Origin: a virus | Virus record (IMG/VR): IMGVR_UViG_3300027736_000021 | Length of the DNA: 64,000 bases | Reading direction: 5' to 3' (one strand) | Part shown: positions 1 to 64,000 of the stretch, in pieces | How the letters are laid out: each line of letters begins with the position of its first letter | How positions within the stretch are numbered: position 1 is the first letter of the stretch | Position numbers and translations under genes: made by a program | The notes under the pieces: model-generated | The model's database searches: none | What the model was told of the DNA's origin: nothing | Seen by the model: the letters and a program-made list of their open reading frames with translations, nothing else

Positions 1-18
1 AAACCGGTGTCGTGTAAG

Positions 19-48
19 AAGAAGGACTTCGGTCCTTCTTTACTTTTT
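19..48 (+). terminator. Intrinsic terminator with C(UUCG)G loop after the upstream gene (probably gp19 tail tube, stop TAA at 15-17)
   Basis: AAGAAGGAC-TTCG-GTCCTTCTT followed by TACTTTTT. Confidence 0.8.
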
Positions 49-61
49 AGGATGATATAAT

Positions 62-1720
62 ATGGCTGTAACTCTTTTTGGCTTTACACTAGGTAAAAAG
101 GATATTGTTCAGGTTGAGAAACCTGAGCAAGCTTCTTTTTCGCTTCCAACCGAGACCATTGATGATGGTGCGGTTACTATTACTCAAAATGCTCACTATG
201 GTACATATGTTGACCTAGAGGGTTCTATTCGTAATGAGTTAGAGTTAATTACTCGTTATCGTGAAATGTCTAACCATCCAGAATGTGATATGGCAATTGA
301 TGAGATTGTCAATGAAGCTATTACACATGATACAGATGGCAAGGTTATGGATATCAATTTAGATAATCTAAAACAACCTGAATCAATTAAGAAAAAGATT
401 ATTGAAGAATTTAATAACATTCAAAAAATGTTAAACTTCAGTAATCTTGCCGATGACCTGTTCAAACGTTGGTATATTGATGGTCGTATTTACTATCATG
501 TAATTGTAAATGATACCGCACCAAAAGAAGGTATTCAAGAGCTTCGTTATATTGACCCACGCAAGATTCGTAAGGTGCGTGAGATTCAAAAAGACCGTGA
601 TTCAAAAACTGGTGCTCAGATTATTAAATCAATTGCTGAGTATTATATTTACAATGACCGTGGTGCGGCAACACAATCATTTACAGCATCTACAAACCAA
701 GGTCTAAGAATTGCGCCTGAGTCCATTATTAATGTAAACTCTGGTTTGATGGATGCAAAGAATACATTTGTAATTTCATATTTACATAAAGCAATTAAAG
801 CTCTCAATCAATTACGCATGATTGAAGATGCTGTTGTAATCTATCGTTTGTCACGAGCACCTGAGCGCCGTATATTTTATATTGATGTTGGTAATTTACC
901 AAAAGGTAAAGCCGAACAATATATGCGTTCTATTATGACACAGTATCGCAACAAGTTAGTATATGATGCTAACACAGGTGAAATTCGTGATGAGCGTAAA
1001 CATTTATCTATGTTAGAAGATTTTTGGTTACCACGCCGTGAAGGCGGTAAAGGTACTGAGATTACTACACTTCCTGCTGGTCAAAACCTTGGCCAAATGG
1101 AAGATGTTCAGTATTTTCAAAAGAAGTTATTGCAATCGTTGAATGTTCCAATTTCTCGCCTTGACCCACAACAAGGTGCAGGCATTATGGGTATTGGTAA
1201 AACAACTGAAGTAACTCGTGATGAAGTTAAATTTAATAAATTTATTAATCGTTTGCGTAATAAATTTTCTCGTATTTTTGATGATGCTTTGCGTGTTCAA
1301 TTAGCACTCAAAGGAATTTGTACCACAGAAGAATGGGACGAATTTAAAGAAGCCATCTATTACGACTATAAGAAAGATAATAACTTTGTTGAAATGCGTG
1401 AAGCAGAATTGATTCGTGAGCGTGTATTAACAGCAACACAGTTAGACCCATTTATTGGTAAGTATTACTCTAGTAAGTGGGTTAAGAAAAATGTGCTTCG
1501 TATGACAGATGAAGATATTGAAGAAATGGAGAAAGAAATTGAAGAAGAAAGCAGCCAACCCGTTCTTGCTGATGGCGAAGAAACCTCAGCCCAAGCAACC
1601 AACGCAGACGCAACAAGTCAAGCCGAGGACAACACTCAGGAAAGCAGCGGCACGGAGTCGTTAACTCCTCAGTTGGATGATGCGGTAAATAAGTATGCTT
1701 TTAATATAAATAGGAAATAA
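62..1720 (+). CDS. gp20: Portal protein (T4 gp20-like)
   Basis: WYIDGR, YRLSRAPERRIFYIDVGNLPK and EDFWLPRREGGKGTEITTLP motifs; first gene of the head module. Confidence 0.97.
   Translation: MAVTLFGFTLGKKDIVQVEKPEQASFSLPTETIDDGAVTITQNAHYGTYVDLEGSIRNELELITRYREMSNHPECDMAIDEIVNEAITHDTDGKVMDINLDNLKQPESIKKKIIEEFNNIQKMLNFSNLADDLFKRWYIDGRIYYHVIVNDTAPKEGIQELRYIDPRKIRKVREIQKDRDSKTGAQIIKSIAEYYIYNDRGAATQSFTASTNQGLRIAPESIINVNSGLMDAKNTFVISYLHKAIKALNQLRMIEDAVVIYRLSRAPERRIFYIDVGNLPKGKAEQYMRSIMTQYRNKLVYDANTGEIRDERKHLSMLEDFWLPRREGGKGTEITTLPAGQNLGQMEDVQYFQKKLLQSLNVPISRLDPQQGAGIMGIGKTTEVTRDEVKFNKFINRLRNKFSRIFDDALRVQLALKGICTTEEWDEFKEAIYYDYKKDNNFVEMREAELIRERVLTATQLDPFIGKYYSSKWVKKNVLRMTDEDIEEMEKEIEEESSQPVLADGEETSAQATNADATSQAEDNTQESSGTESLTPQLDDAVNKYAFNINRK
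1705..1712 (+). promoter_or_regulatory. T4-type late promoter TATAAATA
   Basis: Exact consensus upstream of the prohead core genes; gp55 is encoded in the window. Confidence 0.8.
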
Positions 1721-1731
1721 TGGAGAATACT

Positions 1732-1929
1732 ATGACAACAGAAACATTTATTAATCAGTTAGCTTCTGGACAAGCTGCTGATGCAAAAGAAACATTAGCA
1801 GATTTATTGTCTGCTCGTGCCTTTGAAGCATTAGATGCCCGTAAGCAAGAAATCTCAACAGCATTATTTGGTGGTCAACAAGAAGTTGAAGTGCAAGATA
1901 CTGCGGACACACCAATAGAACAAGAATGA
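1732..1929 (+). CDS. gp67: Small acidic prohead core protein (gp67-like)
   Basis: Directly after the portal, small and acidic; SD GGAG at 1722-1725 favours ATG 1732 over 1720. Confidence 0.65.
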   Translation: MTTETFINQLASGQAADAKETLADLLSARAFEALDARKQEISTALFGGQQEVEVQDTADTPIEQE

Positions 1930-2717
1930 AATCATTAGAAGATTTTAAAAACATTCTATTAGAAGAAGAAAAATCAGACTATTCAAAGTTTGATATGTTG
2001 GTTCGTGCTGGTCTTGCCAATAAGGCACAGATACAGCGTATTCACAAAATCTTAGATAAGATGGGTGAAGAAAAACCAAACTTTAGTCCTGCTGATAGAA
2101 TGATTGTTCAAAATCTATTCAATAAAATGGTAGATTTGATTAGCAATAATAAACAAATTTTTCAACAAACTCGCCGAGCAGTAAGAGAAGATATTGTTGA
2201 TACTTCTGATTATAAGATTGATAAAACTGGTCGAAAGTATAAAGCTCACCGAATTAAACTTGGTGATACTACACCAGCAGTAGCAGACGGAACAGTTGAA
2301 TTAGCAAAAGAAGAAGTGGTGCAGTTAACAGAAGCACAAGACCCTCCTTTTGTATTGGTATTAAAACGTAAAGCAATTCGTTTATATCCTGATGGTACTA
2401 AAATTGCTTTGTATCATAATGACCGATTGGATAAAGATTTTGCTGTACCTTATTCAACATCTTCTCAACCTGTTATTCAGGCTGAAGCAGCTGATGCAAT
2501 GGGTCAACTACAAAAGATTAAAGATAGTCATAGTCATGGCACAGTAAACCATAAAGATGGTTCTGCCAGTAAGGTTGATGTTCAAACTGCTCATGCCGTA
2601 TTAATGGTACATAAGAGTTTGAATGATGAAAATAAAACCAAGTTTGCTGACATGGTAGCAAGGTCATCACACCATATGCAAAAAGCAGCCAACTTTGCTA
2701 TTAGTAAAATGAAATGA
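1926..2717 (+). CDS. Hypothetical protein, probable head-internal protein
   Basis: 263 aa ORF inside the head operon; N-terminus MKSLEDFKNILLEE resembles a capsid-targeting sequence. Confidence 0.55.
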   Translation: MKSLEDFKNILLEEEKSDYSKFDMLVRAGLANKAQIQRIHKILDKMGEEKPNFSPADRMIVQNLFNKMVDLISNNKQIFQQTRRAVREDIVDTSDYKIDKTGRKYKAHRIKLGDTTPAVADGTVELAKEEVVQLTEAQDPPFVLVLKRKAIRLYPDGTKIALYHNDRLDKDFAVPYSTSSQPVIQAEAADAMGQLQKIKDSHSHGTVNHKDGSASKVDVQTAHAVLMVHKSLNDENKTKFADMVARSSHHMQKAANFAISKMK

Positions 2718-3154
2718 GCTTTGTTGACCTTATTGGAAAAAACAAACTTATTGAGGCCAAAGAATTTTTATTCAATCGCCTTGATGAGATAGCTGCTAAT
2801 TATTTGGCAGAAGAAAGAGAAATTATAGGTAGAAATACTTATGTTGAAGTAGAAGAACAATTAGATGAAGCTTCAACGAATGTAATTAAAATGGGTCGAG
2901 TCAAAAAGATTCGCCGCCGTATTCGTAGAAATGCACAAGGCAGAATTATTGTTCAAAAGAACATAAGAAAATCTGCAATAAAAGGATTTAGAATATCAGG
3001 TAATACAGTTAAAAGAATACCTGCTATTGAAAGAATACAAAAAGCAAGAAAACTAAAAAGGTACTGGAAGACAAAAGGTAAAGCAAAATTGCGTAGAACA
3101 TTACTTAAAAGAAAAATGTCTATCAGACGCCGCACATCCATGGGAATAAAATAA
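2714..3154 (+). CDS. gp68: Prohead core protein (gp68-like)
   Basis: Acidic N-half, very basic C-half ending KRKMSIRRRTSMGIK; syntenic before gp21. Confidence 0.75.
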   Translation: MSFVDLIGKNKLIEAKEFLFNRLDEIAANYLAEEREIIGRNTYVEVEEQLDEASTNVIKMGRVKKIRRRIRRNAQGRIIVQKNIRKSAIKGFRISGNTVKRIPAIERIQKARKLKRYWKTKGKAKLRRTLLKRKMSIRRRTSMGIK

Positions 3155-3155
3155 A

Positions 3156-3506
3156 ATGCCAATAGAAATTTCAAATACATTAAGGTCAGATTCGATTGTT
3201 CGTGTTGAGGGCACTGGTACTTACTATGCTAATCTTATTTCTTTAGCAGCTAATAGTAATGAAGTTGTTAGTGCTGCTGACATCAAACGGATTAACTGGT
3301 CAACAAACGGTAACATTACTATTGTTCGCAATGGCAATGTAATTGGTACATTCCACAATGCAGGTGAAATTAGATTTGATGAGTGGGCATATTCAATTGC
3401 CAATAACAACACATCTAACGTAGTCATTACAGTTACAACTGGCGGAACATTATTTTTAGAATTAAATAAAACTGCTGCTTACACAACACCATTAACAGGA
3501 ATGTAA
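3156..3506 (+). CDS. Hypothetical beta-rich virion protein
   Basis: 116 aa, Asn/Thr/Ile-rich, tightly packed in the head operon. Confidence 0.5.
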   Translation: MPIEISNTLRSDSIVRVEGTGTYYANLISLAANSNEVVSAADIKRINWSTNGNITIVRNGNVIGTFHNAGEIRFDEWAYSIANNNTSNVVITVTTGGTLFLELNKTAAYTTPLTGM

Positions 3507-3507
3507 T

Positions 3508-4158
3508 ATGAAGCTTATTACAGAAAGAATAGAACAAGTTCAGTATATTACTGAAGCTAGTGAAAATGGCAAAAAGAATCTGTATATTACCGGTCCTTTT
3601 TTAGTTTACGACAAACCAAATAAAAACAACCGACTTTATACCAAAGATACATTGTCTAAAGAAGTTGGTCGTTACAATGAGGAGTTTGTCAAAACGAATC
3701 GTGCCTTAGGTGAATTAGGTCATCCTGATACCCCATCTATTAACTTAGAGCGTGTATCACATAAGATTGTTTCACTTGAGGACAATGGTGAGGCATTCAT
3801 TGGTAAAGCGATGATTTTAGAAACACCCTACGGTCAGATTGTTAAAAACTTTATTGATTCCGGTGTTAACCTTGGAGTATCTTCTCGTGGCATGGGTTCA
3901 CTCACGCAAACAAAAGAGGGTTACAACTTGGTTCAAGATGATTTCAAATTGGCAACGGCAGCTGATATCGTAGCAGATCCATCTGCTCCAGGTGCATTTG
4001 TTAATGGAATTATGGAAAACAAAGAGTGGTTATTTGTTGATGGTCGTTTCGTAGAGGCCGACATTGATTCAGCAAAAAGACAGATTAGACAAGCATCACG
4101 CAAAGACATAGAACAGGTTGCCTTAACCTTGTTTGAAAACTTTATCCGAAAACTTTAA
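3508..4158 (+). CDS. gp21: Prohead protease (gp21)
   Basis: ALGELGHP, GVSSRGMGS and DIVADPSAP motifs. Confidence 0.96.
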   Translation: MKLITERIEQVQYITEASENGKKNLYITGPFLVYDKPNKNNRLYTKDTLSKEVGRYNEEFVKTNRALGELGHPDTPSINLERVSHKIVSLEDNGEAFIGKAMILETPYGQIVKNFIDSGVNLGVSSRGMGSLTQTKEGYNLVQDDFKLATAADIVADPSAPGAFVNGIMENKEWLFVDGRFVEADIDSAKRQIRQASRKDIEQVALTLFENFIRKL

Positions 4159-4161
4159 TTT

Positions 4162-4169
4162 TATAAATA
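4162..4169 (+). promoter_or_regulatory. T4-type late promoter TATAAATA
   Basis: Exact consensus upstream of gp22, with SD AAGGAG downstream. Confidence 0.85.
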
Positions 4170-4191
4170 GAAAATCATAAGGAGATTCCTA

Positions 4192-5223
4192 ATGGCATCA
4201 AACAAATTATTTGAGGCAGCCGCAGAAATTCTTGCACAAAGCAAGGGTGCTGCACCAGCTATGCCTACACAAAAACTAGATGGTGAAACTGTCGATTTAG
4301 GTGGCCCAACACCTCAAGACAGCAAGCCAACTGACGATTCTAATAAAATCGACACAACAAAAAGCGCTAAGTCTGCAACTGCTCCAACAACGAAGCCATC
4401 TGCAGCTTCTGCCAAAATGGAAGAAACAGAGTCCGAAGAAGAAATCATTGCTGAAAAAATGCATGATGACGAAAAGAAAGAAATGATGAAGAAGAAAATG
4501 AAAGAGGACATTGATGCCCTTTTTGCTGACGATTCTACCATTTCTGAAGAATTCAAATCTAAAGTTTCTACAATTTTTGAAGCTCGTGTCCAAGACCGTG
4601 TTGCACAAATTGAAGAAGAAACTGAAGAGCGTTATGCTGGTATGCTTGAAGAGGCAGTTGAATCTATCAAGCAAGATTTGACAGAGAAAGTTGATGACTA
4701 TCTATCTTACATTGTTGAGCAATGGATGGAAGAAAATCAAATCGCTATTGAATCTGGTCTCCGTTCCGAAATGACCGAAGATTTTATTGCCGGTTTACGC
4801 AACCTATTTGCTGAGCACTATATTGATGTGCCTGCAGAAAAAGTCGACCTCGTTGATGAGTTGGCTGGTAAAGTTGAAGAACTTGAAACCAAACTCAATG
4901 AAGAAATCGAGCGTGGAGTTAGCTTTGCTAAAGCATTAGTTGAATCCCGCAAAAAAGAAATTGCTGGTGAAGTATGTGAAGGTCTCATTGCAACTCAAGT
5001 TGAAAAAATTAAATCACTCGCAGAGAGTGTTGAATTCTCCACAGAGGACGAATACAAAGAGAAACTTGAAACCATTCGTGAGAACTATTTTCCATCTGGC
5101 ATTAAAAAAGCTAGTGAATCACAACTTCAAGAAGAAGTAACTGATGGCTCAGAGAAGCAAGTCGTTTCTAACGACCCTTATGTTGCCGCAGTTGCAAACG
5201 CAATTTCTAAAACTAAAATTTAA
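4192..5223 (+). CDS. gp22: Prohead scaffold protein (gp22)
   Basis: Acidic coiled coil with KVDDYLSYIVEQWMEEN; lies between gp21 and gp23. Confidence 0.92.
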   Translation: MASNKLFEAAAEILAQSKGAAPAMPTQKLDGETVDLGGPTPQDSKPTDDSNKIDTTKSAKSATAPTTKPSAASAKMEETESEEEIIAEKMHDDEKKEMMKKKMKEDIDALFADDSTISEEFKSKVSTIFEARVQDRVAQIEEETEERYAGMLEEAVESIKQDLTEKVDDYLSYIVEQWMEENQIAIESGLRSEMTEDFIAGLRNLFAEHYIDVPAEKVDLVDELAGKVEELETKLNEEIERGVSFAKALVESRKKEIAGEVCEGLIATQVEKIKSLAESVEFSTEDEYKEKLETIRENYFPSGIKKASESQLQEEVTDGSEKQVVSNDPYVAAVANAISKTKI

Positions 5224-5245
5224 TTAAACTCTAAGGAGAAACTCA

Positions 5246-6592
5246 ATGTATTTGTCCGAACAATTACAAAAGAAATGGGAAGGCGTTCTGGATCATCCAG
5301 ATATGCCAGCTATTAAAGACCCATATCGTAAAGCAGTAACAGCCGTTGTTCTTGAAAATCAAGTTCAAGAAATGGCTAAATCTGGTAGCATCCTTCAAGA
5401 AGCTGGTCCCCCAACAAACTTTGCTGGTACAGGCGGTTTCGGTGGTAGTGCAGCTGCTGGCGGCCCTGTTGCCGGTTTTGATCCAATCTTAATCAGTTTG
5501 GTTCGCCGTTCGTTGCCTAACCTCATCGCTTATGATATTTGCGGTGTTCAACCAATGACTGGTCCTACTGGCTTAATTTTTGCTATGCGTACCAAGTATT
5601 CATCACAAGGTGGTACAGAGGCATTCTTCAACGAAGCCAACACAGGTTTCGCTGGTGCAAACGGTGGCGGCGCTCAAATCGCTCTTACTGTTCCTACTGA
5701 TACTGCTGCTAACAACACATTTGCTGGTAACGCTGCTGCAATCGCTGCTATGACCACAGGTAGTGCTGAAGCTTTAGGTGATGGCGCATCTGGTAATACA
5801 TTCCAAGAAATGGCATTCTCTATTGAGAAAGTTACTGTAACTGCAAAGACTCGTGCTTTGAAGGCAGAATACTCATTAGAACTTGCTCAAGACTTGAAAG
5901 CAGTTCATGGTTTAGATGCAGAAACAGAATTAGCAAACATTCTCTCAACAGAGATTCTTGCTGAAATTAACCGTGAAGTTATCCGCACAATCTATGGTGT
6001 TGCTAAGTTGGGTGCTCAAGTTGGTACAACAACTGCTGGTACATTTAACCTCGACACAGATTCCAACGGTCGTTGGATGGTTGAGAAGATTAAAGGTTTG
6101 GCATTCCAAATCGAGCGTGAAGCTAATACAATTGCCAAGACAACTCGCCGTGGCAAAGGTAATGTTTTAATCTGCTCTTCTGACGTTGCATCTGCATTTG
6201 CAATGGCAGGTTTGTTAGATTATAACTCTGCTTTACAATCGCAAGTTAACCTCACAGTTGACGATACAGGTAACACATTTGCTGGTACAATGTTTGGTCG
6301 TATCAAGGTTTACATCGACCCATATTTTGCCACAAGTTCTACCAATGAGTTTGCTGTTGTTGGTTACAAAGGTACAAACGCCTATGACGCTGGTATTTTC
6401 TACTGCCCATACGTTCCATTGCAAATGGTTCGTGCAGTTGATACTGGCACCTTCCAGCCAAAGATTGGTTTCAAGACCCGTTACGGTCTCGTTGCCAACC
6501 CATTTGCAGAAGGTACATCACAAGGCCTTGGCGCATTGACTGTTCAATCCAACAACTACTACCGTGGTTTCAGGATTTCCAACTTGATGTAA
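5246..6592 (+). CDS. gp23: Major capsid protein (gp23)
   Basis: GVQPMTGPTGLIFAMR, RALKAEYSLELAQDLKAVHGLDAE and YCPYVPL motifs. Confidence 0.98.
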   Translation: MYLSEQLQKKWEGVLDHPDMPAIKDPYRKAVTAVVLENQVQEMAKSGSILQEAGPPTNFAGTGGFGGSAAAGGPVAGFDPILISLVRRSLPNLIAYDICGVQPMTGPTGLIFAMRTKYSSQGGTEAFFNEANTGFAGANGGGAQIALTVPTDTAANNTFAGNAAAIAAMTTGSAEALGDGASGNTFQEMAFSIEKVTVTAKTRALKAEYSLELAQDLKAVHGLDAETELANILSTEILAEINREVIRTIYGVAKLGAQVGTTTAGTFNLDTDSNGRWMVEKIKGLAFQIEREANTIAKTTRRGKGNVLICSSDVASAFAMAGLLDYNSALQSQVNLTVDDTGNTFAGTMFGRIKVYIDPYFATSSTNEFAVVGYKGTNAYDAGIFYCPYVPLQMVRAVDTGTFQPKIGFKTRYGLVANPFAEGTSQGLGALTVQSNNYYRGFRISNLM

Positions 6593-6620
6593 TTAAAAAC
6601 TCCAACAAGAGAGTTCTTAG

Positions 6621-6649
6621 AGAGACCACTTCGGTGGTCTCTTTTTTTT
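6621..6649 (+). terminator. Intrinsic terminator with C(UUCG)G loop
   Basis: AGAGACCAC-TTCG-GTGGTCTCT followed by a T run. Confidence 0.92.
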
Positions 6650-6653
6650 GGCG

Positions 6654-6661
6654 TATAAATA
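6654..6661 (+). promoter_or_regulatory. T4-type late promoter TATAAATA
   Basis: Exact consensus 5 nt before ATG 6667. Confidence 0.85.
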
Positions 6662-6666
6662 GTAGT

Positions 6667-7218
6667 ATGACAGCAATTACAAGAAACCCAGCCAATCCAA
6701 ATTATCTACACCCTAATAAGTTTCAATTAAACTTTGGTAGGGCATCTAATGTTCAATACTTTTGCCAGTCTGTAAGTGTGCCTGGCATCTCCATGTCTGA
6801 AGTTCTACAAACTACTCCATTTGTTGACTTGTATAGACCTGGTGAAAAAGCCATTTACGATTTATTAAATGTTACCTTTATTGTTGATGAACAATTAAAA
6901 GCATGGTTAGAAATACACGATTGGATCCGTGCTATGACTTTTCCAACCAATTTCAAAGAATACCAAAATTTAGGCCTATTAAGTAAACAAGCTGGTATAA
7001 GGCAAGAATTAGGAATTGGTCCCCAATATTCTGACGCTACATTAACCGTGTTATCAACGGCAAATAATCCAACTCACCGATTTAAATTTTATGAAGTATT
7101 CCCTACAACACTATCCACATTTGTAATGTCGGCATCTGATACACCAGACAGTATCATTACTGCCGATGCCACATTCAGATATTCCTATTATGATGTTGAC
7201 ATAGTATCACAAAACTGA
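6667..7218 (+). CDS. gp3: Tail completion / sheath stabilizer (gp3-like)
   Basis: YFCQSVSVPGIS, FIVDE..W.EIHDW and FYEVFPTTLS; typical position after gp23. Start moved to 6667 because the ORF-track start lies inside the terminator. Confidence 0.85.
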   Translation: MTAITRNPANPNYLHPNKFQLNFGRASNVQYFCQSVSVPGISMSEVLQTTPFVDLYRPGEKAIYDLLNVTFIVDEQLKAWLEIHDWIRAMTFPTNFKEYQNLGLLSKQAGIRQELGIGPQYSDATLTVLSTANNPTHRFKFYEVFPTTLSTFVMSASDTPDSIITADATFRYSYYDVDIVSQN

Positions 7219-7224
7219 TATACT
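7196..7224 (+). promoter_or_regulatory. Sigma70-type promoter for uvsY-uvsW
   Basis: TTGACA-17 nt-TATACT with extended -10 TG. Confidence 0.7.
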
Positions 7225-7243
7225 CCTATAAGGAGGCTTTATT

Positions 7244-7678
7244 ATGAACAAACTTGACGAGGTATTAGAATTGTGGGCAAAAGATTCTGTTATTGATAGA
7301 ACAGAACCAGGCAAAGAACTCACAAACATTCCACAATTACATAGTAAGTATTTGAATATACTTTCACGGCATCGCCTATTGGCAAAAGAAGCCGAGTTTA
7401 AGTATAACAGATTGAAACGAATTAAATGGGAATATTATACAGGTAAACTAGATGATGATACTCTTAGACAATATGGATGGGAGCCATTTCCATTTGTATT
7501 GAAATCTGAAATCAATACCTACTTTGAAAGTGATGATGACTTAAACAAATTAGTGGCATCAAAAATGATACATGATGAGATTGTAGATGCCTGTCAAAGT
7601 ATTCTTAAAGAATTGAATAGTAGAACCTATCAGTTGAGAGATTTTATAGCATGGGAACGGTTCATACAAGGAATTTAA
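7244..7678 (+). CDS. uvsY: Recombination mediator UvsY
   Basis: IPQLHSKYL and WEYYTGK; adjacent to uvsW. Confidence 0.9.
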   Translation: MNKLDEVLELWAKDSVIDRTEPGKELTNIPQLHSKYLNILSRHRLLAKEAEFKYNRLKRIKWEYYTGKLDDDTLRQYGWEPFPFVLKSEINTYFESDDDLNKLVASKMIHDEIVDACQSILKELNSRTYQLRDFIAWERFIQGI

Positions 7679-9142
7679 TTGGATATTAGACTAGAGAAAG
7701 TCAATGAAGCTTTTATTCGTGTTCACTCAGAAAGAAACATAGCTCAAGAACTTTCAGATTACTTTACTTTTTTTGTACCAGGTTACCAATTTACACCTGC
7801 ATACAAAGCACGATATTGGGATGGAAAGATACGCCTATTGGACTTACGAACAATGGGTTTGTATCATGGCCTTGTTCCTTATATTCAAAAGTTTGCTGAA
7901 GAAAGGCAATATCAAGTAGAGATTGATTCAGAGGTAACTGCTACTGAAAATTTCTCAATCAAAGAAGCCAAAGATTTTATTGAAACACTTAATCTTCCAC
8001 ATGAAGTGCGAGATTACCAATTAAATTCTTTTGTTCATGCAATACGAAACAAACGAATACTTCTATTATCTCCTACGGCATCAGGTAAATCTCTTATTCT
8101 TTATTTGATACTCCGTCAAATACAAGATGCTAACCATAAAAAAGGTCTATTAATTGTTCCAACTACATCATTGGTTGAACAAATGTATAAAGACTTTCAA
8201 GATTATGGATACGATTCAGATAAACATTGTCACCGACAGTATGCAGGTAAAGACAAGGTCACAGATAAGTTTTTAACCATTACTACATGGCAATCTATCT
8301 ACAAAAACCCACCAGAGTATTTTGAACAATATGATTTTGTTCTTGGTGATGAAGCACATCAATTCAAAGCTAAATCACTTACAACAATTATGTCTGGCAC
8401 AATTAATGCCAAGTATCGTATTGGTTGCACAGGTACATTAGATGGTACTCAGACACATCGCCTTGTATTAGAAGGTCTATTTGGTCCTGTTTATAGAGCC
8501 ACTTCTACCGCAGAGTTAATTCAAAATAAACAATTAGCAGATTTCAAAATCAAATGCCTTATATTAAAGTATCCTGATTCTGTTTGTAAAATGGCTCGTG
8601 ATTGGGACTACAATACAGAAGTTGAATATATAGTTATGAGCGCTGCTAGAAATGAATTCATTAAAAATCTAGCACTATCTTTAGAAGGTAATTCTCTTAT
8701 TCTTTTCCAGTTTGTAGAAAAACATGGCAGAGATTTACATTCAATTATCAAAGAACAAGCAAAGAATCGCCAGGTATTCTTTGTTTACGGAGGAACAGAT
8801 GTTGAAGTCCGTGAATCAATTCGTGCTATTACTGAAAAAGAAAAAGACGCTATTATTGTGGCATCTTATGGCACTTTCTCTACTGGTATTAACATTCGCA
8901 ATCTACACAATATCATCTTTGCAAGTCCTTCTAAATCAAGGATTCGTAATTTGCAATCTATCGGTAGAGGTTTACGGATAGGTGATGATAAAACTGAAGC
9001 CACATTATTTGATATCTCTGATGATTTCCGTATAGGCAAATTTACCAATTACACCTTGAAACATTTCGTAGAACGTGTTAAAATATACGATGATGAAAAA
9101 TTCAATTACAAGTTTTATAACATAGACCTAAAAAATGGATAA
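7679..9142 (+). CDS. uvsW: SF2 helicase UvsW
   Basis: WDGKIRL, SPTASGKS, DEAH and QSIGRGLR; TTG start. Confidence 0.96.
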   Translation: MDIRLEKVNEAFIRVHSERNIAQELSDYFTFFVPGYQFTPAYKARYWDGKIRLLDLRTMGLYHGLVPYIQKFAEERQYQVEIDSEVTATENFSIKEAKDFIETLNLPHEVRDYQLNSFVHAIRNKRILLLSPTASGKSLILYLILRQIQDANHKKGLLIVPTTSLVEQMYKDFQDYGYDSDKHCHRQYAGKDKVTDKFLTITTWQSIYKNPPEYFEQYDFVLGDEAHQFKAKSLTTIMSGTINAKYRIGCTGTLDGTQTHRLVLEGLFGPVYRATSTAELIQNKQLADFKIKCLILKYPDSVCKMARDWDYNTEVEYIVMSAARNEFIKNLALSLEGNSLILFQFVEKHGRDLHSIIKEQAKNRQVFFVYGGTDVEVRESIRAITEKEKDAIIVASYGTFSTGINIRNLHNIIFASPSKSRIRNLQSIGRGLRIGDDKTEATLFDISDDFRIGKFTNYTLKHFVERVKIYDDEKFNYKFYNIDLKNG

Positions 9143-9551
9143 TATAAAAATAGTAAGACTGCAATCAGGTGAAGATGTTATAGCAAATTATACTGATGAT
9201 GAAGAAGGTTCAATTACCTTAACTAACCCAATGTCTTTGATGTTCAAAAGAATGCCAACAGGCAGAGCTGTAATGATGATGAGTCCTTGGTTACCTTTAG
9301 AATTAGTTGAAGATAATGTTGCTTGCATATATGCTCAAGACATTCTTTCCGTATTTCAACCAAAACAATCAATCATTGATTATTATAATACAACGGTAAC
9401 AGAGGTTGAAGAAGATAGGCAGAATGAAGAAATGAATGAACTGCATGACCTTGAAGAAGATGATTTGGAAATGTCAGTAGAGGAAGAACAAGAGGCTATG
9501 GAAGAATTAAACCTGATTCGTCAGGACATTAAGAAGAAGCTTTTACACTAA
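9135..9551 (+). CDS. Conserved T4-like hypothetical protein (Sm-like N-terminus, acidic tail)
   Basis: IKIVRLQSGEDVIA...PWLP pattern; usual position between uvsW and gp55. Confidence 0.65.
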   Translation: MDNIKIVRLQSGEDVIANYTDDEEGSITLTNPMSLMFKRMPTGRAVMMMSPWLPLELVEDNVACIYAQDILSVFQPKQSIIDYYNTTVTEVEEDRQNEEMNELHDLEEDDLEMSVEEEQEAMEELNLIRQDIKKKLLH

Positions 9552-9654
9552 ACTTGCAAACGGAACACCGCTACTATAACATTGTCAAGCGATAAATGAG
9601 GCAAATGTAGCATAAGAATGGTGCTTTTTCTGGAAAGTATGATATAATGATTGT

Positions 9655-10068
9655 ATGTTAGAATATAATGAACAGAACCTACAAACAGTATGTGAGATTA
9701 TCAAACGAAATCTTACACCAGATTTGTTGCCAAAAAAATGGATAATTAAAAACGAAAGTAATCCTGCCTTTGGCCATTGTCATAATGCCTCTGGTTGTTT
9801 GTATAAGATATTTGGTTCTAAACAATTAAGTTTGTACCGAGGCTTTGATGGTGAAATATATCATTGGTGGGTACAAGACAAAGCAGGTAAGATAATTGAT
9901 TTAACCTCAGAACAATACACAAGTATTGGTAAATTGCCACCTTATGATAAAGCTGAGAAATCAGGATTACTTGGTTTTGATTATAAAAAAAGAGTTCTTA
10001 AATTGCATGACAGAGTAGTAAATGAATTGAGCGGTAATAAATTAGGATTATTAAATCATTATGAGTAA
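9655..10068 (+). CDS. Hypothetical protein with GHC/HWW/DLTxEQ motifs (YunG-like)
   Basis: GHCHNAS, HWWV and IDLTSEQY; has its own extended -10 (TATAAT 9643-9648). Confidence 0.5.
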   Translation: MLEYNEQNLQTVCEIIKRNLTPDLLPKKWIIKNESNPAFGHCHNASGCLYKIFGSKQLSLYRGFDGEIYHWWVQDKAGKIIDLTSEQYTSIGKLPPYDKAEKSGLLGFDYKKRVLKLHDRVVNELSGNKLGLLNHYE

Positions 10069-10615
10069 AAAACACTATGTCAACAATGCTGACTTTCTGG
10101 CATCTCTGATTGACTATAAAGAAAGATGTAGAAAAGCTAAGAAAGACAAAAAGGAAGACCCACCAATTCCAAATTATGTTGGTGAATGTTTTTTAAAGAT
10201 TGCAGAACACCTATCTCGTAAGCCTAATTTTGTATCTTATTCATTTCGTGATGAGATGATTTCAGATGGTATTGAAAATTGTATTCAATATTTTCGTAAT
10301 TTTGATGAAACTAAATCAAAGAATCCATTTGCTTACTTTACACAGATTATTTACTTTGCCTTTTTGCGTAGAATTCAAAAAGAAAAAAAACAACTATATG
10401 TAAAGTATAAAGCAACACAACAATTTGGTATGCTTGACGAAGGCGAAATGTATGAAGATGCTGATGGTCATATGAAGCAGTTTGAACTTTATGATAACAT
10501 TGCAGAGTTCATTGAAACCTTTGAAGATGCCAAAGAAAAGAAAAAGAAAGCAAAGACTAAAGGCCTAGAGAAGTTTCTTGACGCTGACGAATTGGACATT
10601 CCAAAAGAACTATGA
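10061..10615 (+). CDS. gp55: Late-transcription sigma factor (gp55)
   Basis: HYVNN, EMISDGIENC and NPFAYFTQIIYFAFLRRIQKEKKQ. Confidence 0.96.
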   Translation: MSKKHYVNNADFLASLIDYKERCRKAKKDKKEDPPIPNYVGECFLKIAEHLSRKPNFVSYSFRDEMISDGIENCIQYFRNFDETKSKNPFAYFTQIIYFAFLRRIQKEKKQLYVKYKATQQFGMLDEGEMYEDADGHMKQFELYDNIAEFIETFEDAKEKKKKAKTKGLEKFLDADELDIPKEL

Positions 10616-11679
10616 AGATTGCTCTTATAAACGACACTCATGCAGGTGCTCGTGGTGATGACCCACGATTTAATGAATTCTTTTTTAAGTTTTGGGAAGG
10701 CACATTTTTTCCTTATCTAAAAGAAAATAACATTAAACACATCTGCCATCTCGGTGATGTGGTTGACCGCAGAAAGTTTATTTCATTTGTAACACTCAAC
10801 TCGTGGCGTAAACGATTCTTTGATGTATTGCAGACAGAAGGTATTAATATGGATGTAATTGTTGGTAACCATGATGTTACTTACAAAAACACCAATGAAA
10901 TTAATGCTATGCATGAGTTGTTTGACCATTACAATAATATTAATGTGATGATTGAACCAAAAGATATGGAGTATGATGGTCTATCTGTTGCTATGGTACC
11001 ATGGATTAATTCAAGTAATTATGAACAAGCTTTAGAATTTTTAAAGACAACCAAATCACAAGTAGTGTTTGGCCATTTTGAAATTGCTGGGTTTGAAATG
11101 GACAGAGGTAATGTGTGTCATACAGGAATGGACAAATCAACCTTTGATAGGTTTGATATGGTTCTATCTGGCCATTTTCATCACAAATCTACCAATGGTT
11201 CTATTCACTATCTTGGTAATCAATATGAAATAACATGGGCAGATTATAATGACCCTCGTGGTTTCCATGTGTTTGATACTGAAACAAGAGAGTTGACATT
11301 TGTTTCAAACCCTAATAGAATGTTTCATAAAATTAACTATGATGATGCAACAACTGACTTTGCTTATTGGCAAAAATTTGATTATGCAGCCTTGAAAGAT
11401 TGTTATGTAAAGATTGTAGTATTGAATAAACAAAACCCATATCTATTTGATAATGTGTTAGATAATCTATACAAGGCAGGCATTGGTGATATTGCCATTG
11501 TTGAGGACTTTACCGATACGATTATTGAAGATGATAAAGACCTTGTGAATCAGGCAGAAGATACAATGACCATTCTATCCAAGTATATTGATAACTTGAC
11601 ATTGACTGTGGATAATGATAAACTTAAAACTTTAATGAAAGAGCTTTATGTTGAAGCTCTCACTACTGAAACTGAATGA
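10612..11679 (+). CDS. gp47: Recombination endonuclease subunit (gp47, Mre11-like)
   Basis: DTH, GDVVD, GNHD and SGHFH phosphoesterase motifs; precedes gp46. Confidence 0.95.
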   Translation: MKIALINDTHAGARGDDPRFNEFFFKFWEGTFFPYLKENNIKHICHLGDVVDRRKFISFVTLNSWRKRFFDVLQTEGINMDVIVGNHDVTYKNTNEINAMHELFDHYNNINVMIEPKDMEYDGLSVAMVPWINSSNYEQALEFLKTTKSQVVFGHFEIAGFEMDRGNVCHTGMDKSTFDRFDMVLSGHFHHKSTNGSIHYLGNQYEITWADYNDPRGFHVFDTETRELTFVSNPNRMFHKINYDDATTDFAYWQKFDYAALKDCYVKIVVLNKQNPYLFDNVLDNLYKAGIGDIAIVEDFTDTIIEDDKDLVNQAEDTMTILSKYIDNLTLTVDNDKLKTLMKELYVEALTTETE

Positions 11680-13388
11680 TATTATTTCGTAAAATAAAAT
11701 GGAAAAATCTGTTAAGTACCGGCAACCACTTTACAGAAATACAATTTGATAAATCACCTAGCACATTAATAGTTGGTTCAAACGGAGCAGGTAAATCTAC
11801 AATGCTTGATGCATTGTGTTTTGTTTTGTTTGGCAAACCATTTCGCTCGGTGAATAAACCATTGTTATTAAATTCAATCAATGGTAAAGATTGTCTTGTT
11901 GAAGTTGAATTTAATTCTGGCAACAAGCACTATAAGATTGTTCGTGGCATTAAGCCAAATGTGTTTGAGATTTGGCAAGATGGTGAGATGATTAATCAAG
12001 ATGCTGCTGTAAGAGATTACCAAGAATACTTAGAGAAGTTTATTCTTAAATTAAACTATAAATCATTTACACAGATTGTCATTCTTGGTTCAGCATCGTT
12101 TACACCATTTATGCAACTATCGGCATCTGACCGCAGAGCAATCATTGAAGAACTTTTAGATATTCAGGTGTTTTCTGCCATGAATAATATTTTAAAAGAT
12201 AAGATTACAATGAACAAAGATGCCACAATAACTAAAAAATATGATATTGATTTGGCTGAACAGAAGTATAGTTTACAGAAAAAACATATTGATGAACTAA
12301 AACAAAACAATGAAGATAAGGTAAAAGAATATGAAGGTGAGATTAGTGGTAGTGCGAACACCATATCCACGCTGGCAGAACAGATTGAATTGTTCTCTAA
12401 CGAAGTTCGACAGTTACAAATACTCGTCAATGCGAAGGCTGAAACAGAGGCTAAGGTCAAAAAGATTACAAAACTTGAATCGCAAATTGAAAGCAACTTA
12501 TCCAAATTTCGTAAGGATATCAATTTCTTTCAACACAATGACGATTGTCCAACGTGTAGGCAAGCCATTGCCATGGAATTCAAAGAGAAGGAACTTACCT
12601 TACTTGGCACCAAGGTTACGGAATGTGACCATGGCTTGCAAGAGTTAGAGAAGAAGTTATTAGCAGAACAATCTAAACTGAATTCAATCTCTGAAACACA
12701 AAAGAAAATTCAAGAATTGCAAATTGAAATTGCAACCAAAAATACCACTATTACCGAAACAAACAAATATATTAAACGGTTAGAAAAACAGATTGAAGAT
12801 TTGAAGTTAAACAAATCAAGTACCGACAAAGAAGAACAAGAATTAAGTATCATAAATGAATCATTAAGTCAGTTAAAGCAACATTTAAGAACCCTTATAG
12901 ATGAAAAAACATATTATGAAGTAGCGTCTGGCTTGTTGAAAGATACAGGTATTAAGACCAAGATTATCAAACAGTATTTGCCAATCATTAACAAATTGGT
13001 AAACAAATATCTGGCATCATTTGATTTCTTTGTGAATTTTAACCTTGATGAATCGTTTAAAGAAACAATCAAATCAAGGCACCGTGATGATTTCACCTAT
13101 GATTCTTTTTCAGAGGGTGAAAAACAAAAGATTGATTTGGCATTATTGTTTAGTTGGCGTGCTGTTGCTAAACTAAAAAACTCTGCCAATACTAATCTAT
13201 TAATACTTGATGAAGTGTTTGATTCGAGCCTTGATGCCAATGGCACGGAATATCTAATGACCATATTGCAGATGCTAGAAGGCACAAATGTATTTGTTAT
13301 TTCTCATAAAGGTGATATACTACAAGATAAGTTCCGTAATGTAATTCGTTTTGAGAAGGTTAAAAATTTTAGTAGGATTGTAAAATGA
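11676..13388 (+). CDS. gp46: Recombination ATPase subunit (gp46, Rad50-like)
   Basis: GSNGAGKS, CPTC zinc hook, FSEGEK signature, LDE and ISH. Confidence 0.96.
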   Translation: MILFRKIKWKNLLSTGNHFTEIQFDKSPSTLIVGSNGAGKSTMLDALCFVLFGKPFRSVNKPLLLNSINGKDCLVEVEFNSGNKHYKIVRGIKPNVFEIWQDGEMINQDAAVRDYQEYLEKFILKLNYKSFTQIVILGSASFTPFMQLSASDRRAIIEELLDIQVFSAMNNILKDKITMNKDATITKKYDIDLAEQKYSLQKKHIDELKQNNEDKVKEYEGEISGSANTISTLAEQIELFSNEVRQLQILVNAKAETEAKVKKITKLESQIESNLSKFRKDINFFQHNDDCPTCRQAIAMEFKEKELTLLGTKVTECDHGLQELEKKLLAEQSKLNSISETQKKIQELQIEIATKNTTITETNKYIKRLEKQIEDLKLNKSSTDKEEQELSIINESLSQLKQHLRTLIDEKTYYEVASGLLKDTGIKTKIIKQYLPIINKLVNKYLASFDFFVNFNLDESFKETIKSRHRDDFTYDSFSEGEKQKIDLALLFSWRAVAKLKNSANTNLLILDEVFDSSLDANGTEYLMTILQMLEGTNVFVISHKGDILQDKFRNVIRFEKVKNFSRIVK

Positions 13389-14152
13389 ACTTTGAACAAT
13401 ATTTAAGAAACTATAAAGAAGTAATCGACAAAGAAGTAGAAGGTTGGTTTTACCCTAAAGACATTATCATTACATACGGAATTTTAAAAGAATTACAGAA
13501 ACCAAAAGGCGATGTGTGTGAGATTGGTGTTGCATATGGTAAAAGTGCCATTGCTATCTCACAATTTATTGGTAACAATAATTTTTATCTATATGATATT
13601 TTTTCTGAATCTGATAAAGAAAAAGCCACATCTAATATTACAAAGTTTGGTAATCCCAATAATTTGATTTGGAGATTAGAAGATACAACAGAATTAAAGT
13701 TTGATGATATTGTCTTTCAAAATGAATTAAGGTTTCTTCACATTGATGGTTGCCATGAACACTCGGCTGTATTAAGTGATTTGATGTTGTTTAGTAGTAA
13801 GATGAGAGATGATGGTATTATTGCACTTGATGACTTTCAAGACCAAGAATATCCTGGTGTGAATAGTGCAGCCTTTCAATTCTCTTTATCAAATATCAAT
13901 TATAAAAATTGGAGAGTGTTTGCCATTGGCGACAATAAAGCATATATGTGCCAAAAGAAATATGCCGAATTATATCAAAAAGCTTTAATAGATTACATTC
14001 AGAAGGCAAAAGAACAATATAATGTTCCGTTTGCCATGCATTTGGGTTTGCGTGAACTTTTGGATATCAATGTTCTTATGTGTGATTCCAGAACGGCATG
14101 GGATCCACAGGTAATAAAAGAATCTTTGTTTGACAAACCAATAATAGGATGA
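13385..14152 (+). CDS. Class I SAM-dependent methyltransferase (Methyltransf_24-like)
   Basis: EIGVAYGKS, FLHIDGCH and GIIALDD. Confidence 0.8.
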   Translation: MNFEQYLRNYKEVIDKEVEGWFYPKDIIITYGILKELQKPKGDVCEIGVAYGKSAIAISQFIGNNNFYLYDIFSESDKEKATSNITKFGNPNNLIWRLEDTTELKFDDIVFQNELRFLHIDGCHEHSAVLSDLMLFSSKMRDDGIIALDDFQDQEYPGVNSAAFQFSLSNINYKNWRVFAIGDNKAYMCQKKYAELYQKALIDYIQKAKEQYNVPFAMHLGLRELLDINVLMCDSRTAWDPQVIKESLFDKPIIG

Positions 14153-14156
14153 TATA

Positions 14157-14351
14157 ATGGATGAATTCAAAAAATTAAGTGAGTATACCGATGGGCATAA
14201 CCGAACTGGCCAAGTATACCTAACAGGTGTAGGCAAATCTAGGTTTATGGCCTTGCTTTATGAAGCAGAAACAGATTATAATGATGCTAAGTATTTTGAC
14301 AGAGAAGAAGATGCCGAAATTTGTGCAGAAGATTGGGTAATGAAAACATGA
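14157..14351 (+). CDS. Hypothetical protein
   Basis: 64 aa ORF, SD AGGA, stop overlaps the next start. Confidence 0.55.
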   Translation: MDEFKKLSEYTDGHNRTGQVYLTGVGKSRFMALLYEAETDYNDAKYFDREEDAEICAEDWVMKT

Positions 14352-14932
14352 GTGATATTTTTACAATTGATACCGAAGAAGGTATTGTTAAAGATAAAGA
14401 AGAAGTAATTAATCCGCTATCGTTGTTTAACGAAGATTATCCAATGCTTCTTCAAAAGATACCTGAATATGATGTTAGTAGATTGCCAAATCCAGTTCTT
14501 GGTAAATTAATCAAGCGATTGAAAATGACCATGAAATTGCATGGTGGTATTGGACTATCTGCTAATCAATGTGGAGTATTTGAAAGAGTTTTTGTAATTG
14601 GTGCCAATGATGCAGTTTGGGCTTGTATCAATCCAAAAATTCTTAATGCTTCGCCTGACTTGATACGAGATAAAGAAGGATGTTTATCTTTTCCTGGCTT
14701 AGCACTTAATGTAGAAAGACATTCTTGGGTAGAAGCAGAGTTTATTAACGAAGAATGTAAAGTTGTGCAAATGCGTTTTGAAGGTTTAACAGCAAGATGT
14801 TATCAACATGAACTTGACCATATGAATGGTATTAGGTTTACCAACCATGTTAAACCACTCGCACTAGAAATGGCAAAGAAACAACAAAAGAAGTTAATTA
14901 AAAAAATTATGAGATTGCATAAAAAAATATGA
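14348..14932 (+). CDS. def: Peptide deformylase
   Basis: GIGLSANQ, EGCLS and QHELDH; ATG 14348 overlaps the upstream stop. Confidence 0.95.
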   Translation: MSDIFTIDTEEGIVKDKEEVINPLSLFNEDYPMLLQKIPEYDVSRLPNPVLGKLIKRLKMTMKLHGGIGLSANQCGVFERVFVIGANDAVWACINPKILNASPDLIRDKEGCLSFPGLALNVERHSWVEAEFINEECKVVQMRFEGLTARCYQHELDHMNGIRFTNHVKPLALEMAKKQQKKLIKKIMRLHKKI

Positions 14933-16260
14933 TTGATGCTAAAGCTGATGTAGAAGAACAATGGAAACAATGGCAAGATGAGAATCCGCCAAGTTCTTTT
15001 GTTGATATTGATGAGAGTGTTCTCAAAGAGCAAGTTATCAATGATTTAACCTATGTTTCAAAAATGGATGTAAAAGAATACACACTCTATCAAAAGTGGT
15101 GTGAAATCAAAGAGAAATATCCTACTGTTATTAATCAAACTTTATTTGGTGAAGAAGTTCAGCTTGTTGACCCAAATCAACAAAAGGTTGTTGATGAAAT
15201 TAAGGCATCTATTTGGGTGCCACAATCAGCTGAAGATTATCTCAACTTACAACCTGTATTAGAATATACAGATGATTCTGGTAAAGATATGCAGATTGGT
15301 ATTGATGGTAAAGAATTTGAAGTAGAAAAGAAACGAAGTAAAGACTTACCTGAAAGATGGAACACAGTTCGTAATTTCATTTCAACAATGAAGAACAATA
15401 GTAACATTGGTCGCAACCTAAACTTCTTGGTTCGTGACCAGGTGACAGGCAAGTATCTAGGTGTCATCTGTATATCATCTGACTTCTTAGACCTTACTCC
15501 TCGTGATGAGAAGATTGGTTGGGCTCGTGAATTAAAGACACAAGGCAGTATGATTAATCACACGGCAATTGGTTCTACTATCGTTCCATTTCAACCACTT
15601 GGTTACAATTATGTTGGTGGTAAATTATTGGCATTACTCTGCCTATCTGATGAAGTGCAAAGATTATGGAAAAAACAATATGGTGATGTGTTGATTGGTG
15701 TAACAACAACATCATTGTATGGTAGAACAAAGGCTGATGGTCTATCACAATATGATAACCTTGACCACTGGCAGAAGATGGGTTTCACGGCAGGTTCAGT
15801 ATCATTTGAACCAAGTAGAAAAGTCCGTGGCAATATCATTAACTGGTTAAAAAAGAATCATACTCGTAATTACTTTGAATGGTATGTTGCAAAGAAACCA
15901 TCAGGTCAACCACACAAACGTGACCATAAGAATCGTTCACTAGGCTTTACTTATAGTAAACTAGGCATTCCTAAAGAGTTGATTAGAACTGACCATGCTC
16001 GAGGCATTTACTTCTCACCATTGTATGATAACTCTTATGAGTTTCTCCGTGGTGAAATCAAAGAAGAACAGTTGGTAAAATCATTTGATACCAGCTATGA
16101 ATCATTGGTGAATATCTGGAAAACAAAACACGCCATTGGCAGAATTAAACAATTGACCAAAAAGAATAAAGTATCCTATGAAACATTGTTTTATGATGAT
16201 TTGATTTACCTTTCATGGGAAGAAACAAAGGCAAAATATCTAGGTCAAGTAGGCAGATAA
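14929..16260 (+). CDS. DUF4338/DruA-like protein (putative GNAT/Mom-like transferase), copy 1
   Basis: IVPFQPLGYNYVGGKLLA, TTTSLYG, SQYD and GFTAG; same motif set as 36441-37559. Confidence 0.7.
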   Translation: MIDAKADVEEQWKQWQDENPPSSFVDIDESVLKEQVINDLTYVSKMDVKEYTLYQKWCEIKEKYPTVINQTLFGEEVQLVDPNQQKVVDEIKASIWVPQSAEDYLNLQPVLEYTDDSGKDMQIGIDGKEFEVEKKRSKDLPERWNTVRNFISTMKNNSNIGRNLNFLVRDQVTGKYLGVICISSDFLDLTPRDEKIGWARELKTQGSMINHTAIGSTIVPFQPLGYNYVGGKLLALLCLSDEVQRLWKKQYGDVLIGVTTTSLYGRTKADGLSQYDNLDHWQKMGFTAGSVSFEPSRKVRGNIINWLKKNHTRNYFEWYVAKKPSGQPHKRDHKNRSLGFTYSKLGIPKELIRTDHARGIYFSPLYDNSYEFLRGEIKEEQLVKSFDTSYESLVNIWKTKHAIGRIKQLTKKNKVSYETLFYDDLIYLSWEETKAKYLGQVGR

Positions 16261-16281
16261 AAACTTTTGCCGTTAAAACGC

Positions 16282-16310
16282 TTGACAAGTTACATATATA
16301 ATGTTATAGT
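16282..16310 (+). promoter_or_regulatory. Sigma70-type promoter for the tRNA-like gene
   Basis: TTGACA-17 nt-TATAGT with extended -10 TG, ending 9 nt before the tRNA 5' end. Confidence 0.75.
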
Positions 16311-16319
16311 ATTGAATAT

Positions 16320-16388
16320 GCGGTGGGTTGTAGAACAAGTTGGACTTCCCGTTTAATTAACCTTGTGCAACTCAAGGCCACCGCTCCA
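16320..16388 (+). tRNA. Atypical tRNA-Gly(UCC), 69 nt, reduced D arm, encoded CCA
   Basis: Acceptor GCGGTGG/CCACCGC, U73, CCA; T arm CCTTG-TGCAACT-CAAGG; anticodon arm TTGGA-CTTCCCG-TTTAA (two G-U pairs); only 13 nt between the acceptor and anticodon stems. Confidence 0.85.
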
Positions 16389-16400
16389 CTATAAAAGACT

Positions 16401-16571
16401 ATGTTTACATTTCTAGGCATCGTAGGTTTTCTAATCACATTACTTGTTGCCATACCAGCAACATTAATCGCTTTCGCCTCTCTCATTGAACACCCAATAA
16501 AAACAATCATCAAATTGTGGGCAGATGTGGTTGAAACTTATCGCACTCTTTGGGAAAACATTTCAAAATAA
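16401..16571 (+). CDS. Small membrane protein (56 aa, absent from the ORF track)
   Basis: MFTFLGIVGFLITLLVAIPATLIAFASLIEHP...; hydrophobic N-terminal helix. Confidence 0.6.
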   Translation: MFTFLGIVGFLITLLVAIPATLIAFASLIEHPIKTIIKLWADVVETYRTLWENISK

Positions 16572-16603
16572 TTGCCTCAATTTTAATCTAGGTGTGTTAT
16601 CAT
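16571..16603 (+). promoter_or_regulatory. ATTGCCWC-N16-TGn-TANNAT promoter, copy 1
   Basis: ATTGCCTC 16571-16578, TG 16595-16596, TATCAT 16598-16603. Confidence 0.5.
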
Positions 16604-16609
16604 AGCCTC

Positions 16610-16786
16610 ATGATTGAAGATTACTCTCACACACTATTAGAACAGGAAGAAATGCATTTCTATTCCTGTGTTGCCGATGTCATTCGTGCCTTTCAATGCC
16701 ACGGTGTCAGTCATATCCTACATGAGGTTGCAAAAAATCCTCAATTAAAACAAGAGCTTAGCCTGTTGCTTTCATGCAACAAGTAA
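16610..16786 (+). CDS. Hypothetical protein
   Basis: 58 aa from ATG 16610, 6 nt after a -10 element. Confidence 0.5.
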   Translation: MIEDYSHTLLEQEEMHFYSCVADVIRAFQCHGVSHILHEVAKNPQLKQELSLLLSCNK

Positions 16787-16828
16787 GCTTGACTTTCCTC
16801 TTGACTTTCCTCGTGGTTCGTGTATAAT
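16764..16828 (+). promoter_or_regulatory. Sigma70-type promoter with upstream TGTTG-N8-CAACA palindrome and a tandemly duplicated -35
   Basis: Palindrome 16764-16781; CTTGACTTTCCT twice (16788-16811); TATAAT 16823-16828. Confidence 0.65.
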
Positions 16829-16854
16829 GGTTGCATATTAATTAGAAAGTTCAT

Positions 16855-19209
16855 ATGGCATTTACAGTAGAATCTAAATCACAATTGGCAAAGTTACTTG
16901 CCACAGAAAATCTTACTATCGAGCATCAAAAGATTCGCACAGCAATGTTCGACCCTAAAAATCGTGTTCTCTATTGTCCTATCTGGAAAGATATGACTGG
17001 TGCTACATACGACCATATGTTAGGTCATGAAGTTGGTCATGCTCTCTATACACCTGCCGAAGGTTGGCATGAAGCGGCTTCTTCTCTTGGTGCCAAATAT
17101 AAAGGCTTCTTGAATGTAGTTGAAGATGCTCGTATTGAGAAAAAAGTAAAACGAAAATATCCTGGTATTCGTTCCTCATTCGTTAAAAGTTATCAAGCAC
17201 TTTTTGATAAAGACTTTTTCGGTATTAAAGGTCGTGATTTGAATAGTTTATCATTTATTGACCGCCTTAATCTTCATACAAAATCTTCTGGCACAACCAA
17301 AGTAGAATTTACCAATGAAGAAATGAAATTGGTAAAACAAGTTGAAGCTTGTGAAACATGGGAAGATGTCATTCGTGTTACAAAAGCCGTATTCAATTAT
17401 TCTAAAGATGAACAATTTGAAATGTTACAGCAATTGTTGGCAAGTATGGATTACCAACAAGATGGCGAAGAATCGGAATCTAACGATGATGGTTATGAAT
17501 ATTCAGAATATGATGAAGAAGGTGAAGAAGAAAAAGACGGCTCTCAAAGCGGTGATATGAAAGGCGAAAGTGGTTCAGAAAAACAAGAAGCCAAAAAATC
17601 TAATTCTGAAAATGATAATGGTGAAGAAAATGATAGTGATGAAAATGGCAATTCAATCAATCACGATAAAGAATCTAAGCCTACTGATATTGACCAGTTT
17701 GAACCTTCTTGTGAAACCGATGAAAACTTCCGTAAGAATGAAGATAGTTTAGTTTCTCAAGAATGTAAACCATACATTTATGGTAAAATTCCTAAAGCAA
17801 ACCTTGATAACATTGTTACTTCTGCCAAGCGTGTGCATGAGTTATTAGAAAAATATTATTTCAACCATAATGGTTCTCTTGAGCGTAATGCTCGTTTTGA
17901 ATCATATGCTTCATCTAAAGTGAAGGAATTCAAATCAAAGAATGAGCGCTATGTTAGTTTATTGGCCAAAGAATTTGAAATGAAGAAAGCCGCTCGTGCT
18001 TATGCAAAGGCTAAAGTGTCTAATACAGGTGACATTGATATCAGTAAACTATACAAGTATCAAGTGGAAGATAATATCTTCCGTAAGATGATGAGAGTAC
18101 CAAAAGGTAAATCTCACGGCTTAGTATTGTTGCTTGACCGCTCTGGTTCCATGTCCCGTAATATGGCAGGTTCAATTGAACAGATTTTGGTTCTTGCCAT
18201 GTTCTGCCGTAAAGTGAATATTCCATTTGTTCTGTATGGTTTTGGTGATGTAACAGAAAGCCGTTACTTTGATTACCCTAACCGAGATTACAAAAAAGAA
18301 AAATGCTTTGAACAAAATGTAAATGAATTTTGTTTTGATACGGTATATTTGCGTGAGTATATCAATTCAAAAATGAGCAATTCAGAATTTAATCGTTGTA
18401 TTCGTAATTTGGTTTTGCTAAAAGAATCTTATACAAGCAATTATCATTCTCTTGGTCGACCAAATAGTGAGCATCTTGGTAATACTCCTTTATTGCAAGC
18501 GATGATTGCATTAGAACCAATTACAAAACAATTCCGTAAAGTGAATAATTTAGATTTGGTTAACCTTGTGATTATCCATGATGGTGATGCTGATAATACA
18601 AATAGAATATGTCAAGAAAGAGATCCTTATGAATGGGAAAAACAAGGTGAAAAAGTAGTGAAACCTACAGGTTTCAATAGCTCTCGGGAAAATGTATTCA
18701 TTAAAGATTATGAATCCAAATTACAAATTAAACTTGAATCGTCCGTTCTTAATGGGTATTATGATGAATCATTTCGCATCGGTATATTTAATTGGTTCCG
18801 TGCCAAGACTGATGCAAAGATTTTTGGTTTCTTTATTGCAGGCCAAGGTCGTGAATTGAGGCAGGCTATTGCACACAGATATACTAATAAAGATGGTAAA
18901 TCTATTAATGAGATGATTAAAGAAAAATATAGTGCTACTCATATGATGATTTCGCCAGATAAAAGTGATATTGTTAAAGACATTGCTGCTAAAATGAAAA
19001 GTGAAAAGTTTATTCAATCTTACAATAAAGGCTACGAATCATTCTTTATTATGCCTGGTGGTTCTGATTTACAGATTGAAGATGAGGAGTTGGTTGTAAC
19101 TGGTACGGTAACCGCTAATAAATTAAAAACGGCATTTATGAAAATGAATAAAAAGAAAGCGGTTAACCGTGTGATGGTGTCAAGGTTCATTGATGGCATT
19201 GCTGCCTAA
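16855..19209 (+). CDS. HExxH + acidic linker + vWA domain protein (CobT-like partner of a MoxR ATPase)
   Basis: HEVGH, NVVEDARIE, long acidic linker, MIDAS DRSGS and HDGD. Confidence 0.85.
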   Translation: MAFTVESKSQLAKLLATENLTIEHQKIRTAMFDPKNRVLYCPIWKDMTGATYDHMLGHEVGHALYTPAEGWHEAASSLGAKYKGFLNVVEDARIEKKVKRKYPGIRSSFVKSYQALFDKDFFGIKGRDLNSLSFIDRLNLHTKSSGTTKVEFTNEEMKLVKQVEACETWEDVIRVTKAVFNYSKDEQFEMLQQLLASMDYQQDGEESESNDDGYEYSEYDEEGEEEKDGSQSGDMKGESGSEKQEAKKSNSENDNGEENDSDENGNSINHDKESKPTDIDQFEPSCETDENFRKNEDSLVSQECKPYIYGKIPKANLDNIVTSAKRVHELLEKYYFNHNGSLERNARFESYASSKVKEFKSKNERYVSLLAKEFEMKKAARAYAKAKVSNTGDIDISKLYKYQVEDNIFRKMMRVPKGKSHGLVLLLDRSGSMSRNMAGSIEQILVLAMFCRKVNIPFVLYGFGDVTESRYFDYPNRDYKKEKCFEQNVNEFCFDTVYLREYINSKMSNSEFNRCIRNLVLLKESYTSNYHSLGRPNSEHLGNTPLLQAMIALEPITKQFRKVNNLDLVNLVIIHDGDADNTNRICQERDPYEWEKQGEKVVKPTGFNSSRENVFIKDYESKLQIKLESSVLNGYYDESFRIGIFNWFRAKTDAKIFGFFIAGQGRELRQAIAHRYTNKDGKSINEMIKEKYSATHMMISPDKSDIVKDIAAKMKSEKFIQSYNKGYESFFIMPGGSDLQIEDEELVVTGTVTANKLKTAFMKMNKKKAVNRVMVSRFIDGIAA

Positions 19210-19211
19210 GG

Positions 19212-19264
19212 TGTTGTTTTTAAGCAACATCGTGCTTGACTTTGATTGTGGTTTATGATACAAT
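19212..19264 (+). promoter_or_regulatory. Sigma70-type promoter with upstream TGTTG-N8-CAACA palindrome
   Basis: Palindrome 19212-19229; TTGACT-17 nt-TACAAT with extended -10 TG. Confidence 0.7.
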
Positions 19265-19297
19265 GGTAGGATCTAGTGAAAAATGGAAGGTTATATT

Positions 19298-20497
19298 ATG
19301 AGTAGCAAAATTGAAATTCGTGAAAAGTTTAAAACATTATTAATTGCCACTGGCAAAAGCACCGTAACAAAATCTGAGATTAAAGATATTTGTTCAAAAT
19401 TGAACATATCTGGTGCTCAATGGTTTACTAAAGATATTGGTAACCGAGTTGGTCGTGGCTTGTATAAAGTACCAAATAGTTCCTCGGCACCTGTTGCTGA
19501 AATGATTGATTATAATGCACAGGTTATTCCAATGCCAAAACAAAATGAAGTGAAATCTGGTAATCGTATTTCAAATGTGGTCACCGACCTTGAAACCGAA
19601 AATTTAGTTCCTGCTGTATATAAAAATTATGTGCCGTTTGGTAACTTTGATGATTTACTTTCAATCATTGGTTCTAAAAAGTTTTACCCAATTTTTATTA
19701 CTGGTCATTCTGGTAATGGTAAAACAATGTCTGCTGAACAGGCATCTGCCAAACTAAAGCGTAAATTCGTTTGCGTATCAATGACACCTGAAACCGATGA
19801 ATCAGATTTACTTGGTAACTTTGTGTTGATTAATGGTCAGATGGAATGGCGAGATGGCCCGGTTACCGTAGCTGCTCGTCAAGGTGCCGTATTGTGTATT
19901 GATGAGATTGATTACGGTGCTCAGAATCTTTCCTGTTTACAGCGTGTGCTTGAAGGCAAACCATTCTTGTTGAAAAAGAAGAATGAGTTAGTTGTGCCTG
20001 CTGAAGGTTTCACAATCATTGCTACTGCCAATACTAAAGGTAAAGGTTCAGATGATGGTCGTTATATGTTCACCAATGTATTGAATGAGGCTTTCTTAGA
20101 AAGATTCCTTAATACCTATGAACAAGATTGGCCTCCTGTTAAGGTTGAACAGAAGATTATCAAAAAAGAATTAGAAGCAAACGGTAAAGCAGATGATGAG
20201 TTTGCTGAGAAATTGGTAACTTGGGCTGATGTGATTCGTAAAACCTTTGTAGAAGGCGGAGTTGACGAAGTGATTTCCACTCGCCGTTTGGTACATATCA
20301 GTAAGACCTATGGTGTGTTTGGTAATCGTATGAAGGCCATTGAGTTATGTTTGAATCGTTTTGATGATGACACCAAGATGTCTTTCCTTGACTTGTATTC
20401 TAAAGTGGATGCTGGTGCCAATACCGAAACATTGATGGCACAAACAGTTGATATTACATTACCTGAACAGCAACCATCAGGCGATATTCAAATCTAA
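19298..20497 (+). CDS. MoxR/CobS-like AAA+ ATPase
   Basis: GHSGNGKT, LCIDEID, ATANTKGKG, NEAFLERF and ISTRRLV. Confidence 0.9.
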   Translation: MSSKIEIREKFKTLLIATGKSTVTKSEIKDICSKLNISGAQWFTKDIGNRVGRGLYKVPNSSSAPVAEMIDYNAQVIPMPKQNEVKSGNRISNVVTDLETENLVPAVYKNYVPFGNFDDLLSIIGSKKFYPIFITGHSGNGKTMSAEQASAKLKRKFVCVSMTPETDESDLLGNFVLINGQMEWRDGPVTVAARQGAVLCIDEIDYGAQNLSCLQRVLEGKPFLLKKKNELVVPAEGFTIIATANTKGKGSDDGRYMFTNVLNEAFLERFLNTYEQDWPPVKVEQKIIKKELEANGKADDEFAEKLVTWADVIRKTFVEGGVDEVISTRRLVHISKTYGVFGNRMKAIELCLNRFDDDTKMSFLDLYSKVDAGANTETLMAQTVDITLPEQQPSGDIQI

Positions 20498-20533
20498 TTA
20501 GAGGCAATAGTGAGTAAGTCTGCCGTAAAAAGC

Positions 20534-20562
20534 TTGACTTACTCTTTTTTGTATGTTAGTAT
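20534..20562 (+). promoter_or_regulatory. Sigma70-type promoter overlapped by the inverted repeat GAGTAAGTC/GACTTACTC
   Basis: TTGACT-17 nt-TAGTAT; upstream TGCCGT...GCTTGAC is shared with the tRNA promoter. Confidence 0.6.
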
Positions 20563-20566
20563 TAAC

Positions 20567-20615
20567 ATATCTTGAGAGTTGAACCACCTCTCGGATGTCC
20601 TGAAATCGTGGTTCA
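20567..20615 (+). promoter_or_regulatory. Predicted H-type RNA pseudoknot in a 5' UTR
   Basis: Stem 1 GAGAG/CTCTC (extendable); loop TGAACCAC pairs with GTGGTTCA at 20608-20615. Confidence 0.55.
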
Positions 20616-20639
20616 TTTTTTTAATTATGGAGTTTTACA

Positions 20640-20912
20640 ATGTCTGCAAAAGCAAAAGTATTGGCATATTTGTCAAAAGAAGGTTCTTATAACACGTTGA
20701 CCGCACAGAAAATGCAATCTGTATTTGGTGTAGCAAATCCTTCCGCTACTATCAATGAATTGCGTAACGAAGGTCATACAATCTATTTGAACAGCCGTAT
20801 CAATAGCAATGGCGATAAAGTATCTTTCTATCGCTTAGGTTCACCAACCAAGCGTATCGTTGCTGCTGGTATCGCTGCTCTCCGTTCACAAGGTGAACGT
20901 GCATTTGCCTAA
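20640..20912 (+). CDS. Winged helix-turn-helix protein
   Basis: KVLAYL...FGVANPSATINELRNEGHTI...YRLG pattern; SD GGAG. Confidence 0.75.
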   Translation: MSAKAKVLAYLSKEGSYNTLTAQKMQSVFGVANPSATINELRNEGHTIYLNSRINSNGDKVSFYRLGSPTKRIVAAGIAALRSQGERAFA

Positions 20913-20933
20913 TTTAAGTTAGGTTCACTAGTT

Positions 20934-20969
20934 GAGGAGAGATATATAATAGTATCTCTCCTCTTTTTT
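20934..20969 (+). terminator. Intrinsic terminator
   Basis: GAGGAGAGATA/TATCTCTCCTC 11 bp stem followed by T6. Confidence 0.8.
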
Positions 20970-20985
20970 ATTTTATGGATACATT

Positions 20986-21801
20986 ATGGAAATTCAAGTT
21001 AACATTGAAGAATTAAAAAAACATAAACTGTTTATTGCTACTCCAATGTATGGCGGCATGGCTCACGGTTTATACATCAAGTCTTGCCTAGATTTACAAA
21101 CTACATTTAACCAATACGGAATTGAAACTAAGTTTTCTTTCCTGTTTAATGAATCACTTATCACAAGAGCTCGTAACTACCTAGTTGATGAGTTTCTGCG
21201 TTCAGATTACACACACATGATGTTCATTGATTCGGACATCCACTTCTCACCAAAAGATGTTATCGCCTTACTAGCATTAGATAAAGATGTTATTGGTGGT
21301 CCCTATCCTAAGAAATCTATTAATTGGGGTAATGTTGCTCATGCAGCTAGAAACCATCCAGATTTAGAACCTCGTGAACTTGAAAACTTAGTTGGCGAAT
21401 ATGTATTCAATGTTGTAAAAGGTACATCATCATTTCAAGTATCAGAACCATTAAATGTTTTAGAAATCGGTACTGGTCATATGATGATTAAGCGTCATGT
21501 ATTTGATAAGATGAAAGATGCTTATCCGATGATTCACTACAAACCAGACCATGTTGGTCAAGCTAACTTTGATGGCACTCGTTACATTCATGCCTTCTTT
21601 GATACAGTTATTGATACCAAAGATTCAATTACTGGTGGTGGTTCTGACCGCTATCTAAGTGAAGATTATATGTTCTGTCAAATGTGGCGTAAGCTTGGTG
21701 GTGAAATTTATTTGTGTCCTTGGATGAGAACACAACATATTGGTACATATGCGTTTACTGGTAATATGCCAGCTGTTGCACAATATACTGGTAAGCTATG
21801 A
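20986..21801 (+). CDS. GT-A fold glycosyltransferase-like protein
   Basis: FIATPMYGG, ITRARN, FIDSDI (DxD) and LSEDYMFC. Confidence 0.75.
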   Translation: MEIQVNIEELKKHKLFIATPMYGGMAHGLYIKSCLDLQTTFNQYGIETKFSFLFNESLITRARNYLVDEFLRSDYTHMMFIDSDIHFSPKDVIALLALDKDVIGGPYPKKSINWGNVAHAARNHPDLEPRELENLVGEYVFNVVKGTSSFQVSEPLNVLEIGTGHMMIKRHVFDKMKDAYPMIHYKPDHVGQANFDGTRYIHAFFDTVIDTKDSITGGGSDRYLSEDYMFCQMWRKLGGEIYLCPWMRTQHIGTYAFTGNMPAVAQYTGKL

Positions 21802-22130
21802 CAAGTAAAGCAGTAAAAGAATCACAAACAGCCACAACAGGTGGTCGCAAGTTTGATGGTGGTAAACTACAATATGGTTTACTACCACCACTTGCACTAA
21901 AAGCCACAGTTGAAATTCTTACATTTGGTGCTGAGAAATATGAACCTGATAATTGGAAATATGTGCCAGATTCCAAACGCAGGTACTTTGATGCCATGCA
22001 AAGACATATGTGGGCATGGAAAGAAGGCGAAGCAAATGATCCTGAATCTGGTAAGCATCACTTAGCTCATGCGATGTGTTGCCTTATGTTTCTTTATGAA
22101 CACGATGTTGAATATTCGCCTGACAAATAA
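21798..22130 (+). CDS. dATP/dGTP diphosphohydrolase domain protein (DUF5664-like)
   Basis: GRKFDGGK, FGAEKYEPDNW and DPESGKHHLAHA. Confidence 0.85.
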   Translation: MTSKAVKESQTATTGGRKFDGGKLQYGLLPPLALKATVEILTFGAEKYEPDNWKYVPDSKRRYFDAMQRHMWAWKEGEANDPESGKHHLAHAMCCLMFLYEHDVEYSPDK

Positions 22131-22177
22131 TTTTAGATGTAGTATAATGAAGTTTCAATTACAATATGGAGTATGTT

Positions 22178-22861
22178 ATGCAATTATCAAATGATACAAT
22201 CAATGTATTGAAGAACTTTGGTGCAATCAACCAAGGTATTCTTTTCAAAAAAGGCAAGGTGTTAAAGACCATGTCCTCTGGCAAGAACATTCTTGCTGAA
22301 GTAACAATCAAAGAAGATATTCCAACTGAGTTTGGTATCTATGACTTGAACAAGTTTCTATCGGTAGTTTCGTTACACAAAGACAACCCAACATTTGAAT
22401 TCGGTGATAAAGAAGTGAAGATTGTTGGTAACAAAGGTCGCAGTAAAATGAAGTATCGCTTTTGTGAGCCAACAATGATTGTTACTCCACCTGAGAAACA
22501 ATTGGCGATGCCTAATCCTGAAGTGTCGTTTTCTTTATCTGCTGAAGATTTTGATTGGATAATGAAAGCTGCTGGTGTTCTTGGTTCACCACAAATTGCA
22601 GTTGAATCGGATGGTTCTAAAGTTACAGTTACAGCATTTGATTCTTCTGATAGTTCGGCTCATACCGATGCACTTGAAGTTTCTGCTGGTAATGGTGACA
22701 AGTTCCGTTTCATCTTTAAAACAGAGCATCTCACTAAGTTATTTGGTGGTGCCTATGATGTGCAAATCTCATCAAAGGGTATCTCTAACTTCAAACATAA
22801 AACAGTAGAGTTGCAATACTGGATTTCTACTGAAACAGGTTCAACCTTTACGAAGGGTTAA
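22178..22861 (+). CDS. gp45: Sliding clamp (gp45)
   Basis: LKNFGAINQGI and FGIYDLNKFL; promoter CTGACA-17 nt-TATAAT at 22120-22148. Confidence 0.93.
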   Translation: MQLSNDTINVLKNFGAINQGILFKKGKVLKTMSSGKNILAEVTIKEDIPTEFGIYDLNKFLSVVSLHKDNPTFEFGDKEVKIVGNKGRSKMKYRFCEPTMIVTPPEKQLAMPNPEVSFSLSAEDFDWIMKAAGVLGSPQIAVESDGSKVTVTAFDSSDSSAHTDALEVSAGNGDKFRFIFKTEHLTKLFGGAYDVQISSKGISNFKHKTVELQYWISTETGSTFTKG

Positions 22862-22883
22862 TGTGAAGGCAAAAGTGATTGTG

Positions 22884-22941
22884 TATGCTGGTTTTGAATA
22901 AAAACCAGCATATATAATAGTAGAGATAAAAGTTTTATCTC
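22884..22941. repeat. Two adjacent inverted repeats upstream of the ParB-like gene
   Basis: TATGCTGGTTTT/AAAACCAGCATA (22884-22912) and GAGATAAAA-G-TTTTATCTC (22923-22941). Confidence 0.7.
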
Positions 22942-23007
22942 ATTTTAAAACCACACAGTTTAGGTATGGGATTTCCATCCACCTGTGTTTAATTAAGGAA
23001 ATTTAAT

Positions 23008-24024
23008 ATGTCAAGCCCAAAACTCGACCCGTCAGCGGTCACATTCGGTAAACTCAGTTCTATTGGAACAAAGTTCATCAACCGACAAATCATCAGTTTC
23101 GATGATATCTATATCCCACCTATGAAAGGTGATAAGACTAATTCTGCTAGACGAAAGGGAAAAAGTCCATTTCACATCCAAAACTTAGCAAGTTCTTTAA
23201 AACAAGGTATTGATTATTCAAAAATGCCACCTGTTGTTCAGAGGTCAGCAAAACAAGTTAATGGTAAAATCTATCAATGGGAGTTAGTAACAGGAAATCA
23301 TCGTCTTGAAGCTTTACGATTCAACGATTGTAAAGAATGGATTTTTGATGTTTACGATTTCTCCAGTTCCGATATGTTCTCAACTAAAGATGCTATTTCA
23401 ACCTTTCAATTGCGTGAGAATAACTTTGCACCAGAATTGCCATCAACTGGAGATGATGTTATTAATGTCATCAGAAATTTGATTCAAGAAGGTTCATTAA
23501 TGATTAGTCCTGATGAAGAAAGTATTAAGGACTATGTTGATAATGTTTGCACGAATATGCACGGTAATACAAGAAACAAAGTTGTAGCACAAGTGATTCG
23601 TGTATTGAAGAACTCAGGTCAAAAAGTGCATCAAGAATTTGTTACCTACACCGCACAAGATGTTACAGACTTTATTAAAGGTGAAAAACTAGACATCGTA
23701 GTTGGTGGTAACTTTGACCACAAGCGTAAAGAATTTGGTTGGTCTGTATTAGAAGGATATCCACATGAGTTCGTTTTAAATGCAGCTAAGAAATTTGTTG
23801 AAACTGGTAACAAATCTTACTTCACTTTTCACACATATCGTCCTTTAGATAATCAAACGGTAAAAGATAAGCGTGATAAGATGTTATCACATTTGAGTTC
23901 TGTTGAAGAAAGTTTGGTGAAAGCTGTTGAATATTACCAAAAGAATGGTGTTTTTCCTTGGCGAGTTAATGGTTATTTACCACAAGATGTTTCTAATGGT
24001 GAGAAGTCTTACATTAATACCTAA
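23008..24024 (+). CDS. ParB/Srx N-terminal-like domain protein
   Basis: PPVV...WELVTGNHRLEAL matches the ParB GxxR motif. Confidence 0.6.
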   Translation: MSSPKLDPSAVTFGKLSSIGTKFINRQIISFDDIYIPPMKGDKTNSARRKGKSPFHIQNLASSLKQGIDYSKMPPVVQRSAKQVNGKIYQWELVTGNHRLEALRFNDCKEWIFDVYDFSSSDMFSTKDAISTFQLRENNFAPELPSTGDDVINVIRNLIQEGSLMISPDEESIKDYVDNVCTNMHGNTRNKVVAQVIRVLKNSGQKVHQEFVTYTAQDVTDFIKGEKLDIVVGGNFDHKRKEFGWSVLEGYPHEFVLNAAKKFVETGNKSYFTFHTYRPLDNQTVKDKRDKMLSHLSSVEESLVKAVEYYQKNGVFPWRVNGYLPQDVSNGEKSYINT

Positions 24025-24035
24025 GTTGTTGTGAT

Positions 24036-24069
24036 TAACATAACCTGCTTTTCGGAGTGGGTTATGTTA
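24036..24069 (+). terminator. Long UUCG-loop hairpin after the ParB-like gene, overlapping the -10 of the gp44 promoter
   Basis: TAACATAACC/GGTTATGTTA outer stem, G-U-rich inner stem, TTCG loop; weak U tract. Confidence 0.55.
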
Positions 24070-24099
24070 TAATGAATTATTATATTATGAGGTGTGTGA

Positions 24100-25035
24100 A
24101 TGGAACATTTATTATGGACAGAAAAGTATCGTCCTAAAAAGATTGATGATTGTATTCTTCCTGAGCGGTTAAAGAAGCCGTTTCAGGAATATGTTAATCA
24201 AAGTAATATACCCAATCTTCTTTTATCTGGTGGTGCAGGCGTAGGTAAAACTACTGTTGCAAAAGCCATGTGTGAAGAAATTGGTTGTGATGTGATGGTC
24301 ATCAATGGTTCAGATGAAGGTCGTTTGATTGATACCTTTAGAACCAAAATCAAAAACTTTGCTTCGTCTATGTCGCTTGCAGGCGGCAGAAAAGTTGTTA
24401 TCATTGATGAAGCAGATTACTGTAATGCCGAATCAGTTCAACCTGCCCTAAGAAACTTCATTGAAGAATTTGCAGGCAACTGTTCGTTTATCTTTACTTG
24501 TAATTACAAAAACAAACTGATTGATCCTCTCCATAGTCGGTGTGCAGTTATTGACTTTGCACTAAAGAATGGTGAGAAGGCACAGATGGCCTCTGCGTTT
24601 ATGAAGCGAGTTCAGTCGGTTTTGCAAAGTGAAAATGTTGAGTATGATGACAAGGTAGTTGCAGAATTAATCAAGAAACACTTTCCAGATTTTCGCCGTG
24701 TGATAAATGAGTTGCAACGCTATTCGCAACTTGGTAAGATTGACATTGGCATCCTATCTCAAATCTCCGATGTAACGATTAATGATATCATTAAATATAT
24801 CAAAGAGAAAGACTTTGGTGCAATTCGTAAATGGGTTGCAAGTAATGATATAGATGCTACAGCATTCTATCGTAAACTATATGATAATCTGTATGAGGTT
24901 CTAAAGCCTCAATCTATTCCTCAGGCTGTTTTAATTCTCGCTGACTATCAATACAAAGGTGCGTTTGTTGCTGACCAAGAAATCAACACAGTTGCTTGCT
25001 TGACAGAGTTGATGGTTGGGTGTGAATTCAAATGA
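24100..25035 (+). CDS. gp44: Clamp loader large subunit (gp44)
   Basis: LWTEKYRP, GGAGVGKTT, IIDEAD and SRC. Confidence 0.96.
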   Translation: MEHLLWTEKYRPKKIDDCILPERLKKPFQEYVNQSNIPNLLLSGGAGVGKTTVAKAMCEEIGCDVMVINGSDEGRLIDTFRTKIKNFASSMSLAGGRKVVIIDEADYCNAESVQPALRNFIEEFAGNCSFIFTCNYKNKLIDPLHSRCAVIDFALKNGEKAQMASAFMKRVQSVLQSENVEYDDKVVAELIKKHFPDFRRVINELQRYSQLGKIDIGILSQISDVTINDIIKYIKEKDFGAIRKWVASNDIDATAFYRKLYDNLYEVLKPQSIPQAVLILADYQYKGAFVADQEINTVACLTELMVGCEFK

Positions 25036-25319
25036 ATGATTTAGTTTATAACATTTTTAAATGGATACATGATGATTGGAAATCCCACCCTTTACGCTTT
25101 ATCGTTGAACTCTTGGCATGGGCAATTTCTATTGGTTGCTCTATCACAATGGCTCTCACCGTACCTCACCCACCGCTACTTCTTTTATATCCAATTTGGA
25201 TTCTCGGTTGTAGTTTGTATTTGTGGGCTGCTTTTACTCGCAAATCTTTTGGGATGGTCGCTAATTACCTTCTACTTACTGCTATTGATACAGTCGGCTT
25301 AGTGAGAATGTTAACATGA
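25032..25319 (+). CDS. Small multi-pass membrane protein
   Basis: Three hydrophobic segments; start and stop overlap both neighbours. Confidence 0.65.
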   Translation: MNDLVYNIFKWIHDDWKSHPLRFIVELLAWAISIGCSITMALTVPHPPLLLLYPIWILGCSLYLWAAFTRKSFGMVANYLLLTAIDTVGLVRMLT

Positions 25320-25693
25320 GTAACCCATTTGATTATGTAAATGCCATTCTTCAAAACAAGAAACAATTAATCGTTGATGATATTACAGAGAAAGGTTATA
25401 TACCATTTATGGTCAACCGTTCTTTGTCGTATCATAAAGACTGTATAATCTATGCGAATGAGATGAATCAAAGGCACCACCTTGGAAAGAGGCTTCAGAA
25501 TGACTTCCTTATAAATACTGTGAGGTCTCAAAAAAGACCATTCGCCAAGTGGGTTAAGTCTGAGAAAAGTGAAGATATAGAATGTGTGAAGTTAGTCTAT
25601 GGACTATCAGATTCCAAAGCTCGTGAAGCTCTACGCCTACTTAGTGATGAACAAATCCAACAATTAAAAGAAAAAACCGATACGGGTGGATAA
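25316..25693 (+). CDS. gp62: Clamp loader small subunit (gp62)
   Basis: YIPFMVNRSLS and ANEMN; lies between gp44 and regA. Confidence 0.9.
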   Translation: MSNPFDYVNAILQNKKQLIVDDITEKGYIPFMVNRSLSYHKDCIIYANEMNQRHHLGKRLQNDFLINTVRSQKRPFAKWVKSEKSEDIECVKLVYGLSDSKAREALRLLSDEQIQQLKEKTDTGG

Positions 25694-25698
25694 ACATC

Positions 25699-26106
25699 AT
25701 GGTAGATTTAAGTAAGTTCGTTGAAGTAACTCTCAACGAGCAGGATGATTTTTTGAAAGTTCGTGAAACGCTAACACGAATTGGTGTGTCATCTAGGAAA
25801 GAAAGAATTCTGTATCAGTCTTGCCATATTTTACATAAGCAAGGCCAGTATTATATCGTGCATTTCAAAGAGTTGTTTGCTCTTGACGGCAAACCATCTA
25901 ACATTTCTGAAAATGATATTCAAAGACGAAACGCAATTGCAAAGTTGTTAGAAGAATGGGGTCTAGTTACAATTCTTAATCCACAAATTATGATTGACAA
26001 CATTGCACCACTTCACCAAATTAAAATCATTTCATTCAAAGAGAAACACGAATGGGAATTGGTAACAAAATACAATATTGGTAAAAAGCCAGACCAGAAT
26101 TATTAA
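25699..26106 (+). CDS. regA: Translational repressor RegA
   Basis: DDFLKVRETLTRIGV and LYQSCHILHKQGQYYIVHFKELFALDG. Confidence 0.97.
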   Translation: MVDLSKFVEVTLNEQDDFLKVRETLTRIGVSSRKERILYQSCHILHKQGQYYIVHFKELFALDGKPSNISENDIQRRNAIAKLLEEWGLVTILNPQIMIDNIAPLHQIKIISFKEKHEWELVTKYNIGKKPDQNY

Positions 26107-26190
26107 GCTTCACCTTAGGACCGACTTATGGTACGAAGCGTTTTAAAGCGGACTTGACGATACGAAATCGCTGGATCCCGTAACCAGCAA
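26107..26190 (+). ncRNA. Candidate structured non-coding element after regA
   Basis: About half G+C in an AT-rich genome, no ORF, tandem hairpins CGAT/ATCG and GCTGG/CCAGC. Confidence 0.35.
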
Positions 26191-26210
26191 AGCAAGGCAA
26201 GTATGGCATT

Positions 26211-26243
26211 ATTGCCACATTTGTCCTCTCCTCATGTTATAAT
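26211..26243 (+). promoter_or_regulatory. ATTGCCWC-N16-TGn-TANNAT promoter, copy 2
   Basis: ATTGCCAC 26211-26218, TG 26235-26236, TATAAT 26238-26243. Confidence 0.55.
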
Positions 26244-26252
26244 GGTAGTATT

Positions 26253-27212
26253 ATGAAAATAGCTGTATGTTCCGACCTTCACCTTGAATTCAAAACAATC
26301 ACACTCACTAATGATGAGGGTGCTGATGTATTGATTCTTTCAGGTGACATTTGTGTTGCAAAAGATTTATTAGATGTGGATAGTGCTGACTTGAAATATG
26401 GTCATGCTGGTAAAGGCTCTGAAAGAAGCCGCCGTATCCATGATTTCTTTTATAATTGTTGCGATAACTTTCCTCATGTGGTTTATGTTGTGGGTAACCA
26501 CGAACACTATCATGGTGATTTCAAAGATACAATTCCACATTTGAAGAAGATGTTAAAGTATTTGCCAAACTTGCAAATTTTGGACAAAGAAGTTTGGACA
26601 TTACATGATGAAGTTACATTCATTGGTGGTACTTTGTGGACTGATATGAACAAGGAAGACCCTTTGACATTATTCCACATTCAACAACGAATGAATGACT
26701 TCCGTTGTGTTGACAATTCTAATCGTATGGTATCTCGTAAAGTTCCAATCTACGAAGAAAATCCTTTATATACAGAAGATGGTAAAAATGGTGGTAAGTA
26801 TATTCAGGATGAAAAAGGTAATTTGATTCCTAATGGATTTAAACACAAAGAAAGTCCTTCTCGTTTTTGTCCTGAAGATGCTGTGAAAGACCATCGTAAA
26901 ATGCTAGGTTACATCAAAGCTGTAACAGAGGGTATTCACGATAAGAAGTTTGTTGTGGTTGGTCATCATACACCAAGTCCTTTTAGTATTCATCCAAAGT
27001 ATGCACACGATAAGTTGATGAACGGTGGTTATCATTCTGATTTGATTGACTTCATCTTAGAACGACCACAGATTAAACTGTGGACACATGGACATACACA
27101 TGAAGAATTTGATTATATGATTGGTAGCACAAGAGTGGTTTGTAATCCTCGTGGGTATGCTGACTACGAAGAAATTGCAGACAATTTTAAACTGAAGTAT
27201 TGGGAGATATAA
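26253..27212 (+). CDS. Calcineurin-like metallophosphoesterase
   Basis: SDLH, GDI, GNHE and HGHTH. Confidence 0.9.
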   Translation: MKIAVCSDLHLEFKTITLTNDEGADVLILSGDICVAKDLLDVDSADLKYGHAGKGSERSRRIHDFFYNCCDNFPHVVYVVGNHEHYHGDFKDTIPHLKKMLKYLPNLQILDKEVWTLHDEVTFIGGTLWTDMNKEDPLTLFHIQQRMNDFRCVDNSNRMVSRKVPIYEENPLYTEDGKNGGKYIQDEKGNLIPNGFKHKESPSRFCPEDAVKDHRKMLGYIKAVTEGIHDKKFVVVGHHTPSPFSIHPKYAHDKLMNGGYHSDLIDFILERPQIKLWTHGHTHEEFDYMIGSTRVVCNPRGYADYEEIADNFKLKYWEI

Positions 27213-27388
27213 TGGTAAAAACTAACGGAGCATTTAAGTTAAGCAAAGAAACAAAACGCATTTTGGCCTCCATGCCACAAGATAGGGCAGGAGATTATAA
27301 ACGAATGATGATTGATGCTGAAGTTTCTGAAGCAAAAGCAAAGTTAGCAAAGATTAAAACTGGTAAGAATGAAGCGAAAGTGGATTGA
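27212..27388 (+). CDS. Hypothetical protein
   Basis: 58 aa from ATG 27212 with SD GGGAG. Confidence 0.55.
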   Translation: MVKTNGAFKLSKETKRILASMPQDRAGDYKRMMIDAEVSEAKAKLAKIKTGKNEAKVD

Positions 27389-27797
27389 TGCCTTTATGGA
27401 TACAGCTGAGAGATTTGCTCAGTTGTCATCTGCAAAGAGATTGAAAGTTGGTGCAGTTGTTGTTAAAGACAATCGTATCATTTCAATTGGGTATAATGGT
27501 ATGCCATCTGGTTGGACAAATGATTGTGAGGATGTAATCCAACATTCGGATGACACTACCAGTTTAACTACAAAAGATGAAGTGATACACGCTGAGTCCA
27601 ATGCTATCGTTAAACTGGCTCGTGATGGAGAGTCTGGAATTAATTCTACCATGTTCTGCACTCATGCACCATGTATTCATTGTGCTAAATTAATTTATGG
27701 TGCAGGTATCAATAGAGTTTATTACCGTGATACTTACCGTGATACTAATGGCATTGATTTTTTAAACAAATGTAATATAGAAGTGGAACAAATATGA
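27369..27797 (+). CDS. cd: dCMP deaminase
   Basis: IGYNG, HAE and PCIHC zinc motifs. Confidence 0.92.
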   Translation: MKRKWIDAFMDTAERFAQLSSAKRLKVGAVVVKDNRIISIGYNGMPSGWTNDCEDVIQHSDDTTSLTTKDEVIHAESNAIVKLARDGESGINSTMFCTHAPCIHCAKLIYGAGINRVYYRDTYRDTNGIDFLNKCNIEVEQI

Positions 27798-27967
27798 AAT
27801 CATACACCAGTAAGGTATTAGAAATTTGTGATAATGGTGATGCTATCGTTGAATTGCCTGATAAACTTATGGAAGAATTGGGTTGGAAAGTAGGCGATAA
27901 TTTAAAATATGAAGAAAAAGATGGAAAAATCTTTATTAAGAACATAAGTATAAATGATACAGATTGA
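27794..27967 (+). CDS. AbrB/MazE/SpoVT-like small protein (57 aa, absent from the ORF track)
   Basis: MKSYTSKVLEICDNGDAIVELPDKLMEELGWKVGDNL... Confidence 0.7.
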   Translation: MKSYTSKVLEICDNGDAIVELPDKLMEELGWKVGDNLKYEEKDGKIFIKNISINDTD

Positions 27968-28088
27968 TATGGATAACCGGGAATTAATCCGGTTCTTAAA
28001 TCATGTTAAGTGTTGGTTGCCAAATTCTCATACTCAATTGAGAGCTGAGATTGAAGCATTAATTTTAAGATTGAAACAAGGACTATGA
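27954..28088 (+). CDS. Hypothetical protein (44 aa, absent from the ORF track)
   Basis: MIQIDMDNRELIRFLNHVKCWLP...; fills the gap up to the next gene. Confidence 0.45.
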   Translation: MIQIDMDNRELIRFLNHVKCWLPNSHTQLRAEIEALILRLKQGL

Positions 28089-28089
28089 T

Positions 28090-28551
28090 ATGTTAGTATT
28101 GCCTGATGAAATGGTTGGTAGACCAGTAGCTTTTACCTGTTCAACATTTGATTTGTTACACGCAGGCCACATTCTAATGTTGGCTGAATGTAAACAGATT
28201 TGTGATTATCTAATTGTTGGTTTGCAAACAGACCCAACAATTGACCGACCTGATGTAAAAAATAAACCAGTTCAGTCTATTGTAGAAAGATATGTTCAAC
28301 TATCAGCTGTGAAGTTCGTAGATGAAATTATTGTTTATGATACTGAAAAAGACCTTGAAGATATGTTAATGTTCTTACCTATCACCATGCGTATTTGTGG
28401 TGAAGAATATAAAGAAAAACATTTGACAGGTCGTGATATCTGTGATAATCGTGGTATTAAAACATACTACAATTCTCGCACCCATCGGTTTAGTTCTTCC
28501 GAGTTAAGACAAAGAACTTATCAATCTGAATTAAATAAGGTAACAAAATGA
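28090..28551 (+). CDS. Cytidylyltransferase (TagD-like)
   Basis: TFDLLHAGH, LIVGLQTD and RTHRFSSSELR. Confidence 0.88.
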   Translation: MLVLPDEMVGRPVAFTCSTFDLLHAGHILMLAECKQICDYLIVGLQTDPTIDRPDVKNKPVQSIVERYVQLSAVKFVDEIIVYDTEKDLEDMLMFLPITMRICGEEYKEKHLTGRDICDNRGIKTYYNSRTHRFSSSELRQRTYQSELNKVTK

Positions 28552-28772
28552 ACATCCGTGAAATAGCAAAGAAATTGGCAATTGATAATAAGTTGCCACG
28601 TGCCGACAAGTATGACTTGTTTCTCCGTGAGTTTGACAATATGGTTGAACTTGTTGGTCTTGTTCAAGACCCAACCGCTGATATGAATGACTATCGTGGC
28701 CGTGAAATGTTATTTCCTAAACGATGGGTTACACTAGCAGTATTTCCTGCTTCGGAGCCAGTAAATGTATAA
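28548..28772 (+). CDS. Hypothetical protein
   Basis: 74 aa, start overlaps the upstream stop. Confidence 0.55.
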   Translation: MNIREIAKKLAIDNKLPRADKYDLFLREFDNMVELVGLVQDPTADMNDYRGREMLFPKRWVTLAVFPASEPVNV

Positions 28773-28929
28773 AGTGTATTACTACAATTCTAATCAGTTT
28801 GTGGTGAATAAAGTTTTTAATACACTTACAGAGGCTACAGACTTTGCACTTAAACAATCAAAAGAAACCGTTGATTCAATTTTAGAGATTAAACATTATG
28901 ACGATAAAACTCCTTACACTCAAGACTAA
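28765..28929 (+). CDS. Hypothetical protein (54 aa, absent from the ORF track)
   Basis: MYKVYYYNSNQFVVNKVFNTLTEATDFA...; fills an operon gap. Confidence 0.5.
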   Translation: MYKVYYYNSNQFVVNKVFNTLTEATDFALKQSKETVDSILEIKHYDDKTPYTQD

Positions 28930-29209
28930 TCATACCCTTATGGGTAAAGTAACAGAGGACTTAATGGGTGCGGTTATTACCATTAAAGAACCCGTTCAAG
29001 TTGTCCAAGTTCCACCTCGAGCTCAGAATGATCCTGGCAGTATTGCATTTGCACCATTCTTAGAATATGCAACAGAGTTCAAAGAGGGTTTCAAAATTAA
29101 AAAAGATGATATTCTGGTCACATCTACACCAGTTGTTGAATTAGAAAATCAATATAACCAAATCTTTGGTAGTGGCATCACAATTGCCTCGTCAATCCCA
29201 AAAGTATGA
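28898..29209 (+). CDS. Conserved T4-like hypothetical protein before gp43 (Sm-like)
   Basis: IKLLTLKT...IAFAPF...YNQIFGSGI pattern. Confidence 0.65.
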   Translation: MTIKLLTLKTNHTLMGKVTEDLMGAVITIKEPVQVVQVPPRAQNDPGSIAFAPFLEYATEFKEGFKIKKDDILVTSTPVVELENQYNQIFGSGITIASSIPKV

Positions 29210-29215
29210 TAGAAT
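29183..29215 (+). promoter_or_regulatory. ATTGCCWC-N16-TGn-TANNAT promoter, copy 3 (gp43)
   Basis: ATTGCCTC 29183-29190, TG 29207-29208, TAGAAT 29210-29215. Confidence 0.55.
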
Positions 29216-29221
29216 GTATGA

Positions 29222-31759
29222 ATGACTAGTTATTATACAAATGTTGCAAGTGTAGGCAACAACATTCTCTATCGTGGCATTAAAGATGGCAGGCGAGTAA
29301 AAGGTAAGATACCATACTCGCCTACTTTGTTTTTGCCAAGTAAGAAACCTACCAAGTTCAAAACTCTCACAGGTGAACATCTTGAGCCAATGAAGTTTGA
29401 TTCTATTCGTGAGGCTCGTGATTTCGTAAAGCGTTACGATGAAGTTTCTAATTTCAAAATCTATGGTCAAACAAGGTATGAATATGCCTTTATTGCTGAC
29501 AACCATCAAGGCATGGTTGATTGGAACATAGAAGATATATCTATTGCTATCATTGATATTGAGGTTGGTTCAGAGAATGGATTTCCTGACCCATATCAAG
29601 CAAACGAACAGATTACTGCCGTGTGTATCAAATATCTTGGTGGTGATACTGTTGTCTTTGGTTGTGGTGAATATGAAACCAAAGGTGAAGAAAAATACAT
29701 TCGTTGCCAGGATGAGACCGATTTATGTAAAAAGTTTCTAGCCTACTGGCAAGAAAACACACCAGATGTTCTTTCTGGTTGGAACATTAAGTTCTTTGAT
29801 ATACCTTATCTTGTAAATCGTTTCAATAAGATTCTTGGTGAAGATGACACAAAGAAGTTATCACCATGGAATATGTTGAGTGAACGCAAGACAGTAATCA
29901 ATGGTCGTGAATTGATTGCATATGAATTTGTTGGTGTATCATTTCTTGATTACATTGAACTATACAGATGGTATGCTCCTGCAGGTAAATCACAAGATTC
30001 ATATAAACTAGACAACATCGCCAATGTAGAACTTGGCGACAGCAAACTATCGTTTGATGAGTATGATAATCTCCATGCTTTATATCGTTTAAACTATCAA
30101 AAGTTTATTGAGTATAATATCAAAGACGTTGAACTCATTGTGCGTATGGAAGAAAAGTTAAAGCTGATTGAACTTGGTATGACTTTGGCTTATGATACGA
30201 AAACAAACTACGAAGATATCTTTGCACAAACTCGTATGTGGGATTCAATGACATATGCGTATCTACTGGAGAAAGGCATTGTTGTTCCGCCAAAAGTTGT
30301 GCAAAGTAAAACATCGGCATTTGAAGGTGCTTATGTCAAAGACCCACAAGTTGGTATGCATAAGTGGGTGGCATCATTTGATTTGAACTCTTTGTATCCA
30401 CATTTAATGATGCAGTATTGTATTTCACCAGAGAATCTGATTGAAGTGGCTGATTATACTCCAGAGATGCGTGATATCATTTCTCGTGGTGTATCAGTTG
30501 AGAAGTTACTGAATAAAGAAATTGACCTATCAAAACTGAAAGGTGTTACTATCACACCAAATGGTCAATTTTTCCGAACAGATAAAAAAGGCTTTCTGCC
30601 TCAGATGTTGGAAGATATGTATGAAGATAGAAAGAAGTTTAAGAAATTGATGTTGAAGGCAAAACAAGAATATGAAAATGAACCTGACCTGAAGAAGAAG
30701 TATGAGATTGAAAAGAACATAGCAAAGTTTAATAATCTACAACTTGCTAAAAAGGTTTCGCTAAACTCCGCTTACGGTGCATTGGGTTCACAATACTTCC
30801 GTTTTTATGATTTGCGTATGGCTCTTGCAGTTACTTTGGCTGGTCAACTATCAATTCGTTGGATAGAAAACAAGATTAACGCCTACATGAACAAATTATT
30901 GGGAACAGAAAATGAGGACTATGTTATTGCGAGCGATACTGACTCCATCTATCTCCGTCTTGGAGAACTTGTGGAGAAGATTGTTGCAGGTAAGAATAAA
31001 TCAACTGAAGAAATCATCACCATCATGGATAAGGTCTGTGAAGATAAAATACAGCCGTATATTGATGAATCATACAATCAACTTGCAAATTACGTTAATG
31101 CGTATGCTCAAAAGATGCAAATGAAACGAGAATCGTTGGCAGATAAAGGTATCTGGACTGCCAAGAAGCGGTACATTCTCAATGTATATAACAACGAAGG
31201 TATTCAGTATAATGAACCACAGATGAAGGTCATGGGTCTTGAAATGATTAAGTCATCTACACCATCTTCTATCCGTGAAATGATGAAAGAATCTATTAAG
31301 ATTATGATGACCGGTACTGAAGATGATGTGCATAAATTTATTGAGGACTTTAGAATAAGGTTTAAGACTTTACCACCAGAAGAAATATCTTTTCCTCGTG
31401 GTCTGAATGGCTTAAAAGAATATTCTGATAGAGTTACCATGTATAAGAAAGGCACACCAATTCATGTGAAAGGTGCCATTATATACAATCACTATCTAAA
31501 AGAATTGGGTCTGACAAAACAATACCCATTGATTCAAGATGGTGAGAAGTTGAAGTTTACTTATCTAAAACAACCAAACCCATTCAAAGATATGGTCATT
31601 TCTTATCCTGTTCGTCTACCAAAAGAATTTGGCATACAAGAATATATTGACTATGATACTCAATTTGAAAAGGCATTTCTTGAACCAATCAAAGTGATTT
31701 TAGATTGTATGAATTGGACAACCGAAAAGAGTAGTTCATTGGAGGACTTCTTTGGATAA
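29222..31759 (+). CDS. gp43: Family B DNA polymerase (gp43)
   Basis: Exonuclease DIE, FDIPY and YNIKD; polymerase DLNSLYP, KVSLNSAYG, DTDS and KKRY. Confidence 0.98.
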   Translation: MTSYYTNVASVGNNILYRGIKDGRRVKGKIPYSPTLFLPSKKPTKFKTLTGEHLEPMKFDSIREARDFVKRYDEVSNFKIYGQTRYEYAFIADNHQGMVDWNIEDISIAIIDIEVGSENGFPDPYQANEQITAVCIKYLGGDTVVFGCGEYETKGEEKYIRCQDETDLCKKFLAYWQENTPDVLSGWNIKFFDIPYLVNRFNKILGEDDTKKLSPWNMLSERKTVINGRELIAYEFVGVSFLDYIELYRWYAPAGKSQDSYKLDNIANVELGDSKLSFDEYDNLHALYRLNYQKFIEYNIKDVELIVRMEEKLKLIELGMTLAYDTKTNYEDIFAQTRMWDSMTYAYLLEKGIVVPPKVVQSKTSAFEGAYVKDPQVGMHKWVASFDLNSLYPHLMMQYCISPENLIEVADYTPEMRDIISRGVSVEKLLNKEIDLSKLKGVTITPNGQFFRTDKKGFLPQMLEDMYEDRKKFKKLMLKAKQEYENEPDLKKKYEIEKNIAKFNNLQLAKKVSLNSAYGALGSQYFRFYDLRMALAVTLAGQLSIRWIENKINAYMNKLLGTENEDYVIASDTDSIYLRLGELVEKIVAGKNKSTEEIITIMDKVCEDKIQPYIDESYNQLANYVNAYAQKMQMKRESLADKGIWTAKKRYILNVYNNEGIQYNEPQMKVMGLEMIKSSTPSSIREMMKESIKIMMTGTEDDVHKFIEDFRIRFKTLPPEEISFPRGLNGLKEYSDRVTMYKKGTPIHVKGAIIYNHYLKELGLTKQYPLIQDGEKLKFTYLKQPNPFKDMVISYPVRLPKEFGIQEYIDYDTQFEKAFLEPIKVILDCMNWTTEKSSSLEDFFG

Positions 31760-32300
31760 TATTCGTGTCATCAAAACAGGCATCAATGTTTCAAAGATAC
31801 TGAATCAATTGAAACAATATCCTGAAGATTGGGAACATCAAAAAGGATTAGATGGTGTTCAATCATTGGTTGACCGTGGCTTCGCTGACTTACCTGCTGG
31901 TGTATTACAGTTGGTGATTGGTGGTGTAACAGATGTAAAAGACTTTGTTGGTGATAGTGAGATTTGTATTCCAACTCCTGCGTTTCATCGACACACAGAG
32001 ATAATTCGTTTTCTTAAAAGACACTTCAAAGACTTTAAACGCTGTGGATTTCTATCATTGGAAGTTGGTGGTCAAGTTGGTCGTCATATAGATGAAGGTT
32101 CATATTATATTTCAAAAGATAGATACCATCTGTCAATACAGGGAAAGTATAAATATATGGTTGGTCAGGAAGAAGTGATAGTCGAACCAGGTACTCTACT
32201 ATGGTTCAATAACAAATTACTACATGGCACAGAGAACATTGGTGATTGCACAAGAATAACCTTTGTATTTGATGTACCACATTCAAAATCTAATCCATAA
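31752..32300 (+). CDS. 2OG-Fe(II) oxygenase, Asp/Asn beta-hydroxylase-like
   Basis: HID, RYHL, WFNNKLLH and RITFVFD. Confidence 0.8.
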   Translation: MDNIRVIKTGINVSKILNQLKQYPEDWEHQKGLDGVQSLVDRGFADLPAGVLQLVIGGVTDVKDFVGDSEICIPTPAFHRHTEIIRFLKRHFKDFKRCGFLSLEVGGQVGRHIDEGSYYISKDRYHLSIQGKYKYMVGQEEVIVEPGTLLWFNNKLLHGTENIGDCTRITFVFDVPHSKSNP

Positions 32301-33130
32301 TGCTACAAGCCCTATTACCTTTTTTAACTGCAATTGCTCTGTCAGCAATCGCAGCTTTCTATTCTGTGATTGGCCTTGCACAGATATTTCCTGGTTCTTT
32401 CTGGCCAATCATACTGATGGGTTCTATCCTTGAGATTGCAAAGCTAGTAACAGTATCTTGGCTATATAATAATTGGGCAGAAACAAATCGCCTGATGAAA
32501 TATTATTTCTCAATTGCAATTATTCTTTTGATGTTGATTACCAGCATGGGTATCTTTGGTTACCTATCACGAGCTCACATTGAATCAAATGTGGTTGTTG
32601 GTGCTAATACAGTTCAATTAAAGACCATAGAAACACAAGAGAAGATTGCTCGTGATAAATTAGAATATCTTTTGAAACGAGCAGGTGACCCAACAACAGC
32701 AACTAATAAGATTGACAAAGAAATTCAAACCACACAAAATGAATTGAATCGTTTATCAAAAGAAAAGTTGCCGTTAATGAAAGAAGAAAACAAGTTGACG
32801 GCAGAGATTGGGCCAATTAAATACATCGCCGAAATATTCTATAACAAAGATGATCCTAGTTTCATAGATAAAGCTGTAAGGTTAGTTATCTTTACTATTA
32901 TCATTGTCTTTGATCCACTTGCCATTCTGTTATTAATTGCCGCAAATCAAACTTATAAACGAATAAGACAAAAACAAGATGGTGATATTATTCCTATGAA
33001 AAAGGCAAAGAAGAAGAAAAAGGTTGACAACACAGCCTCAAATACATTAGAATCCTTTTATGTAGATGGCGAAATGCATGAAGTGATACCCAAATCCAAA
33101 ATTACGACACTTGATGGAGGTCAGTTTTAA
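32300..33130 (+). CDS. Membrane protein with coiled coil
   Basis: Three N-terminal TM segments, ITSMGIFGYLS, coiled coil, VFDPLAILLL. Confidence 0.7.
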   Translation: MLQALLPFLTAIALSAIAAFYSVIGLAQIFPGSFWPIILMGSILEIAKLVTVSWLYNNWAETNRLMKYYFSIAIILLMLITSMGIFGYLSRAHIESNVVVGANTVQLKTIETQEKIARDKLEYLLKRAGDPTTATNKIDKEIQTTQNELNRLSKEKLPLMKEENKLTAEIGPIKYIAEIFYNKDDPSFIDKAVRLVIFTIIIVFDPLAILLLIAANQTYKRIRQKQDGDIIPMKKAKKKKKVDNTASNTLESFYVDGEMHEVIPKSKITTLDGGQF

Positions 33131-33131
33131 T

Positions 33132-34196
33132 ATGAGTTTACTTGAGAAGATTAAAAAGAATTCAACAATTAAAGATAGTGCAATTCTATCCAAATCTAAA
33201 TTCTTTACAGACAAAGATATGGTACCAACCGATGTGCCAATGATTAATGTGGCATTAAGTGGTAAATTAGATGGTGGTATTATTCCAGGCTTAACAATGT
33301 GGGCCGGGCCATCTAAACATTTTAAAACGGCATTTAGTTTATTAATGGCTAAAGCGTATATGGACAAATACAAAGATGCCGTTCTTTTATTCTATGATTC
33401 AGAGTTTGGTACACCTATCAAATACTTTGAAACATTTGAGATTGACATGGACAGAGTGTTGCATACTCCATTGACTGACATTGAACAGTTGAAGTTTGAT
33501 ATCATGCAACAACTTCAAGAAGTGAATCGTGGTGATAAACTGATTATTATCCTTGATTCTATTGGCAATCTGGCATCAAAGAAAGAAGTTGAAGATGCTC
33601 TTGAAGGTAAATCAGTTGCAGATATGAGCCGTGCTAAACAAGTTAAGAGTTTGTTCCGCATGGTCACACCACACTTAAATCTAAAAGATATTTCATTGGT
33701 TGTTGTGAATCATACTTACAAAGAGATTGGTATGTTCCCTAAAGATATCGTTGGTGGTGGTACAGGTTCTTATTACTCTGCTGATAACATTTATATTCTT
33801 GGTCGTCAACAAGAAAAAACTGGAACAGAAATTACTGGTTACAATTTTATTATCAATGTGGAGAAATCTCGTTATGTTAAAGAAAAGTCTAAGATTCCTA
33901 TCAGCGTATCTTTTGATGGTGGTATCCAAAAGTATTCTGGCCTTGTGGATATTGCCATTGAAGGCGGGTTTCTTTCTAAACCATCTCCGGGTTGGTATGC
34001 AAAGGTTGACCAAAAAAGTGGAGAAATAGGTGACAAAGTAAGATTTGAAGCTACTCAAACGGATGACTTCATGTTGCCATTATTGAAAGATGAAAAGTTC
34101 AAAGAGTATGTAAATCAAAAATATGGAATCGCTTATGGAAACATTATGGGAGAAAGTAACCCAATTCTTTTACAAGAAGAAGAAGATGCCGCTTGA
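33132..34196 (+). CDS. uvsX: RecA-like recombinase UvsX
   Basis: AGPSKHFKT, YDSEFG, DSIGNL and VGGGTG. Confidence 0.95.
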   Translation: MSLLEKIKKNSTIKDSAILSKSKFFTDKDMVPTDVPMINVALSGKLDGGIIPGLTMWAGPSKHFKTAFSLLMAKAYMDKYKDAVLLFYDSEFGTPIKYFETFEIDMDRVLHTPLTDIEQLKFDIMQQLQEVNRGDKLIIILDSIGNLASKKEVEDALEGKSVADMSRAKQVKSLFRMVTPHLNLKDISLVVVNHTYKEIGMFPKDIVGGGTGSYYSADNIYILGRQQEKTGTEITGYNFIINVEKSRYVKEKSKIPISVSFDGGIQKYSGLVDIAIEGGFLSKPSPGWYAKVDQKSGEIGDKVRFEATQTDDFMLPLLKDEKFKEYVNQKYGIAYGNIMGESNPILLQEEEDAA

Positions 34197-34497
34197 AGGT
34201 AAAGATTTTAAGTTCATCGACTTTACTAACTCTGAAATCACCGGCCTACAAATCTTAGAAGGTGAGTATGCTGGTGTTGTTTACCATTATGGTAAAGTGA
34301 GAGTAGTACCTCAAGGAGAAATGGGTGTGTTGCAATTTGGATATACGATTGTGAATCCAGGTAAACACGACATTGATGACTTGACAAAAGATGAAAACTT
34401 CTCTACAATGATGGGTGATATACTAACTGAAATCTTAACGAAACAACAATATGAAACGCTTAGAAAAGACGATAATCAAGAATTTGATATACAATGA
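34186..34497 (+). CDS. Hypothetical protein in the gp40 position
   Basis: Lies between uvsX and gp41; the start could be further upstream (34123). Confidence 0.55.
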   Translation: MPLEGKDFKFIDFTNSEITGLQILEGEYAGVVYHYGKVRVVPQGEMGVLQFGYTIVNPGKHDIDDLTKDENFSTMMGDILTEILTKQQYETLRKDDNQEFDIQ

Positions 34498-35851
34498 GGA
34501 GTATGCTCGTAAAGTTATTCCATTTATTAGACCAGAGTATTTCTCCGATATCAATGAAAGAAATGTATTCAAAGAAGTTCAAGATTTTGCCAACAAATAC
34601 AAAACACTACCCACACACGAAGCTCTTGTAATTAATTTCACAGAAAGTAAAAATCTTTCTGAATCTGAAGTTAAGACAGCAATTGACATTCTCAATGAAG
34701 TTCACGATGACAAAGACCCATCTGAGCAACAATGGCTTGTAGAACACACAGAGAAGTTCTGCCAAGATAAAGCAATCTATAATGCCATCATGGAATCTGT
34801 TGGCATCCTTGATGATAAATCTGGTAAGAAAGCCAAAGGTGAAATACCAAAACTCCTGAGTGATGCTCTTGGAGTTTCATTTGACAATTCTGTTGGTCAC
34901 GATTATCTAAATGATTATGATGACCGATATGATTTCTATCATCGTGTTGAATCTCGTATTCGCTTTGACCTTGATTTGTTCAACAAAATCACCAAAGGTG
35001 GTTTCCCAATCAAAACTCTAAACATCGCACTTGCTGGTACTGGTGTTGGTAAATCATTGTTCATGTGTCATTGTGCTGCCAGTTCTATCAGTCAAGGCCA
35101 TAATGTGTTGTATATCACAATGGAAATGGCCGAAGAAAAAATTGCAGAGCGTATTGATGCAAACCTAATGAACATTGACCTAAATGAATTGCAAACCATT
35201 TCTAAGTCCGAGTATGAAAGAAAGTTTGAGATTCTTAAATCAAAGACACATGGTAAATTAATCATCAAAGAATACCCAACTGCAGCTGCTCATGCAGGCC
35301 ACTTCCGTTCTTTGTTAAATGAATTGAAGTTAAAGAAAAACTTCACACCAGATATTGTCTTTATTGATTATCTAAACATCTGTTGTTCTTCTCGTATCAA
35401 AATGGGTGGTAGTGTGAACACCTATTCTTACATCAAATCTATTGCAGAAGAACTCCGTGGTCTGGCTGTTGAGTTTAATGTTCCTGTTGTAAGTGCAACA
35501 CAAACAACAAGGAGTGGCTTCACAAGTACCGATGTTGGTCTTGAAGATACTTCCGAATCGTTTGGTCTGCCTGCAACTGCTGACTTTATGTTTGCTTTGA
35601 TTTCAACTGAAGAACTTGAGCAACTTAATCAAATGATGGTTAAACAGTTGAAGAATCGTTATGGTGACCCTAATGTATATAAACGATTTGTGATTGGTGT
35701 TGATAGATCCAAAATGAGATTGTATGATGCCGAGCAATCAGCACAAAATGATATCACTGATTCTGGCCAAGAAATTGAAGATAAACCGCTAAATACATTT
35801 GGTAACCGTGAACGCAGGCTCAACAATAAGTTTGACAGTTTCAAGGTATGA
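34451..35851 (+). CDS. gp41: Replicative helicase (gp41)
   Basis: AGTGVGKS, ITMEM, FIDYL, SATQTTR and KQLKNRY. Confidence 0.97.
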   Translation: MKRLEKTIIKNLIYNEEYARKVIPFIRPEYFSDINERNVFKEVQDFANKYKTLPTHEALVINFTESKNLSESEVKTAIDILNEVHDDKDPSEQQWLVEHTEKFCQDKAIYNAIMESVGILDDKSGKKAKGEIPKLLSDALGVSFDNSVGHDYLNDYDDRYDFYHRVESRIRFDLDLFNKITKGGFPIKTLNIALAGTGVGKSLFMCHCAASSISQGHNVLYITMEMAEEKIAERIDANLMNIDLNELQTISKSEYERKFEILKSKTHGKLIIKEYPTAAAHAGHFRSLLNELKLKKNFTPDIVFIDYLNICCSSRIKMGGSVNTYSYIKSIAEELRGLAVEFNVPVVSATQTTRSGFTSTDVGLEDTSESFGLPATADFMFALISTEELEQLNQMMVKQLKNRYGDPNVYKRFVIGVDRSKMRLYDAEQSAQNDITDSGQEIEDKPLNTFGNRERRLNNKFDSFKV

Positions 35852-36444
35852 AACACAAAATACTTTACGACAAGTTACATTCTTATTCTCACCGATTCTG
35901 TGGTGAAAAAACTCTCAATCAAGTAATTTATTGGACTAGAAGAATGTTGGCTGAGCATAAAGTCAGAGTAAAAAAATATATTGATAAGACCAATACATCA
36001 TATAGTATTCTTTGTGTTGGTGGTTATTATGACCCAACAATTTATGATGGTAAAGATATTGAAATGTTTATTTCTTTTAATGAAAATGAAAAAGATGTAT
36101 CATTTAAGCTTGAAGAACCAACTGTAAAGGTTTTTATTGATGAAGTATTCAAAACATTGGTGCATGAAAAAAGGCATCGTTATCAATTTCGCCAAAGAGG
36201 CAATAACTTTGGTAAACAATACAGAAGTAATGTAGAGGATAAAACATTGAAGGTTCAACTAGAGTATTACGGTGACGATGATGAGATAGATGCCTATGCA
36301 CAAGAGGCAGTAATAGAGATGCGGTTACATGGCAACTCCCACTCTAAGGAAATGTATCAGATTTTATTTGCAAAAACAGACCCGGTAGTGTATAATAGAT
36401 TTTTAAAGAAATTCATTAAATACAATCAGAAAATTACACTATGA
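35848..36444 (+). CDS. HExxH zincin-like protein
   Basis: LVHEKRHRYQ and downstream EIDAYA. Confidence 0.55.
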   Translation: MKHKILYDKLHSYSHRFCGEKTLNQVIYWTRRMLAEHKVRVKKYIDKTNTSYSILCVGGYYDPTIYDGKDIEMFISFNENEKDVSFKLEEPTVKVFIDEVFKTLVHEKRHRYQFRQRGNNFGKQYRSNVEDKTLKVQLEYYGDDDEIDAYAQEAVIEMRLHGNSHSKEMYQILFAKTDPVVYNRFLKKFIKYNQKITL

Positions 36445-37559
36445 AATTAAATAAAGAACAAGCCATATATTGTGCCAAATACATGGAAGATTATTACCAT
36501 CATTTTGACCGCATTGATGATTATATGCGTAGTCAAAAAATGGGACAAATTGCAGAGATGCCTGTTTGTTTACCAGGATGTGGGCCTGAAGAAGATTTGT
36601 TCTCTGATTTCACCATTCATCCAGACGATATGGAGTTTGAATTGGTTGATATTGGTTCTTCTCGTTGGTTAGATTATATCTCCGTTATTTCTTCTCACCT
36701 AATCTCTCGTAGTGTTCCCGGTCGCATAGTTCAGTTTGCTGTATTTGAAAAGAACACAAAGAAGATTGTTGGTTTCATTCGCCTTGGTTCTCCCGTCATC
36801 AATATGAAACCTCGTAATGAAATGCTTGGTCAAGTATTCACACAGAGCAAAGAAGCCGCAAGAAACTTTAATAACTCGGCTGCAATGGGTTTCACCATTG
36901 TTCCTGCTCAACCATTTGGTTTCAATTATCTTGGTGGTAAATTACTTGCCGCTATGTGTTGTTCTCATGAATTGCGTGGAGTTATGAACAAAAAGTATGG
37001 TATGAATCTCTGCTTGTTTGAAACAACCAGTCTGTATGGTTCTTCAAAGACAGTATCACAGTATGATGGTATGAAACCATATCTCCGTTTCAAAGGTCTA
37101 ACTGATAGTAACTTTGTACCAATGCTTGACGGGGATGCCTACAAGAAACTTAAAGACTATGTTGAGGCTGCAACAGGTGAACAATTGGTTGATCCATCCG
37201 ATTCAAGTAAGAAACTCAAAGCAACAATAAAAGTTATTAGTATGGTTAAGATGGCACTAAAAGGTGAACCTGAACTCACACGATTCAATGAAGTGATTGA
37301 TAAGGCTAAAGGTCTTACTGAAAGAAAACGATACTATATCTCCAACTATGGTTTCAAAAACTTTATTGAAGTGGTTAATGGCACAGAAACAGAGTTGGTT
37401 CCTGACCCCGAAAACTATGAAAAGTTTCACATGAAAAACATCGTGGAATGGTGGAAAAAGAAAGCATCCAATCGTTTTGAAACATTAAAGAACGATGGCC
37501 GTATCAGAACCGAGATGGAAGTATGGTCTGGCGATAAAGAGATTGACATTATCCGTTAG
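36441..37559 (+). CDS. DUF4338/DruA-like protein, copy 2
   Basis: IVPAQPFGFNYLGGKLLA, ETTSLYG, SQYD and GLTDS. Confidence 0.7.
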   Translation: MKLNKEQAIYCAKYMEDYYHHFDRIDDYMRSQKMGQIAEMPVCLPGCGPEEDLFSDFTIHPDDMEFELVDIGSSRWLDYISVISSHLISRSVPGRIVQFAVFEKNTKKIVGFIRLGSPVINMKPRNEMLGQVFTQSKEAARNFNNSAAMGFTIVPAQPFGFNYLGGKLLAAMCCSHELRGVMNKKYGMNLCLFETTSLYGSSKTVSQYDGMKPYLRFKGLTDSNFVPMLDGDAYKKLKDYVEAATGEQLVDPSDSSKKLKATIKVISMVKMALKGEPELTRFNEVIDKAKGLTERKRYYISNYGFKNFIEVVNGTETELVPDPENYEKFHMKNIVEWWKKKASNRFETLKNDGRIRTEMEVWSGDKEIDIIR

Positions 37560-37599
37560 TTGTGATAGGATAAATACTCTAATAAACAAATGGAGTATT
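37543..37599 (+). promoter_or_regulatory. Overlapping sigma70-type and late-type promoters plus an SD-covering hairpin
   Basis: TTGACA-17 nt-TAGGAT; GATAAATA 37569-37576; AATACTCT/GGAGTATT stem. Confidence 0.55.
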
Positions 37600-37601
37600 A
37601 G

Positions 37602-39080
37602 ATGTCGAAATTGACCGCAGATGAGTTTTTTAAATTGCCAAATGCAAAAAGACCAGACAGAAGAAAAATTCTTTTAGCTGCTATCAATTCAAATAAAGGA
37701 CTAGAAGTTTATCTTAGTGGCAATAAAGAAACAGTAATGACATTTCCAAAAGCTAAGAATACTAATTCCATTAAACAAATTCAAAATCTTAAAATTGGAG
37801 ATAAAACAACATTTGGTATTATTAGATTGACGGGTTCTGATGGTAAACCATATAAGATATCAGATATTAAAAAGAGTAAAGAATTTGGTGGTGGTGGAGG
37901 TAGTCGAGGCGGTTCAGATTTAACAGCATTGACCGAAAGTGGCCAATGTTATGTTGCATCATTAGTTTTTAATGTTAAGAAAAAAGCAATTAAGTGGGAA
38001 GATTTAACATATGAAGATTTAGTGACAGCTGCTAAATATGTTGATACTGGTAAAACTACATTAGATGATGTGTTAAATGAAAGTCCTTCTGAATGGGTGC
38101 AATCTTATGTTAAAGTTGCAAATTATCTTTATGCAAACTATAAGATGAAATCAGGAAAAACAGTATATTTTCATAGAGATTCGGAGTTTCATAAAAAAAT
38201 ATTTGAATATAAAAAAGAATGTTTAGCAGCAGATAAAGCAAGCAATACACCGCAAGCACCAGGTTCATTTGGTGATGATAAATGGAATCCTGGTGATATT
38301 TGGATGACGACATTTGGAAAATCACAAACTTCATTACCAAAATTACCGTCAGATAGTTGGTCAGCACTCAATAAAGAAATTTATAATTTAGCGGGTAAAG
38401 GTTCTTCAACAAATAGAGAATTATTAGGTGTATCATTAAAGAAAATTGAAAGAGCTGTTAAATCTGATGAGTATAATATACCAGGAACAAAAAAGAGTAC
38501 CTATAAATTTAATGGCTTTGTTGTTAGTCCAGAAAGAATAAGTAAAGGACAATTACCATTCTTCTCATCAATAGATTGTTATCTTTATATTGGCGATGGC
38601 AGAGTCCAGTTTCGTGCAACAAGTGGTAGTGCAAGCAAACCATCATGGCAAGGTGAGATATCAGGTTCAACTGCCGCTGGTGGTAAAGTGGGCGGTGGTA
38701 ATGTAAACATTTATTTGAAAAATAATTATGGTGAAGGAATTTTTAGAGAGTCTGAATCAGAACTTGTAAACAAAGTTAATACGCCTGCTTTTTATACAGA
38801 GTTTTACGGAATGTATAAGAAATTATTTAAAAATGCAAATTATATAACTTATAATAAATCTGATATGGGAGAAATGGTATCAGAAATAGATTTTAAAAAG
38901 ATGGCAAAAGCTAGAGCAAAAGAAACGGAATCATTTATTATTTCAAAATATATGTGTATGAAGATGATTGATATAATGATGAGTGATATAACAAAATTAA
39001 ATTCATTTTCAACTGATGTTTTTCTATATGGCGCATCCAACACTAACCAGAGTTCATACTTTGTAAAAATATATGAGTAA
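37602..39080 (+). CDS. Putative PD-(D/E)xK-like nuclease
   Basis: TALTE...DKWNPGDIW...LLGVSLKK resembles a restriction-fold active site. Confidence 0.5.
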   Translation: MSKLTADEFFKLPNAKRPDRRKILLAAINSNKGLEVYLSGNKETVMTFPKAKNTNSIKQIQNLKIGDKTTFGIIRLTGSDGKPYKISDIKKSKEFGGGGGSRGGSDLTALTESGQCYVASLVFNVKKKAIKWEDLTYEDLVTAAKYVDTGKTTLDDVLNESPSEWVQSYVKVANYLYANYKMKSGKTVYFHRDSEFHKKIFEYKKECLAADKASNTPQAPGSFGDDKWNPGDIWMTTFGKSQTSLPKLPSDSWSALNKEIYNLAGKGSSTNRELLGVSLKKIERAVKSDEYNIPGTKKSTYKFNGFVVSPERISKGQLPFFSSIDCYLYIGDGRVQFRATSGSASKPSWQGEISGSTAAGGKVGGGNVNIYLKNNYGEGIFRESESELVNKVNTPAFYTEFYGMYKKLFKNANYITYNKSDMGEMVSEIDFKKMAKARAKETESFIISKYMCMKMIDIMMSDITKLNSFSTDVFLYGASNTNQSSYFVKIYE

Positions 39081-40302
39081 ATTTTTAGAGTTTATAACAG
39101 AAGGTAAAGAAGGCAAGAATGTTCACCTTGAGCATATTGAAGATGAATTGCTCAATCGTGGTGTAGCAGGTGGCCGAGAAGCAATTAATTTTCTCCGTTC
39201 TCTCCGTGATATGCTTGCTGGTCAATCACAATCTCATGTGAATGTAACAACAAAATGGGACGGTGCACCAGCAATATTTGTTGGTACCAATCCTGAGAAT
39301 GGTAAATTCTTTGTTGGTACTAAGGGTGTGTTTGCTAAAAATGCAAAACTAAATTATACAGATAAAGACATTGACAAAAATCACCCAGCCGAAGGTCTGA
39401 ATGATAAGTTGAAAGTTGCATTACGTTATCTACCAAAACTTGGTATCAAAGGTGTATTGCAAGGCGATATGATGTTTTCAAAAAGTGATTTGAAAAAAGA
39501 AACCATAGATGGTGAAAAATATATTACCTTTCAACCAAACACAATCGTCTATGCCATTCCTGCTGATTCAAAACTAGCACAGTCAATGATGGCTGCACAA
39601 TTAGGCGTGGTGTTTCATACATCATACACAGGCAAAACCATATCTGATATGAAGGCATCATTCAATGTGGATATTGGTAAGTTATCTACAACCAAAGATG
39701 TTTGGTTTCGTGATGCTTCGTTTGTTGATGCTTCTGGTACTGCCACATTTACTGAAGATGAAACAAAAGAAATTACAAGAGTGTTATCACAGGCAGGTTC
39801 TTTATTTCAACAGATTAATCCATTGGCATTGAATCGCATTTCAGCCAATGAAACAATTCTAATGCAGATTAAAACATTCAATAATAGTAAGGTGCGTGAA
39901 GGTCAGGCAATTAAGAATACAACAGCACACACTAATGAATTGATTAAAACAATTGAAACAAAATTGAATCAATCTGTTCTTGAAGCCAAATTAGAAAAAA
40001 CCAAAAAAGAAAGAATTGCAAAGAAGAATGAAATCATGCGGTTCTATCGTAGTAATGCTGCCGAACTTAAAAAGATATTTGATTTACAGAATTTATTTGT
40101 TGATGCTAAACTAATGATTGTTCGTAAATTGGAAACCATTCGTGATGTAGGCACATTCATTCGCACAGACAATGGATTTAGAATTACTGCACCAGAAGGT
40201 TTCGTAGCCGTTGACCGAATTAAAGGTAACGCTATGAAGTTAATAGATAGATTAGAATTCTCACAAGCAAATTTTACTGCTGCAAAAAATTGGAGTAAAT
40301 AA
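39073..40302 (+). CDS. Conserved T4-like protein with KxDG ligase-type motif and a capsid-targeting-like N-terminus
   Basis: MSKFLEFITE, HLEHIED, TKWDGAP, QGD, EGFV and MKL. Confidence 0.6.
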   Translation: MSKFLEFITEGKEGKNVHLEHIEDELLNRGVAGGREAINFLRSLRDMLAGQSQSHVNVTTKWDGAPAIFVGTNPENGKFFVGTKGVFAKNAKLNYTDKDIDKNHPAEGLNDKLKVALRYLPKLGIKGVLQGDMMFSKSDLKKETIDGEKYITFQPNTIVYAIPADSKLAQSMMAAQLGVVFHTSYTGKTISDMKASFNVDIGKLSTTKDVWFRDASFVDASGTATFTEDETKEITRVLSQAGSLFQQINPLALNRISANETILMQIKTFNNSKVREGQAIKNTTAHTNELIKTIETKLNQSVLEAKLEKTKKERIAKKNEIMRFYRSNAAELKKIFDLQNLFVDAKLMIVRKLETIRDVGTFIRTDNGFRITAPEGFVAVDRIKGNAMKLIDRLEFSQANFTAAKNWSK

Positions 40303-40583
40303 TGGCTGATATCAAATATGACCTCAACCTAATAATGAAAGAATATGGTGATGATGATTTTGGTTTCACCGCAATGGATGAAGAAGAATATACAGATGTT
40401 ATTGCAGAGAAAGAAGAAACAGTAGAAGAATACAAGGCAAGATTACAACAGGTAGAAAAGTTAATTCTTCCATTTCTTACCAAACTATTACAGACGGCAG
40501 ACCAACCAATTATTAAATGGCCTAACCGTAAAGCAACACTAGAAACGCAGATTCAAAAGATTCTGAATCTTACCAGAGGTTAA
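40302..40583 (+). CDS. Hypothetical protein
   Basis: DFGFT...ILPFL..L...IKWPNR; 93 aa. Confidence 0.6.
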   Translation: MADIKYDLNLIMKEYGDDDFGFTAMDEEEYTDVIAEKEETVEEYKARLQQVEKLILPFLTKLLQTADQPIIKWPNRKATLETQIQKILNLTRG

Positions 40584-40584
40584 T

Positions 40585-40941
40585 ATGTCGGTTCAAAGAG
40601 TATTTTGGATTAAACAAACACTAAAACAATTGGATGAAGCCGCATATTCAGGCAATATTGGTGTGATGGAACTATTTAAGTTTCACCAAAAGGCTTCACA
40701 AAAGCAAAAAGATGTGTTACAATCACATATTAAAAGTAAGAAACATAAAGAAGCATGGAAGTTGGTACAAGATGTAACTGGAGTGAAACTACATAAGAGT
40801 GTAAGTGAAGCAATTAGTCCAGACATTTTGCCTAAATCTGGTGCAGGTGCAGAAGGTACCAATAAATTGGCAAACACTTATAAGAAAGACACGCCAGGTC
40901 AAAACATTACCAAGTTTAAGGACTACAAGCGATATAAGTAA
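40585..40941 (+). CDS. Hypothetical protein, probable head-internal module protein
   Basis: LDE/VSE-delimited segments; GAGAEGT...YKKDTPGQ. Confidence 0.5.
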   Translation: MSVQRVFWIKQTLKQLDEAAYSGNIGVMELFKFHQKASQKQKDVLQSHIKSKKHKEAWKLVQDVTGVKLHKSVSEAISPDILPKSGAGAEGTNKLANTYKKDTPGQNITKFKDYKRYK

Positions 40942-40964
40942 TATATTAACTGATTGGAAATATT

Positions 40965-41810
40965 ATGAAAGATTTGATTATAGGATGTACCACGAATTAT
41001 GATTGGAGTAAACTGAAGTATTGGGTTAACTCTATCAACAAATCAGGTTATAAAGGCGAGAAAGTTATGGTCGCCTTTAACATTGATTATGAAACCATCA
41101 AACGGCTATCTGATGCCGGATTTCAGGTCATTTTGCCTGGAAAAGCAAACGACACCACACAACGATATGAATACCAATCATCGTTGCCTGTCCATGTAGA
41201 GCGCTTTGTTCACATCTACAATTACCTACAATCACATGATGCTTATCGGTTTGTTATTACTACCGATGTTAAAGATGTAATCTTTCAGGAAGACCCAACA
41301 AAATACCTTGGCATGGAATTACCAGGTGCTAAGCTGATGTTTGCTTCCGAATCAATGAAATACAAAGATGAACCATGGGGTAACCAAAACTTAATTGAAA
41401 CATTTGGTCCCTTCTTCCATGAAAGATTCAAAGACAATACAATCTACAATGTAGGCGTTTTGGCAGGTCGTGGTGAAGCGATGAGAGATTTGTGTGCGAT
41501 GATATTTGTTATGTCAGTAAATCGACCTATACCAATTGTGGATCAATCCACATTTAACTTTATGATTTCACAAGAGCCATATAAATCTGTGGCAAGATAC
41601 ATGAAGTCAGAAGATGGATGGGCTGCACAATTAGGCACAACTGCCGACCCAAGTAAGATTAACGAATTCAAACCATTCTTGCTTGAACCATCACCAATTA
41701 TGAAAGACGGCAAAGTTGCAACTTCAACAGGAAAAGACTTTACAATTGTTCATCAATATGATAGAGTACCAGAATGGAAAAAGGTTATAGAGGAAAAATA
41801 TAATGACTAA
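40965..41810 (+). CDS. GT-A glycosyltransferase-like protein
   Basis: TDVKDVIFQ, NVGVLAG, DQ and HQYDR. Confidence 0.7.
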   Translation: MKDLIIGCTTNYDWSKLKYWVNSINKSGYKGEKVMVAFNIDYETIKRLSDAGFQVILPGKANDTTQRYEYQSSLPVHVERFVHIYNYLQSHDAYRFVITTDVKDVIFQEDPTKYLGMELPGAKLMFASESMKYKDEPWGNQNLIETFGPFFHERFKDNTIYNVGVLAGRGEAMRDLCAMIFVMSVNRPIPIVDQSTFNFMISQEPYKSVARYMKSEDGWAAQLGTTADPSKINEFKPFLLEPSPIMKDGKVATSTGKDFTIVHQYDRVPEWKKVIEEKYND

Positions 41811-42831
41811 AAGAGTATTAATTACAGGTGGTGCAGGCTTCATTGCACATCACTTGATTGAAACAATCCTTGATACAACAGATTGGACAATCGTATCACT
41901 TGACCGATTAGATTTCTCTGGCAATCTAAATCGCCTTGAAGATATTATGAAGAAGTATTCACCTGAGCAGAAGAAACGGGTTGAGATTGTGTTCCATGAT
42001 TTGCGTGCTGAAATTAATCCACAGACTTCAGGTTTAATTGGTGATGTTCAATTAGTATTGCACCTTGCAGCTGGTTCTCATGTAGACCGCTCAATTGAAT
42101 TTCCAATGGAGTTTGTGCAAGACAATGTAATCGGTACAGTTAATCTATTAAACTATGCTCGCACATTAAAGAACTTAGAAAAGTTTGTTTACTTCAGCAC
42201 AGATGAAGTGTTTGGTCCCGCACCAGAAGGCGTAGATTACAAAGAAAGAGACCGTTACAATGCTACGAATCCATATTCAGCATCTAAGGCGGCAGGTGAA
42301 GAAATGTGTGTTGCATTTGAGAACACATACAATATGCCAATCATTGTTACACATACAATGAATGTGTTTGGTGAACGCCAACATCCTGAGAAGTTTATTC
42401 CTAAGGCCATTCGGTATGCTCGTGATGGTGAAACACTTACTATTCACTCTGATAGAAGCAAAACAAAGGCAGGCTCACGCCACTATGTTCATGCTAAAGA
42501 TGTTGCAGATGGTTTAATGTTTATTCTAAACCTGCCTGAAGATTATGCTCGTATTCCAGATTTTGGTGGTGCGAAGATTCCTAAGTTTAATATTGTGGGA
42601 CCAGATGAAGTAGATAACTTAGAATTGGCTAAATTAATTGCAGAAGCACAAAACAAGGAGTTAAAATATGAAATGGTTGACTTTCATTCATCCAGACCTG
42701 GCCACGATTTACGCTACGCTTTGTCTGGTGATTATATGGAATCTTTAGGATGGAAACCAAAGATTTCTTTGCGTGACCGCATTAAAGGTATGGTTCAATG
42801 GTCGTTAGAAAATGATAAGTGGCTCAAATGA
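41803..42831 (+). CDS. rfbB: dTDP-glucose 4,6-dehydratase-like enzyme
   Basis: TGGAGFI, SHVDRSI, STDEV, YSASK, QHPEKFIP and RPGHDLRY. Confidence 0.9.
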   Translation: MTKRVLITGGAGFIAHHLIETILDTTDWTIVSLDRLDFSGNLNRLEDIMKKYSPEQKKRVEIVFHDLRAEINPQTSGLIGDVQLVLHLAAGSHVDRSIEFPMEFVQDNVIGTVNLLNYARTLKNLEKFVYFSTDEVFGPAPEGVDYKERDRYNATNPYSASKAAGEEMCVAFENTYNMPIIVTHTMNVFGERQHPEKFIPKAIRYARDGETLTIHSDRSKTKAGSRHYVHAKDVADGLMFILNLPEDYARIPDFGGAKIPKFNIVGPDEVDNLELAKLIAEAQNKELKYEMVDFHSSRPGHDLRYALSGDYMESLGWKPKISLRDRIKGMVQWSLENDKWLK

Positions 42832-43535
42832 AGATTGCTCTTTGTTTATCAGGACAAGCTCGTAGCGTAAAACAAGGTTATGAGTTTGTTAAAAGAAACA
42901 TACTAGACGGTAATGATGTTACCGTTTTTTGTCATGTGTGGGAATCACCTGAAGTTGCAGATATTGAAATCTATAAACCTGAAGCATTTATGATTGAGAA
43001 GTCATTGACAAATGACCTATCAAAATACACCAGAGTTCCGCCACCACAACCAAATTGGAAAGTAAAAGACCCAGCTAGGTCAACTTATAACCAATTGTAT
43101 GGCATTATGAAATGTAATGAATTAAAAACGGTCTATGAAGAATCCAATAACATGAAATTTGATTGGGTAATTCGTTCTCGTTTTGATTTTGCCATTAATG
43201 CTAGAATACCTTTTGCAGATTTAGATAATACAAAACTTCATATACCTAATTGTCGTATGACACCTCAAAGAGATTTCGGTAATGACCAATTTGCATTTTC
43301 ATCTTCAGAAAATATGGACAAGTATGCAGACACTTTTAACCGTATTGATGAATTTTATGATGAAGATGGTGTGCAAATGATGTGTGAAGATATGATGAGT
43401 GAAAACTGGAAAGCAAATAATTTAGTTGGAGAAAATTTGATATATTGTAATCTTGACCATCCATTTCCACCAGGCCAATATAACGGAACATGGCACAGTT
43501 TGATTCGTGAGGACTTTGAACAATGGCTTCGTTAG
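42828..43535 (+). CDS. Glycan-related hypothetical protein
   Basis: MKIALCLSGQAR, RSRFD and NDQFA; sits in the sugar island. Confidence 0.55.
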   Translation: MKIALCLSGQARSVKQGYEFVKRNILDGNDVTVFCHVWESPEVADIEIYKPEAFMIEKSLTNDLSKYTRVPPPQPNWKVKDPARSTYNQLYGIMKCNELKTVYEESNNMKFDWVIRSRFDFAINARIPFADLDNTKLHIPNCRMTPQRDFGNDQFAFSSSENMDKYADTFNRIDEFYDEDGVQMMCEDMMSENWKANNLVGENLIYCNLDHPFPPGQYNGTWHSLIREDFEQWLR

Positions 43536-44239
43536 TATTATGCATGGCTGGGTTAAACACCAGATTCCATGATGTTGGCTTTGACATACCAAAGTATCTG
43601 TTGCCTTGGGGTGATGAAACAATTATCCATGAAATCATTAAGCAACTTGGTACTTTTGATGAAACTATTCTTCTGGCGAATAAAAGAGATTCTTATTTTA
43701 AGACCAAGTTAGTTGATACAATTAAACCACTAGGTCTAACAGAGAATAATATTCAATACATTGGTGATACTGATGGTCAGGCACACACAGCATACATTGG
43801 TGCTTCACTACTAAAGAATCAAACCAAACCATTCTTTGTTCACAATGCTGATACACTTTTAATTGGCAGAGATTTTGATAAGATTGAAAGTTTGATGGCT
43901 GATGGTTACATTGATGTGTTTGTTGCCAATAATCCAAAGTATTCTTATGTTCGTTCAAAAGATGGACTTGTAACAGAGATTGTAGAGAAATCTCCTATCT
44001 CTCCATTTGCCAGTTCTGGTCTATATGGGTTTCAAAGCTCACAATTATACCAACAGATGTATGAGAGTTTATCTGCCACATTTGTTGGTAAGGAAATGTA
44101 TATTGCAAATCTATTTACACATATGATTGAGAAGAATTGTTCTATTGGCTTGAATGGATTAAATAACAACTATGAAACTATTGTTCTTGGTTCACCACAA
44201 GAATATGGTCTTGAACTAGCAAAGAAAAGTTTAAAATGA
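43523..44239 (+). CDS. Sugar nucleotidyltransferase-like protein
   Basis: MAGLNTRF...PKYLL, GQAHT, HNAD, IVEK and LGSPQE. Confidence 0.8.
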   Translation: MASLVLCMAGLNTRFHDVGFDIPKYLLPWGDETIIHEIIKQLGTFDETILLANKRDSYFKTKLVDTIKPLGLTENNIQYIGDTDGQAHTAYIGASLLKNQTKPFFVHNADTLLIGRDFDKIESLMADGYIDVFVANNPKYSYVRSKDGLVTEIVEKSPISPFASSGLYGFQSSQLYQQMYESLSATFVGKEMYIANLFTHMIEKNCSIGLNGLNNNYETIVLGSPQEYGLELAKKSLK

Positions 44240-45189
44240 AAGTTACACAATTAAAAGGCGGTTCTCTTAGTTCTACATCATTATATGAAGATGGTGATAG
44301 GAAGTTTATTCGCAAATCAATTAGCACAAAAGACAATCGTGAATATGGTTATGTTCGTTGGTATACACAGTTAAAGAAACTACAACGATTGGCTGAAACT
44401 GGTTTGTTTCCAAAAATATTAGATGTGAATTATTCAAATAACTCAGCCTATTTTGATATCGCTTATTTGGAAGGTTACAGAGATATTAAAACCATTTTAT
44501 CAGAAGATAAATTAACTGAAAATCAAATTGAAAGAATACATGATGCGATGATGTGGTCGTTTGATAACTTACACCGCAAAATGTATATACCAAATCCTGG
44601 TGGTCCCAAATTATATTTTAAAGAAGAAGTTACACAAAAACTTTCAGATGCTTTTAAGTATCCAACTTTCTATAATTTTTATGAACTTGGAACATTCAAT
44701 ACTTTTGAATACAATGGTCAAATAACACATGGCATTCAAAACTTTTTACCTGAGTTGAAGAACTTCTTTGATGAAATGGAATTGGTTACAGAAGAAAATA
44801 TTCATGGTAATCCAACATTAGAAAATATGATGTATTCTTTTGAAGAAGATAAAGTCATATTCATTGACCCGTATGAAGAAAGCATTATAGATAGTAGGCT
44901 ATTAGATTATTCACAGGTGCTTCAATGTTCTCGTAGTCATTATGGCTTTATAAATGATAGGTTTGTTATCATAGAAGGTTCATCTGTATCACATAACTTA
45001 GAAATACCAAATAATCTAAAAGTATTTAATAAAATCTTTGAATCACACCTTGAACATAAACAAATCATTGATGTATTAGAGGCAACTCAATTCATTCGTA
45101 TGTTGCCATTTAAGTGTGCAGCTGGTGATTTTGAAAAGGCAAAATTCTTTTATGTTCATGCTTGCCACTTGTTAAGTAAGATATTCTAA
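44236..45189 (+). CDS. APH/choline-kinase-like small-molecule kinase
   Basis: GGSLS, IRK, HGNPTLENM and FIDP. Confidence 0.75.
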   Translation: MKVTQLKGGSLSSTSLYEDGDRKFIRKSISTKDNREYGYVRWYTQLKKLQRLAETGLFPKILDVNYSNNSAYFDIAYLEGYRDIKTILSEDKLTENQIERIHDAMMWSFDNLHRKMYIPNPGGPKLYFKEEVTQKLSDAFKYPTFYNFYELGTFNTFEYNGQITHGIQNFLPELKNFFDEMELVTEENIHGNPTLENMMYSFEEDKVIFIDPYEESIIDSRLLDYSQVLQCSRSHYGFINDRFVIIEGSSVSHNLEIPNNLKVFNKIFESHLEHKQIIDVLEATQFIRMLPFKCAAGDFEKAKFFYVHACHLLSKIF

Positions 45190-46331
45190 TGGAAAATGTA
45201 TTAACAAAATTTGATAATTATAAACGCACTTGGTCAGTTAAAGCTGAACTGCCGGTTGAATTTGTCTTAAAGTATTCTAGTGATGTATTTAATATTAACA
45301 ATCACGACCTGTTAAGTTTTGGTGAGTCCAATCGTAGAGTGGTTGTCATAGACCAGACTGTATATAAACTGTATGGTCAACAATTACAAGATTACTTCAA
45401 CACATTCAAAATAGAATTAAAACTATTTGTTATTGATGCCACAGAACAAAACAAAGATTGGGAACACACAGACCAGATTTTAAGGTTCTTTGAAGATGTT
45501 GGTGTATTGCGTAGAGAAGCAATCATTGTAATTGGTGGTGGTGTTCTGCTTGATTTGGTTGGATTCTGTTGTTCAATCTATCGCAGAGGCATTCCTTATG
45601 TTAAAGTTCCAACTACATTGTTGGCTATCGTAGATGCTTCTGTTGGTGTTAAAGTTGCAGCTAATCACTTTGGCCGCAGAAATCGTATTGGTGCATATTA
45701 CCCACCAATTGCCACATTACTAGACAAGAAGTTTATTGCTACACAAGATGAAAGAAACATTGTCAATGGCATTGCAGAGATATTTAAACTTGCAGTAATC
45801 AAAGACAAAGAATTATTTGAGTTACTTGAAGCAAGTGCAGAACAACTAATCACCGAGAAGTTTCAGTTTGGTGCAGTACCAGTTCGTGTAATCAATTCTG
45901 CCATTACGGGCATGATTGAAGAATTGGCACCAAATTTATGGGAAAGAAAACTAGACCGATGTGTTGACTTTGGCCATTCGTTTAGTCCTATTATTGAAAT
46001 GCAAAATATGGACACACTACAACATGGCGAAGCAGTTGTATTAGATTGCTTGTTGAGTTCTTGTTTGGCTAATGTTCGTGGTTACATTGATACTGAAACA
46101 CTAGAAAGAATCTTTAAGACAGCACACAGTTTAAAATTGCCTGTATTCCATAAAGATTTTTGTAAATTTGACTTGCTTAAAAAGTCTTTATCTGATACAA
46201 TGAAGCATAGAAACAGTAATCAATACTTACCTGTGCCAGTCGGCATTGGCAACTATAAAATATTAAATGATGTAACAGATGATGAGATAAAGAAAGCTTC
46301 AGATATATTTGAAGAAGTTAAATATGAATAA
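45189..46331 (+). CDS. Sedoheptulose-7-phosphate cyclase, 2-epi-5-epi-valiolone synthase (EEVS) type
   Basis: GGGVLLD, YRRGIPY..PTTLL, NGIAEIFK, MIEELAPNLWE, RCVDFGHSFSP and HGEAV. Confidence 0.88.
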   Translation: MENVLTKFDNYKRTWSVKAELPVEFVLKYSSDVFNINNHDLLSFGESNRRVVVIDQTVYKLYGQQLQDYFNTFKIELKLFVIDATEQNKDWEHTDQILRFFEDVGVLRREAIIVIGGGVLLDLVGFCCSIYRRGIPYVKVPTTLLAIVDASVGVKVAANHFGRRNRIGAYYPPIATLLDKKFIATQDERNIVNGIAEIFKLAVIKDKELFELLEASAEQLITEKFQFGAVPVRVINSAITGMIEELAPNLWERKLDRCVDFGHSFSPIIEMQNMDTLQHGEAVVLDCLLSSCLANVRGYIDTETLERIFKTAHSLKLPVFHKDFCKFDLLKKSLSDTMKHRNSNQYLPVPVGIGNYKILNDVTDDEIKKASDIFEEVKYE

Positions 46332-46995
46332 GACAATTCTAATTACTGGCACCACAAGTGGTGTTGGTGCAAAAATCGCATATGATTACATTGAGAAAGG
46401 TTGGAATGTAATTGGTTTTGCTCGTGGTGAATCTATATTTCAATTTCCAAACTACAAACATTTTCAAGTTGATGTTACTAGCTGTTATGAGATGTATGAT
46501 ATATTTGAACAGATTGGTAATATTGACATTCTAGTTAATAATGCAGCTGTCTTTAAGATGAAATCATTTTCAGACACCACTTTAGATGAGATTGATGATA
46601 TGATTGATATCAATCTTAAAGGTGCCATGTATGTAACTAAGTTTGCATTACAGAAAATGGAAAAAGGCAGTCGTATATTCTTTATCAATTCAGTTGCAGG
46701 CCTTGAAGAACTAGAAAACCAATCCGCATATTGTGCCTCTAAACATGGTCTTACAGGATTTGCTGGTGTTCTTGGTGAAGAATTGCGTAGCAGAGGAATC
46801 AAAGTAACAAGTATTCATCCAGGCGGTATTGATACACCATTGTGGAGTAGAGATATACCTTACCCATGCGGTGATGTAAGTAAGGCAATCTCACCAATAG
46901 AACTTGTAAAAGTTATTGATTTCGTGTATAATAGCCAATTCAATATTGAATATAAAACTATTAAAATGTTTCCTGATACCGAATGGCACAAATGA
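46324..46995 (+). CDS. SDR oxidoreductase
   Basis: TGTTSGVG, NNA, YCASK and PGGIDT. Confidence 0.9.
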   Translation: MNKTILITGTTSGVGAKIAYDYIEKGWNVIGFARGESIFQFPNYKHFQVDVTSCYEMYDIFEQIGNIDILVNNAAVFKMKSFSDTTLDEIDDMIDINLKGAMYVTKFALQKMEKGSRIFFINSVAGLEELENQSAYCASKHGLTGFAGVLGEELRSRGIKVTSIHPGGIDTPLWSRDIPYPCGDVSKAISPIELVKVIDFVYNSQFNIEYKTIKMFPDTEWHK

Positions 46996-47705
46996 TTATA
47001 CCTAGTACCGATTTGTTTATTGTAACCTCTGCTCTTAAAACGAGCATTGGTGTTATTGATGATGAAACAAGAACAAGGCAAACAATTGAAGGTCTGCAAT
47101 CATTACGCAAGGCTGCACCTGATGCTATTATCTTCTTAGTAGATGCTTCTTCTAGGATGGTTGATGAAGCAACAATGGTTACAGTAACACAATATTGTGA
47201 TAGAAGTATTAGTTTTTTTGGTGATGAAGATTTAATGTCACTCGCAAATGCAGGCCTTAAATCACAAGCAGAAATTACTCTATTGTTTAAGACATTAAGT
47301 ATTATTAAACAACATCCTGAATTACAGAAGATGATGGCTGGTGTTCGTAGGGTGTTTAAGTTATCTGCTAGAACCAATATGCTTGAAGGTTATGACCCTA
47401 AGGCATATGATAATCAATATGGTAAGTATGTGTTCAAGAAAGCAATGCCATCTTGGTTACCACCACAGAAACAATTGGAATCTGGTTGTGACCACTTATA
47501 CATAACTAGAATGTATTCATTCTGTATATCATTGTTTGATAATTATCTGAATACTTTACCAGCAATTTATCAAACAATAAATCAACATGGCGTTGACACA
47601 GAACACGCACACTATGGTAATATTGATAAAGGTTTTTCAGTAGAATTTGAAAAGTTATATTGCCAAGGAGTATTGGCTGGAAATGGACAATTGGAAGCAT
47701 ATTAA
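46992..47705 (+). CDS. Hypothetical protein in the sugar island (possible GT-like fold)
   Basis: FIVTS...R..QT...FKLSAR; context only. Confidence 0.45.
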   Translation: MIIPSTDLFIVTSALKTSIGVIDDETRTRQTIEGLQSLRKAAPDAIIFLVDASSRMVDEATMVTVTQYCDRSISFFGDEDLMSLANAGLKSQAEITLLFKTLSIIKQHPELQKMMAGVRRVFKLSARTNMLEGYDPKAYDNQYGKYVFKKAMPSWLPPQKQLESGCDHLYITRMYSFCISLFDNYLNTLPAIYQTINQHGVDTEHAHYGNIDKGFSVEFEKLYCQGVLAGNGQLEAY

Positions 47706-48988
47706 TGATTGATGATAAATTAATTGAAGAAATAGCCAAACAGGCTAAACCAAAGTATCAACAAGACTATTCTAACTTCAAACCTGGCGAAGATTATGTA
47801 ATGTATTCTGGCCAAATGTGGGACGAAAAAGAGTTTGCTGCTGGTCTAAAATCGTTTCTAACAGGTAAATGGTTACCAGCAGGTGAAAGAGTTGAGCAAT
47901 TTCAAATTAAGTTCTCAAAGAAATACAATGTAAAACAATCTCACATGGTTAATTCTGGTTCATCTGCCAATTTGGTGATGATGGCTGCTGTTAAGAAACA
48001 TTTAAATTGGCAAGATGGTGATGAAGTCATTGTATCACCAGTTGGATTTCCAACTACAATTGCACCACTCATGCAAAACAATCTTAAACCAGTATTCATT
48101 GATATTGAGTTTGATACATTGAACTTTGATGTGAATAAGATTGAAGAAAAGATTACAAAAAAGACCAAAGCAATTATTGTTTCTCCTGTATTGGCCAATC
48201 CGCCTGACATGGATATAATCCATGATATTTGTTACAGAAATAACCTTGTATTGATTGGTGATAATTGTGATTCACTAGGCACCAAATGGGATGGAAAGTT
48301 GATTACTGATTTATATTACTGCTGGTCAACATCATTCTATCCTGCACACCATATGTCAACAGGTGAAGGCGGTATGATTTCATCTAATGATGAAAAGTTA
48401 ATTGATACTGCTCGTTCTATTTCTTGGTGGGGTCGTGATTGTTATTGTGTTGGTTCAAACAATATGTTACCATGTGGAACTTGTGGTAATAGATTTGATA
48501 AGTGGTTGCCAGATTATGATGGCATTATTGACCACAAATATATTTTTGCTTATGCAGGTTACAACCTGAAGCCTCTTGATATGCAAGGTGCCATTGGTAT
48601 AGCACAATTAGAAAAGGTTGATTACATTCACGAGAAAAGAAAAGAACATAAAGAACGGCTAACCAAACTATTGCTTAAATATTTGAATGTTCGTGTTGCT
48701 GACAAACTAGATAAATCTGAACCATCATGGTTTGGTGTGCCAATTATTTGTGAAACACAAAAACAAAAAGAAGCTTTAGTTGCACACTTTGAAGCCAATA
48801 AGATTCAAACACGAAACTATTTTGCTGGTAATATTCTATTGCATCCAGGCTTTAAACACTTAGATGATGCGAGTAAATATCCATTGGCAAACAAAGCGTT
48901 ATCTCATGTATTTTTGTTAGGTTGTCCTCCATTTTGGAATGATGCAGTATTTGATTATATTGAAAAGGTGATTAAAAATGTTACTTAA
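47705..48988 (+). CDS. rfbH: NDP-4-keto-6-deoxyhexose 3-dehydrase (RfbH/DdhC-like, DegT family)
   Basis: NSGSSAN, SFYPAHH (His in place of the PLP Lys), WGRDCYC...CG Cys motif and DHKY. Confidence 0.88.
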   Translation: MIDDKLIEEIAKQAKPKYQQDYSNFKPGEDYVMYSGQMWDEKEFAAGLKSFLTGKWLPAGERVEQFQIKFSKKYNVKQSHMVNSGSSANLVMMAAVKKHLNWQDGDEVIVSPVGFPTTIAPLMQNNLKPVFIDIEFDTLNFDVNKIEEKITKKTKAIIVSPVLANPPDMDIIHDICYRNNLVLIGDNCDSLGTKWDGKLITDLYYCWSTSFYPAHHMSTGEGGMISSNDEKLIDTARSISWWGRDCYCVGSNNMLPCGTCGNRFDKWLPDYDGIIDHKYIFAYAGYNLKPLDMQGAIGIAQLEKVDYIHEKRKEHKERLTKLLLKYLNVRVADKLDKSEPSWFGVPIICETQKQKEALVAHFEANKIQTRNYFAGNILLHPGFKHLDDASKYPLANKALSHVFLLGCPPFWNDAVFDYIEKVIKNVT

Positions 48989-49169
48989 AAATGTAAATGA
49001 TTGTAATTTAATTGTTGAAACACAATCGACTAGAAACCCATCTGATTTAACTAAAATTACATTTAGACGAGAAATTTTAGATTCAAAAACCAAAAAAGTA
49101 ATTAGTTACAATAATTTTGATATGCATCTTACAAATGATGAAATCCAAAGGTTAAAACAAGCACTATGA
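48978..49169 (+). CDS. Hypothetical protein
   Basis: 63 aa, overlaps both neighbours. Confidence 0.5.
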   Translation: MLLKNVNDCNLIVETQSTRNPSDLTKITFRREILDSKTKKVISYNNFDMHLTNDEIQRLKQAL

Positions 49170-49981
49170 AAATTCAAGTATTTGGTGGCTCAGGCTTCGT
49201 TGGTTCTGAATTTACTAGACAGAATCCTGGTTGTATAGTAAATGCTCGTAATGATTATGAAATAAAAAGCCAAGATATTCTTTACATGATTTCTACTGTA
49301 ACAAATTACAATGTAAAGACTGACCCTTTTATTGACATTGATACAAATCTTACTATATTGATGAAAGTTTTACGACAATGTAAAAGTTCACCCGTAACAT
49401 TTAACTTTATCAGTTCATGGTTTGTTTATGGTGAAACAGAGATGCCTGCAACCGAAGAATCAAATTGTTATCCAAATGGATTCTATTCTATTACTAAACG
49501 ATGTGCAGAGCAATTACTAATCTCTTATTGTGAAACATTTGGTATCAAGTATCGTATTCTCCGTCTTGCTAATGTTGCAGGTTATGGCGATAAAAAGGCA
49601 TCACCACAAAAGAACGCACTTCAACATATGATTAATGAATTGAAGGCAGGCCGTGATGTGAATGTCTATGATGGCGGCAATCTTTACCGAGATTATATTC
49701 ATGTGAATGATGCCGCTAGAGCAATTAAACTCATCATGGAAAAAGGCGAAGTTAATACTACCTACAATGTGGGTAATGGGCAACCATTGTTATTCAAGGA
49801 TATGATTGAGTATGCCAAAGAATTAATTGGTGGGGAAGGCAAATTAGTGCCGATTGAAATTCCTGACTTCCATCGCACGGTACAAGTTCGTAGTATGTGG
49901 ATGCTATCTGATAAATTAAAATCATTAGGATACACTCCAAACTATGATATGAAGGCTATTATTGAGGACATGGTTAAATGA
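49166..49981 (+). CDS. NAD-dependent epimerase/reductase
   Basis: GGSGFVG, YSITK and RDYIHV. Confidence 0.88.
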   Translation: MKIQVFGGSGFVGSEFTRQNPGCIVNARNDYEIKSQDILYMISTVTNYNVKTDPFIDIDTNLTILMKVLRQCKSSPVTFNFISSWFVYGETEMPATEESNCYPNGFYSITKRCAEQLLISYCETFGIKYRILRLANVAGYGDKKASPQKNALQHMINELKAGRDVNVYDGGNLYRDYIHVNDAARAIKLIMEKGEVNTTYNVGNGQPLLFKDMIEYAKELIGGEGKLVPIEIPDFHRTVQVRSMWMLSDKLKSLGYTPNYDMKAIIEDMVK

Positions 49982-50700
49982 ATTTAATTTTGTATCAGGC
50001 ATACTATGATAACAGTCAGTTGCCTATTTTAGACTCTACATTTACCCCGTATGATAATACAGAAAATGCCAAACCAGAATTGCGGGAATATCCCATGTGG
50101 AAAAATCTATTAGAAAAACACAAAGATACCGATGTATATTGGGGTCTTTTATCGTGGCGTTGGATGCAAAAGACAGAGTTGCCTTCTTCTGAGTTTCGTG
50201 ATTGGATTTTGGCCAATCCTGATTACGATGTGTATCACATGGATCCAAGTTTAGAAGTTACAGCAAACTATATTAATCTTTGGGTGCAAGGTGACCAATG
50301 GCATCCCGGTATGCTGAAGTTTGCAAATCGTTTATTTCCAAAAATTGGTATCACCGAGAAGGCTGAAGAATTAGTTTATAAGTCTGATGATTTTGCTACT
50401 TGCAATTATTATATTGGCAACTCAAAGTTTTGGACAGAATGGTTAACATTCCTTGATAACACATTAGAGATTTGTCGTGGAGATGGAGAACTATATAATT
50501 ACCTCTATCGTGATGGTAAAGGATATAACGGCTCATGGATCCCATTCTTTTCATTTGTAACGGAAAGATTGTTATCTATTTTCTTAATTCAAAATAGGCA
50601 CATAAAAGTTAAGAAGTTTCCCATTGAACACTCATGTTATGCAAAACGATTTGGCTCACAATTTCACCAGTTTGTAGAAGAATATAATAAAAAGAAATGA
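49978..50700 (+). CDS. Glycan-related hypothetical protein
   Basis: WGLLSWR, HPG, CNYYI and FVTERL; sits in the sugar island. Confidence 0.5.
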   Translation: MNLILYQAYYDNSQLPILDSTFTPYDNTENAKPELREYPMWKNLLEKHKDTDVYWGLLSWRWMQKTELPSSEFRDWILANPDYDVYHMDPSLEVTANYINLWVQGDQWHPGMLKFANRLFPKIGITEKAEELVYKSDDFATCNYYIGNSKFWTEWLTFLDNTLEICRGDGELYNYLYRDGKGYNGSWIPFFSFVTERLLSIFLIQNRHIKVKKFPIEHSCYAKRFGSQFHQFVEEYNKKK

Positions 50701-51476
50701 TTAATCAATTTGATTACGAAAAACTCAATAAAGAGTATAATGAAGGCAAACCCTTTCGCCATGTAGTAATTGACAATTTCTTTGACGATGAAACAGCATT
50801 GAAATTATCTTCTGAATTTCCTGACTTTAATGACCCAAACATTTGGTCTGTATATAAGAATCCCATTGAAAACAAAAAACTGACACCTAATTGGGACTTG
50901 TTTCCTAAAGAAACATACAAGGCCTTTTCTTTGATGAATACACCAGAGTTTGTGGATAAAGTCCGTAAAATTACTGGTATTGATAATTTAGAAGCAGATT
51001 ATGGACTACATGGTGGTGGATGGCACATGACTGCTCGTGGTGGTAAATTGAATATGCACAAAGATTATTCAATTCATCCAAAACTTGGTAAAGAAAGACG
51101 ATTAAATATCATTATCTACATGACACCAGATTGGCAAGAAGAATGGAATGGTGGTTTAGAATTCTGGTCACACGATGAAGAAAAGAATCTACCAAAAGAA
51201 TGTGTAACCAAATTATACAATAAGTTTAATCGTGCGGTTCTATTTGATACCGCAGACAATTCGTGGCATGGACTACCAACAGAACTCCAATGTCCAGATG
51301 GTGTGTATCGTAAGTCATTGAATATCTACTATCTTTCAGAAGCTCGTGAACAAGCAGAAAAACACGATAGAGCCATGTTTGCACCTTATGGAGAGCAGGC
51401 AAACAATCAAGAAATACTAGATTTGATTAAGAAAAGGTCTAGTTCCAAAACATCCTCAGAAGCATACAGAACATAA
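50697..51476 (+). CDS. 2OG-Fe(II) oxygenase
   Basis: PFRHVVIDNF, GGGWH, HKD, SWHG and RKSL. Confidence 0.88.
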   Translation: MINQFDYEKLNKEYNEGKPFRHVVIDNFFDDETALKLSSEFPDFNDPNIWSVYKNPIENKKLTPNWDLFPKETYKAFSLMNTPEFVDKVRKITGIDNLEADYGLHGGGWHMTARGGKLNMHKDYSIHPKLGKERRLNIIIYMTPDWQEEWNGGLEFWSHDEEKNLPKECVTKLYNKFNRAVLFDTADNSWHGLPTELQCPDGVYRKSLNIYYLSEAREQAEKHDRAMFAPYGEQANNQEILDLIKKRSSSKTSSEAYRT

Positions 51477-51480
51477 ATTG

Positions 51481-51488
51481 TATAAATA
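51481..51488 (+). promoter_or_regulatory. T4-type late promoter TATAAATA
   Basis: Exact consensus before 51524. Confidence 0.85.
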
Positions 51489-51523
51489 GACTATAATCAT
51501 AATTAAACGCTGTAGAGGCGGAG

Positions 51524-53989
51524 ATGAAATTTAGAGAATTTATACAAGAAGCACCAGAGAAGCACGCCGTCCTTGCCTTTGGCAGGATGAATCCGCCTAC
51601 AACCGGCCACGCCAAGTTGGTGGATAAGGTCAAAGAGGTTGCTAAGTCTGTTGGTGGTTCACACCATGTTGTTCTCTCTCACTCACAGGATCCTAAAAAG
51701 AATCCTCTCTCCGCAAAAGATAAACTCAAACACGCAAAACGGTTCTTTCCTGACACCAATCTGTCAACTTCAAATAAAGAATCTCCTACTTTTCTTGACC
51801 AAGCGGCTAAACTCCACAAATCTGGTGTAACGCATTTACACATGGTGGCGGGTTCTGACCGCAAAGAAGAATACAAAAAGAAACTGGCACAATACAATGG
51901 ATCAGCCAAAGGCGCACTATTCAATTTTAAAAAGATTACTGTTCATTCTTCTGGTGAAAGAGATCCTGATGCTGAAGGCACAGAGGGAATGTCAGCATCA
52001 AAAATGAGAAGTCATGCTTCAACAGGCAACTTCAAAGAATTTAAGAAAGGCATTCCATCTCATGTTGAACCAAGCCATGCAAAAGAATTGTATAGTGATG
52101 TTCGTAAACACATGGGCATTAAAGAATCTGTTGATGAAGCATTTGAAGAATTATTGAATGAAGGTGTGCATGACAAAGGCATTTTCAAAGCAGTATTTCT
52201 AGCAGGTGGTCCTGGTTCTGGTAAAGATTATGTTTTAGATAACACACTTGCTGGTAATGGCATGGTTGAGATTAACTCTGATAAAGCTTTAGAGTTCTTG
52301 ATGGATAAAAAAAATCTAAGCAAGACGATGCCTGCATCTGAGAAGATTGAAAGAGATTTGGTTCGTGGTCGAGCCAAGAACATGACCGAGTTACGCCAGC
52401 GTTTAGCACTACAAGGTCGTAATGGTTTGATTATCAATGGCACAGGTGATGACCATGAAAAGATTAAAACAATTAAATCTCGCCTTGAAGAATTAGGCTA
52501 TGATACATCAATGATTATGGTCAACACACGAGATGAAGTATCCGCTTCACGAAATGTTGAAAGAGGTTCTCGTGGTGGTCGTACCGTACCTGAAGATGTT
52601 CGCAAACAAAAATGGGACGCCGTTCAAAAAGCAAGACCAGAGTTAGCAAAACTATTTGGTGACAAGTATGCTGAGTTTGATAACTCTGAAGATTTAAGAG
52701 TTGCACGACCAGAAATAGTGCAAGCAAAAAAAGAAGAACTTTTGAACCTATACAAAGGTATTCAGAAGTTTATAAAAGCACCACCAAAAACAGACCAGTC
52801 TAAAGAATGGGTAGCAAATGAGTTGCAGAAAAAAGATACGATGCCAATTGATAAGAAAACTGATGCAATACCACATCCTAATTCTGCTGCTTCTACTGAA
52901 GCACGAAAACTTGGTTTAGAATACTACGGCTTTGGTCGCTATGGTAAAGATAGAAAAACATTGTATCGCTCGGTACATGATAAACTAGTTAAGGTTTCTG
53001 ATGCAGAACCATCACAACCAAATATTCCAATTTCAGGTTCATCTATGAAATCACAGAAAAAAATTAATGAAGAATTTGAAGAATTATTTGAGGCTAAGAA
53101 ACCAACAGCACTTGATAAGTTTCGTCAAGCTGCAGCTGAAAGAGAAAAGAAACATGATGAAATTGAAGCTAAACGCAAAGAAGCCGCAGCACAAGGCAAA
53201 GAAAATATGTCTGGTGCAATTGACCGTTTAGAGAAACAAGTTAACAAAGAAGAAGTTGAAAAAGTAAATGAAATTTCAGTTGATTCAGCATCCAATTATA
53301 TTAAAAAAAGAACATTTGGTTATGTAAAAACAATGAAAGGCCAAGTTCAACCTTCTGATGTATATAACAAAATGTCAGATAAACACCAAGCAGGTATCAA
53401 TCGTGCTATGGATAGAGTTGTTAAACCAGTTAAAGAAGAAGTTAAGTTAGACCATAAAAATTTATTAAAAGACTATAACGGCAAAGTAAAAACATTTATG
53501 CTTCGCCGTTCAGCAGCAAAAGAAGCCCACATCAATGGTGGTGTAGTCCACAAGATGGGCAATGGATATGTTATTAAAATTAAGGAGAATGAAGATGCTA
53601 AAAGCACTAATCAATTATTTGAAAATCAAACCAACAGTATCGCCATGCGAGGACAAACCAGTAGAAGCTCCAAAGGCGGAAGAGCCAGCGAAGAAAGAAA
53701 CTGTCAAGAAGGCTACAACACGGGCAAAATCACCCTCAGTCAAATCCGCTCCAAGAAAGAAAAAGTAAGCGAATCAATTGATAGAGGAATTGAACCAGGA
53801 CTTTCAATGGCCCAATCTGGTGAAAACTTTAGTAGACCTGCAGGTGAGAAATTGACCAAGAAAGGTCGAGTTGTTACTGAGTTAACTGGTGATGAAACAA
53901 CAGCCAGTATTGGTGACCAAAAAGAAGATGAACTTAAAAAGAAAGGCATTAGTTTATTGTCATTCAGAAAAAGAAATTACGCACTATGA
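51524..53989 (+). CDS. Cytidylyltransferase-fold NTase + P-loop kinase + small modules, with a capsid-targeting-like N-terminus
   Basis: MKFREFIQE; FGRMNPPTTGH and MSASKMR; GGPGSGK, INSD and RGGRTVP. Confidence 0.8.
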   Translation: MKFREFIQEAPEKHAVLAFGRMNPPTTGHAKLVDKVKEVAKSVGGSHHVVLSHSQDPKKNPLSAKDKLKHAKRFFPDTNLSTSNKESPTFLDQAAKLHKSGVTHLHMVAGSDRKEEYKKKLAQYNGSAKGALFNFKKITVHSSGERDPDAEGTEGMSASKMRSHASTGNFKEFKKGIPSHVEPSHAKELYSDVRKHMGIKESVDEAFEELLNEGVHDKGIFKAVFLAGGPGSGKDYVLDNTLAGNGMVEINSDKALEFLMDKKNLSKTMPASEKIERDLVRGRAKNMTELRQRLALQGRNGLIINGTGDDHEKIKTIKSRLEELGYDTSMIMVNTRDEVSASRNVERGSRGGRTVPEDVRKQKWDAVQKARPELAKLFGDKYAEFDNSEDLRVARPEIVQAKKEELLNLYKGIQKFIKAPPKTDQSKEWVANELQKKDTMPIDKKTDAIPHPNSAASTEARKLGLEYYGFGRYGKDRKTLYRSVHDKLVKVSDAEPSQPNIPISGSSMKSQKKINEEFEELFEAKKPTALDKFRQAAAEREKKHDEIEAKRKEAAAQGKENMSGAIDRLEKQVNKEEVEKVNEISVDSASNYIKKRTFGYVKTMKGQVQPSDVYNKMSDKHQAGINRAMDRVVKPVKEEVKLDHKNLLKDYNGKVKTFMLRRSAAKEAHINGGVVHKMGNGYVIKIKENEDAKSTNQLFENQTNSIAMRGQTSRSSKGGRASEERNCQEGYNTGKITLSQIRSKKEKVSESIDRGIEPGLSMAQSGENFSRPAGEKLTKKGRVVTELTGDETTASIGDQKEDELKKKGISLLSFRKRNYAL
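53589..53768 (+). CDS. Nested out-of-frame small Lys/Ala/Pro-rich protein
   Basis: SD AAGGAG at 53582-53587; ATG 53589 or 53595 (the latter better spaced); MLKALINYLKIKP...KKK. Confidence 0.55.
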   Translation: MKMLKALINYLKIKPTVSPCEDKPVEAPKAEEPAKKETVKKATTRAKSPSVKSAPRKKK

Positions 53990-54291
53990 AAAGACTAAAA
54001 GATTTTTTAAATGAAGCTGCGCCTGCATGGCAACGCAAAGAAGGTAAAAATTCTGAGGGCGGTTTAAACCGCAAAGGAATTGAATCTTATCGCCGGGAGA
54101 ATCCTGGTTCAAAACTTTCAATGGCAGTTACAACAAAGCCATCAAAATTAAAACCTGGCTCAAAGGCAGCCAATCGCCGCAAATCATTCTGTGCTAGAAT
54201 GGGTGGCATGAAGAAGCGTTTGACTTCTGCTAAAACTGCCAATGATCCAGATAGCAGAATCAATAAAGCTTTAAGAAAATGGAATTGTTAA
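53986..54291 (+). CDS. Conserved small basic phage protein with a capsid-targeting-like N-terminus
   Basis: MKRLKDFLNE; GGLN.KG, RRKSFCARM and LRKWNC. Confidence 0.75.
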   Translation: MKRLKDFLNEAAPAWQRKEGKNSEGGLNRKGIESYRRENPGSKLSMAVTTKPSKLKPGSKAANRRKSFCARMGGMKKRLTSAKTANDPDSRINKALRKWNC

Positions 54292-54304
54292 AAAAGGAAC
54301 TAAG

Positions 54305-55828
54305 ATGACTACAACAAATGAAAAATTAAGAAATGTAGCTGAAATTGCTGCTCGTATTATGATGGGCGAAAAGGCCTTGCATCCAAATCAACAGAAATTG
54401 GATGTGCATGAGCCAGAGAAAGATAAGTTAACAGCAAAAGACTTTGAAATGCTTCGTGCAGGTAAAAAAGCACCAGAAGTTAAAAAAGAAGAAGTTGAAC
54501 TTACAAGAGAAGAAGCAGAGATGCTTGCTTCGTTGTCACAAGAAGAATTTAATTCTTTAACCGAAGAAGAACAAGACCTCTTTATTGAGTATTTTCAACC
54601 ATTGGATGAAATTTCAACTGGTGCCGCAAAAAATTATTTGAAGAAAGCAGTTCCTTCTTCATCCAAATTAAATCAAAAATCAGCAAAACCGGGTGAAGAT
54701 AAAGCATCAGAAACCAATTATATGGATATGGATGCTCCATATGAAACAAAAGAATTTCAAAAGTTTTCAAAACGGCGCACAGGTATTAGAAAAGCAATTA
54801 CTAAACTTGCGTCTGCTCATCCCGATAACAAAAAATTAGCAACAACAGCAAGACAAGCGTTTAACAAAATACACAATGCAAATTATAGAATTGGAATGGA
54901 TGGTGCAAAGAACACACCAAATGATGTAAAACACGTTAAACAACAACACTCTATCATACACAAAGCCGTAAACTCTATGAAAGAAGCAGCTGAACAGATT
55001 GAAGAAATGGAAATTGTAAAAACTGCAACAGGAATGAGAGTTTATGGTTCTTCATATGGTGATTCAGCCAAAGCACGCCGAGACCAAGTCAAGCGTCCTG
55101 TTGATGATGTTAAGGGACCAAAGATGAAAGAACTCTCCGACATTGAAGCAGAAAAGAAAAAGAAAAAGAAAATGTCTGAGATGGTTGCATTGTATCAAGA
55201 GCAAGGCCTCAAAGGTTTGTTTGCATCATTGGTAAAAGAAGAACCAGATAATGAGCAATTCACTAAAGAATTGGAAGCACAAAAAGCAAAAAATGCTGGT
55301 CAAGGTAAAAAAGCAGAAGTTGCTAAGGCAGAAGTTTTAGCTGTTCAAGAAGAAGAATTTGAAGTTGTAATGGATGAACCAAATGGTTACGCAGAAGCAA
55401 CTATTGAAGAGCGCTCAATGACAGAACCAGAGATGAAGAAAAAAGAAGAAATTGTTAAGTCAATGAAGAAAGGTATTTCTGGTTTCAAAGACCGTTACGG
55501 TGACCGTGCAAAGAATGTAATGTATGCAACGGCTACTAAGAGAGCAATGGGTGAAGAAGTTGAGCAAATTGAAGAAGGAACTCCTGAAGGCTATCAACGC
55601 CGTGATGGAAAACTTATTCCTAAAATTCATCCAACAATGACTCCGCATGAGCATGGATATGATTATACAATGCAAAGTATTGAAGATGCTCCTTCAAAAG
55701 CTAAAATTCATAGTCAGCATAAAGAAATTGTAAAAGATAATCCTCATCCACAAGGAAGTAAAGAGCATAAAGATTGGGAAGCAGGAACAAATAAAGCTAA
55801 AGCTGACCATCTAAAAGATTTTTCTTAG
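54305..55828 (+). CDS. Modular probable head-internal protein
   Basis: Basic modules separated by acidic (I/L/V)xE linkers. Confidence 0.6.
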   Translation: MTTTNEKLRNVAEIAARIMMGEKALHPNQQKLDVHEPEKDKLTAKDFEMLRAGKKAPEVKKEEVELTREEAEMLASLSQEEFNSLTEEEQDLFIEYFQPLDEISTGAAKNYLKKAVPSSSKLNQKSAKPGEDKASETNYMDMDAPYETKEFQKFSKRRTGIRKAITKLASAHPDNKKLATTARQAFNKIHNANYRIGMDGAKNTPNDVKHVKQQHSIIHKAVNSMKEAAEQIEEMEIVKTATGMRVYGSSYGDSAKARRDQVKRPVDDVKGPKMKELSDIEAEKKKKKKMSEMVALYQEQGLKGLFASLVKEEPDNEQFTKELEAQKAKNAGQGKKAEVAKAEVLAVQEEEFEVVMDEPNGYAEATIEERSMTEPEMKKKEEIVKSMKKGISGFKDRYGDRAKNVMYATATKRAMGEEVEQIEEGTPEGYQRRDGKLIPKIHPTMTPHEHGYDYTMQSIEDAPSKAKIHSQHKEIVKDNPHPQGSKEHKDWEAGTNKAKADHLKDFS

Positions 55829-55836
55829 GATCTAAA

Positions 55837-57465
55837 ATGAAAAAGTTTTCTGAATTTCTTACTTTACGAGAGAGATGCTGGACTGGTTTTAAATCAGTAC
55901 CAGGTAAAAAGCCTTACTCACCTGGTTCTTGCGTGAAAGAATCTGCTGCGACAGCAATAGCAGCGGCCACAGCTATTTCAAAAAAGAAATCAGGAAATTA
56001 TGATGAGAAAGGTTTTAGAAAAACTTCGTATAAGAATCCAGACCATCCAAATCGCAAATCTAATACTGAAAGAGAAGCTGAACTTAAAGAAGATTTGCGT
56101 AAATGGTTTAGTAAAACTGATCCTTCTGGTGATTGGAAAAGAATCAACAGTAAGGGTGAAGCAATTGGCCCATGTGCAAGAGAACCTGGTGAGCCTAAAC
56201 CAAAATGTATGTCTAAAGCAAAAAGAGCATCATTATCAAAGAAAGAACGAGCATCTGCTGTAGCAGCAAAAAGAAAACATGATCCAAATCCTGAAAGACA
56301 GGGCAAACCTATTAATGTATCTAATTTTGGAAAAGGAAAGATAAGCGAAAATATGGAAAACTTAGACGAAAAAAATGTACCAACGAGTCCAGAGAAATGG
56401 GCTCAAGCAAAGGCACAAGCCAAAGCCAAGTTTGATGTTTATCCATCAGCTTATGCAAATGGTTGGGCTGCAAAGAAATACAAAGCCATGGGTGGTAGTT
56501 GGAAATCAGTATCGGAAGAAACTGAAATTGATGAAGGTGCAGTACCAGCTAAAGAGAAAACTGTTACTGTTCGCCACAAAACTTCTGGCAAAGAATTAGT
56601 TGTTACTGCTGAGAAAGCAAAACAGTTAAAACAACAAGATTATCACCCAATCAAAGAAGCTATTAAAGATAAATTTGATATTGGTGAGTATGACCAAGAA
56701 GGTGATATGGCCAAATCTGACTTGCGTTCTATTATTGCTAATGCAAAGAAAATGCATGACATGATTAAAGATGATGATAATCTTCCAGAGTGGGTTCAAT
56801 CTAAGATTACTAAAGCTGAAGATTACATTTCAACTGTTGCAAATTATATGGCCGCAGAAATGAGCGAAGAAGTTAAACAGATTGATGAACTGTCCAATAA
56901 AACTCTTTATTCTTATCTGCGAAAAACTGGAGGTGTAAAAAGTTCCACAGAAGTTCATCCAAGAAATACAAGCAATGTTCCTCACGATTTGCAATATCAA
57001 GCACAAGACAACGCAAAAAGTAGAATAAATGCAAGAAAAGGACATGGTTCTGTTGCTCCAAAAGGTTATGCAAAAGAAGAAGTGCAAATGGAAGATGCCG
57101 TTGGTTTAGCTAAACCAAAAACTGGTTTAACTGCAGCTGCAAAAACATTAGCACCTCAAACTCGTGTTGCAGAAGCATCTAAACCTCCTTTTGATAAGCC
57201 ATACACCACAATCAAAGGAACTGTAACAGATAAATCTGGTGCAAAACACACACCAATGAGTCGTGCTCGTGATATTGCTCGCATGGCTATGAAGAAGCAA
57301 ATAGAGAAAATGAAGCAACCAGTAAAAGAATCTTTAGATGAATCTCGCAGAATGGAGATTGTTCGTGAAGCAATGAAGGTTGCAAAGAAGAAAAAAGAAA
57401 CCATGGCAGCAGATGACAAGTATCAGCCTGATCCAATGTTATCAAGTCAAATAACCAAGACATAA
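55837..57465 (+). CDS. Modular probable head-internal protein
   Basis: MKKFSEFL; modules CWTG..CVKE, EDLRKWF..PC..PKC, YPSAYANGW and LPEWVQSKIT. Confidence 0.65.
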   Translation: MKKFSEFLTLRERCWTGFKSVPGKKPYSPGSCVKESAATAIAAATAISKKKSGNYDEKGFRKTSYKNPDHPNRKSNTEREAELKEDLRKWFSKTDPSGDWKRINSKGEAIGPCAREPGEPKPKCMSKAKRASLSKKERASAVAAKRKHDPNPERQGKPINVSNFGKGKISENMENLDEKNVPTSPEKWAQAKAQAKAKFDVYPSAYANGWAAKKYKAMGGSWKSVSEETEIDEGAVPAKEKTVTVRHKTSGKELVVTAEKAKQLKQQDYHPIKEAIKDKFDIGEYDQEGDMAKSDLRSIIANAKKMHDMIKDDDNLPEWVQSKITKAEDYISTVANYMAAEMSEEVKQIDELSNKTLYSYLRKTGGVKSSTEVHPRNTSNVPHDLQYQAQDNAKSRINARKGHGSVAPKGYAKEEVQMEDAVGLAKPKTGLTAAAKTLAPQTRVAEASKPPFDKPYTTIKGTVTDKSGAKHTPMSRARDIARMAMKKQIEKMKQPVKESLDESRRMEIVREAMKVAKKKKETMAADDKYQPDPMLSSQITKT

Positions 57466-57468
57466 ATA
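57461..57468 (+). promoter_or_regulatory. Late promoter variant CATAAATA
   Basis: One mismatch to consensus; precedes SD AGGAG and ATG 57500. Confidence 0.6.
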
Positions 57469-57499
57469 GACAATAAACCGATTTTTTAGGAGAAACAAA

Positions 57500-58084
57500 A
57501 TGAGTTTATGGGGAAACCTAGATGCCGCTAACAATGCACCAGTATCAAGTGCAATGGCTGGCTACGGTGGTAATACACCACAAGTAACAGCAAACGCAGA
57601 AGTATATTACGCTAATACAAAACTTGGCTCGTTTAGCGACAACCAAGCAATTGGTATTTTTGGCGTAACTGCTGCTGAACAAGCTAATTCATCAACAGTA
57701 GCATCAACTGGTGTTCCAACACACGCTGGTTGGGTAACTCGCCGTGTTGGTATGGGACCTGTTGCTACAATTACTGCTAACGCTGGTTGCGTGGCTGTAA
57801 ATAGCACAATCACTATTGTTGCAAATAGTGGATTTGGTAACACAGGTTCAAACGGCCGTTCAACAATTATTCCAGTTGTTGCAACTATTTCTGTAAATAC
57901 TGCTGGTTATATCAGCACAATTACAATTGTAAATCCAGGACTGTATGCTAACACACCAATTTTGCGTCCAAATACAGGTAATGCTGTGTTTACCGTATCA
58001 ATGGGTGGCCGTGCAAACCGCATTTCAACTGAAACTTTAGTTGCTATGGGTTCAATGACTGGCGACAACGAAAACGTATTCTAA
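57500..58084 (+). CDS. Probable virion structural protein
   Basis: MSLWG start, HAGWV and ETLVAM; Ala/Thr/Asn-rich; late promoter. Confidence 0.6.
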   Translation: MSLWGNLDAANNAPVSSAMAGYGGNTPQVTANAEVYYANTKLGSFSDNQAIGIFGVTAAEQANSSTVASTGVPTHAGWVTRRVGMGPVATITANAGCVAVNSTITIVANSGFGNTGSNGRSTIIPVVATISVNTAGYISTITIVNPGLYANTPILRPNTGNAVFTVSMGGRANRISTETLVAMGSMTGDNENVF

Positions 58085-58085
58085 C

Positions 58086-58457
58086 ATGAAGTTTAAAGAG
58101 TTTCTAACAGAATTGGCGATGCCTGAAGTATCTTCAATGGCAAGAGATGTTGCTGTTGAAGAAGAAATCAATCGTCAATTGGAAATGGGACTCAAAGATG
58201 TAATATTATCTCCACAAATCGGTTTGTATAAAGTGCGTAAGGTGTTGAACAGGTTTGGTTATGACCTGCCAACATCTTATGTACCTGACCAAGATGGTGA
58301 TGAGGTAGTATTAGATATACATGGTAGTGATTCACTATTATATGTTTTATATTATCAAACCGATGATGGTAATTATGATTTTTATGCTCTTATTGACGAT
58401 GACGAAGGCATAGAGGAAATACTATCAAAGGATGAAGAGCTAGAAAAAGAAGAATAA
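58086..58457 (+). CDS. Acidic hypothetical protein with a capsid-targeting-like N-terminus
   Basis: MKFKEFLTE. Confidence 0.55.
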   Translation: MKFKEFLTELAMPEVSSMARDVAVEEEINRQLEMGLKDVILSPQIGLYKVRKVLNRFGYDLPTSYVPDQDGDEVVLDIHGSDSLLYVLYYQTDDGNYDFYALIDDDEGIEEILSKDEELEKEE

Positions 58458-58849
58458 TGTCCTTTGATGATTTGAGTAGTGAAAATATAATGTTATATGC
58501 AACTAAGGCTTACGATAAGCCCAATTGTATTATGTCTGAATTTAAAGAGGACATGAAGCGCTTTAACTATTTGAAGCGTTTGTTTTACCGACACCGTAAA
58601 ATTGGTGAGATAAAAGAAAGATTGGTTTTAAATCATTTAGTGGTTCTATATAATGTTTTTGGTGTTGAAGCTGCTACAAGATTATTATTCTATAAGATTG
58701 CAAAAGAAGATTACTCGGCATTAAAAACATATTTGGTTTTTCTGAGTTGTATGCCAGAAAGAGTTAAAGGTATTAAAGGACACGATATAGTATCTTCTGA
58801 TATTCCAGTTGATATGAAAATTGCAGATATACTAAGAGAAATTAAATGA
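58457..58849 (+). CDS. Conserved T4-like hypothetical protein
   Basis: EFKEDMKRFNYLKRL and LNHLVVLYNVFG. Confidence 0.7.
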   Translation: MSFDDLSSENIMLYATKAYDKPNCIMSEFKEDMKRFNYLKRLFYRHRKIGEIKERLVLNHLVVLYNVFGVEAATRLLFYKIAKEDYSALKTYLVFLSCMPERVKGIKGHDIVSSDIPVDMKIADILREIK

Positions 58850-59583
58850 TAATTGGTTCAGGTATCACAATTGGTTCAGGTATTAAAATGCTTGAAGAAA
58901 ATAATCCAACAATAAATTTAACTAGTTTAATTGTTTGGTTAGATTCTAGTAACACATCAAGTTATCCTGGTTCTGGAACAACTTGGACCGATTTAAGTGG
59001 TAATGCTAAAAACATGACTTTGGTGAATGGTCCAACATTTGAATCAGCAAATGCTAACTCAATTGTGTTTGATGGTACAAATGATTATGCAATAAGTGCC
59101 TCTAATTTATATACTATGTCATCGTTTCCAACTATATCAACATTTATTTGGTGGTACCCACAGGCTGCAGGACAAATTGTTAGTGAATTGGGACAAGGAA
59201 CAATTAATAGTGGTTGGCATGACAGCCAGATTGAAATAAATTCTGGCGGCCAAATAAGTTTTTCTGTGTGGGATAATTATACTGTTAAGATTGTATCTTC
59301 CGCAAAAAGTTTTAACACTTGGTATAACTTAGGGTTTACATATGATGATTCAACTTCAACAACAACTGCGTATATTAATGGCGTAAGTATAGGATCAGCA
59401 GTTAAATCAAGGTCAACCGGTTCTGCAATTTATTATACAATTGCCGCTATTGATGGTACAAATATGGGAACCAATGCATATGGTAAAGGTAAGTGTGGTG
59501 CGTTCTATCATTACACTAGAGCATTGAGTGCAACTGAAGTTTTAAATAATTACAATTCAAATAAAGCAAGGTTTGGTCTATAA
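58846..59583 (+). CDS. LamG/concanavalin-A-like lectin domain protein
   Basis: SYPGSGTTWTDLSG, FDGTNDY, YING and YTRALSATEV. Confidence 0.8.
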   Translation: MIIGSGITIGSGIKMLEENNPTINLTSLIVWLDSSNTSSYPGSGTTWTDLSGNAKNMTLVNGPTFESANANSIVFDGTNDYAISASNLYTMSSFPTISTFIWWYPQAAGQIVSELGQGTINSGWHDSQIEINSGGQISFSVWDNYTVKIVSSAKSFNTWYNLGFTYDDSTSTTTAYINGVSIGSAVKSRSTGSAIYYTIAAIDGTNMGTNAYGKGKCGAFYHYTRALSATEVLNNYNSNKARFGL

Positions 59584-60074
59584 TGGCAAACGAATTTAAA
59601 AAAGAATGTGGATTAGGAATGTATTGGTGTAACACCGATAACAAATGTAAACCTATACAAGAAGATGCAAGAATACCAAGAAAGCCTGGTCAGCCTGCAA
59701 ATTCAGATAAACATTCCGATTTATACACAGATGAGAATCCAAAAGGCACAATACAGGGTCTTAAATTTGCTACACCTGAAGATGCCAAAGCAAGTGTAAG
59801 TAAAATTAAATCAAGTGGTCGTTCACACGCACATAAAATACAAGCAGCAATCGCTATGGAACAAAGAGCAAAAGTAATGGGTAAAGCAGGAGCTGCGGCC
59901 GTGTATCGTAGTTTTATTAATTCAATGAAAGAAGATGCACCAGTCAATGCAGTTGGTGGTGGTCAAATTGCAGGTTTAGGTGTTGGCCCACAAGGTGAGC
60001 CAGGAGTTACAAAGAAAAAGAAACCAATGTTGTTTAGCTCTTTTTTGCGTAGGAAACTACCAGGAGTTAAATAA
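59583..60074 (+). CDS. Modular hypothetical protein
   Basis: Cys mini-module, HSDLYTDENP module and GVGPQGEPGV tail, separated by IQE and MKE. Confidence 0.55.
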   Translation: MANEFKKECGLGMYWCNTDNKCKPIQEDARIPRKPGQPANSDKHSDLYTDENPKGTIQGLKFATPEDAKASVSKIKSSGRSHAHKIQAAIAMEQRAKVMGKAGAAAVYRSFINSMKEDAPVNAVGGGQIAGLGVGPQGEPGVTKKKKPMLFSSFLRRKLPGVK

Positions 60075-60580
60075 TGTGGCAGTTGTCTTGGATACTGAGT
60101 TTAATACCAGAATGGATTCTGGTCACTCTTATTCACGGAACAGTTGTAGTAGGATTAGTTTTAACATTTTGTGGTGGTTTATTAAAGTTTATACCAGTTA
60201 TAAATCCTTATACAGCCATTGCTAAACAAATTGGTATAGTGCTTCTTGTAATTGGTGTATTCTTTGAAGGCGGTCTGGCAGTTGAACAGTCTTACCGTGC
60301 AAGAATTGCTGAAATGCAGGCCAAGATAAAAGAAGCAGAAATACAATCTGTTAAACTTAATGAAAAATTGACAGTTGAAGTTAGTAAGAATAAAGAATTG
60401 ATTAAAGAGAAGGTGAATAGAAATGCTAAAGACATTGAAGCAAAGAGGGAAGCTATTAATGCTGAGTGCAAGCTGTCTGATGATGCTTGGGTGCTCTACA
60501 ACCGTGCCGTTGAGCCAAAAGTTTCCAGAGGCCCCTCAAGTGCTAATGGAGCCCGCTCCGGTTCTAAAGCCTCTAAATGA
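60074..60580 (+). CDS. Inner-membrane spanin (Rz-like)
   Basis: N-terminal TM segments, coiled coil, C-terminal Cys; overlapped by a lipoprotein ORF. Confidence 0.7.
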   Translation: MWQLSWILSLIPEWILVTLIHGTVVVGLVLTFCGGLLKFIPVINPYTAIAKQIGIVLLVIGVFFEGGLAVEQSYRARIAEMQAKIKEAEIQSVKLNEKLTVEVSKNKELIKEKVNRNAKDIEAKREAINAECKLSDDAWVLYNRAVEPKVSRGPSSANGARSGSKASK

Positions 60581-60716
60581 AGATAAAAAAACATTAGCAG
60601 ACCTATTACAAAATGCTAATGATAATTATGGACTTTACTATGAGTTGCAAGATAGATACAATGCATGGCAGTTATGGTATAAACAACAGAAACAAATATT
60701 TGATAGTGTAAAATGA
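60459..60716 (+). CDS. Outer-membrane lipoprotein spanin (Rz1-like)
   Basis: Lipobox MLGC, Pro-rich FPEAPQVLMEP, out-of-frame overlap with the i-spanin. Confidence 0.75.
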   Translation: MLSASCLMMLGCSTTVPLSQKFPEAPQVLMEPAPVLKPLNEDKKTLADLLQNANDNYGLYYELQDRYNAWQLWYKQQKQIFDSVK

Positions 60717-61117
60717 AAAGAATACTTATAGTTCTATTTGCGTTTAGTTTGTCTGGCTGTGCCTTATTTGATGCCTATTTTATGGCCAAGTATGACACCA
60801 ATGAATACTTTATTGTTAATGATATCAAAACAAAGGCACAGGTAGCAAAAGAAAATTGTGGCAACCATATACTGGTTGTTACACAGGTAAACGAATTGTA
60901 TATCAAAGCGTTGGAGTTTAAGAACTTTACAACTCACATACCACGAAACAAAGATACTGATAATATGTCAACCAAGTTATTGACATTGACAAAAGATACA
61001 AGAGATTATTTTAATAAAGCAGAAAAGATATCACCAATCTTCTGTAAAGCAAAATTGCAACAGGTTGTTAAGTCGGCCGATACCATTCAACACGTTTTAG
61101 GGAGCAAACCAAGATGA
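60713..61117 (+). CDS. Lipoprotein
   Basis: MKRILIVLFAFSLSGC signal peptide and lipobox. Confidence 0.75.
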   Translation: MKRILIVLFAFSLSGCALFDAYFMAKYDTNEYFIVNDIKTKAQVAKENCGNHILVVTQVNELYIKALEFKNFTTHIPRNKDTDNMSTKLLTLTKDTRDYFNKAEKISPIFCKAKLQQVVKSADTIQHVLGSKPR

Positions 61118-61320
61118 CACCAGAACAATTAAATGCTTACATTATTGAATACAATAAAATGTTGGCAGACGGACTAGTTACAAAAGAAGAATATGTGGAG
61201 TTGTTGAAAGGTATTAATATTATGGAAGGTATTGCTGATGATGCAGAGGGACTTGCATTGAAAGAACAATTAAATTTAATTATCAATGCTGCTATTAGTG
61301 CAGCTTCTTTAATGGCGTAA
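61114..61320 (+). CDS. Hypothetical protein
   Basis: 68 aa, translationally coupled to the lipoprotein gene. Confidence 0.55.
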   Translation: MTPEQLNAYIIEYNKMLADGLVTKEEYVELLKGINIMEGIADDAEGLALKEQLNLIINAAISAASLMA

Positions 61321-61322
61321 AA

Positions 61323-61946
61323 ATGGAACTGACAAAAGACCAACTGAAGCAATTGCTTCCAAAGAATCCCTATATTGACCAATGGCACAATGCATTGGCA
61401 CAATTATTACCCGACTATGGTATCAATACACCACAGCGTATTGCAGCCTTCATAGCACAATGCGCTCACGAATCTGGTAATTTTGTATTTCTTAAAGAGA
61501 ACCTAAATTACAAAGCAGCCACATTACGCAAACTGTTTGCAAAGTATTTTCCAACAGATGAACTAGCAAACGAGTATGCAAGCAAACCAAACAAACAAGA
61601 AGCAATTGCAAATCGTATCTATGCTAATCGTATGGGTAATGGCGATGAGGCCTCTGGTGATGGTTTTAGATATTGTGGTCGTGGTCTAATTCAATTGACA
61701 GGTAAAGAAAACTATTCTTGGTTTGCTGCTTCAATTGAAATACCTGTTGAACAAGCATCTGAATATCTACAAACATTTGAAGGTGCAGCTCAATCTGCTT
61801 GTTGGTTTTGGGAAACAAACAACCTAAACCAATGGGCAGATAAAGGCGACATTCTCACATTAACAAAGCGTATCAATGGTGGTACCATTGGACTTGAAGA
61901 TAGAATTAAACATTATGAACACGCACTTCATATACTAGGAGTTTAA
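61323..61946 (+). CDS. Glycoside hydrolase family 19 endolysin
   Basis: AQCAHES, ENLNY, YANRMGNG, GRGLIQLTG and INGG. Confidence 0.92.
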   Translation: MELTKDQLKQLLPKNPYIDQWHNALAQLLPDYGINTPQRIAAFIAQCAHESGNFVFLKENLNYKAATLRKLFAKYFPTDELANEYASKPNKQEAIANRIYANRMGNGDEASGDGFRYCGRGLIQLTGKENYSWFAASIEIPVEQASEYLQTFEGAAQSACWFWETNNLNQWADKGDILTLTKRINGGTIGLEDRIKHYEHALHILGV

Positions 61947-61947
61947 A

Positions 61948-62268
61948 ATGGCAGACCAGAATGAAAAAGGTGCATTTATTGAGAAGTTGTTATTTGCACT
62001 TCTTCCCCTACTAATCGGTTGCACAGGTTATTTGATTAGTGCATTAGGCGCACTACAACATGATGTTACTATACTAAATGCAAAAGTAAGTTTGGTAGTA
62101 ACAAGCGACAACAAGCAGGCAAGCAATACAGGTGCTGAACTTGCTCGTGAAAAACTACGCCAAGATTTAACTGAAGCCGTTCAACGTAATCGTGATAGTA
62201 TTCAGCAGAATAAAGAACATATTGCTATTCTTGAAGAAAAAGTAAAACGATTAGAGCGGAGCAAATAA
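61948..62268 (+). CDS. Single-TM coiled-coil protein
   Basis: N-terminal TM segment then heptad repeats. Confidence 0.55.
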   Translation: MADQNEKGAFIEKLLFALLPLLIGCTGYLISALGALQHDVTILNAKVSLVVTSDNKQASNTGAELAREKLRQDLTEAVQRNRDSIQQNKEHIAILEEKVKRLERSK

Positions 62269-62269
62269 T

Positions 62270-62548
62270 ATGAATGATAAAAGATTAGCCAAAGGCCTAA
62301 TTATTTTATTATTATTTCCATTAACATTGGCATATTTTAGTGGCGATAAGTTTCGTTACCCGTGCCAAGACCCAGCAAATTGGGACAAAGATATGTGCAA
62401 GTTGCCATATTGTGATGTAACAAGAACTTGTCCTTCTCACATTTTTAAGGGTCAAAATGATCCACGCTTGGGACCAGATGGAACTAAACCGATTGCACAA
62501 AATACACCAACACCAATAATGCCAACAACTGGAGCGAATTGCAAATGA
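62270..62548 (+). CDS. Membrane-anchored Cys-rich protein
   Basis: Signal/TM segment then RYPCQDPANW..C..P.C....C. Confidence 0.6.
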   Translation: MNDKRLAKGLIILLLFPLTLAYFSGDKFRYPCQDPANWDKDMCKLPYCDVTRTCPSHIFKGQNDPRLGPDGTKPIAQNTPTPIMPTTGANCK

Positions 62549-63030
62549 ACTTGAATATTTTTAATAAAGAAGAAAAGAAATCAGAAGATAACTTCATGTA
62601 TACCGAAGAGCAGTTGATGGCTCGTCTGAAGTTCTTCATTGGTATTTGTTTGGCACTTACATTATTTGGTATTGTATTTGTCGTATTGTATTCATTAATC
62701 TTTGTAACACAACCACTTAATGCTATCTCACCTATCGACCAAAAATTCTTTGAGTTGATTATTCCTATTGCTACATTCTTAACCGGCACATTGTCTGGTA
62801 TCATGTTGGCAGGTGGTGATAAAGATGCACAAAAGATGGCACTACAAGCTGCAACACGGCCTACAACAGTAAGTCCTGCACCAACAACACCATCTACGCC
62901 AAGTTTTAGTGGTGTAACAACGCCTGCTTTTGTTGCATCGGCACCTGCACCATCGCCATTTGCACCAGCAGTTACAACAGGATTTGGTGGTAAACCAGCA
63001 CCACTTCAACCACCTCAACCAGAGATTTAA
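62545..63030 (+). CDS. Two-TM membrane protein with Pro-rich tail (holin candidate)
   Basis: Two hydrophobic helices within the lysis cassette. Confidence 0.55.
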   Translation: MNLNIFNKEEKKSEDNFMYTEEQLMARLKFFIGICLALTLFGIVFVVLYSLIFVTQPLNAISPIDQKFFELIIPIATFLTGTLSGIMLAGGDKDAQKMALQAATRPTTVSPAPTTPSTPSFSGVTTPAFVASAPAPSPFAPAVTTGFGGKPAPLQPPQPEI

Positions 63031-63033
63031 TAA

Positions 63034-63258
63034 ATGAATTGGTTGAATAGTATGTTATCCGATGGACACAATGGGTCTATCAGTAGTAAAAGAGTTATAA
63101 CCCTTTTATCATTTTTAATTTGTGCTTTTGCACTTGTCGCTGACATATTTGGTTACAAGGTAACACCATCATTGTTTGATTCAATGATATACCTTGTAAT
63201 CGCAGGATTAGGATTTACCGCCTCAGAAAAATTTGCTAAAAAGGAAGAACAGAAATGA
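63034..63258 (+). CDS. Two-TM holin-like protein
   Basis: SSKR, two TM segments and a charged C-terminus. Confidence 0.55.
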   Translation: MNWLNSMLSDGHNGSISSKRVITLLSFLICAFALVADIFGYKVTPSLFDSMIYLVIAGLGFTASEKFAKKEEQK

Positions 63259-63446
63259 AAAAGTTTTTAATCGCAATTAATATTGTAGCATGGTCTCTTG
63301 TTGGTTACCAAGTTGCCCATGCAGCCGAAACTAAAAAGGCTTGTGTCATGCAGAAAGACCAGAAAACAGGTAAAGAAAAAGAAGTTTGTAAAGAGATTAA
63401 AGTCCACAAAAAATTAGAGGGCACAGCTGTGCCGGAGAAGAAATAA
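63255..63446 (+). CDS. Small secreted protein
   Basis: Signal peptide ending AHA, two Cys. Confidence 0.6.
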   Translation: MKKFLIAINIVAWSLVGYQVAHAAETKKACVMQKDQKTGKEKEVCKEIKVHKKLEGTAVPEKK

Positions 63447-63447
63447 A

Positions 63448-63753
63448 ATGGCAACCACAGCAGAACGCCTTGGTATTGTTGAAACCAAGGTACATACCCT
63501 TGATGAGAAATTAGACGACCTGAAAATTGATGTAAAGGATGTGCATGATTGCCTTGATAAAACACGAGATGACTTGACAGAGCAGCTGAAAACCATGTAT
63601 GATGCTTCATGCACTCAACATTCAGCTTTGGCAAAAGAAATCAATGCACTTAAATCTCAGAGAGATAAGTGGGTATGGTTGTCAGCAGGTGCACTTGCCG
63701 CTTTTGGTTGGTTATCTGGCCACATGGAAATCATTACAAAAATATTTCAATAG
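63448..63753 (+). CDS. Coiled-coil protein with a C-terminal TM segment
   Basis: Heptads followed by a hydrophobic tail. Confidence 0.55.
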   Translation: MATTAERLGIVETKVHTLDEKLDDLKIDVKDVHDCLDKTRDDLTEQLKTMYDASCTQHSALAKEINALKSQRDKWVWLSAGALAAFGWLSGHMEIITKIFQ

Positions 63754-63755
63754 TG

Positions 63756-63784
63756 TTGACAATTCAGTAGTATTTTGTTATAAT
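63756..63784 (+). promoter_or_regulatory. Consensus sigma70 promoter for primase
   Basis: TTGACA-17 nt-TATAAT with extended -10 TG. Confidence 0.85.
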
Positions 63785-63792
63785 CCTATATT

Positions 63793-64000
63793 ATGAGTTT
63801 AAGTGTAGAGTCCAAATATATTGGACTAATTTCCCATCGTCTGAGAAACTTCAAGCGTAAGCAAGATTACCTTTGGAATTTCTCATGCCCGATTTGCGGT
63901 GATTCTAAGAAGAATCTCCTCAAGGCTCGTGGGTATGTGTATAAGAAAGGCAACAATCTATTCTATTCATGCAAAAATTGTGGAATAGGTACAAGTCTAG
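63793..64000 (+). CDS. gp61: DNA primase (gp61), N-terminal part truncated by the window end
   Basis: NFSCPICGDSKKN..KARGY...CKNCG zinc-binding domain. Confidence 0.92.
   Translation, partial: MSLSVESKYIGLISHRLRNFKRKQDYLWNFSCPICGDSKKNLLKARGYVYKKGNNLFYSCKNCGIGTSL

What the first reader, a model, noticed from the sequence alone, without database searches (positions are those of the whole stretch)
14929..16388. Candidate tRNA-dependent modification system: DUF4338 enzyme plus a dedicated non-ribosomal tRNA-Gly
Seen: a 443 aa DUF4338/DruA-like gene ends at 16260 and a glycine-identity tRNA-like gene starts 59 nt later; a paralogue lies at 36441 at the end of the replication operon. Established: GNAT-fold Fem ligases take Gly from Gly-tRNA, and staphylococci keep special tRNA-Gly species out of translation for this. 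Phage Mu Mom is a GNAT-fold enzyme that hypermodifies adenine and, as I recall, was recently reported to use Gly-tRNA(Gly). Inference: DUF4338 is a Mom-like glycyltransferase, and the phage supplies its own EF-Tu-evading donor tRNA to modify its DNA against restriction. The two paralogues could be a heteromer or have different targets. The fold assignment and the substrate (DNA, protein or envelope) are my inference and are not shown by the sequence.
Basis: partly seen in the sequence, partly recalled or inferred. Interest (0 to 1): 0.92.

Follow-up and report, generated by a model that had tools for sequence, protein, structure and literature searches.

The report
Miniature phage tRNA-Gly beside DruA-like GNAT
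A marine T4-like phage carries, directly after a Mom-like (GNAT-fold) enzyme gene, a conserved 69-nt miniature glycine tRNA that standard tRNA finders miss, which may donate glycine for a reaction outside protein synthesis; that role is not yet shown.

Summary
ORF 14929-16260 is a DruA/DUF4338 protein, and a 372-aa paralogue lies at 36441-37559. Positions 16320-16388 hold a real small-RNA gene with its own sigma-70 promoter.

ARAGORN (default) and Rfam do not call this RNA. However, 36 distinct relatives found 3' of the same gene in related contigs, or a few kb from it in two isolates, fold into one reduced cloverleaf. In that fold 93% of cells pair against about 40% in slid controls, and 17 of 22 pairs covary.

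The invariant bases are exactly the bacterial GlyRS identity set (G1-C72, C2-G71, G3-C70, U73, C35, C36), plus G53-C61 and an encoded CCA.

One complete relative genome has canonical tRNA-Gly(UCC) and tRNA-Gly(GCC) in a tRNA array as well as this mini-tRNA. That points to a role outside translation.

Both paralogues model confidently as GNAT folds. Phage Mu Mom, the Gly-tRNA-dependent DNA modifier, is the top structural neighbour of both (Z 9.9 and 9.7), but the margin is under 1 Z and there is no profile-level sequence homology.

Functional coupling between the enzyme and the RNA, and the acceptor of any transfer, remain inference. The RNA-enzyme linkage is seen in only one phage lineage. An obligate heteromer of the two paralogues is unlikely.

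The parts
14321..14932 (+). Peptide deformylase gene. Its stop overlaps the DruA-like start by 4 nt. It is a conserved upstream neighbour and serves here as context.
   Evidence: Pfam Pep_deformylase E 4.4e-35; NCBIfam TIGR00079 113 bits; ORF coordinates. The same gene order occurs in Mosig, where the upstream gene is annotated as a putative peptide deformylase; the upstream gene in HTVC008M is annotated only as hypothetical.
14929..16260 (+). DruA/DUF4338-family protein, paralogue 1 (443 aa). It has an acidic N-terminal domain, a GNAT-fold core (about residues 102-387) with a helical insertion, and a basic C-terminal helical region.
   Evidence: Pfam and PADLOC DruA. AF2 model with pLDDT 94.4. 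VIA-align top match is Mom 8bv8_B at Z 9.9, rmsd 3.9, 173 aligned, followed by generic GNATs at Z<=9.0. Foldseek gives weak GNAT hits only. pI by segment is 4.3, 7.9 and 9.65.
16282..16310 (+). Sigma-70-type promoter of the small RNA (TTGACA, 17 nt, TATAGT with an upstream TG). The -10 element ends 9 nt before G1.
   Evidence: Promoter scan, 11 of 12 matches. A -10-like hexamer lies 5-19 nt before G1 in nearly all related loci.
16320..16388 (+). Miniature tRNA-Gly(UCC)-like RNA, 69 nt. It has a 7-bp acceptor stem, a 3-bp/4-nt D hairpin with no 8-9 linker, a 7-bp anticodon stem with loop CUUCCCG, a 2-nt variable region, a 5-bp T stem with loop UGCAACU, a U73 discriminator and an encoded CCA.
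   Evidence: Sequence. Covariance models R1 and R2 score 76-78 bits, E about 1e-18. Covariation. Invariant positions. ARAGORN -mt calls it Gly(tcc). It is a single copy in the window.
16401..16571 (+). A 56-aa ORF starting 12 nt after the RNA, with no terminator in between. In this phage it is probably co-transcribed with the RNA. It is a variable neighbour in relatives.
   Evidence: ORF list. No family hit. The first ORF downstream of the RNA falls into at least 8 unrelated clusters across loci.
36441..37559 (+). DruA/DUF4338-family protein, paralogue 2 (372 aa; phrog_19197). It lies in the replication module after UvsX and the gp41-like helicase.
   Evidence: Pfam DruA E 8.5e-13. phrog_19197 E 1.2e-141. 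AF2 pLDDT 87.5. VIA-align top match is Mom 8bv8_B at Z 9.7 with 165 aligned. Homologues in 25+ Synechococcus phages; in the four with annotated clamp-loader genes among the five loci examined the gene lies between the gp44 and gp62 clamp-loader genes.

Best explanation
The locus holds two separate things that are each well supported, plus an inferred link between them.

Shown:
1. Positions 16320-16388 are an independently transcribed, selectively maintained miniature tRNA. It keeps every element bacterial glycyl-tRNA synthetase is known to read, together with the acceptor/T-arm helix and the CCA end. It has lost the elbow features that ordinary elongator tRNAs have.
2. The gene immediately upstream encodes a GNAT-fold protein of the DruA/DUF4338 family.

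Inferred:
3. Host GlyRS charges the mini-tRNA with glycine.
4. The charged mini-tRNA serves as a dedicated, non-ribosomal glycyl donor for the DruA-like enzyme. The enzyme would transfer glycine to an acceptor in the manner of Mom, Fem or L/F-transferase.
5. The acceptor is unknown. The repeated placement of phage DruA-like genes inside replication and recombination modules, and the resemblance to Mom, make DNA the leading guess, with protein second.
For: The RNA is real:
- On a plain MAFFT alignment of 21 sequences, 94.2% of cells pair against 36-50% when the partner is slid. 15 of 22 pairs change on both sides. 0 of 500 shuffles reach the observed values on four of the five measures, and 1 of 500 on the fifth.
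- On 36 distinct sequences, 93% of cells pair and 17 of 22 pairs covary.

Glycine identity:
- G1-C72, C2-G71, G3-C70, U73, C35 and C36 are invariant in 36 of 36 sequences while almost everything else varies.
- This is the experimentally defined bacterial Gly identity set (PMC9976931 Table 1).
- ARAGORN -mt assigns Gly to 14 of the 36 sequences tested, including the window's.

The RNA is its own transcription unit. A -10 element lies 5-19 nt upstream in nearly all loci, and a terminator-like hairpin plus U-run follows in 21 of 44.

A role outside translation is likely:
- There is no Rfam tRNA or default ARAGORN call.
- The D arm is 3 bp with no GG, and some members have loops of only 4-6 nt.
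- The complete 168.9-kb genome G003 has 34 ordinary tRNAs, including tRNA-Gly UCC and GCC. It also has the mini-tRNA(UCC) about 74-82 kb away from that array, next to the DruA-like gene.

Linkage to the enzyme:
- The RNA follows the DruA-like gene in 61 of 78 loci spanning 67-100% protein identity.
- The gap between them is as small as 1-19 nt in some loci.
- The first ORF downstream of the RNA falls into at least 8 unrelated clusters.

The enzyme:
- The GNAT fold is modelled with high confidence.
- Mom ranks first of 48,161 chains for both paralogues, with the longest aligned stretch.
- Mom transfers Gly from Gly-tRNA(Gly) to DNA (PMC13219725).

DNA context: phage DruA-like genes lie beside gp46; after UvsX, a gp41-like helicase and an unassigned 198-aa ORF; between gp44 and gp62; or between PolB and RecA.
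Against: - There is no direct evidence that the enzyme touches the RNA.
- The adjacency is within a single phage lineage, so it may be inherited synteny.
- The enzyme occurs without an adjacent mini-tRNA in two clades (L054-L064, L068-L075). It also occurs alone in distant contexts (L092, L094).
- Cyanophages with paralogue 2 show only canonical tRNA-Gly or none.
- In HTVC008M and Mosig the related tRNA-Gly(ACC) lies 4-6.5 kb from the gene.
- Mom's lead over ordinary acetyl-CoA GNATs is 0.5-0.9 Z, which the tool treats as a tie.
- Foldseek gives only weak GNAT hits.
- hhalign against a Mom-family profile gives a probability of 0.15%.
- A Q-x-x-G motif after strand beta-4 (Q222..G225) could still bind CoA.
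- The authors of the Mom study state that Mom's own co-substrate could not be predicted from structure.
Confidence: 0.4

Rival explanations
1. The mini-tRNA works independently of the DruA-like enzyme, and the adjacency is inherited gene order. The RNA would be a decoy or sponge. It could protect against host tRNA-targeting defences such as TacT-type GNAT toxins, which acetylate Gly-tRNA(Gly), or anticodon nucleases. Alternatively it could titrate or report on GlyRS and glycine status in a glycine-limited host. The DruA-like protein would be an ordinary acyl-CoA-dependent acyltransferase acting in DNA metabolism.
For: Linkage is seen in only one lineage, and the enzyme exists without the RNA in several contexts. 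In the isolates the tRNA-Gly(ACC) lies kilobases away. Generic acetyl-CoA GNATs score within 1 Z of Mom. A partial Q-x-x-G CoA-type motif is conserved. TacT toxins specific for Gly-tRNA exist (PMC13219725; PMC9241777).
Against: The RNA stays glued to the 3' end of the DruA-like gene, with gaps down to 1-19 nt, while the downstream neighbours turn over. No host toxin or nuclease partner is known. A decoy for an anticodon nuclease would be expected to keep a normal 7-nt anticodon loop, but several members have loops of 4-6 nt.
Confidence: 0.3
2. The mini-tRNA is the substrate rather than the donor. The GNAT would acylate the alpha-amine of the glycine on the charged mini-tRNA, as TacT/AtaT do. 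Alternatively it would acylate a cytidine of the conserved CC(C) loop, as TmcA makes ac4C. Either product would have a regulatory or priming role.
For: GNATs that take tRNA as substrate are established (TacT, AtaT, TmcA; PMC13219725 Fig. 5). TacT3 is among the structural matches at Z 7.7. The loop cytidines are invariant.
Against: C35 and C36 are already explained by GlyRS identity. The TacT match is no better than that of any other GNAT. Acetylating a dedicated non-translating tRNA has no obvious purpose.
Confidence: 0.1
3. It is simply a structurally reduced but translationally active phage tRNA-Gly that supplements GGN decoding, unrelated to the neighbouring gene.
For: Phages of this group carry many tRNAs. 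The acceptor/T-arm helix, G53-C61, A58 and CCA are kept. HTVC008M and Mosig have a fuller 74-nt version.
Against: It is not recognised by RF00005 or by default ARAGORN. The D arm is 3 bp without G18G19, and T-loop position 55 is G in 27 of 36 sequences. The anticodon loop shrinks to 4-6 nt in several members. A34 (anticodon ACC) occurs in 12 of 36. G003 already has canonical tRNA-Gly(UCC) and tRNA-Gly(GCC). Outside animal mitochondria, such reduced tRNAs are not known to work with standard EF-Tu and ribosomes (background knowledge; PMC4013460, PMC12221289 listed).
Confidence: 0.1
4. It is not an RNA gene in its own right but a structured leader, terminator or processing signal for the flanking mRNAs.
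For: In this window no terminator separates it from the 56-aa ORF 12 nt downstream. In L072 it starts 1 nt after the DruA-like stop codon.
Against: It has its own promoter in nearly all loci and its own terminator in about half. The downstream gene is not conserved. The conserved bases are an aminoacylation identity set plus CCA, not an RBS or terminator feature.
Confidence: 0.05

Closest known systems
Phage Mu Mom (Pfam PF25680), the GNAT enzyme that transfers glycine from Gly-tRNA(Gly) to N6 of adenine in dsDNA (PMC13219725)
   Same: Both are phage-encoded with a GNAT core carrying an extra helical insertion. Mom is the top structural neighbour of both paralogues (Z 9.9 and 9.7; 173 and 165 of 202 residues aligned). 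A glycine-specific tRNA is implicated in both cases. One GenBank record already labels a paralogue-2 homologue 'methylcarbamoylase mom'.
   Different: There is no sequence homology (no PF25680 hit; hhalign probability 0.15%). The proteins here are 372-443 aa against 241 aa, with additional N- and C-terminal domains. Equivalence of Mom's catalytic residues R111, S124, D149 and R151 was not tested. Mom uses host tRNA-Gly and has no dedicated tRNA. No modified base is known for these phages.
Non-proteinogenic tRNA-Gly isoacceptors of Staphylococcus aureus with FemXAB transferases (PMC7826273)
   Same: Both involve extra tRNA-Gly species that keep GlyRS identity but deviate from elongator features. 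Both coexist with canonical isoacceptors and are associated with a GNAT-fold aminoacyl-transferase.
   Different: The staphylococcal tRNAs are full-size cloverleaves found by standard tools. Here the RNA is 62-69 nt with a 3-bp D stem and a 7-bp anticodon stem. FemA is only a mid-table structural match (Z 8.0). EF-Tu discrimination is not tested here. The system here is viral, not cellular.
DruA of type I Druantia (Pfam PF14236 / PADLOC DruA)
   Same: Significant domain-level sequence matches. DUF4338 is described as a GNAT domain (PMC10853773). DruA-like proteins were already noted in six Synechococcus phages (10.1101/2025.08.05.668817).
   Different: The gene here is in a lytic T4-like phage, inside DNA-metabolism operons. 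It is not shown to sit with DruB-E. The function of DruA itself is unknown, so the match gives no mechanism.
Reduced (D-arm-poor) metazoan mitochondrial tRNAs
   Same: Miniaturised cloverleaf architecture. ARAGORN's mitochondrial mode recognises the element as tRNA-Gly.
   Different: Mitochondrial tRNAs function in translation with co-adapted factors. This RNA is phage-encoded, in a bacterial setting, and carries a bacterial Gly identity set and an encoded CCA.

Membership tests
DruA / DUF4338 (PF14236) | Sequence match to the family HMM above the curated threshold | tested here: met
   Paralogue 1 scores 78.7 bits and paralogue 2 scores 48.5 bits against a cut-off of 27. PADLOC DruA gives E 1.3e-18 and 4.6e-10.
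Type I Druantia defence system | DruA encoded together with DruB, DruC, DruD and the DruE helicase | not tested
   Only the two DruA-like proteins were scanned against PADLOC. The annotated neighbours are phage replication/recombination genes and a peptide deformylase.
Mom family (PF25680) | Sequence match to the Mom HMM or profile | tested here: not met
   Pfam scans at E<=0.01 list only DruA, whereas Mu Mom itself hits PF25680 at 2.4e-75. hhalign of the DruA-like profile against the Mom profile gives probability 0.15%, E 0.38.
Mom family (PF25680) | GNAT fold with a Mom-like extra insertion, closest to the Mom crystal structure | tested here: inconclusive
   8bv8_B ranks first for both models (Z 9.9, rmsd 3.9, 173 aligned; Z 9.7, rmsd 3.5, 165 aligned). 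The next GNATs are at Z 9.0 and 9.2, within the tool's tie margin.
Mom family (PF25680) | Catalytic residues equivalent to R111, S124, D149 and R151 | not testable with these tools
   No residue-level structural superposition is available. The conserved residues of the DruA-like family are listed.
GNAT superfamily | GNAT core fold | tested here: met
   All top Foldseek and VIA-align matches are GNATs, covering residues about 102-387 (paralogue 1) and 60-324 (paralogue 2). Independent literature assignment in PMC10853773.
Fem-type aminoacyl-tRNA transferases | Tandem-GNAT Fem fold as closest structural relative | tested here: inconclusive
   FemA 1lrz scores Z 8.0-8.1 with rmsd 6-8 A, which is not better than single-domain GNATs.
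Canonical bacterial elongator tRNA (Rfam RF00005) | Match to the tRNA covariance model or a default tRNA finder | tested here: not met
   No Rfam hit even at E<=10. ARAGORN in default mode finds none. RF00005 does not report the homologous element in G003.
Canonical bacterial elongator tRNA (Rfam RF00005) | 7-bp acceptor stem, 5-bp T stem with G53-C61, 7-nt T loop with A58, discriminator and CCA | tested here: met
   Alignment A7: G53-C61 in 36 of 36, A58 in 34 of 36, UCCA in 36 of 36.
Canonical bacterial elongator tRNA (Rfam RF00005) | U8, a 4-bp D stem with G18G19, and the T54-Psi55-C56 elbow contacts | tested here: not met
   The D hairpin follows the acceptor stem directly. It has 3 bp and a 3-4 nt loop without GG. 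T-loop position 55 is G in 27 of 36.
Bacterial tRNA-Gly (GlyRS identity set) | U73, G1-C72, C2-G71, G3-C70, C35 and C36 (PMC9976931 Table 1) | tested here: met
   All six elements are invariant in 36 of 36 distinct family members, including the window's. Actual charging was not tested.
Non-proteinogenic tRNA-Gly (S. aureus type) | Coexistence with proteinogenic isoacceptors and reduced EF-Tu binding | tested here: inconclusive
   Coexistence with canonical tRNA-Gly UCC and GCC is shown in complete genome G003. EF-Tu affinity cannot be tested with these tools.

The most novel reading that the evidence does not exclude
Abundant marine T4-like phages encode a self-contained two-part glycylation module. 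One part is a DruA/DUF4338 GNAT that works like Mom although it is not detectably related to Mom in sequence. The other is a private miniature tRNA-Gly, charged by host GlyRS but invisible to the ribosome. Together they would install a glycine-derived hypermodification on phage DNA. By extension, this would give the first biochemical activity (aminoacyl-tRNA-dependent transfer) for the DruA component of Druantia defence systems.
Probability: 0.15. Interest if true: 0.93.

Novelty: new variant of a known kind. Interest (0 to 1): 0.78.

Why it matters
The RNA is a previously unannotated family of miniaturised tRNAs in very abundant ocean phages. The protein search listed 3,844 relatives of the neighbouring gene at E<=0.001. 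Standard pipelines miss the RNA. The pelagimyophage literature lists HTVC008M with 0 tRNAs (PMC7029224), yet that phage carries a 74-nt relative.

Reduced cloverleaves of this kind are otherwise known mainly from animal mitochondria. A bacterial-virus example that keeps only the synthetase identity set and the acceptor/T-arm helix is a natural minimal substrate for studying GlyRS recognition. It also bears on how tRNAs are partitioned between translation and other uses.

If the link to the DruA-like GNAT holds, it would be the second tRNA-dependent phage modification system after Mom, and the first with a dedicated donor tRNA. It would also give a testable activity for DUF4338/DruA, whose role in Druantia is unknown.

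Tried and rejected
- Default ARAGORN and Rfam (gathering and E<=10) found no tRNA. This reflects the reduced architecture and is not evidence that the RNA is absent.
- phmmer and profile searches of PDB sequences found nothing relevant.
- Foldseek against the PDB gave only weak GNAT hits with E>=4e-3.
- hhalign against a Mom profile was negative.
- The search for related loci with protein alignments A4 and A8 failed because no stretch was conserved enough.
- Single distant proteins found one viral locus (P0128), no viral locus (P0156) and no relative in the bacterial and archaeal genome collection (P0161). Bacterial DruA neighbourhoods could therefore not be surveyed for tRNA-like RNAs.
- Distant DruA contexts L089-L094 showed no Gly-tRNA-like element.
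- Five cyanophages with paralogue 2 showed no non-canonical tRNA-Gly. S-SSM7 has a canonical tRNA-Gly(UCC) 3 kb away.
- The RNA-model scan in the genome search missed the 74-nt versions in HTVC008M and Mosig, which a pattern search then found.
There are therefore no expression data.
- The heteromer idea was not sent to complex prediction. Paralogue 2 occurs alone in more than 25 cyanophages and paralogue 1 occurs alone in Mosig.
- The N-terminal domain was first considered as a DNA-binding winged helix, but it is acidic (pI 4.3), so that reading was dropped.
- No second copy of the RNA exists in the window.
Full report
**What is at the coordinates**

The + strand carries a peptide deformylase gene at 14321-14932. 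Its end overlaps by 4 nt the start of a 443-aa ORF at 14929-16260. That ORF matches Pfam DruA/DUF4338 (E 5.4e-22) and the PADLOC DruA model (E 1.3e-18).

A second DruA-family ORF of 372 aa lies at 36441-37559, after UvsX, a gp41-like helicase and an unassigned 198-aa ORF. It shares 37% identity with the first ORF over the core 167 residues. It is a strong member of phrog_19197.

Fifty-nine nucleotides after the first ORF's stop codon, at 16320-16388, lies a 69-nt element. It begins GCGGUGG and ends CCACCGC-U-CCA. A near-consensus sigma-70 promoter precedes it: TTGACA at 16282, 17 nt, TATAGT ending 9 nt before G1.

**Genome context**

The nearest cultured relatives at the DNA level are the Pelagibacter myophages Mosig and HTVC008M, family Kyanoviridae. 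They share the gene order gp47, gp46, (oxygenases), deformylase, DUF4338, then a CobT-like 'peptidase'. The protein search listed 3,844 relatives at E<=0.001, mostly from metagenome assemblies.

**Is the RNA real?**

ARAGORN in default mode reports no tRNA in the window. Rfam reports nothing, even at E<=10 on this stretch. Taken alone, the element folds only modestly better than shuffled sequence (z = -2.05).

The comparative evidence is decisive.
- Among 80 IMG/VR loci encoding a 67-100% identical DruA-like protein, 78 reach the gene's 3' end.
- In 61 of those 78, the first 400 nt downstream contain a 62-69-nt element of the form GCGG...CCGCUCCA. Three of the loci without it end too soon to tell.
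- Sequence between the two ends is highly divergent. nhmmer with the window's copy detects only 20 of these loci.

On an ordinary MAFFT alignment of 21 distinct copies I imposed a reduced cloverleaf:
- 7-bp acceptor stem;
- 3-bp D stem with a 4-nt loop, directly abutting the acceptor stem;
- one linker base;
- 7-bp anticodon stem with a 7-nt loop;
- 1-2-nt variable region;
- 5-bp T stem with a 7-nt loop.

On this structure 94.2% of cells form standard pairs, against 36-50% when the 3' partners are slid by 1-3 columns. Fifteen of 22 pairs show changes on both sides. Zero of 500 shuffles reach the observed pairing or covariation score.

Covariance models built from this alignment find every subgroup, including the most divergent ones. 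On 36 distinct sequences the figures are 93% paired and 17 of 22 covarying pairs. That second alignment was fitted to the model, so it leans toward the structure. The first alignment was not fitted.

**What kind of RNA is it?**

In the 36-sequence alignment the invariant positions are:
- G1-C72, C2-G71, G3-C70 and G4-C69;
- the G53-C61 pair;
- U73 and C74-C75-A76;
- two cytidines in the middle loop.

A58 is present in 34 of 36 sequences. With a 7-nt loop the two cytidines fall at positions 35 and 36, giving anticodons UCC, ACC or CCC.

The experimentally established bacterial glycine identity set is U73, G1-C72, C2-G71, G3-C70, C35 and C36 (PMC9976931 Table 1). It coincides exactly with what is conserved here.

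ARAGORN in metazoan-mitochondrial mode calls the window's 69 nt as tRNA-Gly(UCC). It assigns Gly to 14 of the 36 sequences tested.

The RNA also lacks several things:
- the U8/N9 linker;
- a 4-bp D stem with G18G19;
- the T54-Psi55 elbow bases (position 55 is G in 27 of 36).

In several subgroups the anticodon loop is reduced to 4-6 nt.

It is an independent gene in most loci. A -10-like hexamer lies 5-19 nt before G1 in nearly all loci. A hairpin plus U-run follows within about 60 nt in 21 of 44 distinct contexts. In this window no terminator intervenes before a 56-aa ORF 12 nt downstream.

**Is it likely to work in translation?**

The complete, terminally repeated 168.9-kb relative G003 carries 34 Rfam-recognised tRNAs in an array at 82-90 kb. 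These include a canonical tRNA-Gly(UCC) and a canonical tRNA-Gly(GCC). The same genome also has the mini-tRNA(UCC) at 7881-7948, next to its DruA-like gene. RF00005 does not detect that copy.

A redundant, structurally stripped isoacceptor kept apart from the tRNA array and under purifying selection argues for a role other than decoding. This is inference. EF-Tu binding and decoding were not testable.

HTVC008M and Mosig lack the adjacent mini-tRNA. Each has an unannotated 74-nt non-canonical tRNA-Gly(ACC), 4-6.5 kb downstream on the same strand. The pelagimyophage survey lists HTVC008M with zero tRNAs (PMC7029224).

**The protein**

AlphaFold2 with 66- and 44-sequence alignments gives confident models, with pLDDT 94.4 and 87.5.
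- Foldseek against the PDB returns only weak hits (best E 4.3e-3), nearly all GNAT acyltransferases.
- The exhaustive VIA-align search of 48,161 chains ranks the crystal structure of phage Mu Mom (8bv8_B) first for both paralogues.
  - Paralogue 1: Z 9.9, rmsd 3.9 A, 173 of 202 residues aligned.
  - Paralogue 2: Z 9.7, rmsd 3.5 A, 165 residues aligned.
- Ordinary acetyl-CoA GNATs follow at Z 9.0-9.2, with 140-150 residues aligned. FemA scores 8.0-8.1 and TacT3 scores 7.7.

Two models only about 26% identical to each other both put Mom first and with the longest coverage. That is suggestive, but the margin is below the 1-Z tie threshold stated by the tool.

At the sequence level there is no relationship. 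Neither paralogue hits Pfam Mom PF25680. Profile-profile comparison with a 30-sequence Mom alignment gives probability 0.15%.

The literature independently calls DUF4338 a GNAT domain (PMC10853773). It has also noted DruA-like proteins in six Synechococcus phages. One GenBank record labels a paralogue-2 homologue 'methylcarbamoylase mom'.

The same paper cautions that Mom's substrates could not have been predicted from structure.

**Linkage between the RNA and the enzyme**

For a link:
- The RNA is the immediate 3' neighbour of paralogue 1 across the sampled lineage.
- The gap is as short as 1 nt (L072) or 19 nt (L052, L060).
- The first ORF after the RNA falls into at least 8 unrelated clusters.

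Against a link, or limiting it:
- All cases belong to one phage lineage, so the adjacency may be inherited.
- Two clades (L054-L064, L068-L075) have the enzyme without the adjacent RNA. One of these (G004) has canonical tRNA-Gly genes in a tRNA array.
- Distant DruA-like genes between PolB and RecA (L092) or on an integrase island (L094) have no such RNA nearby.
- Cyanophages carrying only paralogue 2, which lies between gp44 and gp62 where those genes are annotated, have no special tRNA-Gly.

The two paralogues occur independently of each other. An obligate heteromer is therefore unlikely.

**Most likely mechanism**

Host GlyRS charges the mini-tRNA. This is inferred from the identity set. 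Because the RNA is a poor ribosomal substrate, the charged form would provide a private pool of activated glycine. That inference rests on the RNA's architecture and its coexistence with canonical isoacceptors.

The adjacent DruA-like GNAT would use this pool to glycylate an acceptor. This is inferred from adjacency, the GNAT fold, the Mom resemblance, and the precedents of Mom, Fem, L/F-transferase and MprF.

The acceptor is unknown. Phage DruA-like genes consistently sit in replication and recombination operons, and the region C-terminal to residue 300 is basic (pI 9.65). Both favour a nucleic-acid target. The tight coupling to peptide deformylase keeps a protein N-terminal target in play.

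I put the donor model at about 0.4 and DNA as the acceptor at about 0.15. The main rival, at 0.3, is that the RNA acts on its own as a decoy or regulator and the enzyme is an ordinary acyl-CoA GNAT.

**Novelty and verdict**

DruA-like genes in phages and Mom's chemistry are already published. The miniature tRNA-Gly family and its association with DUF4338 were not found in the searched literature.

The RNA is a solid new finding. The modification system is a well-motivated, directly testable hypothesis.

Noticed in passing
L082:10881-10954 (KC465899.1 91140-91213, +) and MT647606.1 7779-7852 (-): Pelagibacter phages HTVC008M and Mosig each carry an unannotated 74-nt non-canonical tRNA-Gly with anticodon ACC, a non-canonical T loop and an encoded CCA. 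Published tables list HTVC008M with 0 tRNAs. ARAGORN calls the HTVC008M copy, and models R1 and R2 match both.
   Followed up: partly
L082:7010-7045 and L081:7600-7630: In HTVC008M and Mosig, the intergenic region where the mini-tRNA sits in other phages holds a different conserved hairpin-like motif (GCUGUGCGA..UGACGCA). Its function is unknown.
   Followed up: no
window 14929-14932: The peptide deformylase stop and the DruA-like start overlap by 4 nt, which suggests translational coupling. Deformylase is reported as a core pelagimyophage gene inside a DNA-metabolism operon (PMC7029224).
   Followed up: no
window 16855-19209: The 784-aa 'peptidase' (phrog_459), conserved downstream of the DruA-like gene and RNA, has a weak CobT-like N-terminal match (TIGR01651, E 5.9e-5, far below cut-off). 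CobS lies nearby in relatives.
   Followed up: no
window 16787-16830: A tandem direct repeat (cttgactttcct twice) overlaps a strong TTGACT-16-TATAAT promoter in front of the peptidase gene.
   Followed up: no
L096-L100 (S-SSM7, S-CAM9, S-PRM1, S-SCSM2R, S-SM2): In Synechococcus myophages the paralogue-2 homologue lies directly after the gp44 clamp-loader gene (or a short ORF), and directly before gp62 in the three records that annotate gp62 there. That is an unusual position for a non-replisome gene. The S-SCSM2R record annotates it as 'methylcarbamoylase mom'.
   Followed up: partly
G003:C1:82000-90000 and G004:C1:94000-110500 (L087, L088, L110, L111): Relatives of this phage carry very large tRNA arrays (34 and 26 Rfam tRNA matches, covering most amino acids). 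These include two canonical tRNA-Gly genes with encoded CCA.
   Followed up: partly
window 13385-14152: A Methyltransf_24-domain gene lies between gp46 and the deformylase. Mosig has 2OG-Fe(II) oxygenases at that position, so the slot upstream of the DruA-like gene holds variable modification-type enzymes.
   Followed up: no

Follow-up and report, generated by a model that had tools for sequence, protein, structure and literature searches.

The 64,000-nucleotide stretch of viral DNA analysed here (IMG/VR virus record IMGVR_UViG_3300027736_000021; called the window) encodes a short RNA that resembles tRNA-Gly at its acceptor end and departs from it in the anticodon loop and the elbow, and the question raised by this locus is what use a phage would have for such a molecule. 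All genes of the window lie on the + strand and its G+C content is about 35%. The gene set is of the T4 type (portal, scaffold and major capsid proteins, UvsW, gp46/47-like proteins, gp45, gp44, gp43, UvsX and gp41), which places the window in the genome of a T4-like myovirus. The closest cultured relatives, judged by the amino acid identity of the DruA-like gene that precedes the RNA, are the Pelagibacter phages Mosig EXVC030M (61.5%) and HTVC008M (54.8%), both members of the Kyanoviridae. Locally, the gene order is gp46-like, methyltransferase, peptide deformylase (PDF), DruA/DUF4338-like, the RNA, two small ORFs, a 784-aa 'peptidase' (phrog_459) and a CobS-like ATPase (Table 1). The element had no DNA match in public phage records, where a single 51-nt match of 80% identity corresponded to the end of the upstream gene. 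The RNA locus is absent from the closest virus record (G001), and a search of the literature found no description of such a phage RNA.

Table 1. Positions, in the window, of the RNA element, its parts and the neighbouring features discussed in the text.
Feature	Position	Strand	Support or remark
DruA/DUF4338-family protein, 443 aa, GNAT-fold core at about residues 102-387	14929..16260	+	Pfam PF14236, E 5e-22
Sigma-70-type promoter, TTGACA-17-TATAGT, with TG extension	16282..16310	+	11/12 matches; -10 box ends 9 nt before G1
tRNA-Gly-like RNA gene with encoded CCA, 69 nt	16320..16388	+	covariance model R1, 75.9 bits, E 3e-19
Acceptor stem, 5' strand GCGGUGG	16320..16326	+	G1, C2, G3 and G4 invariant in the family
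Mini D hairpin UUGU-AGA-ACAA, without G18-G19; G8 in place of U8 just before it	16328..16338	+	
Long anticodon-like helix of 8 pairs, including 32-38, closing the 5-nt loop UUCCC (16346-16350)	16339..16358	+	
C35 and C36 of the anticodon-like loop	16348-16349	+	CC invariant in the family
T arm CCUUG-UGCAACU-CAAGG	16361..16377	+	G53-C61 and A58 invariant, 55 and 56 variable in the family
Acceptor stem, 3' strand CCACCGC, discriminator U73 and CCA	16378..16388	+	last 8 bases invariant
Predicted membrane ORF, 56 aa, starting 12 nt past CCA	16401..16571	+	
DruA/DUF4338 paralogue, 372 aa, after a gp41-like helicase gene and a 198-aa ORF	36441..37559	+	phrog_19197

We read the element directly, taking position 16320 as index 1. 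The two strands of the acceptor stem form seven perfect pairs, and the anticodon arm reads UUGGA, C32 U33 U34 C35 C36 C37 G38, UUUAA. In the T arm the 51-63 pair is U-A, and the loop opens G53-U54-G55-C56. This reading bore out a preliminary description of the element, made from the letters alone, with respect to the stems, G8, the mini D hairpin, C37, the T loop and the CCA. The minimum-energy fold is a reduced cloverleaf of -23.2 kcal/mol (z = -2.05 relative to shuffled sequences). The RNA thus has several hallmarks of a tRNA, namely a 7-bp acceptor stem, a 5-bp T stem with G53-C61, A58 and a 3' NCCA. The anticodon loop, however, is not that of an elongator (7 nt, U33 and a purine at 37), since C32-G38 closes it to UUCCC and position 37 is C. 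With filters off, covariance model R1 found a single copy in the window; weak R1 matches at 4216-4257 and elsewhere, scoring up to 10.5 bits, were considered as further copies and dismissed as chance minihelices.

As had been predicted of standard scanners, neither ARAGORN nor Rfam recognised the RNA in the window. ARAGORN called no tRNA anywhere in the 64 kb and none of the homologues in 23 loci that carry one, and Rfam gave no match at the gathering score in the window and none at E <= 10 between 16100 and 16600. In a complete relative (G002), the Rfam tRNA model (RF00005) skipped the aberrant copy at E <= 0.01 and found the other tRNAs of that phage; in a wider search of the same genome the canonical tRNAs scored 33-75 bits with the Rfam model. 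RNAs of this class are therefore overlooked by standard tRNA scanners.

We searched IMG/VR with the DruA-like protein as bait and obtained 80 loci, whose proteins are 67-100% identical to that of the window. At 61 of these a homologous RNA follows the DruA-like gene, starting GCGG and ending CCGCTCCA. The 61 loci hold 34 distinct RNA sequences of 62-69 nt, and seven contigs match the window's copy exactly over its first 32 nt. The element is missing from 14 of the 80 loci, all with the DruA-like gene, and another five end too early to judge, one of the five showing the start of the RNA. Folded singly, nearly all variants give a common four-way junction, which is again a reduced cloverleaf. In this fold the acceptor stem has 5-7 pairs, the D hairpin is 3 bp long and has 3-5 nt in its loop, the anticodon-like helix runs to 5-9 pairs, the variable region is nearly absent, and the T arm, in most cases 4-6 pairs long, ends in a loop of 7 nt. 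R1 places the shorter variants, whose loop is UCCCAA, in this architecture with scores of 19-35 bits.

Covariation among the homologues, proposed earlier as a check on the element, was strong. Of 21 pairs predicted by RNAalifold from 24 variants, 15 show compensatory changes. In the anticodon-like helix every one of the eight pairs covaries, the closing pair (32-38 in tRNA numbering) being UA in 9, AU in 7, GC in 6 and CG in 2 sequences, and the three pairs of the D stem have compensatory changes in 3, 3 and 11 sequences (RNAalifold). Such changes are found in all four helices, the invariant outer acceptor pairs excepted. On a slightly extended structure 82.5% of the cells are paired, and sliding the partner by 1-3 columns lowers this to 36-49%. 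Covariation scored 0.455, compared with 0.174 after shuffling (0/500 shuffles reach 0.455) and at most 0.16 after sliding; this score used a D-arm register that was one column off, and the D-arm pairs rest on the RNAalifold count. The gene is conserved and structured, and the covariation, together with the conserved locus in 61 contigs, supports the earlier view that it is kept by selection and is not in random decay.

Conservation of the fold goes together with rapid change in sequence. Placed on a tree of the DruA-like proteins (built by a quick search and including some long branches), the three RNA loop types proved scattered, at a cost of 6-8 changes per type, and near-identical DruA-like proteins adjoin very different RNA variants; the loci without the RNA form two groups on the same tree. 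The scatter of loop types over the tree of the neighbour indicates that the RNA diverges or is swapped quickly, with one small set of features always retained.

These few features were identified from 26 distinct variants aligned with the covariance model. G1, C2, G3, G4, C35, C36, G53, A58 and C61 are invariant, as are C69, C70, G71, C72, U73, C74, C75 and A76 at the 3' end; U5 is invariant among the 26 but not in the variants of loop type c. Coordinates from MAFFT gave the same invariant positions. The bacterial glycine identity set consists of U73, G1-C72, C2-G71, C35 and C36, and U73 plus G71 are said to occur together in tRNA-Gly alone (PMC9976931). The glycine identity bases (U73, G1-C72, C2-G71, G3-C70, C35 and C36) are all kept in the window RNA, where the preliminary description had found the GlyRS identity set intact, and are invariant across the 26 variants. 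Outside this set, the only invariant bases are those of the T-loop scaffold (G53-C61 and A58), G4-C69 and the CCA.

The positions that serve decoding have been lost or are free to vary. Position 33 is U in 12 variants, G in 9, C in 3 and a gap in 2, position 34 is U, A or C, and position 37 is C in 16 and A in 10. The 32-38 pair is always a standard Watson-Crick pair, covaries, and closes the loops to 4-6 nt. Loop types in the family are UUCCC, UACCC, CACCC, GUCCA, CCCA and CCCC, so that an NCC triplet stands at the same place in every variant without the loop geometry of a decoder. In the elbow, the D loops of 3-5 nt contain at most a lone G and no GG, position 8 is G in 20/26 variants, position 55 is G in 25/26 aligned variants (U in most of the CCCA-loop, type-c variants), and position 56 is C, A or U. 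The altered decoding features noted earlier for the window copy (no D-loop GG, 32-38 pairing and a pyrimidine at 37) are thus matched by the family data, in which U33 and a purine at 37 come and go. Taken at the level of sequence, the best explanation of the family pattern is that the RNA is selected to be recognised by GlyRS and to have its 3' end used, and is not selected to decode. The shortened D arm and closed loop might, however, impair the reading of C35 and C36 by GlyRS.

The RNA also appears to have its own transcription signals. A dedicated promoter, as proposed in the preliminary description, was found immediately upstream of the window copy (Table 1). In 25 distinct upstream contexts of relatives the -10 box ends 5-11 nt before G1, with 9 nt as the commonest spacing. 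At other loci a TATATAAT box lies about 19 nt upstream of the RNA; some 5' trimming of the transcript is therefore expected, and a leaderless transcript, which we had considered, is ruled out by the same box. A terminator-like hairpin with a T run occurs no more than 90 nt after the RNA in 30 of 46 distinct downstream contexts, usually starting 0-12 nt past the CCA (2 of the 30 fall within the 56-aa ORF and are probably spurious), and the RNA is thus usually a stand-alone gene. No terminator-like hairpin follows the RNA in the window's own sequence, nor in the identical L001, whereas most relatives have one; the 56-aa ORF is probably co-transcribed with the RNA, in the window's subclade only.

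Canonical tRNAs coexist with the aberrant RNA. The complete relative G002 (168,911 bp, with direct terminal repeats) encodes 33 tRNAs by ARAGORN, which cover all amino acids and include tRNA-Gly(UCC) and tRNA-Gly(GCC), both of which have D, anticodon and T loops of regular form, and it has exactly one copy of the aberrant RNA, at 7881-7948. The lineage maintains canonical tRNAs, so the aberrant RNA is a separate, selected thing. The canonical phage tRNA-Gly (for example L096:5960-6032, in G002) is like the aberrant RNA in the first four acceptor pairs, U73, the CCA and C35-C36, and unlike it in having U8, a D-loop GG, a 7-nt CUUCCAA loop and GGUUCGAAUCC. Two more copies came from longer flanks around a more distant DruA-like clade (L129 and L157), in which RNA and DruA-like gene are some 6-8 kb apart (7.7 kb in L129, with the RNA downstream). 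In L157, at the head of a tRNA array, 3 nt separate the aberrant gene from a canonical tRNA-Gly(UCC) downstream of it; the two share one promoter (TTGACA/TATAAT), and this adjacency suggests that the two are of common descent and that the aberrant RNA arose by duplication of a tRNA-Gly. The complete or near-complete genomes G007 and G008 contain the DruA-like gene and canonical tRNA-Gly genes and no aberrant RNA.

A simple pattern search revealed 74-nt relatives in the cultured phages Mosig and HTVC008M, where they are not listed as tRNA genes. For the copy in Mosig EXVC030M (MT647606.1 7779-7852, minus strand) the annotation gives a hypothetical CDS of 31 aa, and neither ARAGORN nor Rfam detects it; the copy in HTVC008M (KC465899.1 91140-91213) has no annotated feature and an Rfam tRNA score of 49.5 bits. 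Both have the form GCGG...CCGC-U-CCA and the loop UUACCAA, with ACC as the anticodon; GG is absent from the D loop, and the T loop is GGCAGUA or AGCGUUA. Judged by their sequences, they seem to belong to the same trend in a less reduced form. We conclude that the element is almost certainly a real RNA derived from tRNA-Gly.

We next consider the DruA-like protein encoded upstream of the RNA. An AlphaFold2 model of the 443-aa protein, based on a 78-sequence alignment, had a pLDDT of 93.7. Foldseek against the PDB gave weak GNAT matches only (E of at least 0.011), and structural re-alignment gave 146 chains at Z >= 8; nearly all of the 50 listed are GNATs. As modelled, therefore, the protein has a GNAT fold. 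The nominal top match was Mu Mom (8bv8_B; Z 9.8, rmsd 3.9, 171 residues aligned), a score tied with those of ordinary CoA-dependent GNATs at Z 9.2, and a GNAT fold alone does not reveal the donor. The core keeps a Q-x-x-G motif that would be compatible with acyl-CoA binding. At the level of sequence, an HMM of the DruA alignment retrieved nothing relevant from PDB sequences, and hhalign with the DruA profile gave a probability of 1.2% against a single Mom sequence and 0.2% against a Mom profile. We therefore dropped the assignment of the protein to a 'Mom-like' family for want of sequence homology, and keep only 'GNAT fold'. A Mom profile (Pfam PF25680 system) found nothing in the six frames of the window at E <= 10, and a Pfam scan of 57 window ORFs gave no match to Fem, L/F-transferase or Mom at E <= 0.001. 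The N-terminal 110 residues folded alone gave a pLDDT of 77 and a best Z of 3.9 against 48,161 chains, a fold so uninformative that we claim no DNA-binding domain.

Proximity to the DruA-like gene is a weak guide to function, since the PDF-DruA-RNA-peptidase-CobS region is wholly syntenic and the adjacency of the RNA and DruA is thus inherited. Neither seven distant DruA homologues in metagenome or genome contigs (from the series L102-L106 and L113-L117) nor four in cyanophage or marine-virus records (L109-L112) have such an RNA or tRNA-Gly within 2.5-3 kb; one of these contigs (L117) shares the PDF-DruA-peptidase synteny, yet has no RNA nearby.

To our knowledge, dedicated non-translational tRNAs occur in very few systems, of which the cell-wall tRNA-Gly of Staphylococcus is the textbook case. 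There, tRNA-Gly(UCC) NP1-NP3 are the glycine donors for FmhB/FemA/FemB; these RNAs have a T loop with UGC or UGU, a six-pair stem with a five-base loop, weak interaction with EF-Tu and no ribosome binding, and the lineage is described as confined to staphylococci (PMC7826273). Like the phage RNA, they are extra species beside the proteogenic ones, keep glycine identity, lack U55 in the T loop, and have a six-pair anticodon stem with a five-base loop. The poor fit to EF-Tu and the ribosome, which has been shown for the staphylococcal RNAs, would be expected of the phage RNA. Unlike them, the phage RNA is virus-encoded, has 62-69 nt, a 3-bp D hairpin and no variable-region or elbow contacts, does not conserve U33, has no fixed T-loop sequence, and is accompanied by no Fem transferase that we could find. 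Moreover, Pelagibacter has a Gram-negative-type cell without glycine bridges. The convergence on staphylococcal features that was proposed at the outset thus holds in part. The G-UGC T loop is present in the window phage and some relatives, and the six-pair stem with a five-base loop is shared; the T loops of other relatives start AGC, UUU, UGA or UGU, so that with five different starts (counting UGC) the UGC/UGU signature is not a family trait, and the D arm is reduced far beyond what is described in staphylococci. By analogy, the phage RNA may represent the logic of the staphylococcal non-proteogenic tRNA-Gly, carried much further, in a virus.

A second precedent concerns the possible use of the glycine. 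Mom moves glycine from Gly-tRNA-Gly onto DNA adenine (PMC13219725), which makes a tRNA-dependent GNAT a reasonable idea. Mu Mom would resemble the system proposed here in that a phage enzyme of GNAT fold takes the glycine of tRNA-Gly for a non-translational reaction (PMC13219725; PDB 8bv8). It differs in using the ordinary tRNA-Gly of the host, a dedicated RNA not having been described for Mom; the DruA-like family, for its part, has no sequence homology to Mom, and the window has no Mom gene.

The RNA keeps the features that GlyRS reads and has lost those that the ribosome needs, and so probably carries glycine for a non-translational job. Judging from the conserved and lost positions, it is highly probable that the RNA does not decode, and it is rather likely to be charged with glycine. 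We would give an even chance to the combined reading, in which it is a GlyRS-chargeable, non-ribosomal carrier of glycine; that it donates this glycine in a non-ribosomal transfer is a tentative suggestion, somewhat on the doubtful side. The RNA would be transcribed from its own promoter, the transcript trimmed to the CCA end, and the product glycylated by the host GlyRS. Since decoding is presumably beyond it and its affinity for the translation machinery is probably low, the glycylated RNA could then act as a private carrier for a reaction outside translation. Its user might be one of the two GNAT-fold DruA/DUF4338 proteins of the window; analogy makes the DruA-like protein the best candidate, though an unlikely one.

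Several other explanations of the element have to be weighed against a private glycine carrier. It might be a decaying tRNA-Gly pseudogene or a chance cluster of hairpins, as its rejection by tRNA scanners could imply; but its presence at the same locus in 61 contigs, the compensatory changes, and the promoter and terminator maintained in relatives leave this with hardly any probability, and covariation already refutes it unless the alignments are artefactual. A more serious alternative is an unusual but genuine decoding tRNA-Gly, comparable to D-arm-reduced mitochondrial tRNAs, which have a short D arm, have lost the tertiary pairs between D loop and T loop, and are shorter than 70 nt. Those tRNAs still decode, with a 7-nt anticodon loop, U33 and co-evolved factors, whereas the loop of the phage RNA is closed and its U33 is free to vary. 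In favour of decoding, each of the NCC triplets (UCC, ACC and CCC) is an anticodon for glycine, the 74-nt RNAs of Mosig and HTVC008M possess a loop of the regular 7 nt with U33 and A37, the HTVC008M copy is accepted by the Rfam tRNA model, and true tRNA-Gly also has a potential 32-38 pair (PMC7826273). However, within the window's clade U33 is replaced (by G or C) or absent in more than half of the variants, position 37 is often C, the loops of 4-6 nt are closed by covarying Watson-Crick pairs, and the elbow bases are lost; in addition, canonical tRNA-Gly(UCC) and tRNA-Gly(GCC) are kept in the same phages, so there is no decoding gap to fill. We also know of no use of A34 in bacterial tRNA-Gly, and regard a decoding role as distinctly improbable.

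The conserved acceptor end could also belong to a decoy or sponge that mimics tRNA-Gly and soaks up a host factor, such as a GNAT toxin of the TacT/AtaT2 type that acetylates Gly-tRNA-Gly, so that the real tRNA is spared. The conserved features are indeed those that such toxins read, the specificity of TacT resting on U73 and G71 (PMC9976931). A decoy, too, would need to be charged and hence to keep the GlyRS set, its non-decoding body would render it harmless once modified, and the fast turnover of RNA types relative to the neighbour's tree would suit an arms race. Against this, a toxin that works catalytically is poorly countered by a decoy substrate, an anti-defence context was not seen, and the streamlined genomes of Pelagibacter, the host of the nearest cultured relatives, carry few toxin or defence systems; we consider a decoy improbable. 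A decoy for anticodon nucleases, raised in the preliminary description, fits poorly with a loop that does not mimic the anticodon loop of real tRNA-Gly, and we ruled it out because loop sequence and size vary in the family. Alternatively, the RNA may never be charged, and may be a regulatory or structural element that titrates GlyRS, RNase P or another tRNA-binding protein, or that aids processing or stability. An ORF starts shortly past the CCA in the window (12 nt) and past the tRNA-like gene in HTVC008M (15 nt) and Mosig (about 26 nt), and the conserved bases would equally serve GlyRS binding without catalysis. A terminator right after the RNA in most relatives means, however, that it is not generally a leader, the fact that the encoded CCA and the discriminator never vary suggests chemical use of the 3' end, and conservation is limited to the glycine identity set and the scaffold; an uncharged role therefore seems to us improbable as well.

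If the RNA is indeed a charged private carrier of glycine, viruses are able to turn a host synthetase to the charging of their own carrier, and the RNA would be a natural minimal substrate that defines the requirements of GlyRS. It would also point to an undescribed glycine-dependent reaction in very abundant aquatic phages. Should the DruA-like GNAT prove to be the user, this would bear on the chemistry of the DruA family. At its most specific, and least likely, our proposal is that across widely distributed aquatic T4-like phages a private RNA glycine donor feeds a DruA/DUF4338 GNAT enzyme that glycylates DNA or another macromolecule. If true, enzyme and donor would both come from the virus and make up a two-part modification system that depends on a tRNA, and the finding would provide the first biochemical clue to the action of DruA in the Druantia defence system.

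Relatives of the RNA were found in two cultured-phage records (see table). In Pelagibacter phage Mosig EXVC030M, hsp20 and gp45 flank a 74-nt aberrant tRNA-Gly(ACC), which has the acceptor GCGGAUA/UAUCCGC-U-CCA, the loop UUACCAA, the T loop GGCAGUA and a D loop devoid of GG. Neither ARAGORN nor Rfam made a call on this RNA, and the record places a 31-aa hypothetical protein, Mosig_000011, at the site. The tRNA-Gly(ACC) gene of Pelagibacter phage HTVC008M is flanked by CobS and an S21 gene, carries the T loop AGCGUUA and also lacks GG in its D loop. It scored 49.5 bits as a tRNA in Rfam, and no feature is annotated at its position. The A34 that it carries is unusual for a bacterial-type tRNA-Gly.

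Coordinates of RNA genes and other features
Feature	Location	Strand	Remarks
Aberrant tRNA-Gly-like RNA	L157:6733-6799		shares promoter with canonical tRNA-Gly(UCC)
Canonical tRNA-Gly(UCC)	L157:6803-6876		3 nt downstream of aberrant RNA
Aberrant tRNA-Gly(ACC), 74 nt	MT647606.1 7779-7852 (= L162:1501-1574)	minus	Mosig EXVC030M
tRNA-Gly(ACC) gene	KC465899.1 91140-91213 (= L165:1501-1574)		HTVC008M
Sugar-nucleotide or aminosugar pathway gene cluster	window 41803-51476		
821-aa protein	window 51524-53989		cytidylyltransferase-like N-terminus; Zeta-toxin/AAA_33 kinase-like domain

In L157, a locus from a more distant DruA-like clade, the aberrant RNA and a canonical tRNA-Gly(UCC) head an array of tRNAs (Gly, Glu, Asp, Gln, Ser, Ser), and a single promoter serves both (L157:6680-6876). 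Upstream of the RNA itself (window 16260-16320 and homologous regions), two promoter styles were observed, which differ between relatives. The first consists of a full TTGACA-17-TATAAT. In the second, a GCTTG-type motif lies ~30 nt upstream of a TATATAAT box, a combination whose appearance recalls T4 middle promoters.

An unrelated 66-kb phage-like contig (L105) carries a DruA-family gene whose product shares 32% identity with the DruA-like protein of the window, near NAMPT and ClpP genes; no tRNA-Gly-like RNA was found within 3 kb of it. A true Mom-family gene (PF25680) lies ~3 kb from this DruA-family gene (L105:3001-7212). Homologues of the DruA-like paralogue type were found in Synechococcus phages S-SCSM2R, S-SSM7 and S-8S56 and marine virus AG-345-O18 (L109-L112), with the clamp-loader genes gp44 and gp62 flanking them in all three annotated cyanophage records (L111 is unannotated). 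The label 'methylcarbamoylase mom', given to the paralogue in one record, was not supported by profile comparison.

The sugar-pathway cluster of the window encodes GDP-mannose-dehydratase-like epimerases, a nucleotidyltransferase, a dehydroquinate-synthase-like enzyme, a short-chain dehydrogenase, a DegT-type aminotransferase and a 2OG-Fe(II) oxygenase. Its products could modify a host surface or a phage component.

Across the 80 loci recovered with the DruA-like bait (L001-L080), the protein tree was not congruent with the loop types of the adjacent RNAs. Very different RNAs occur in L001, L007 and L009, beside proteins at least 90% identical to the window's DruA-like protein. This incongruence suggests either cassette-like exchange or very fast evolution of the RNA.
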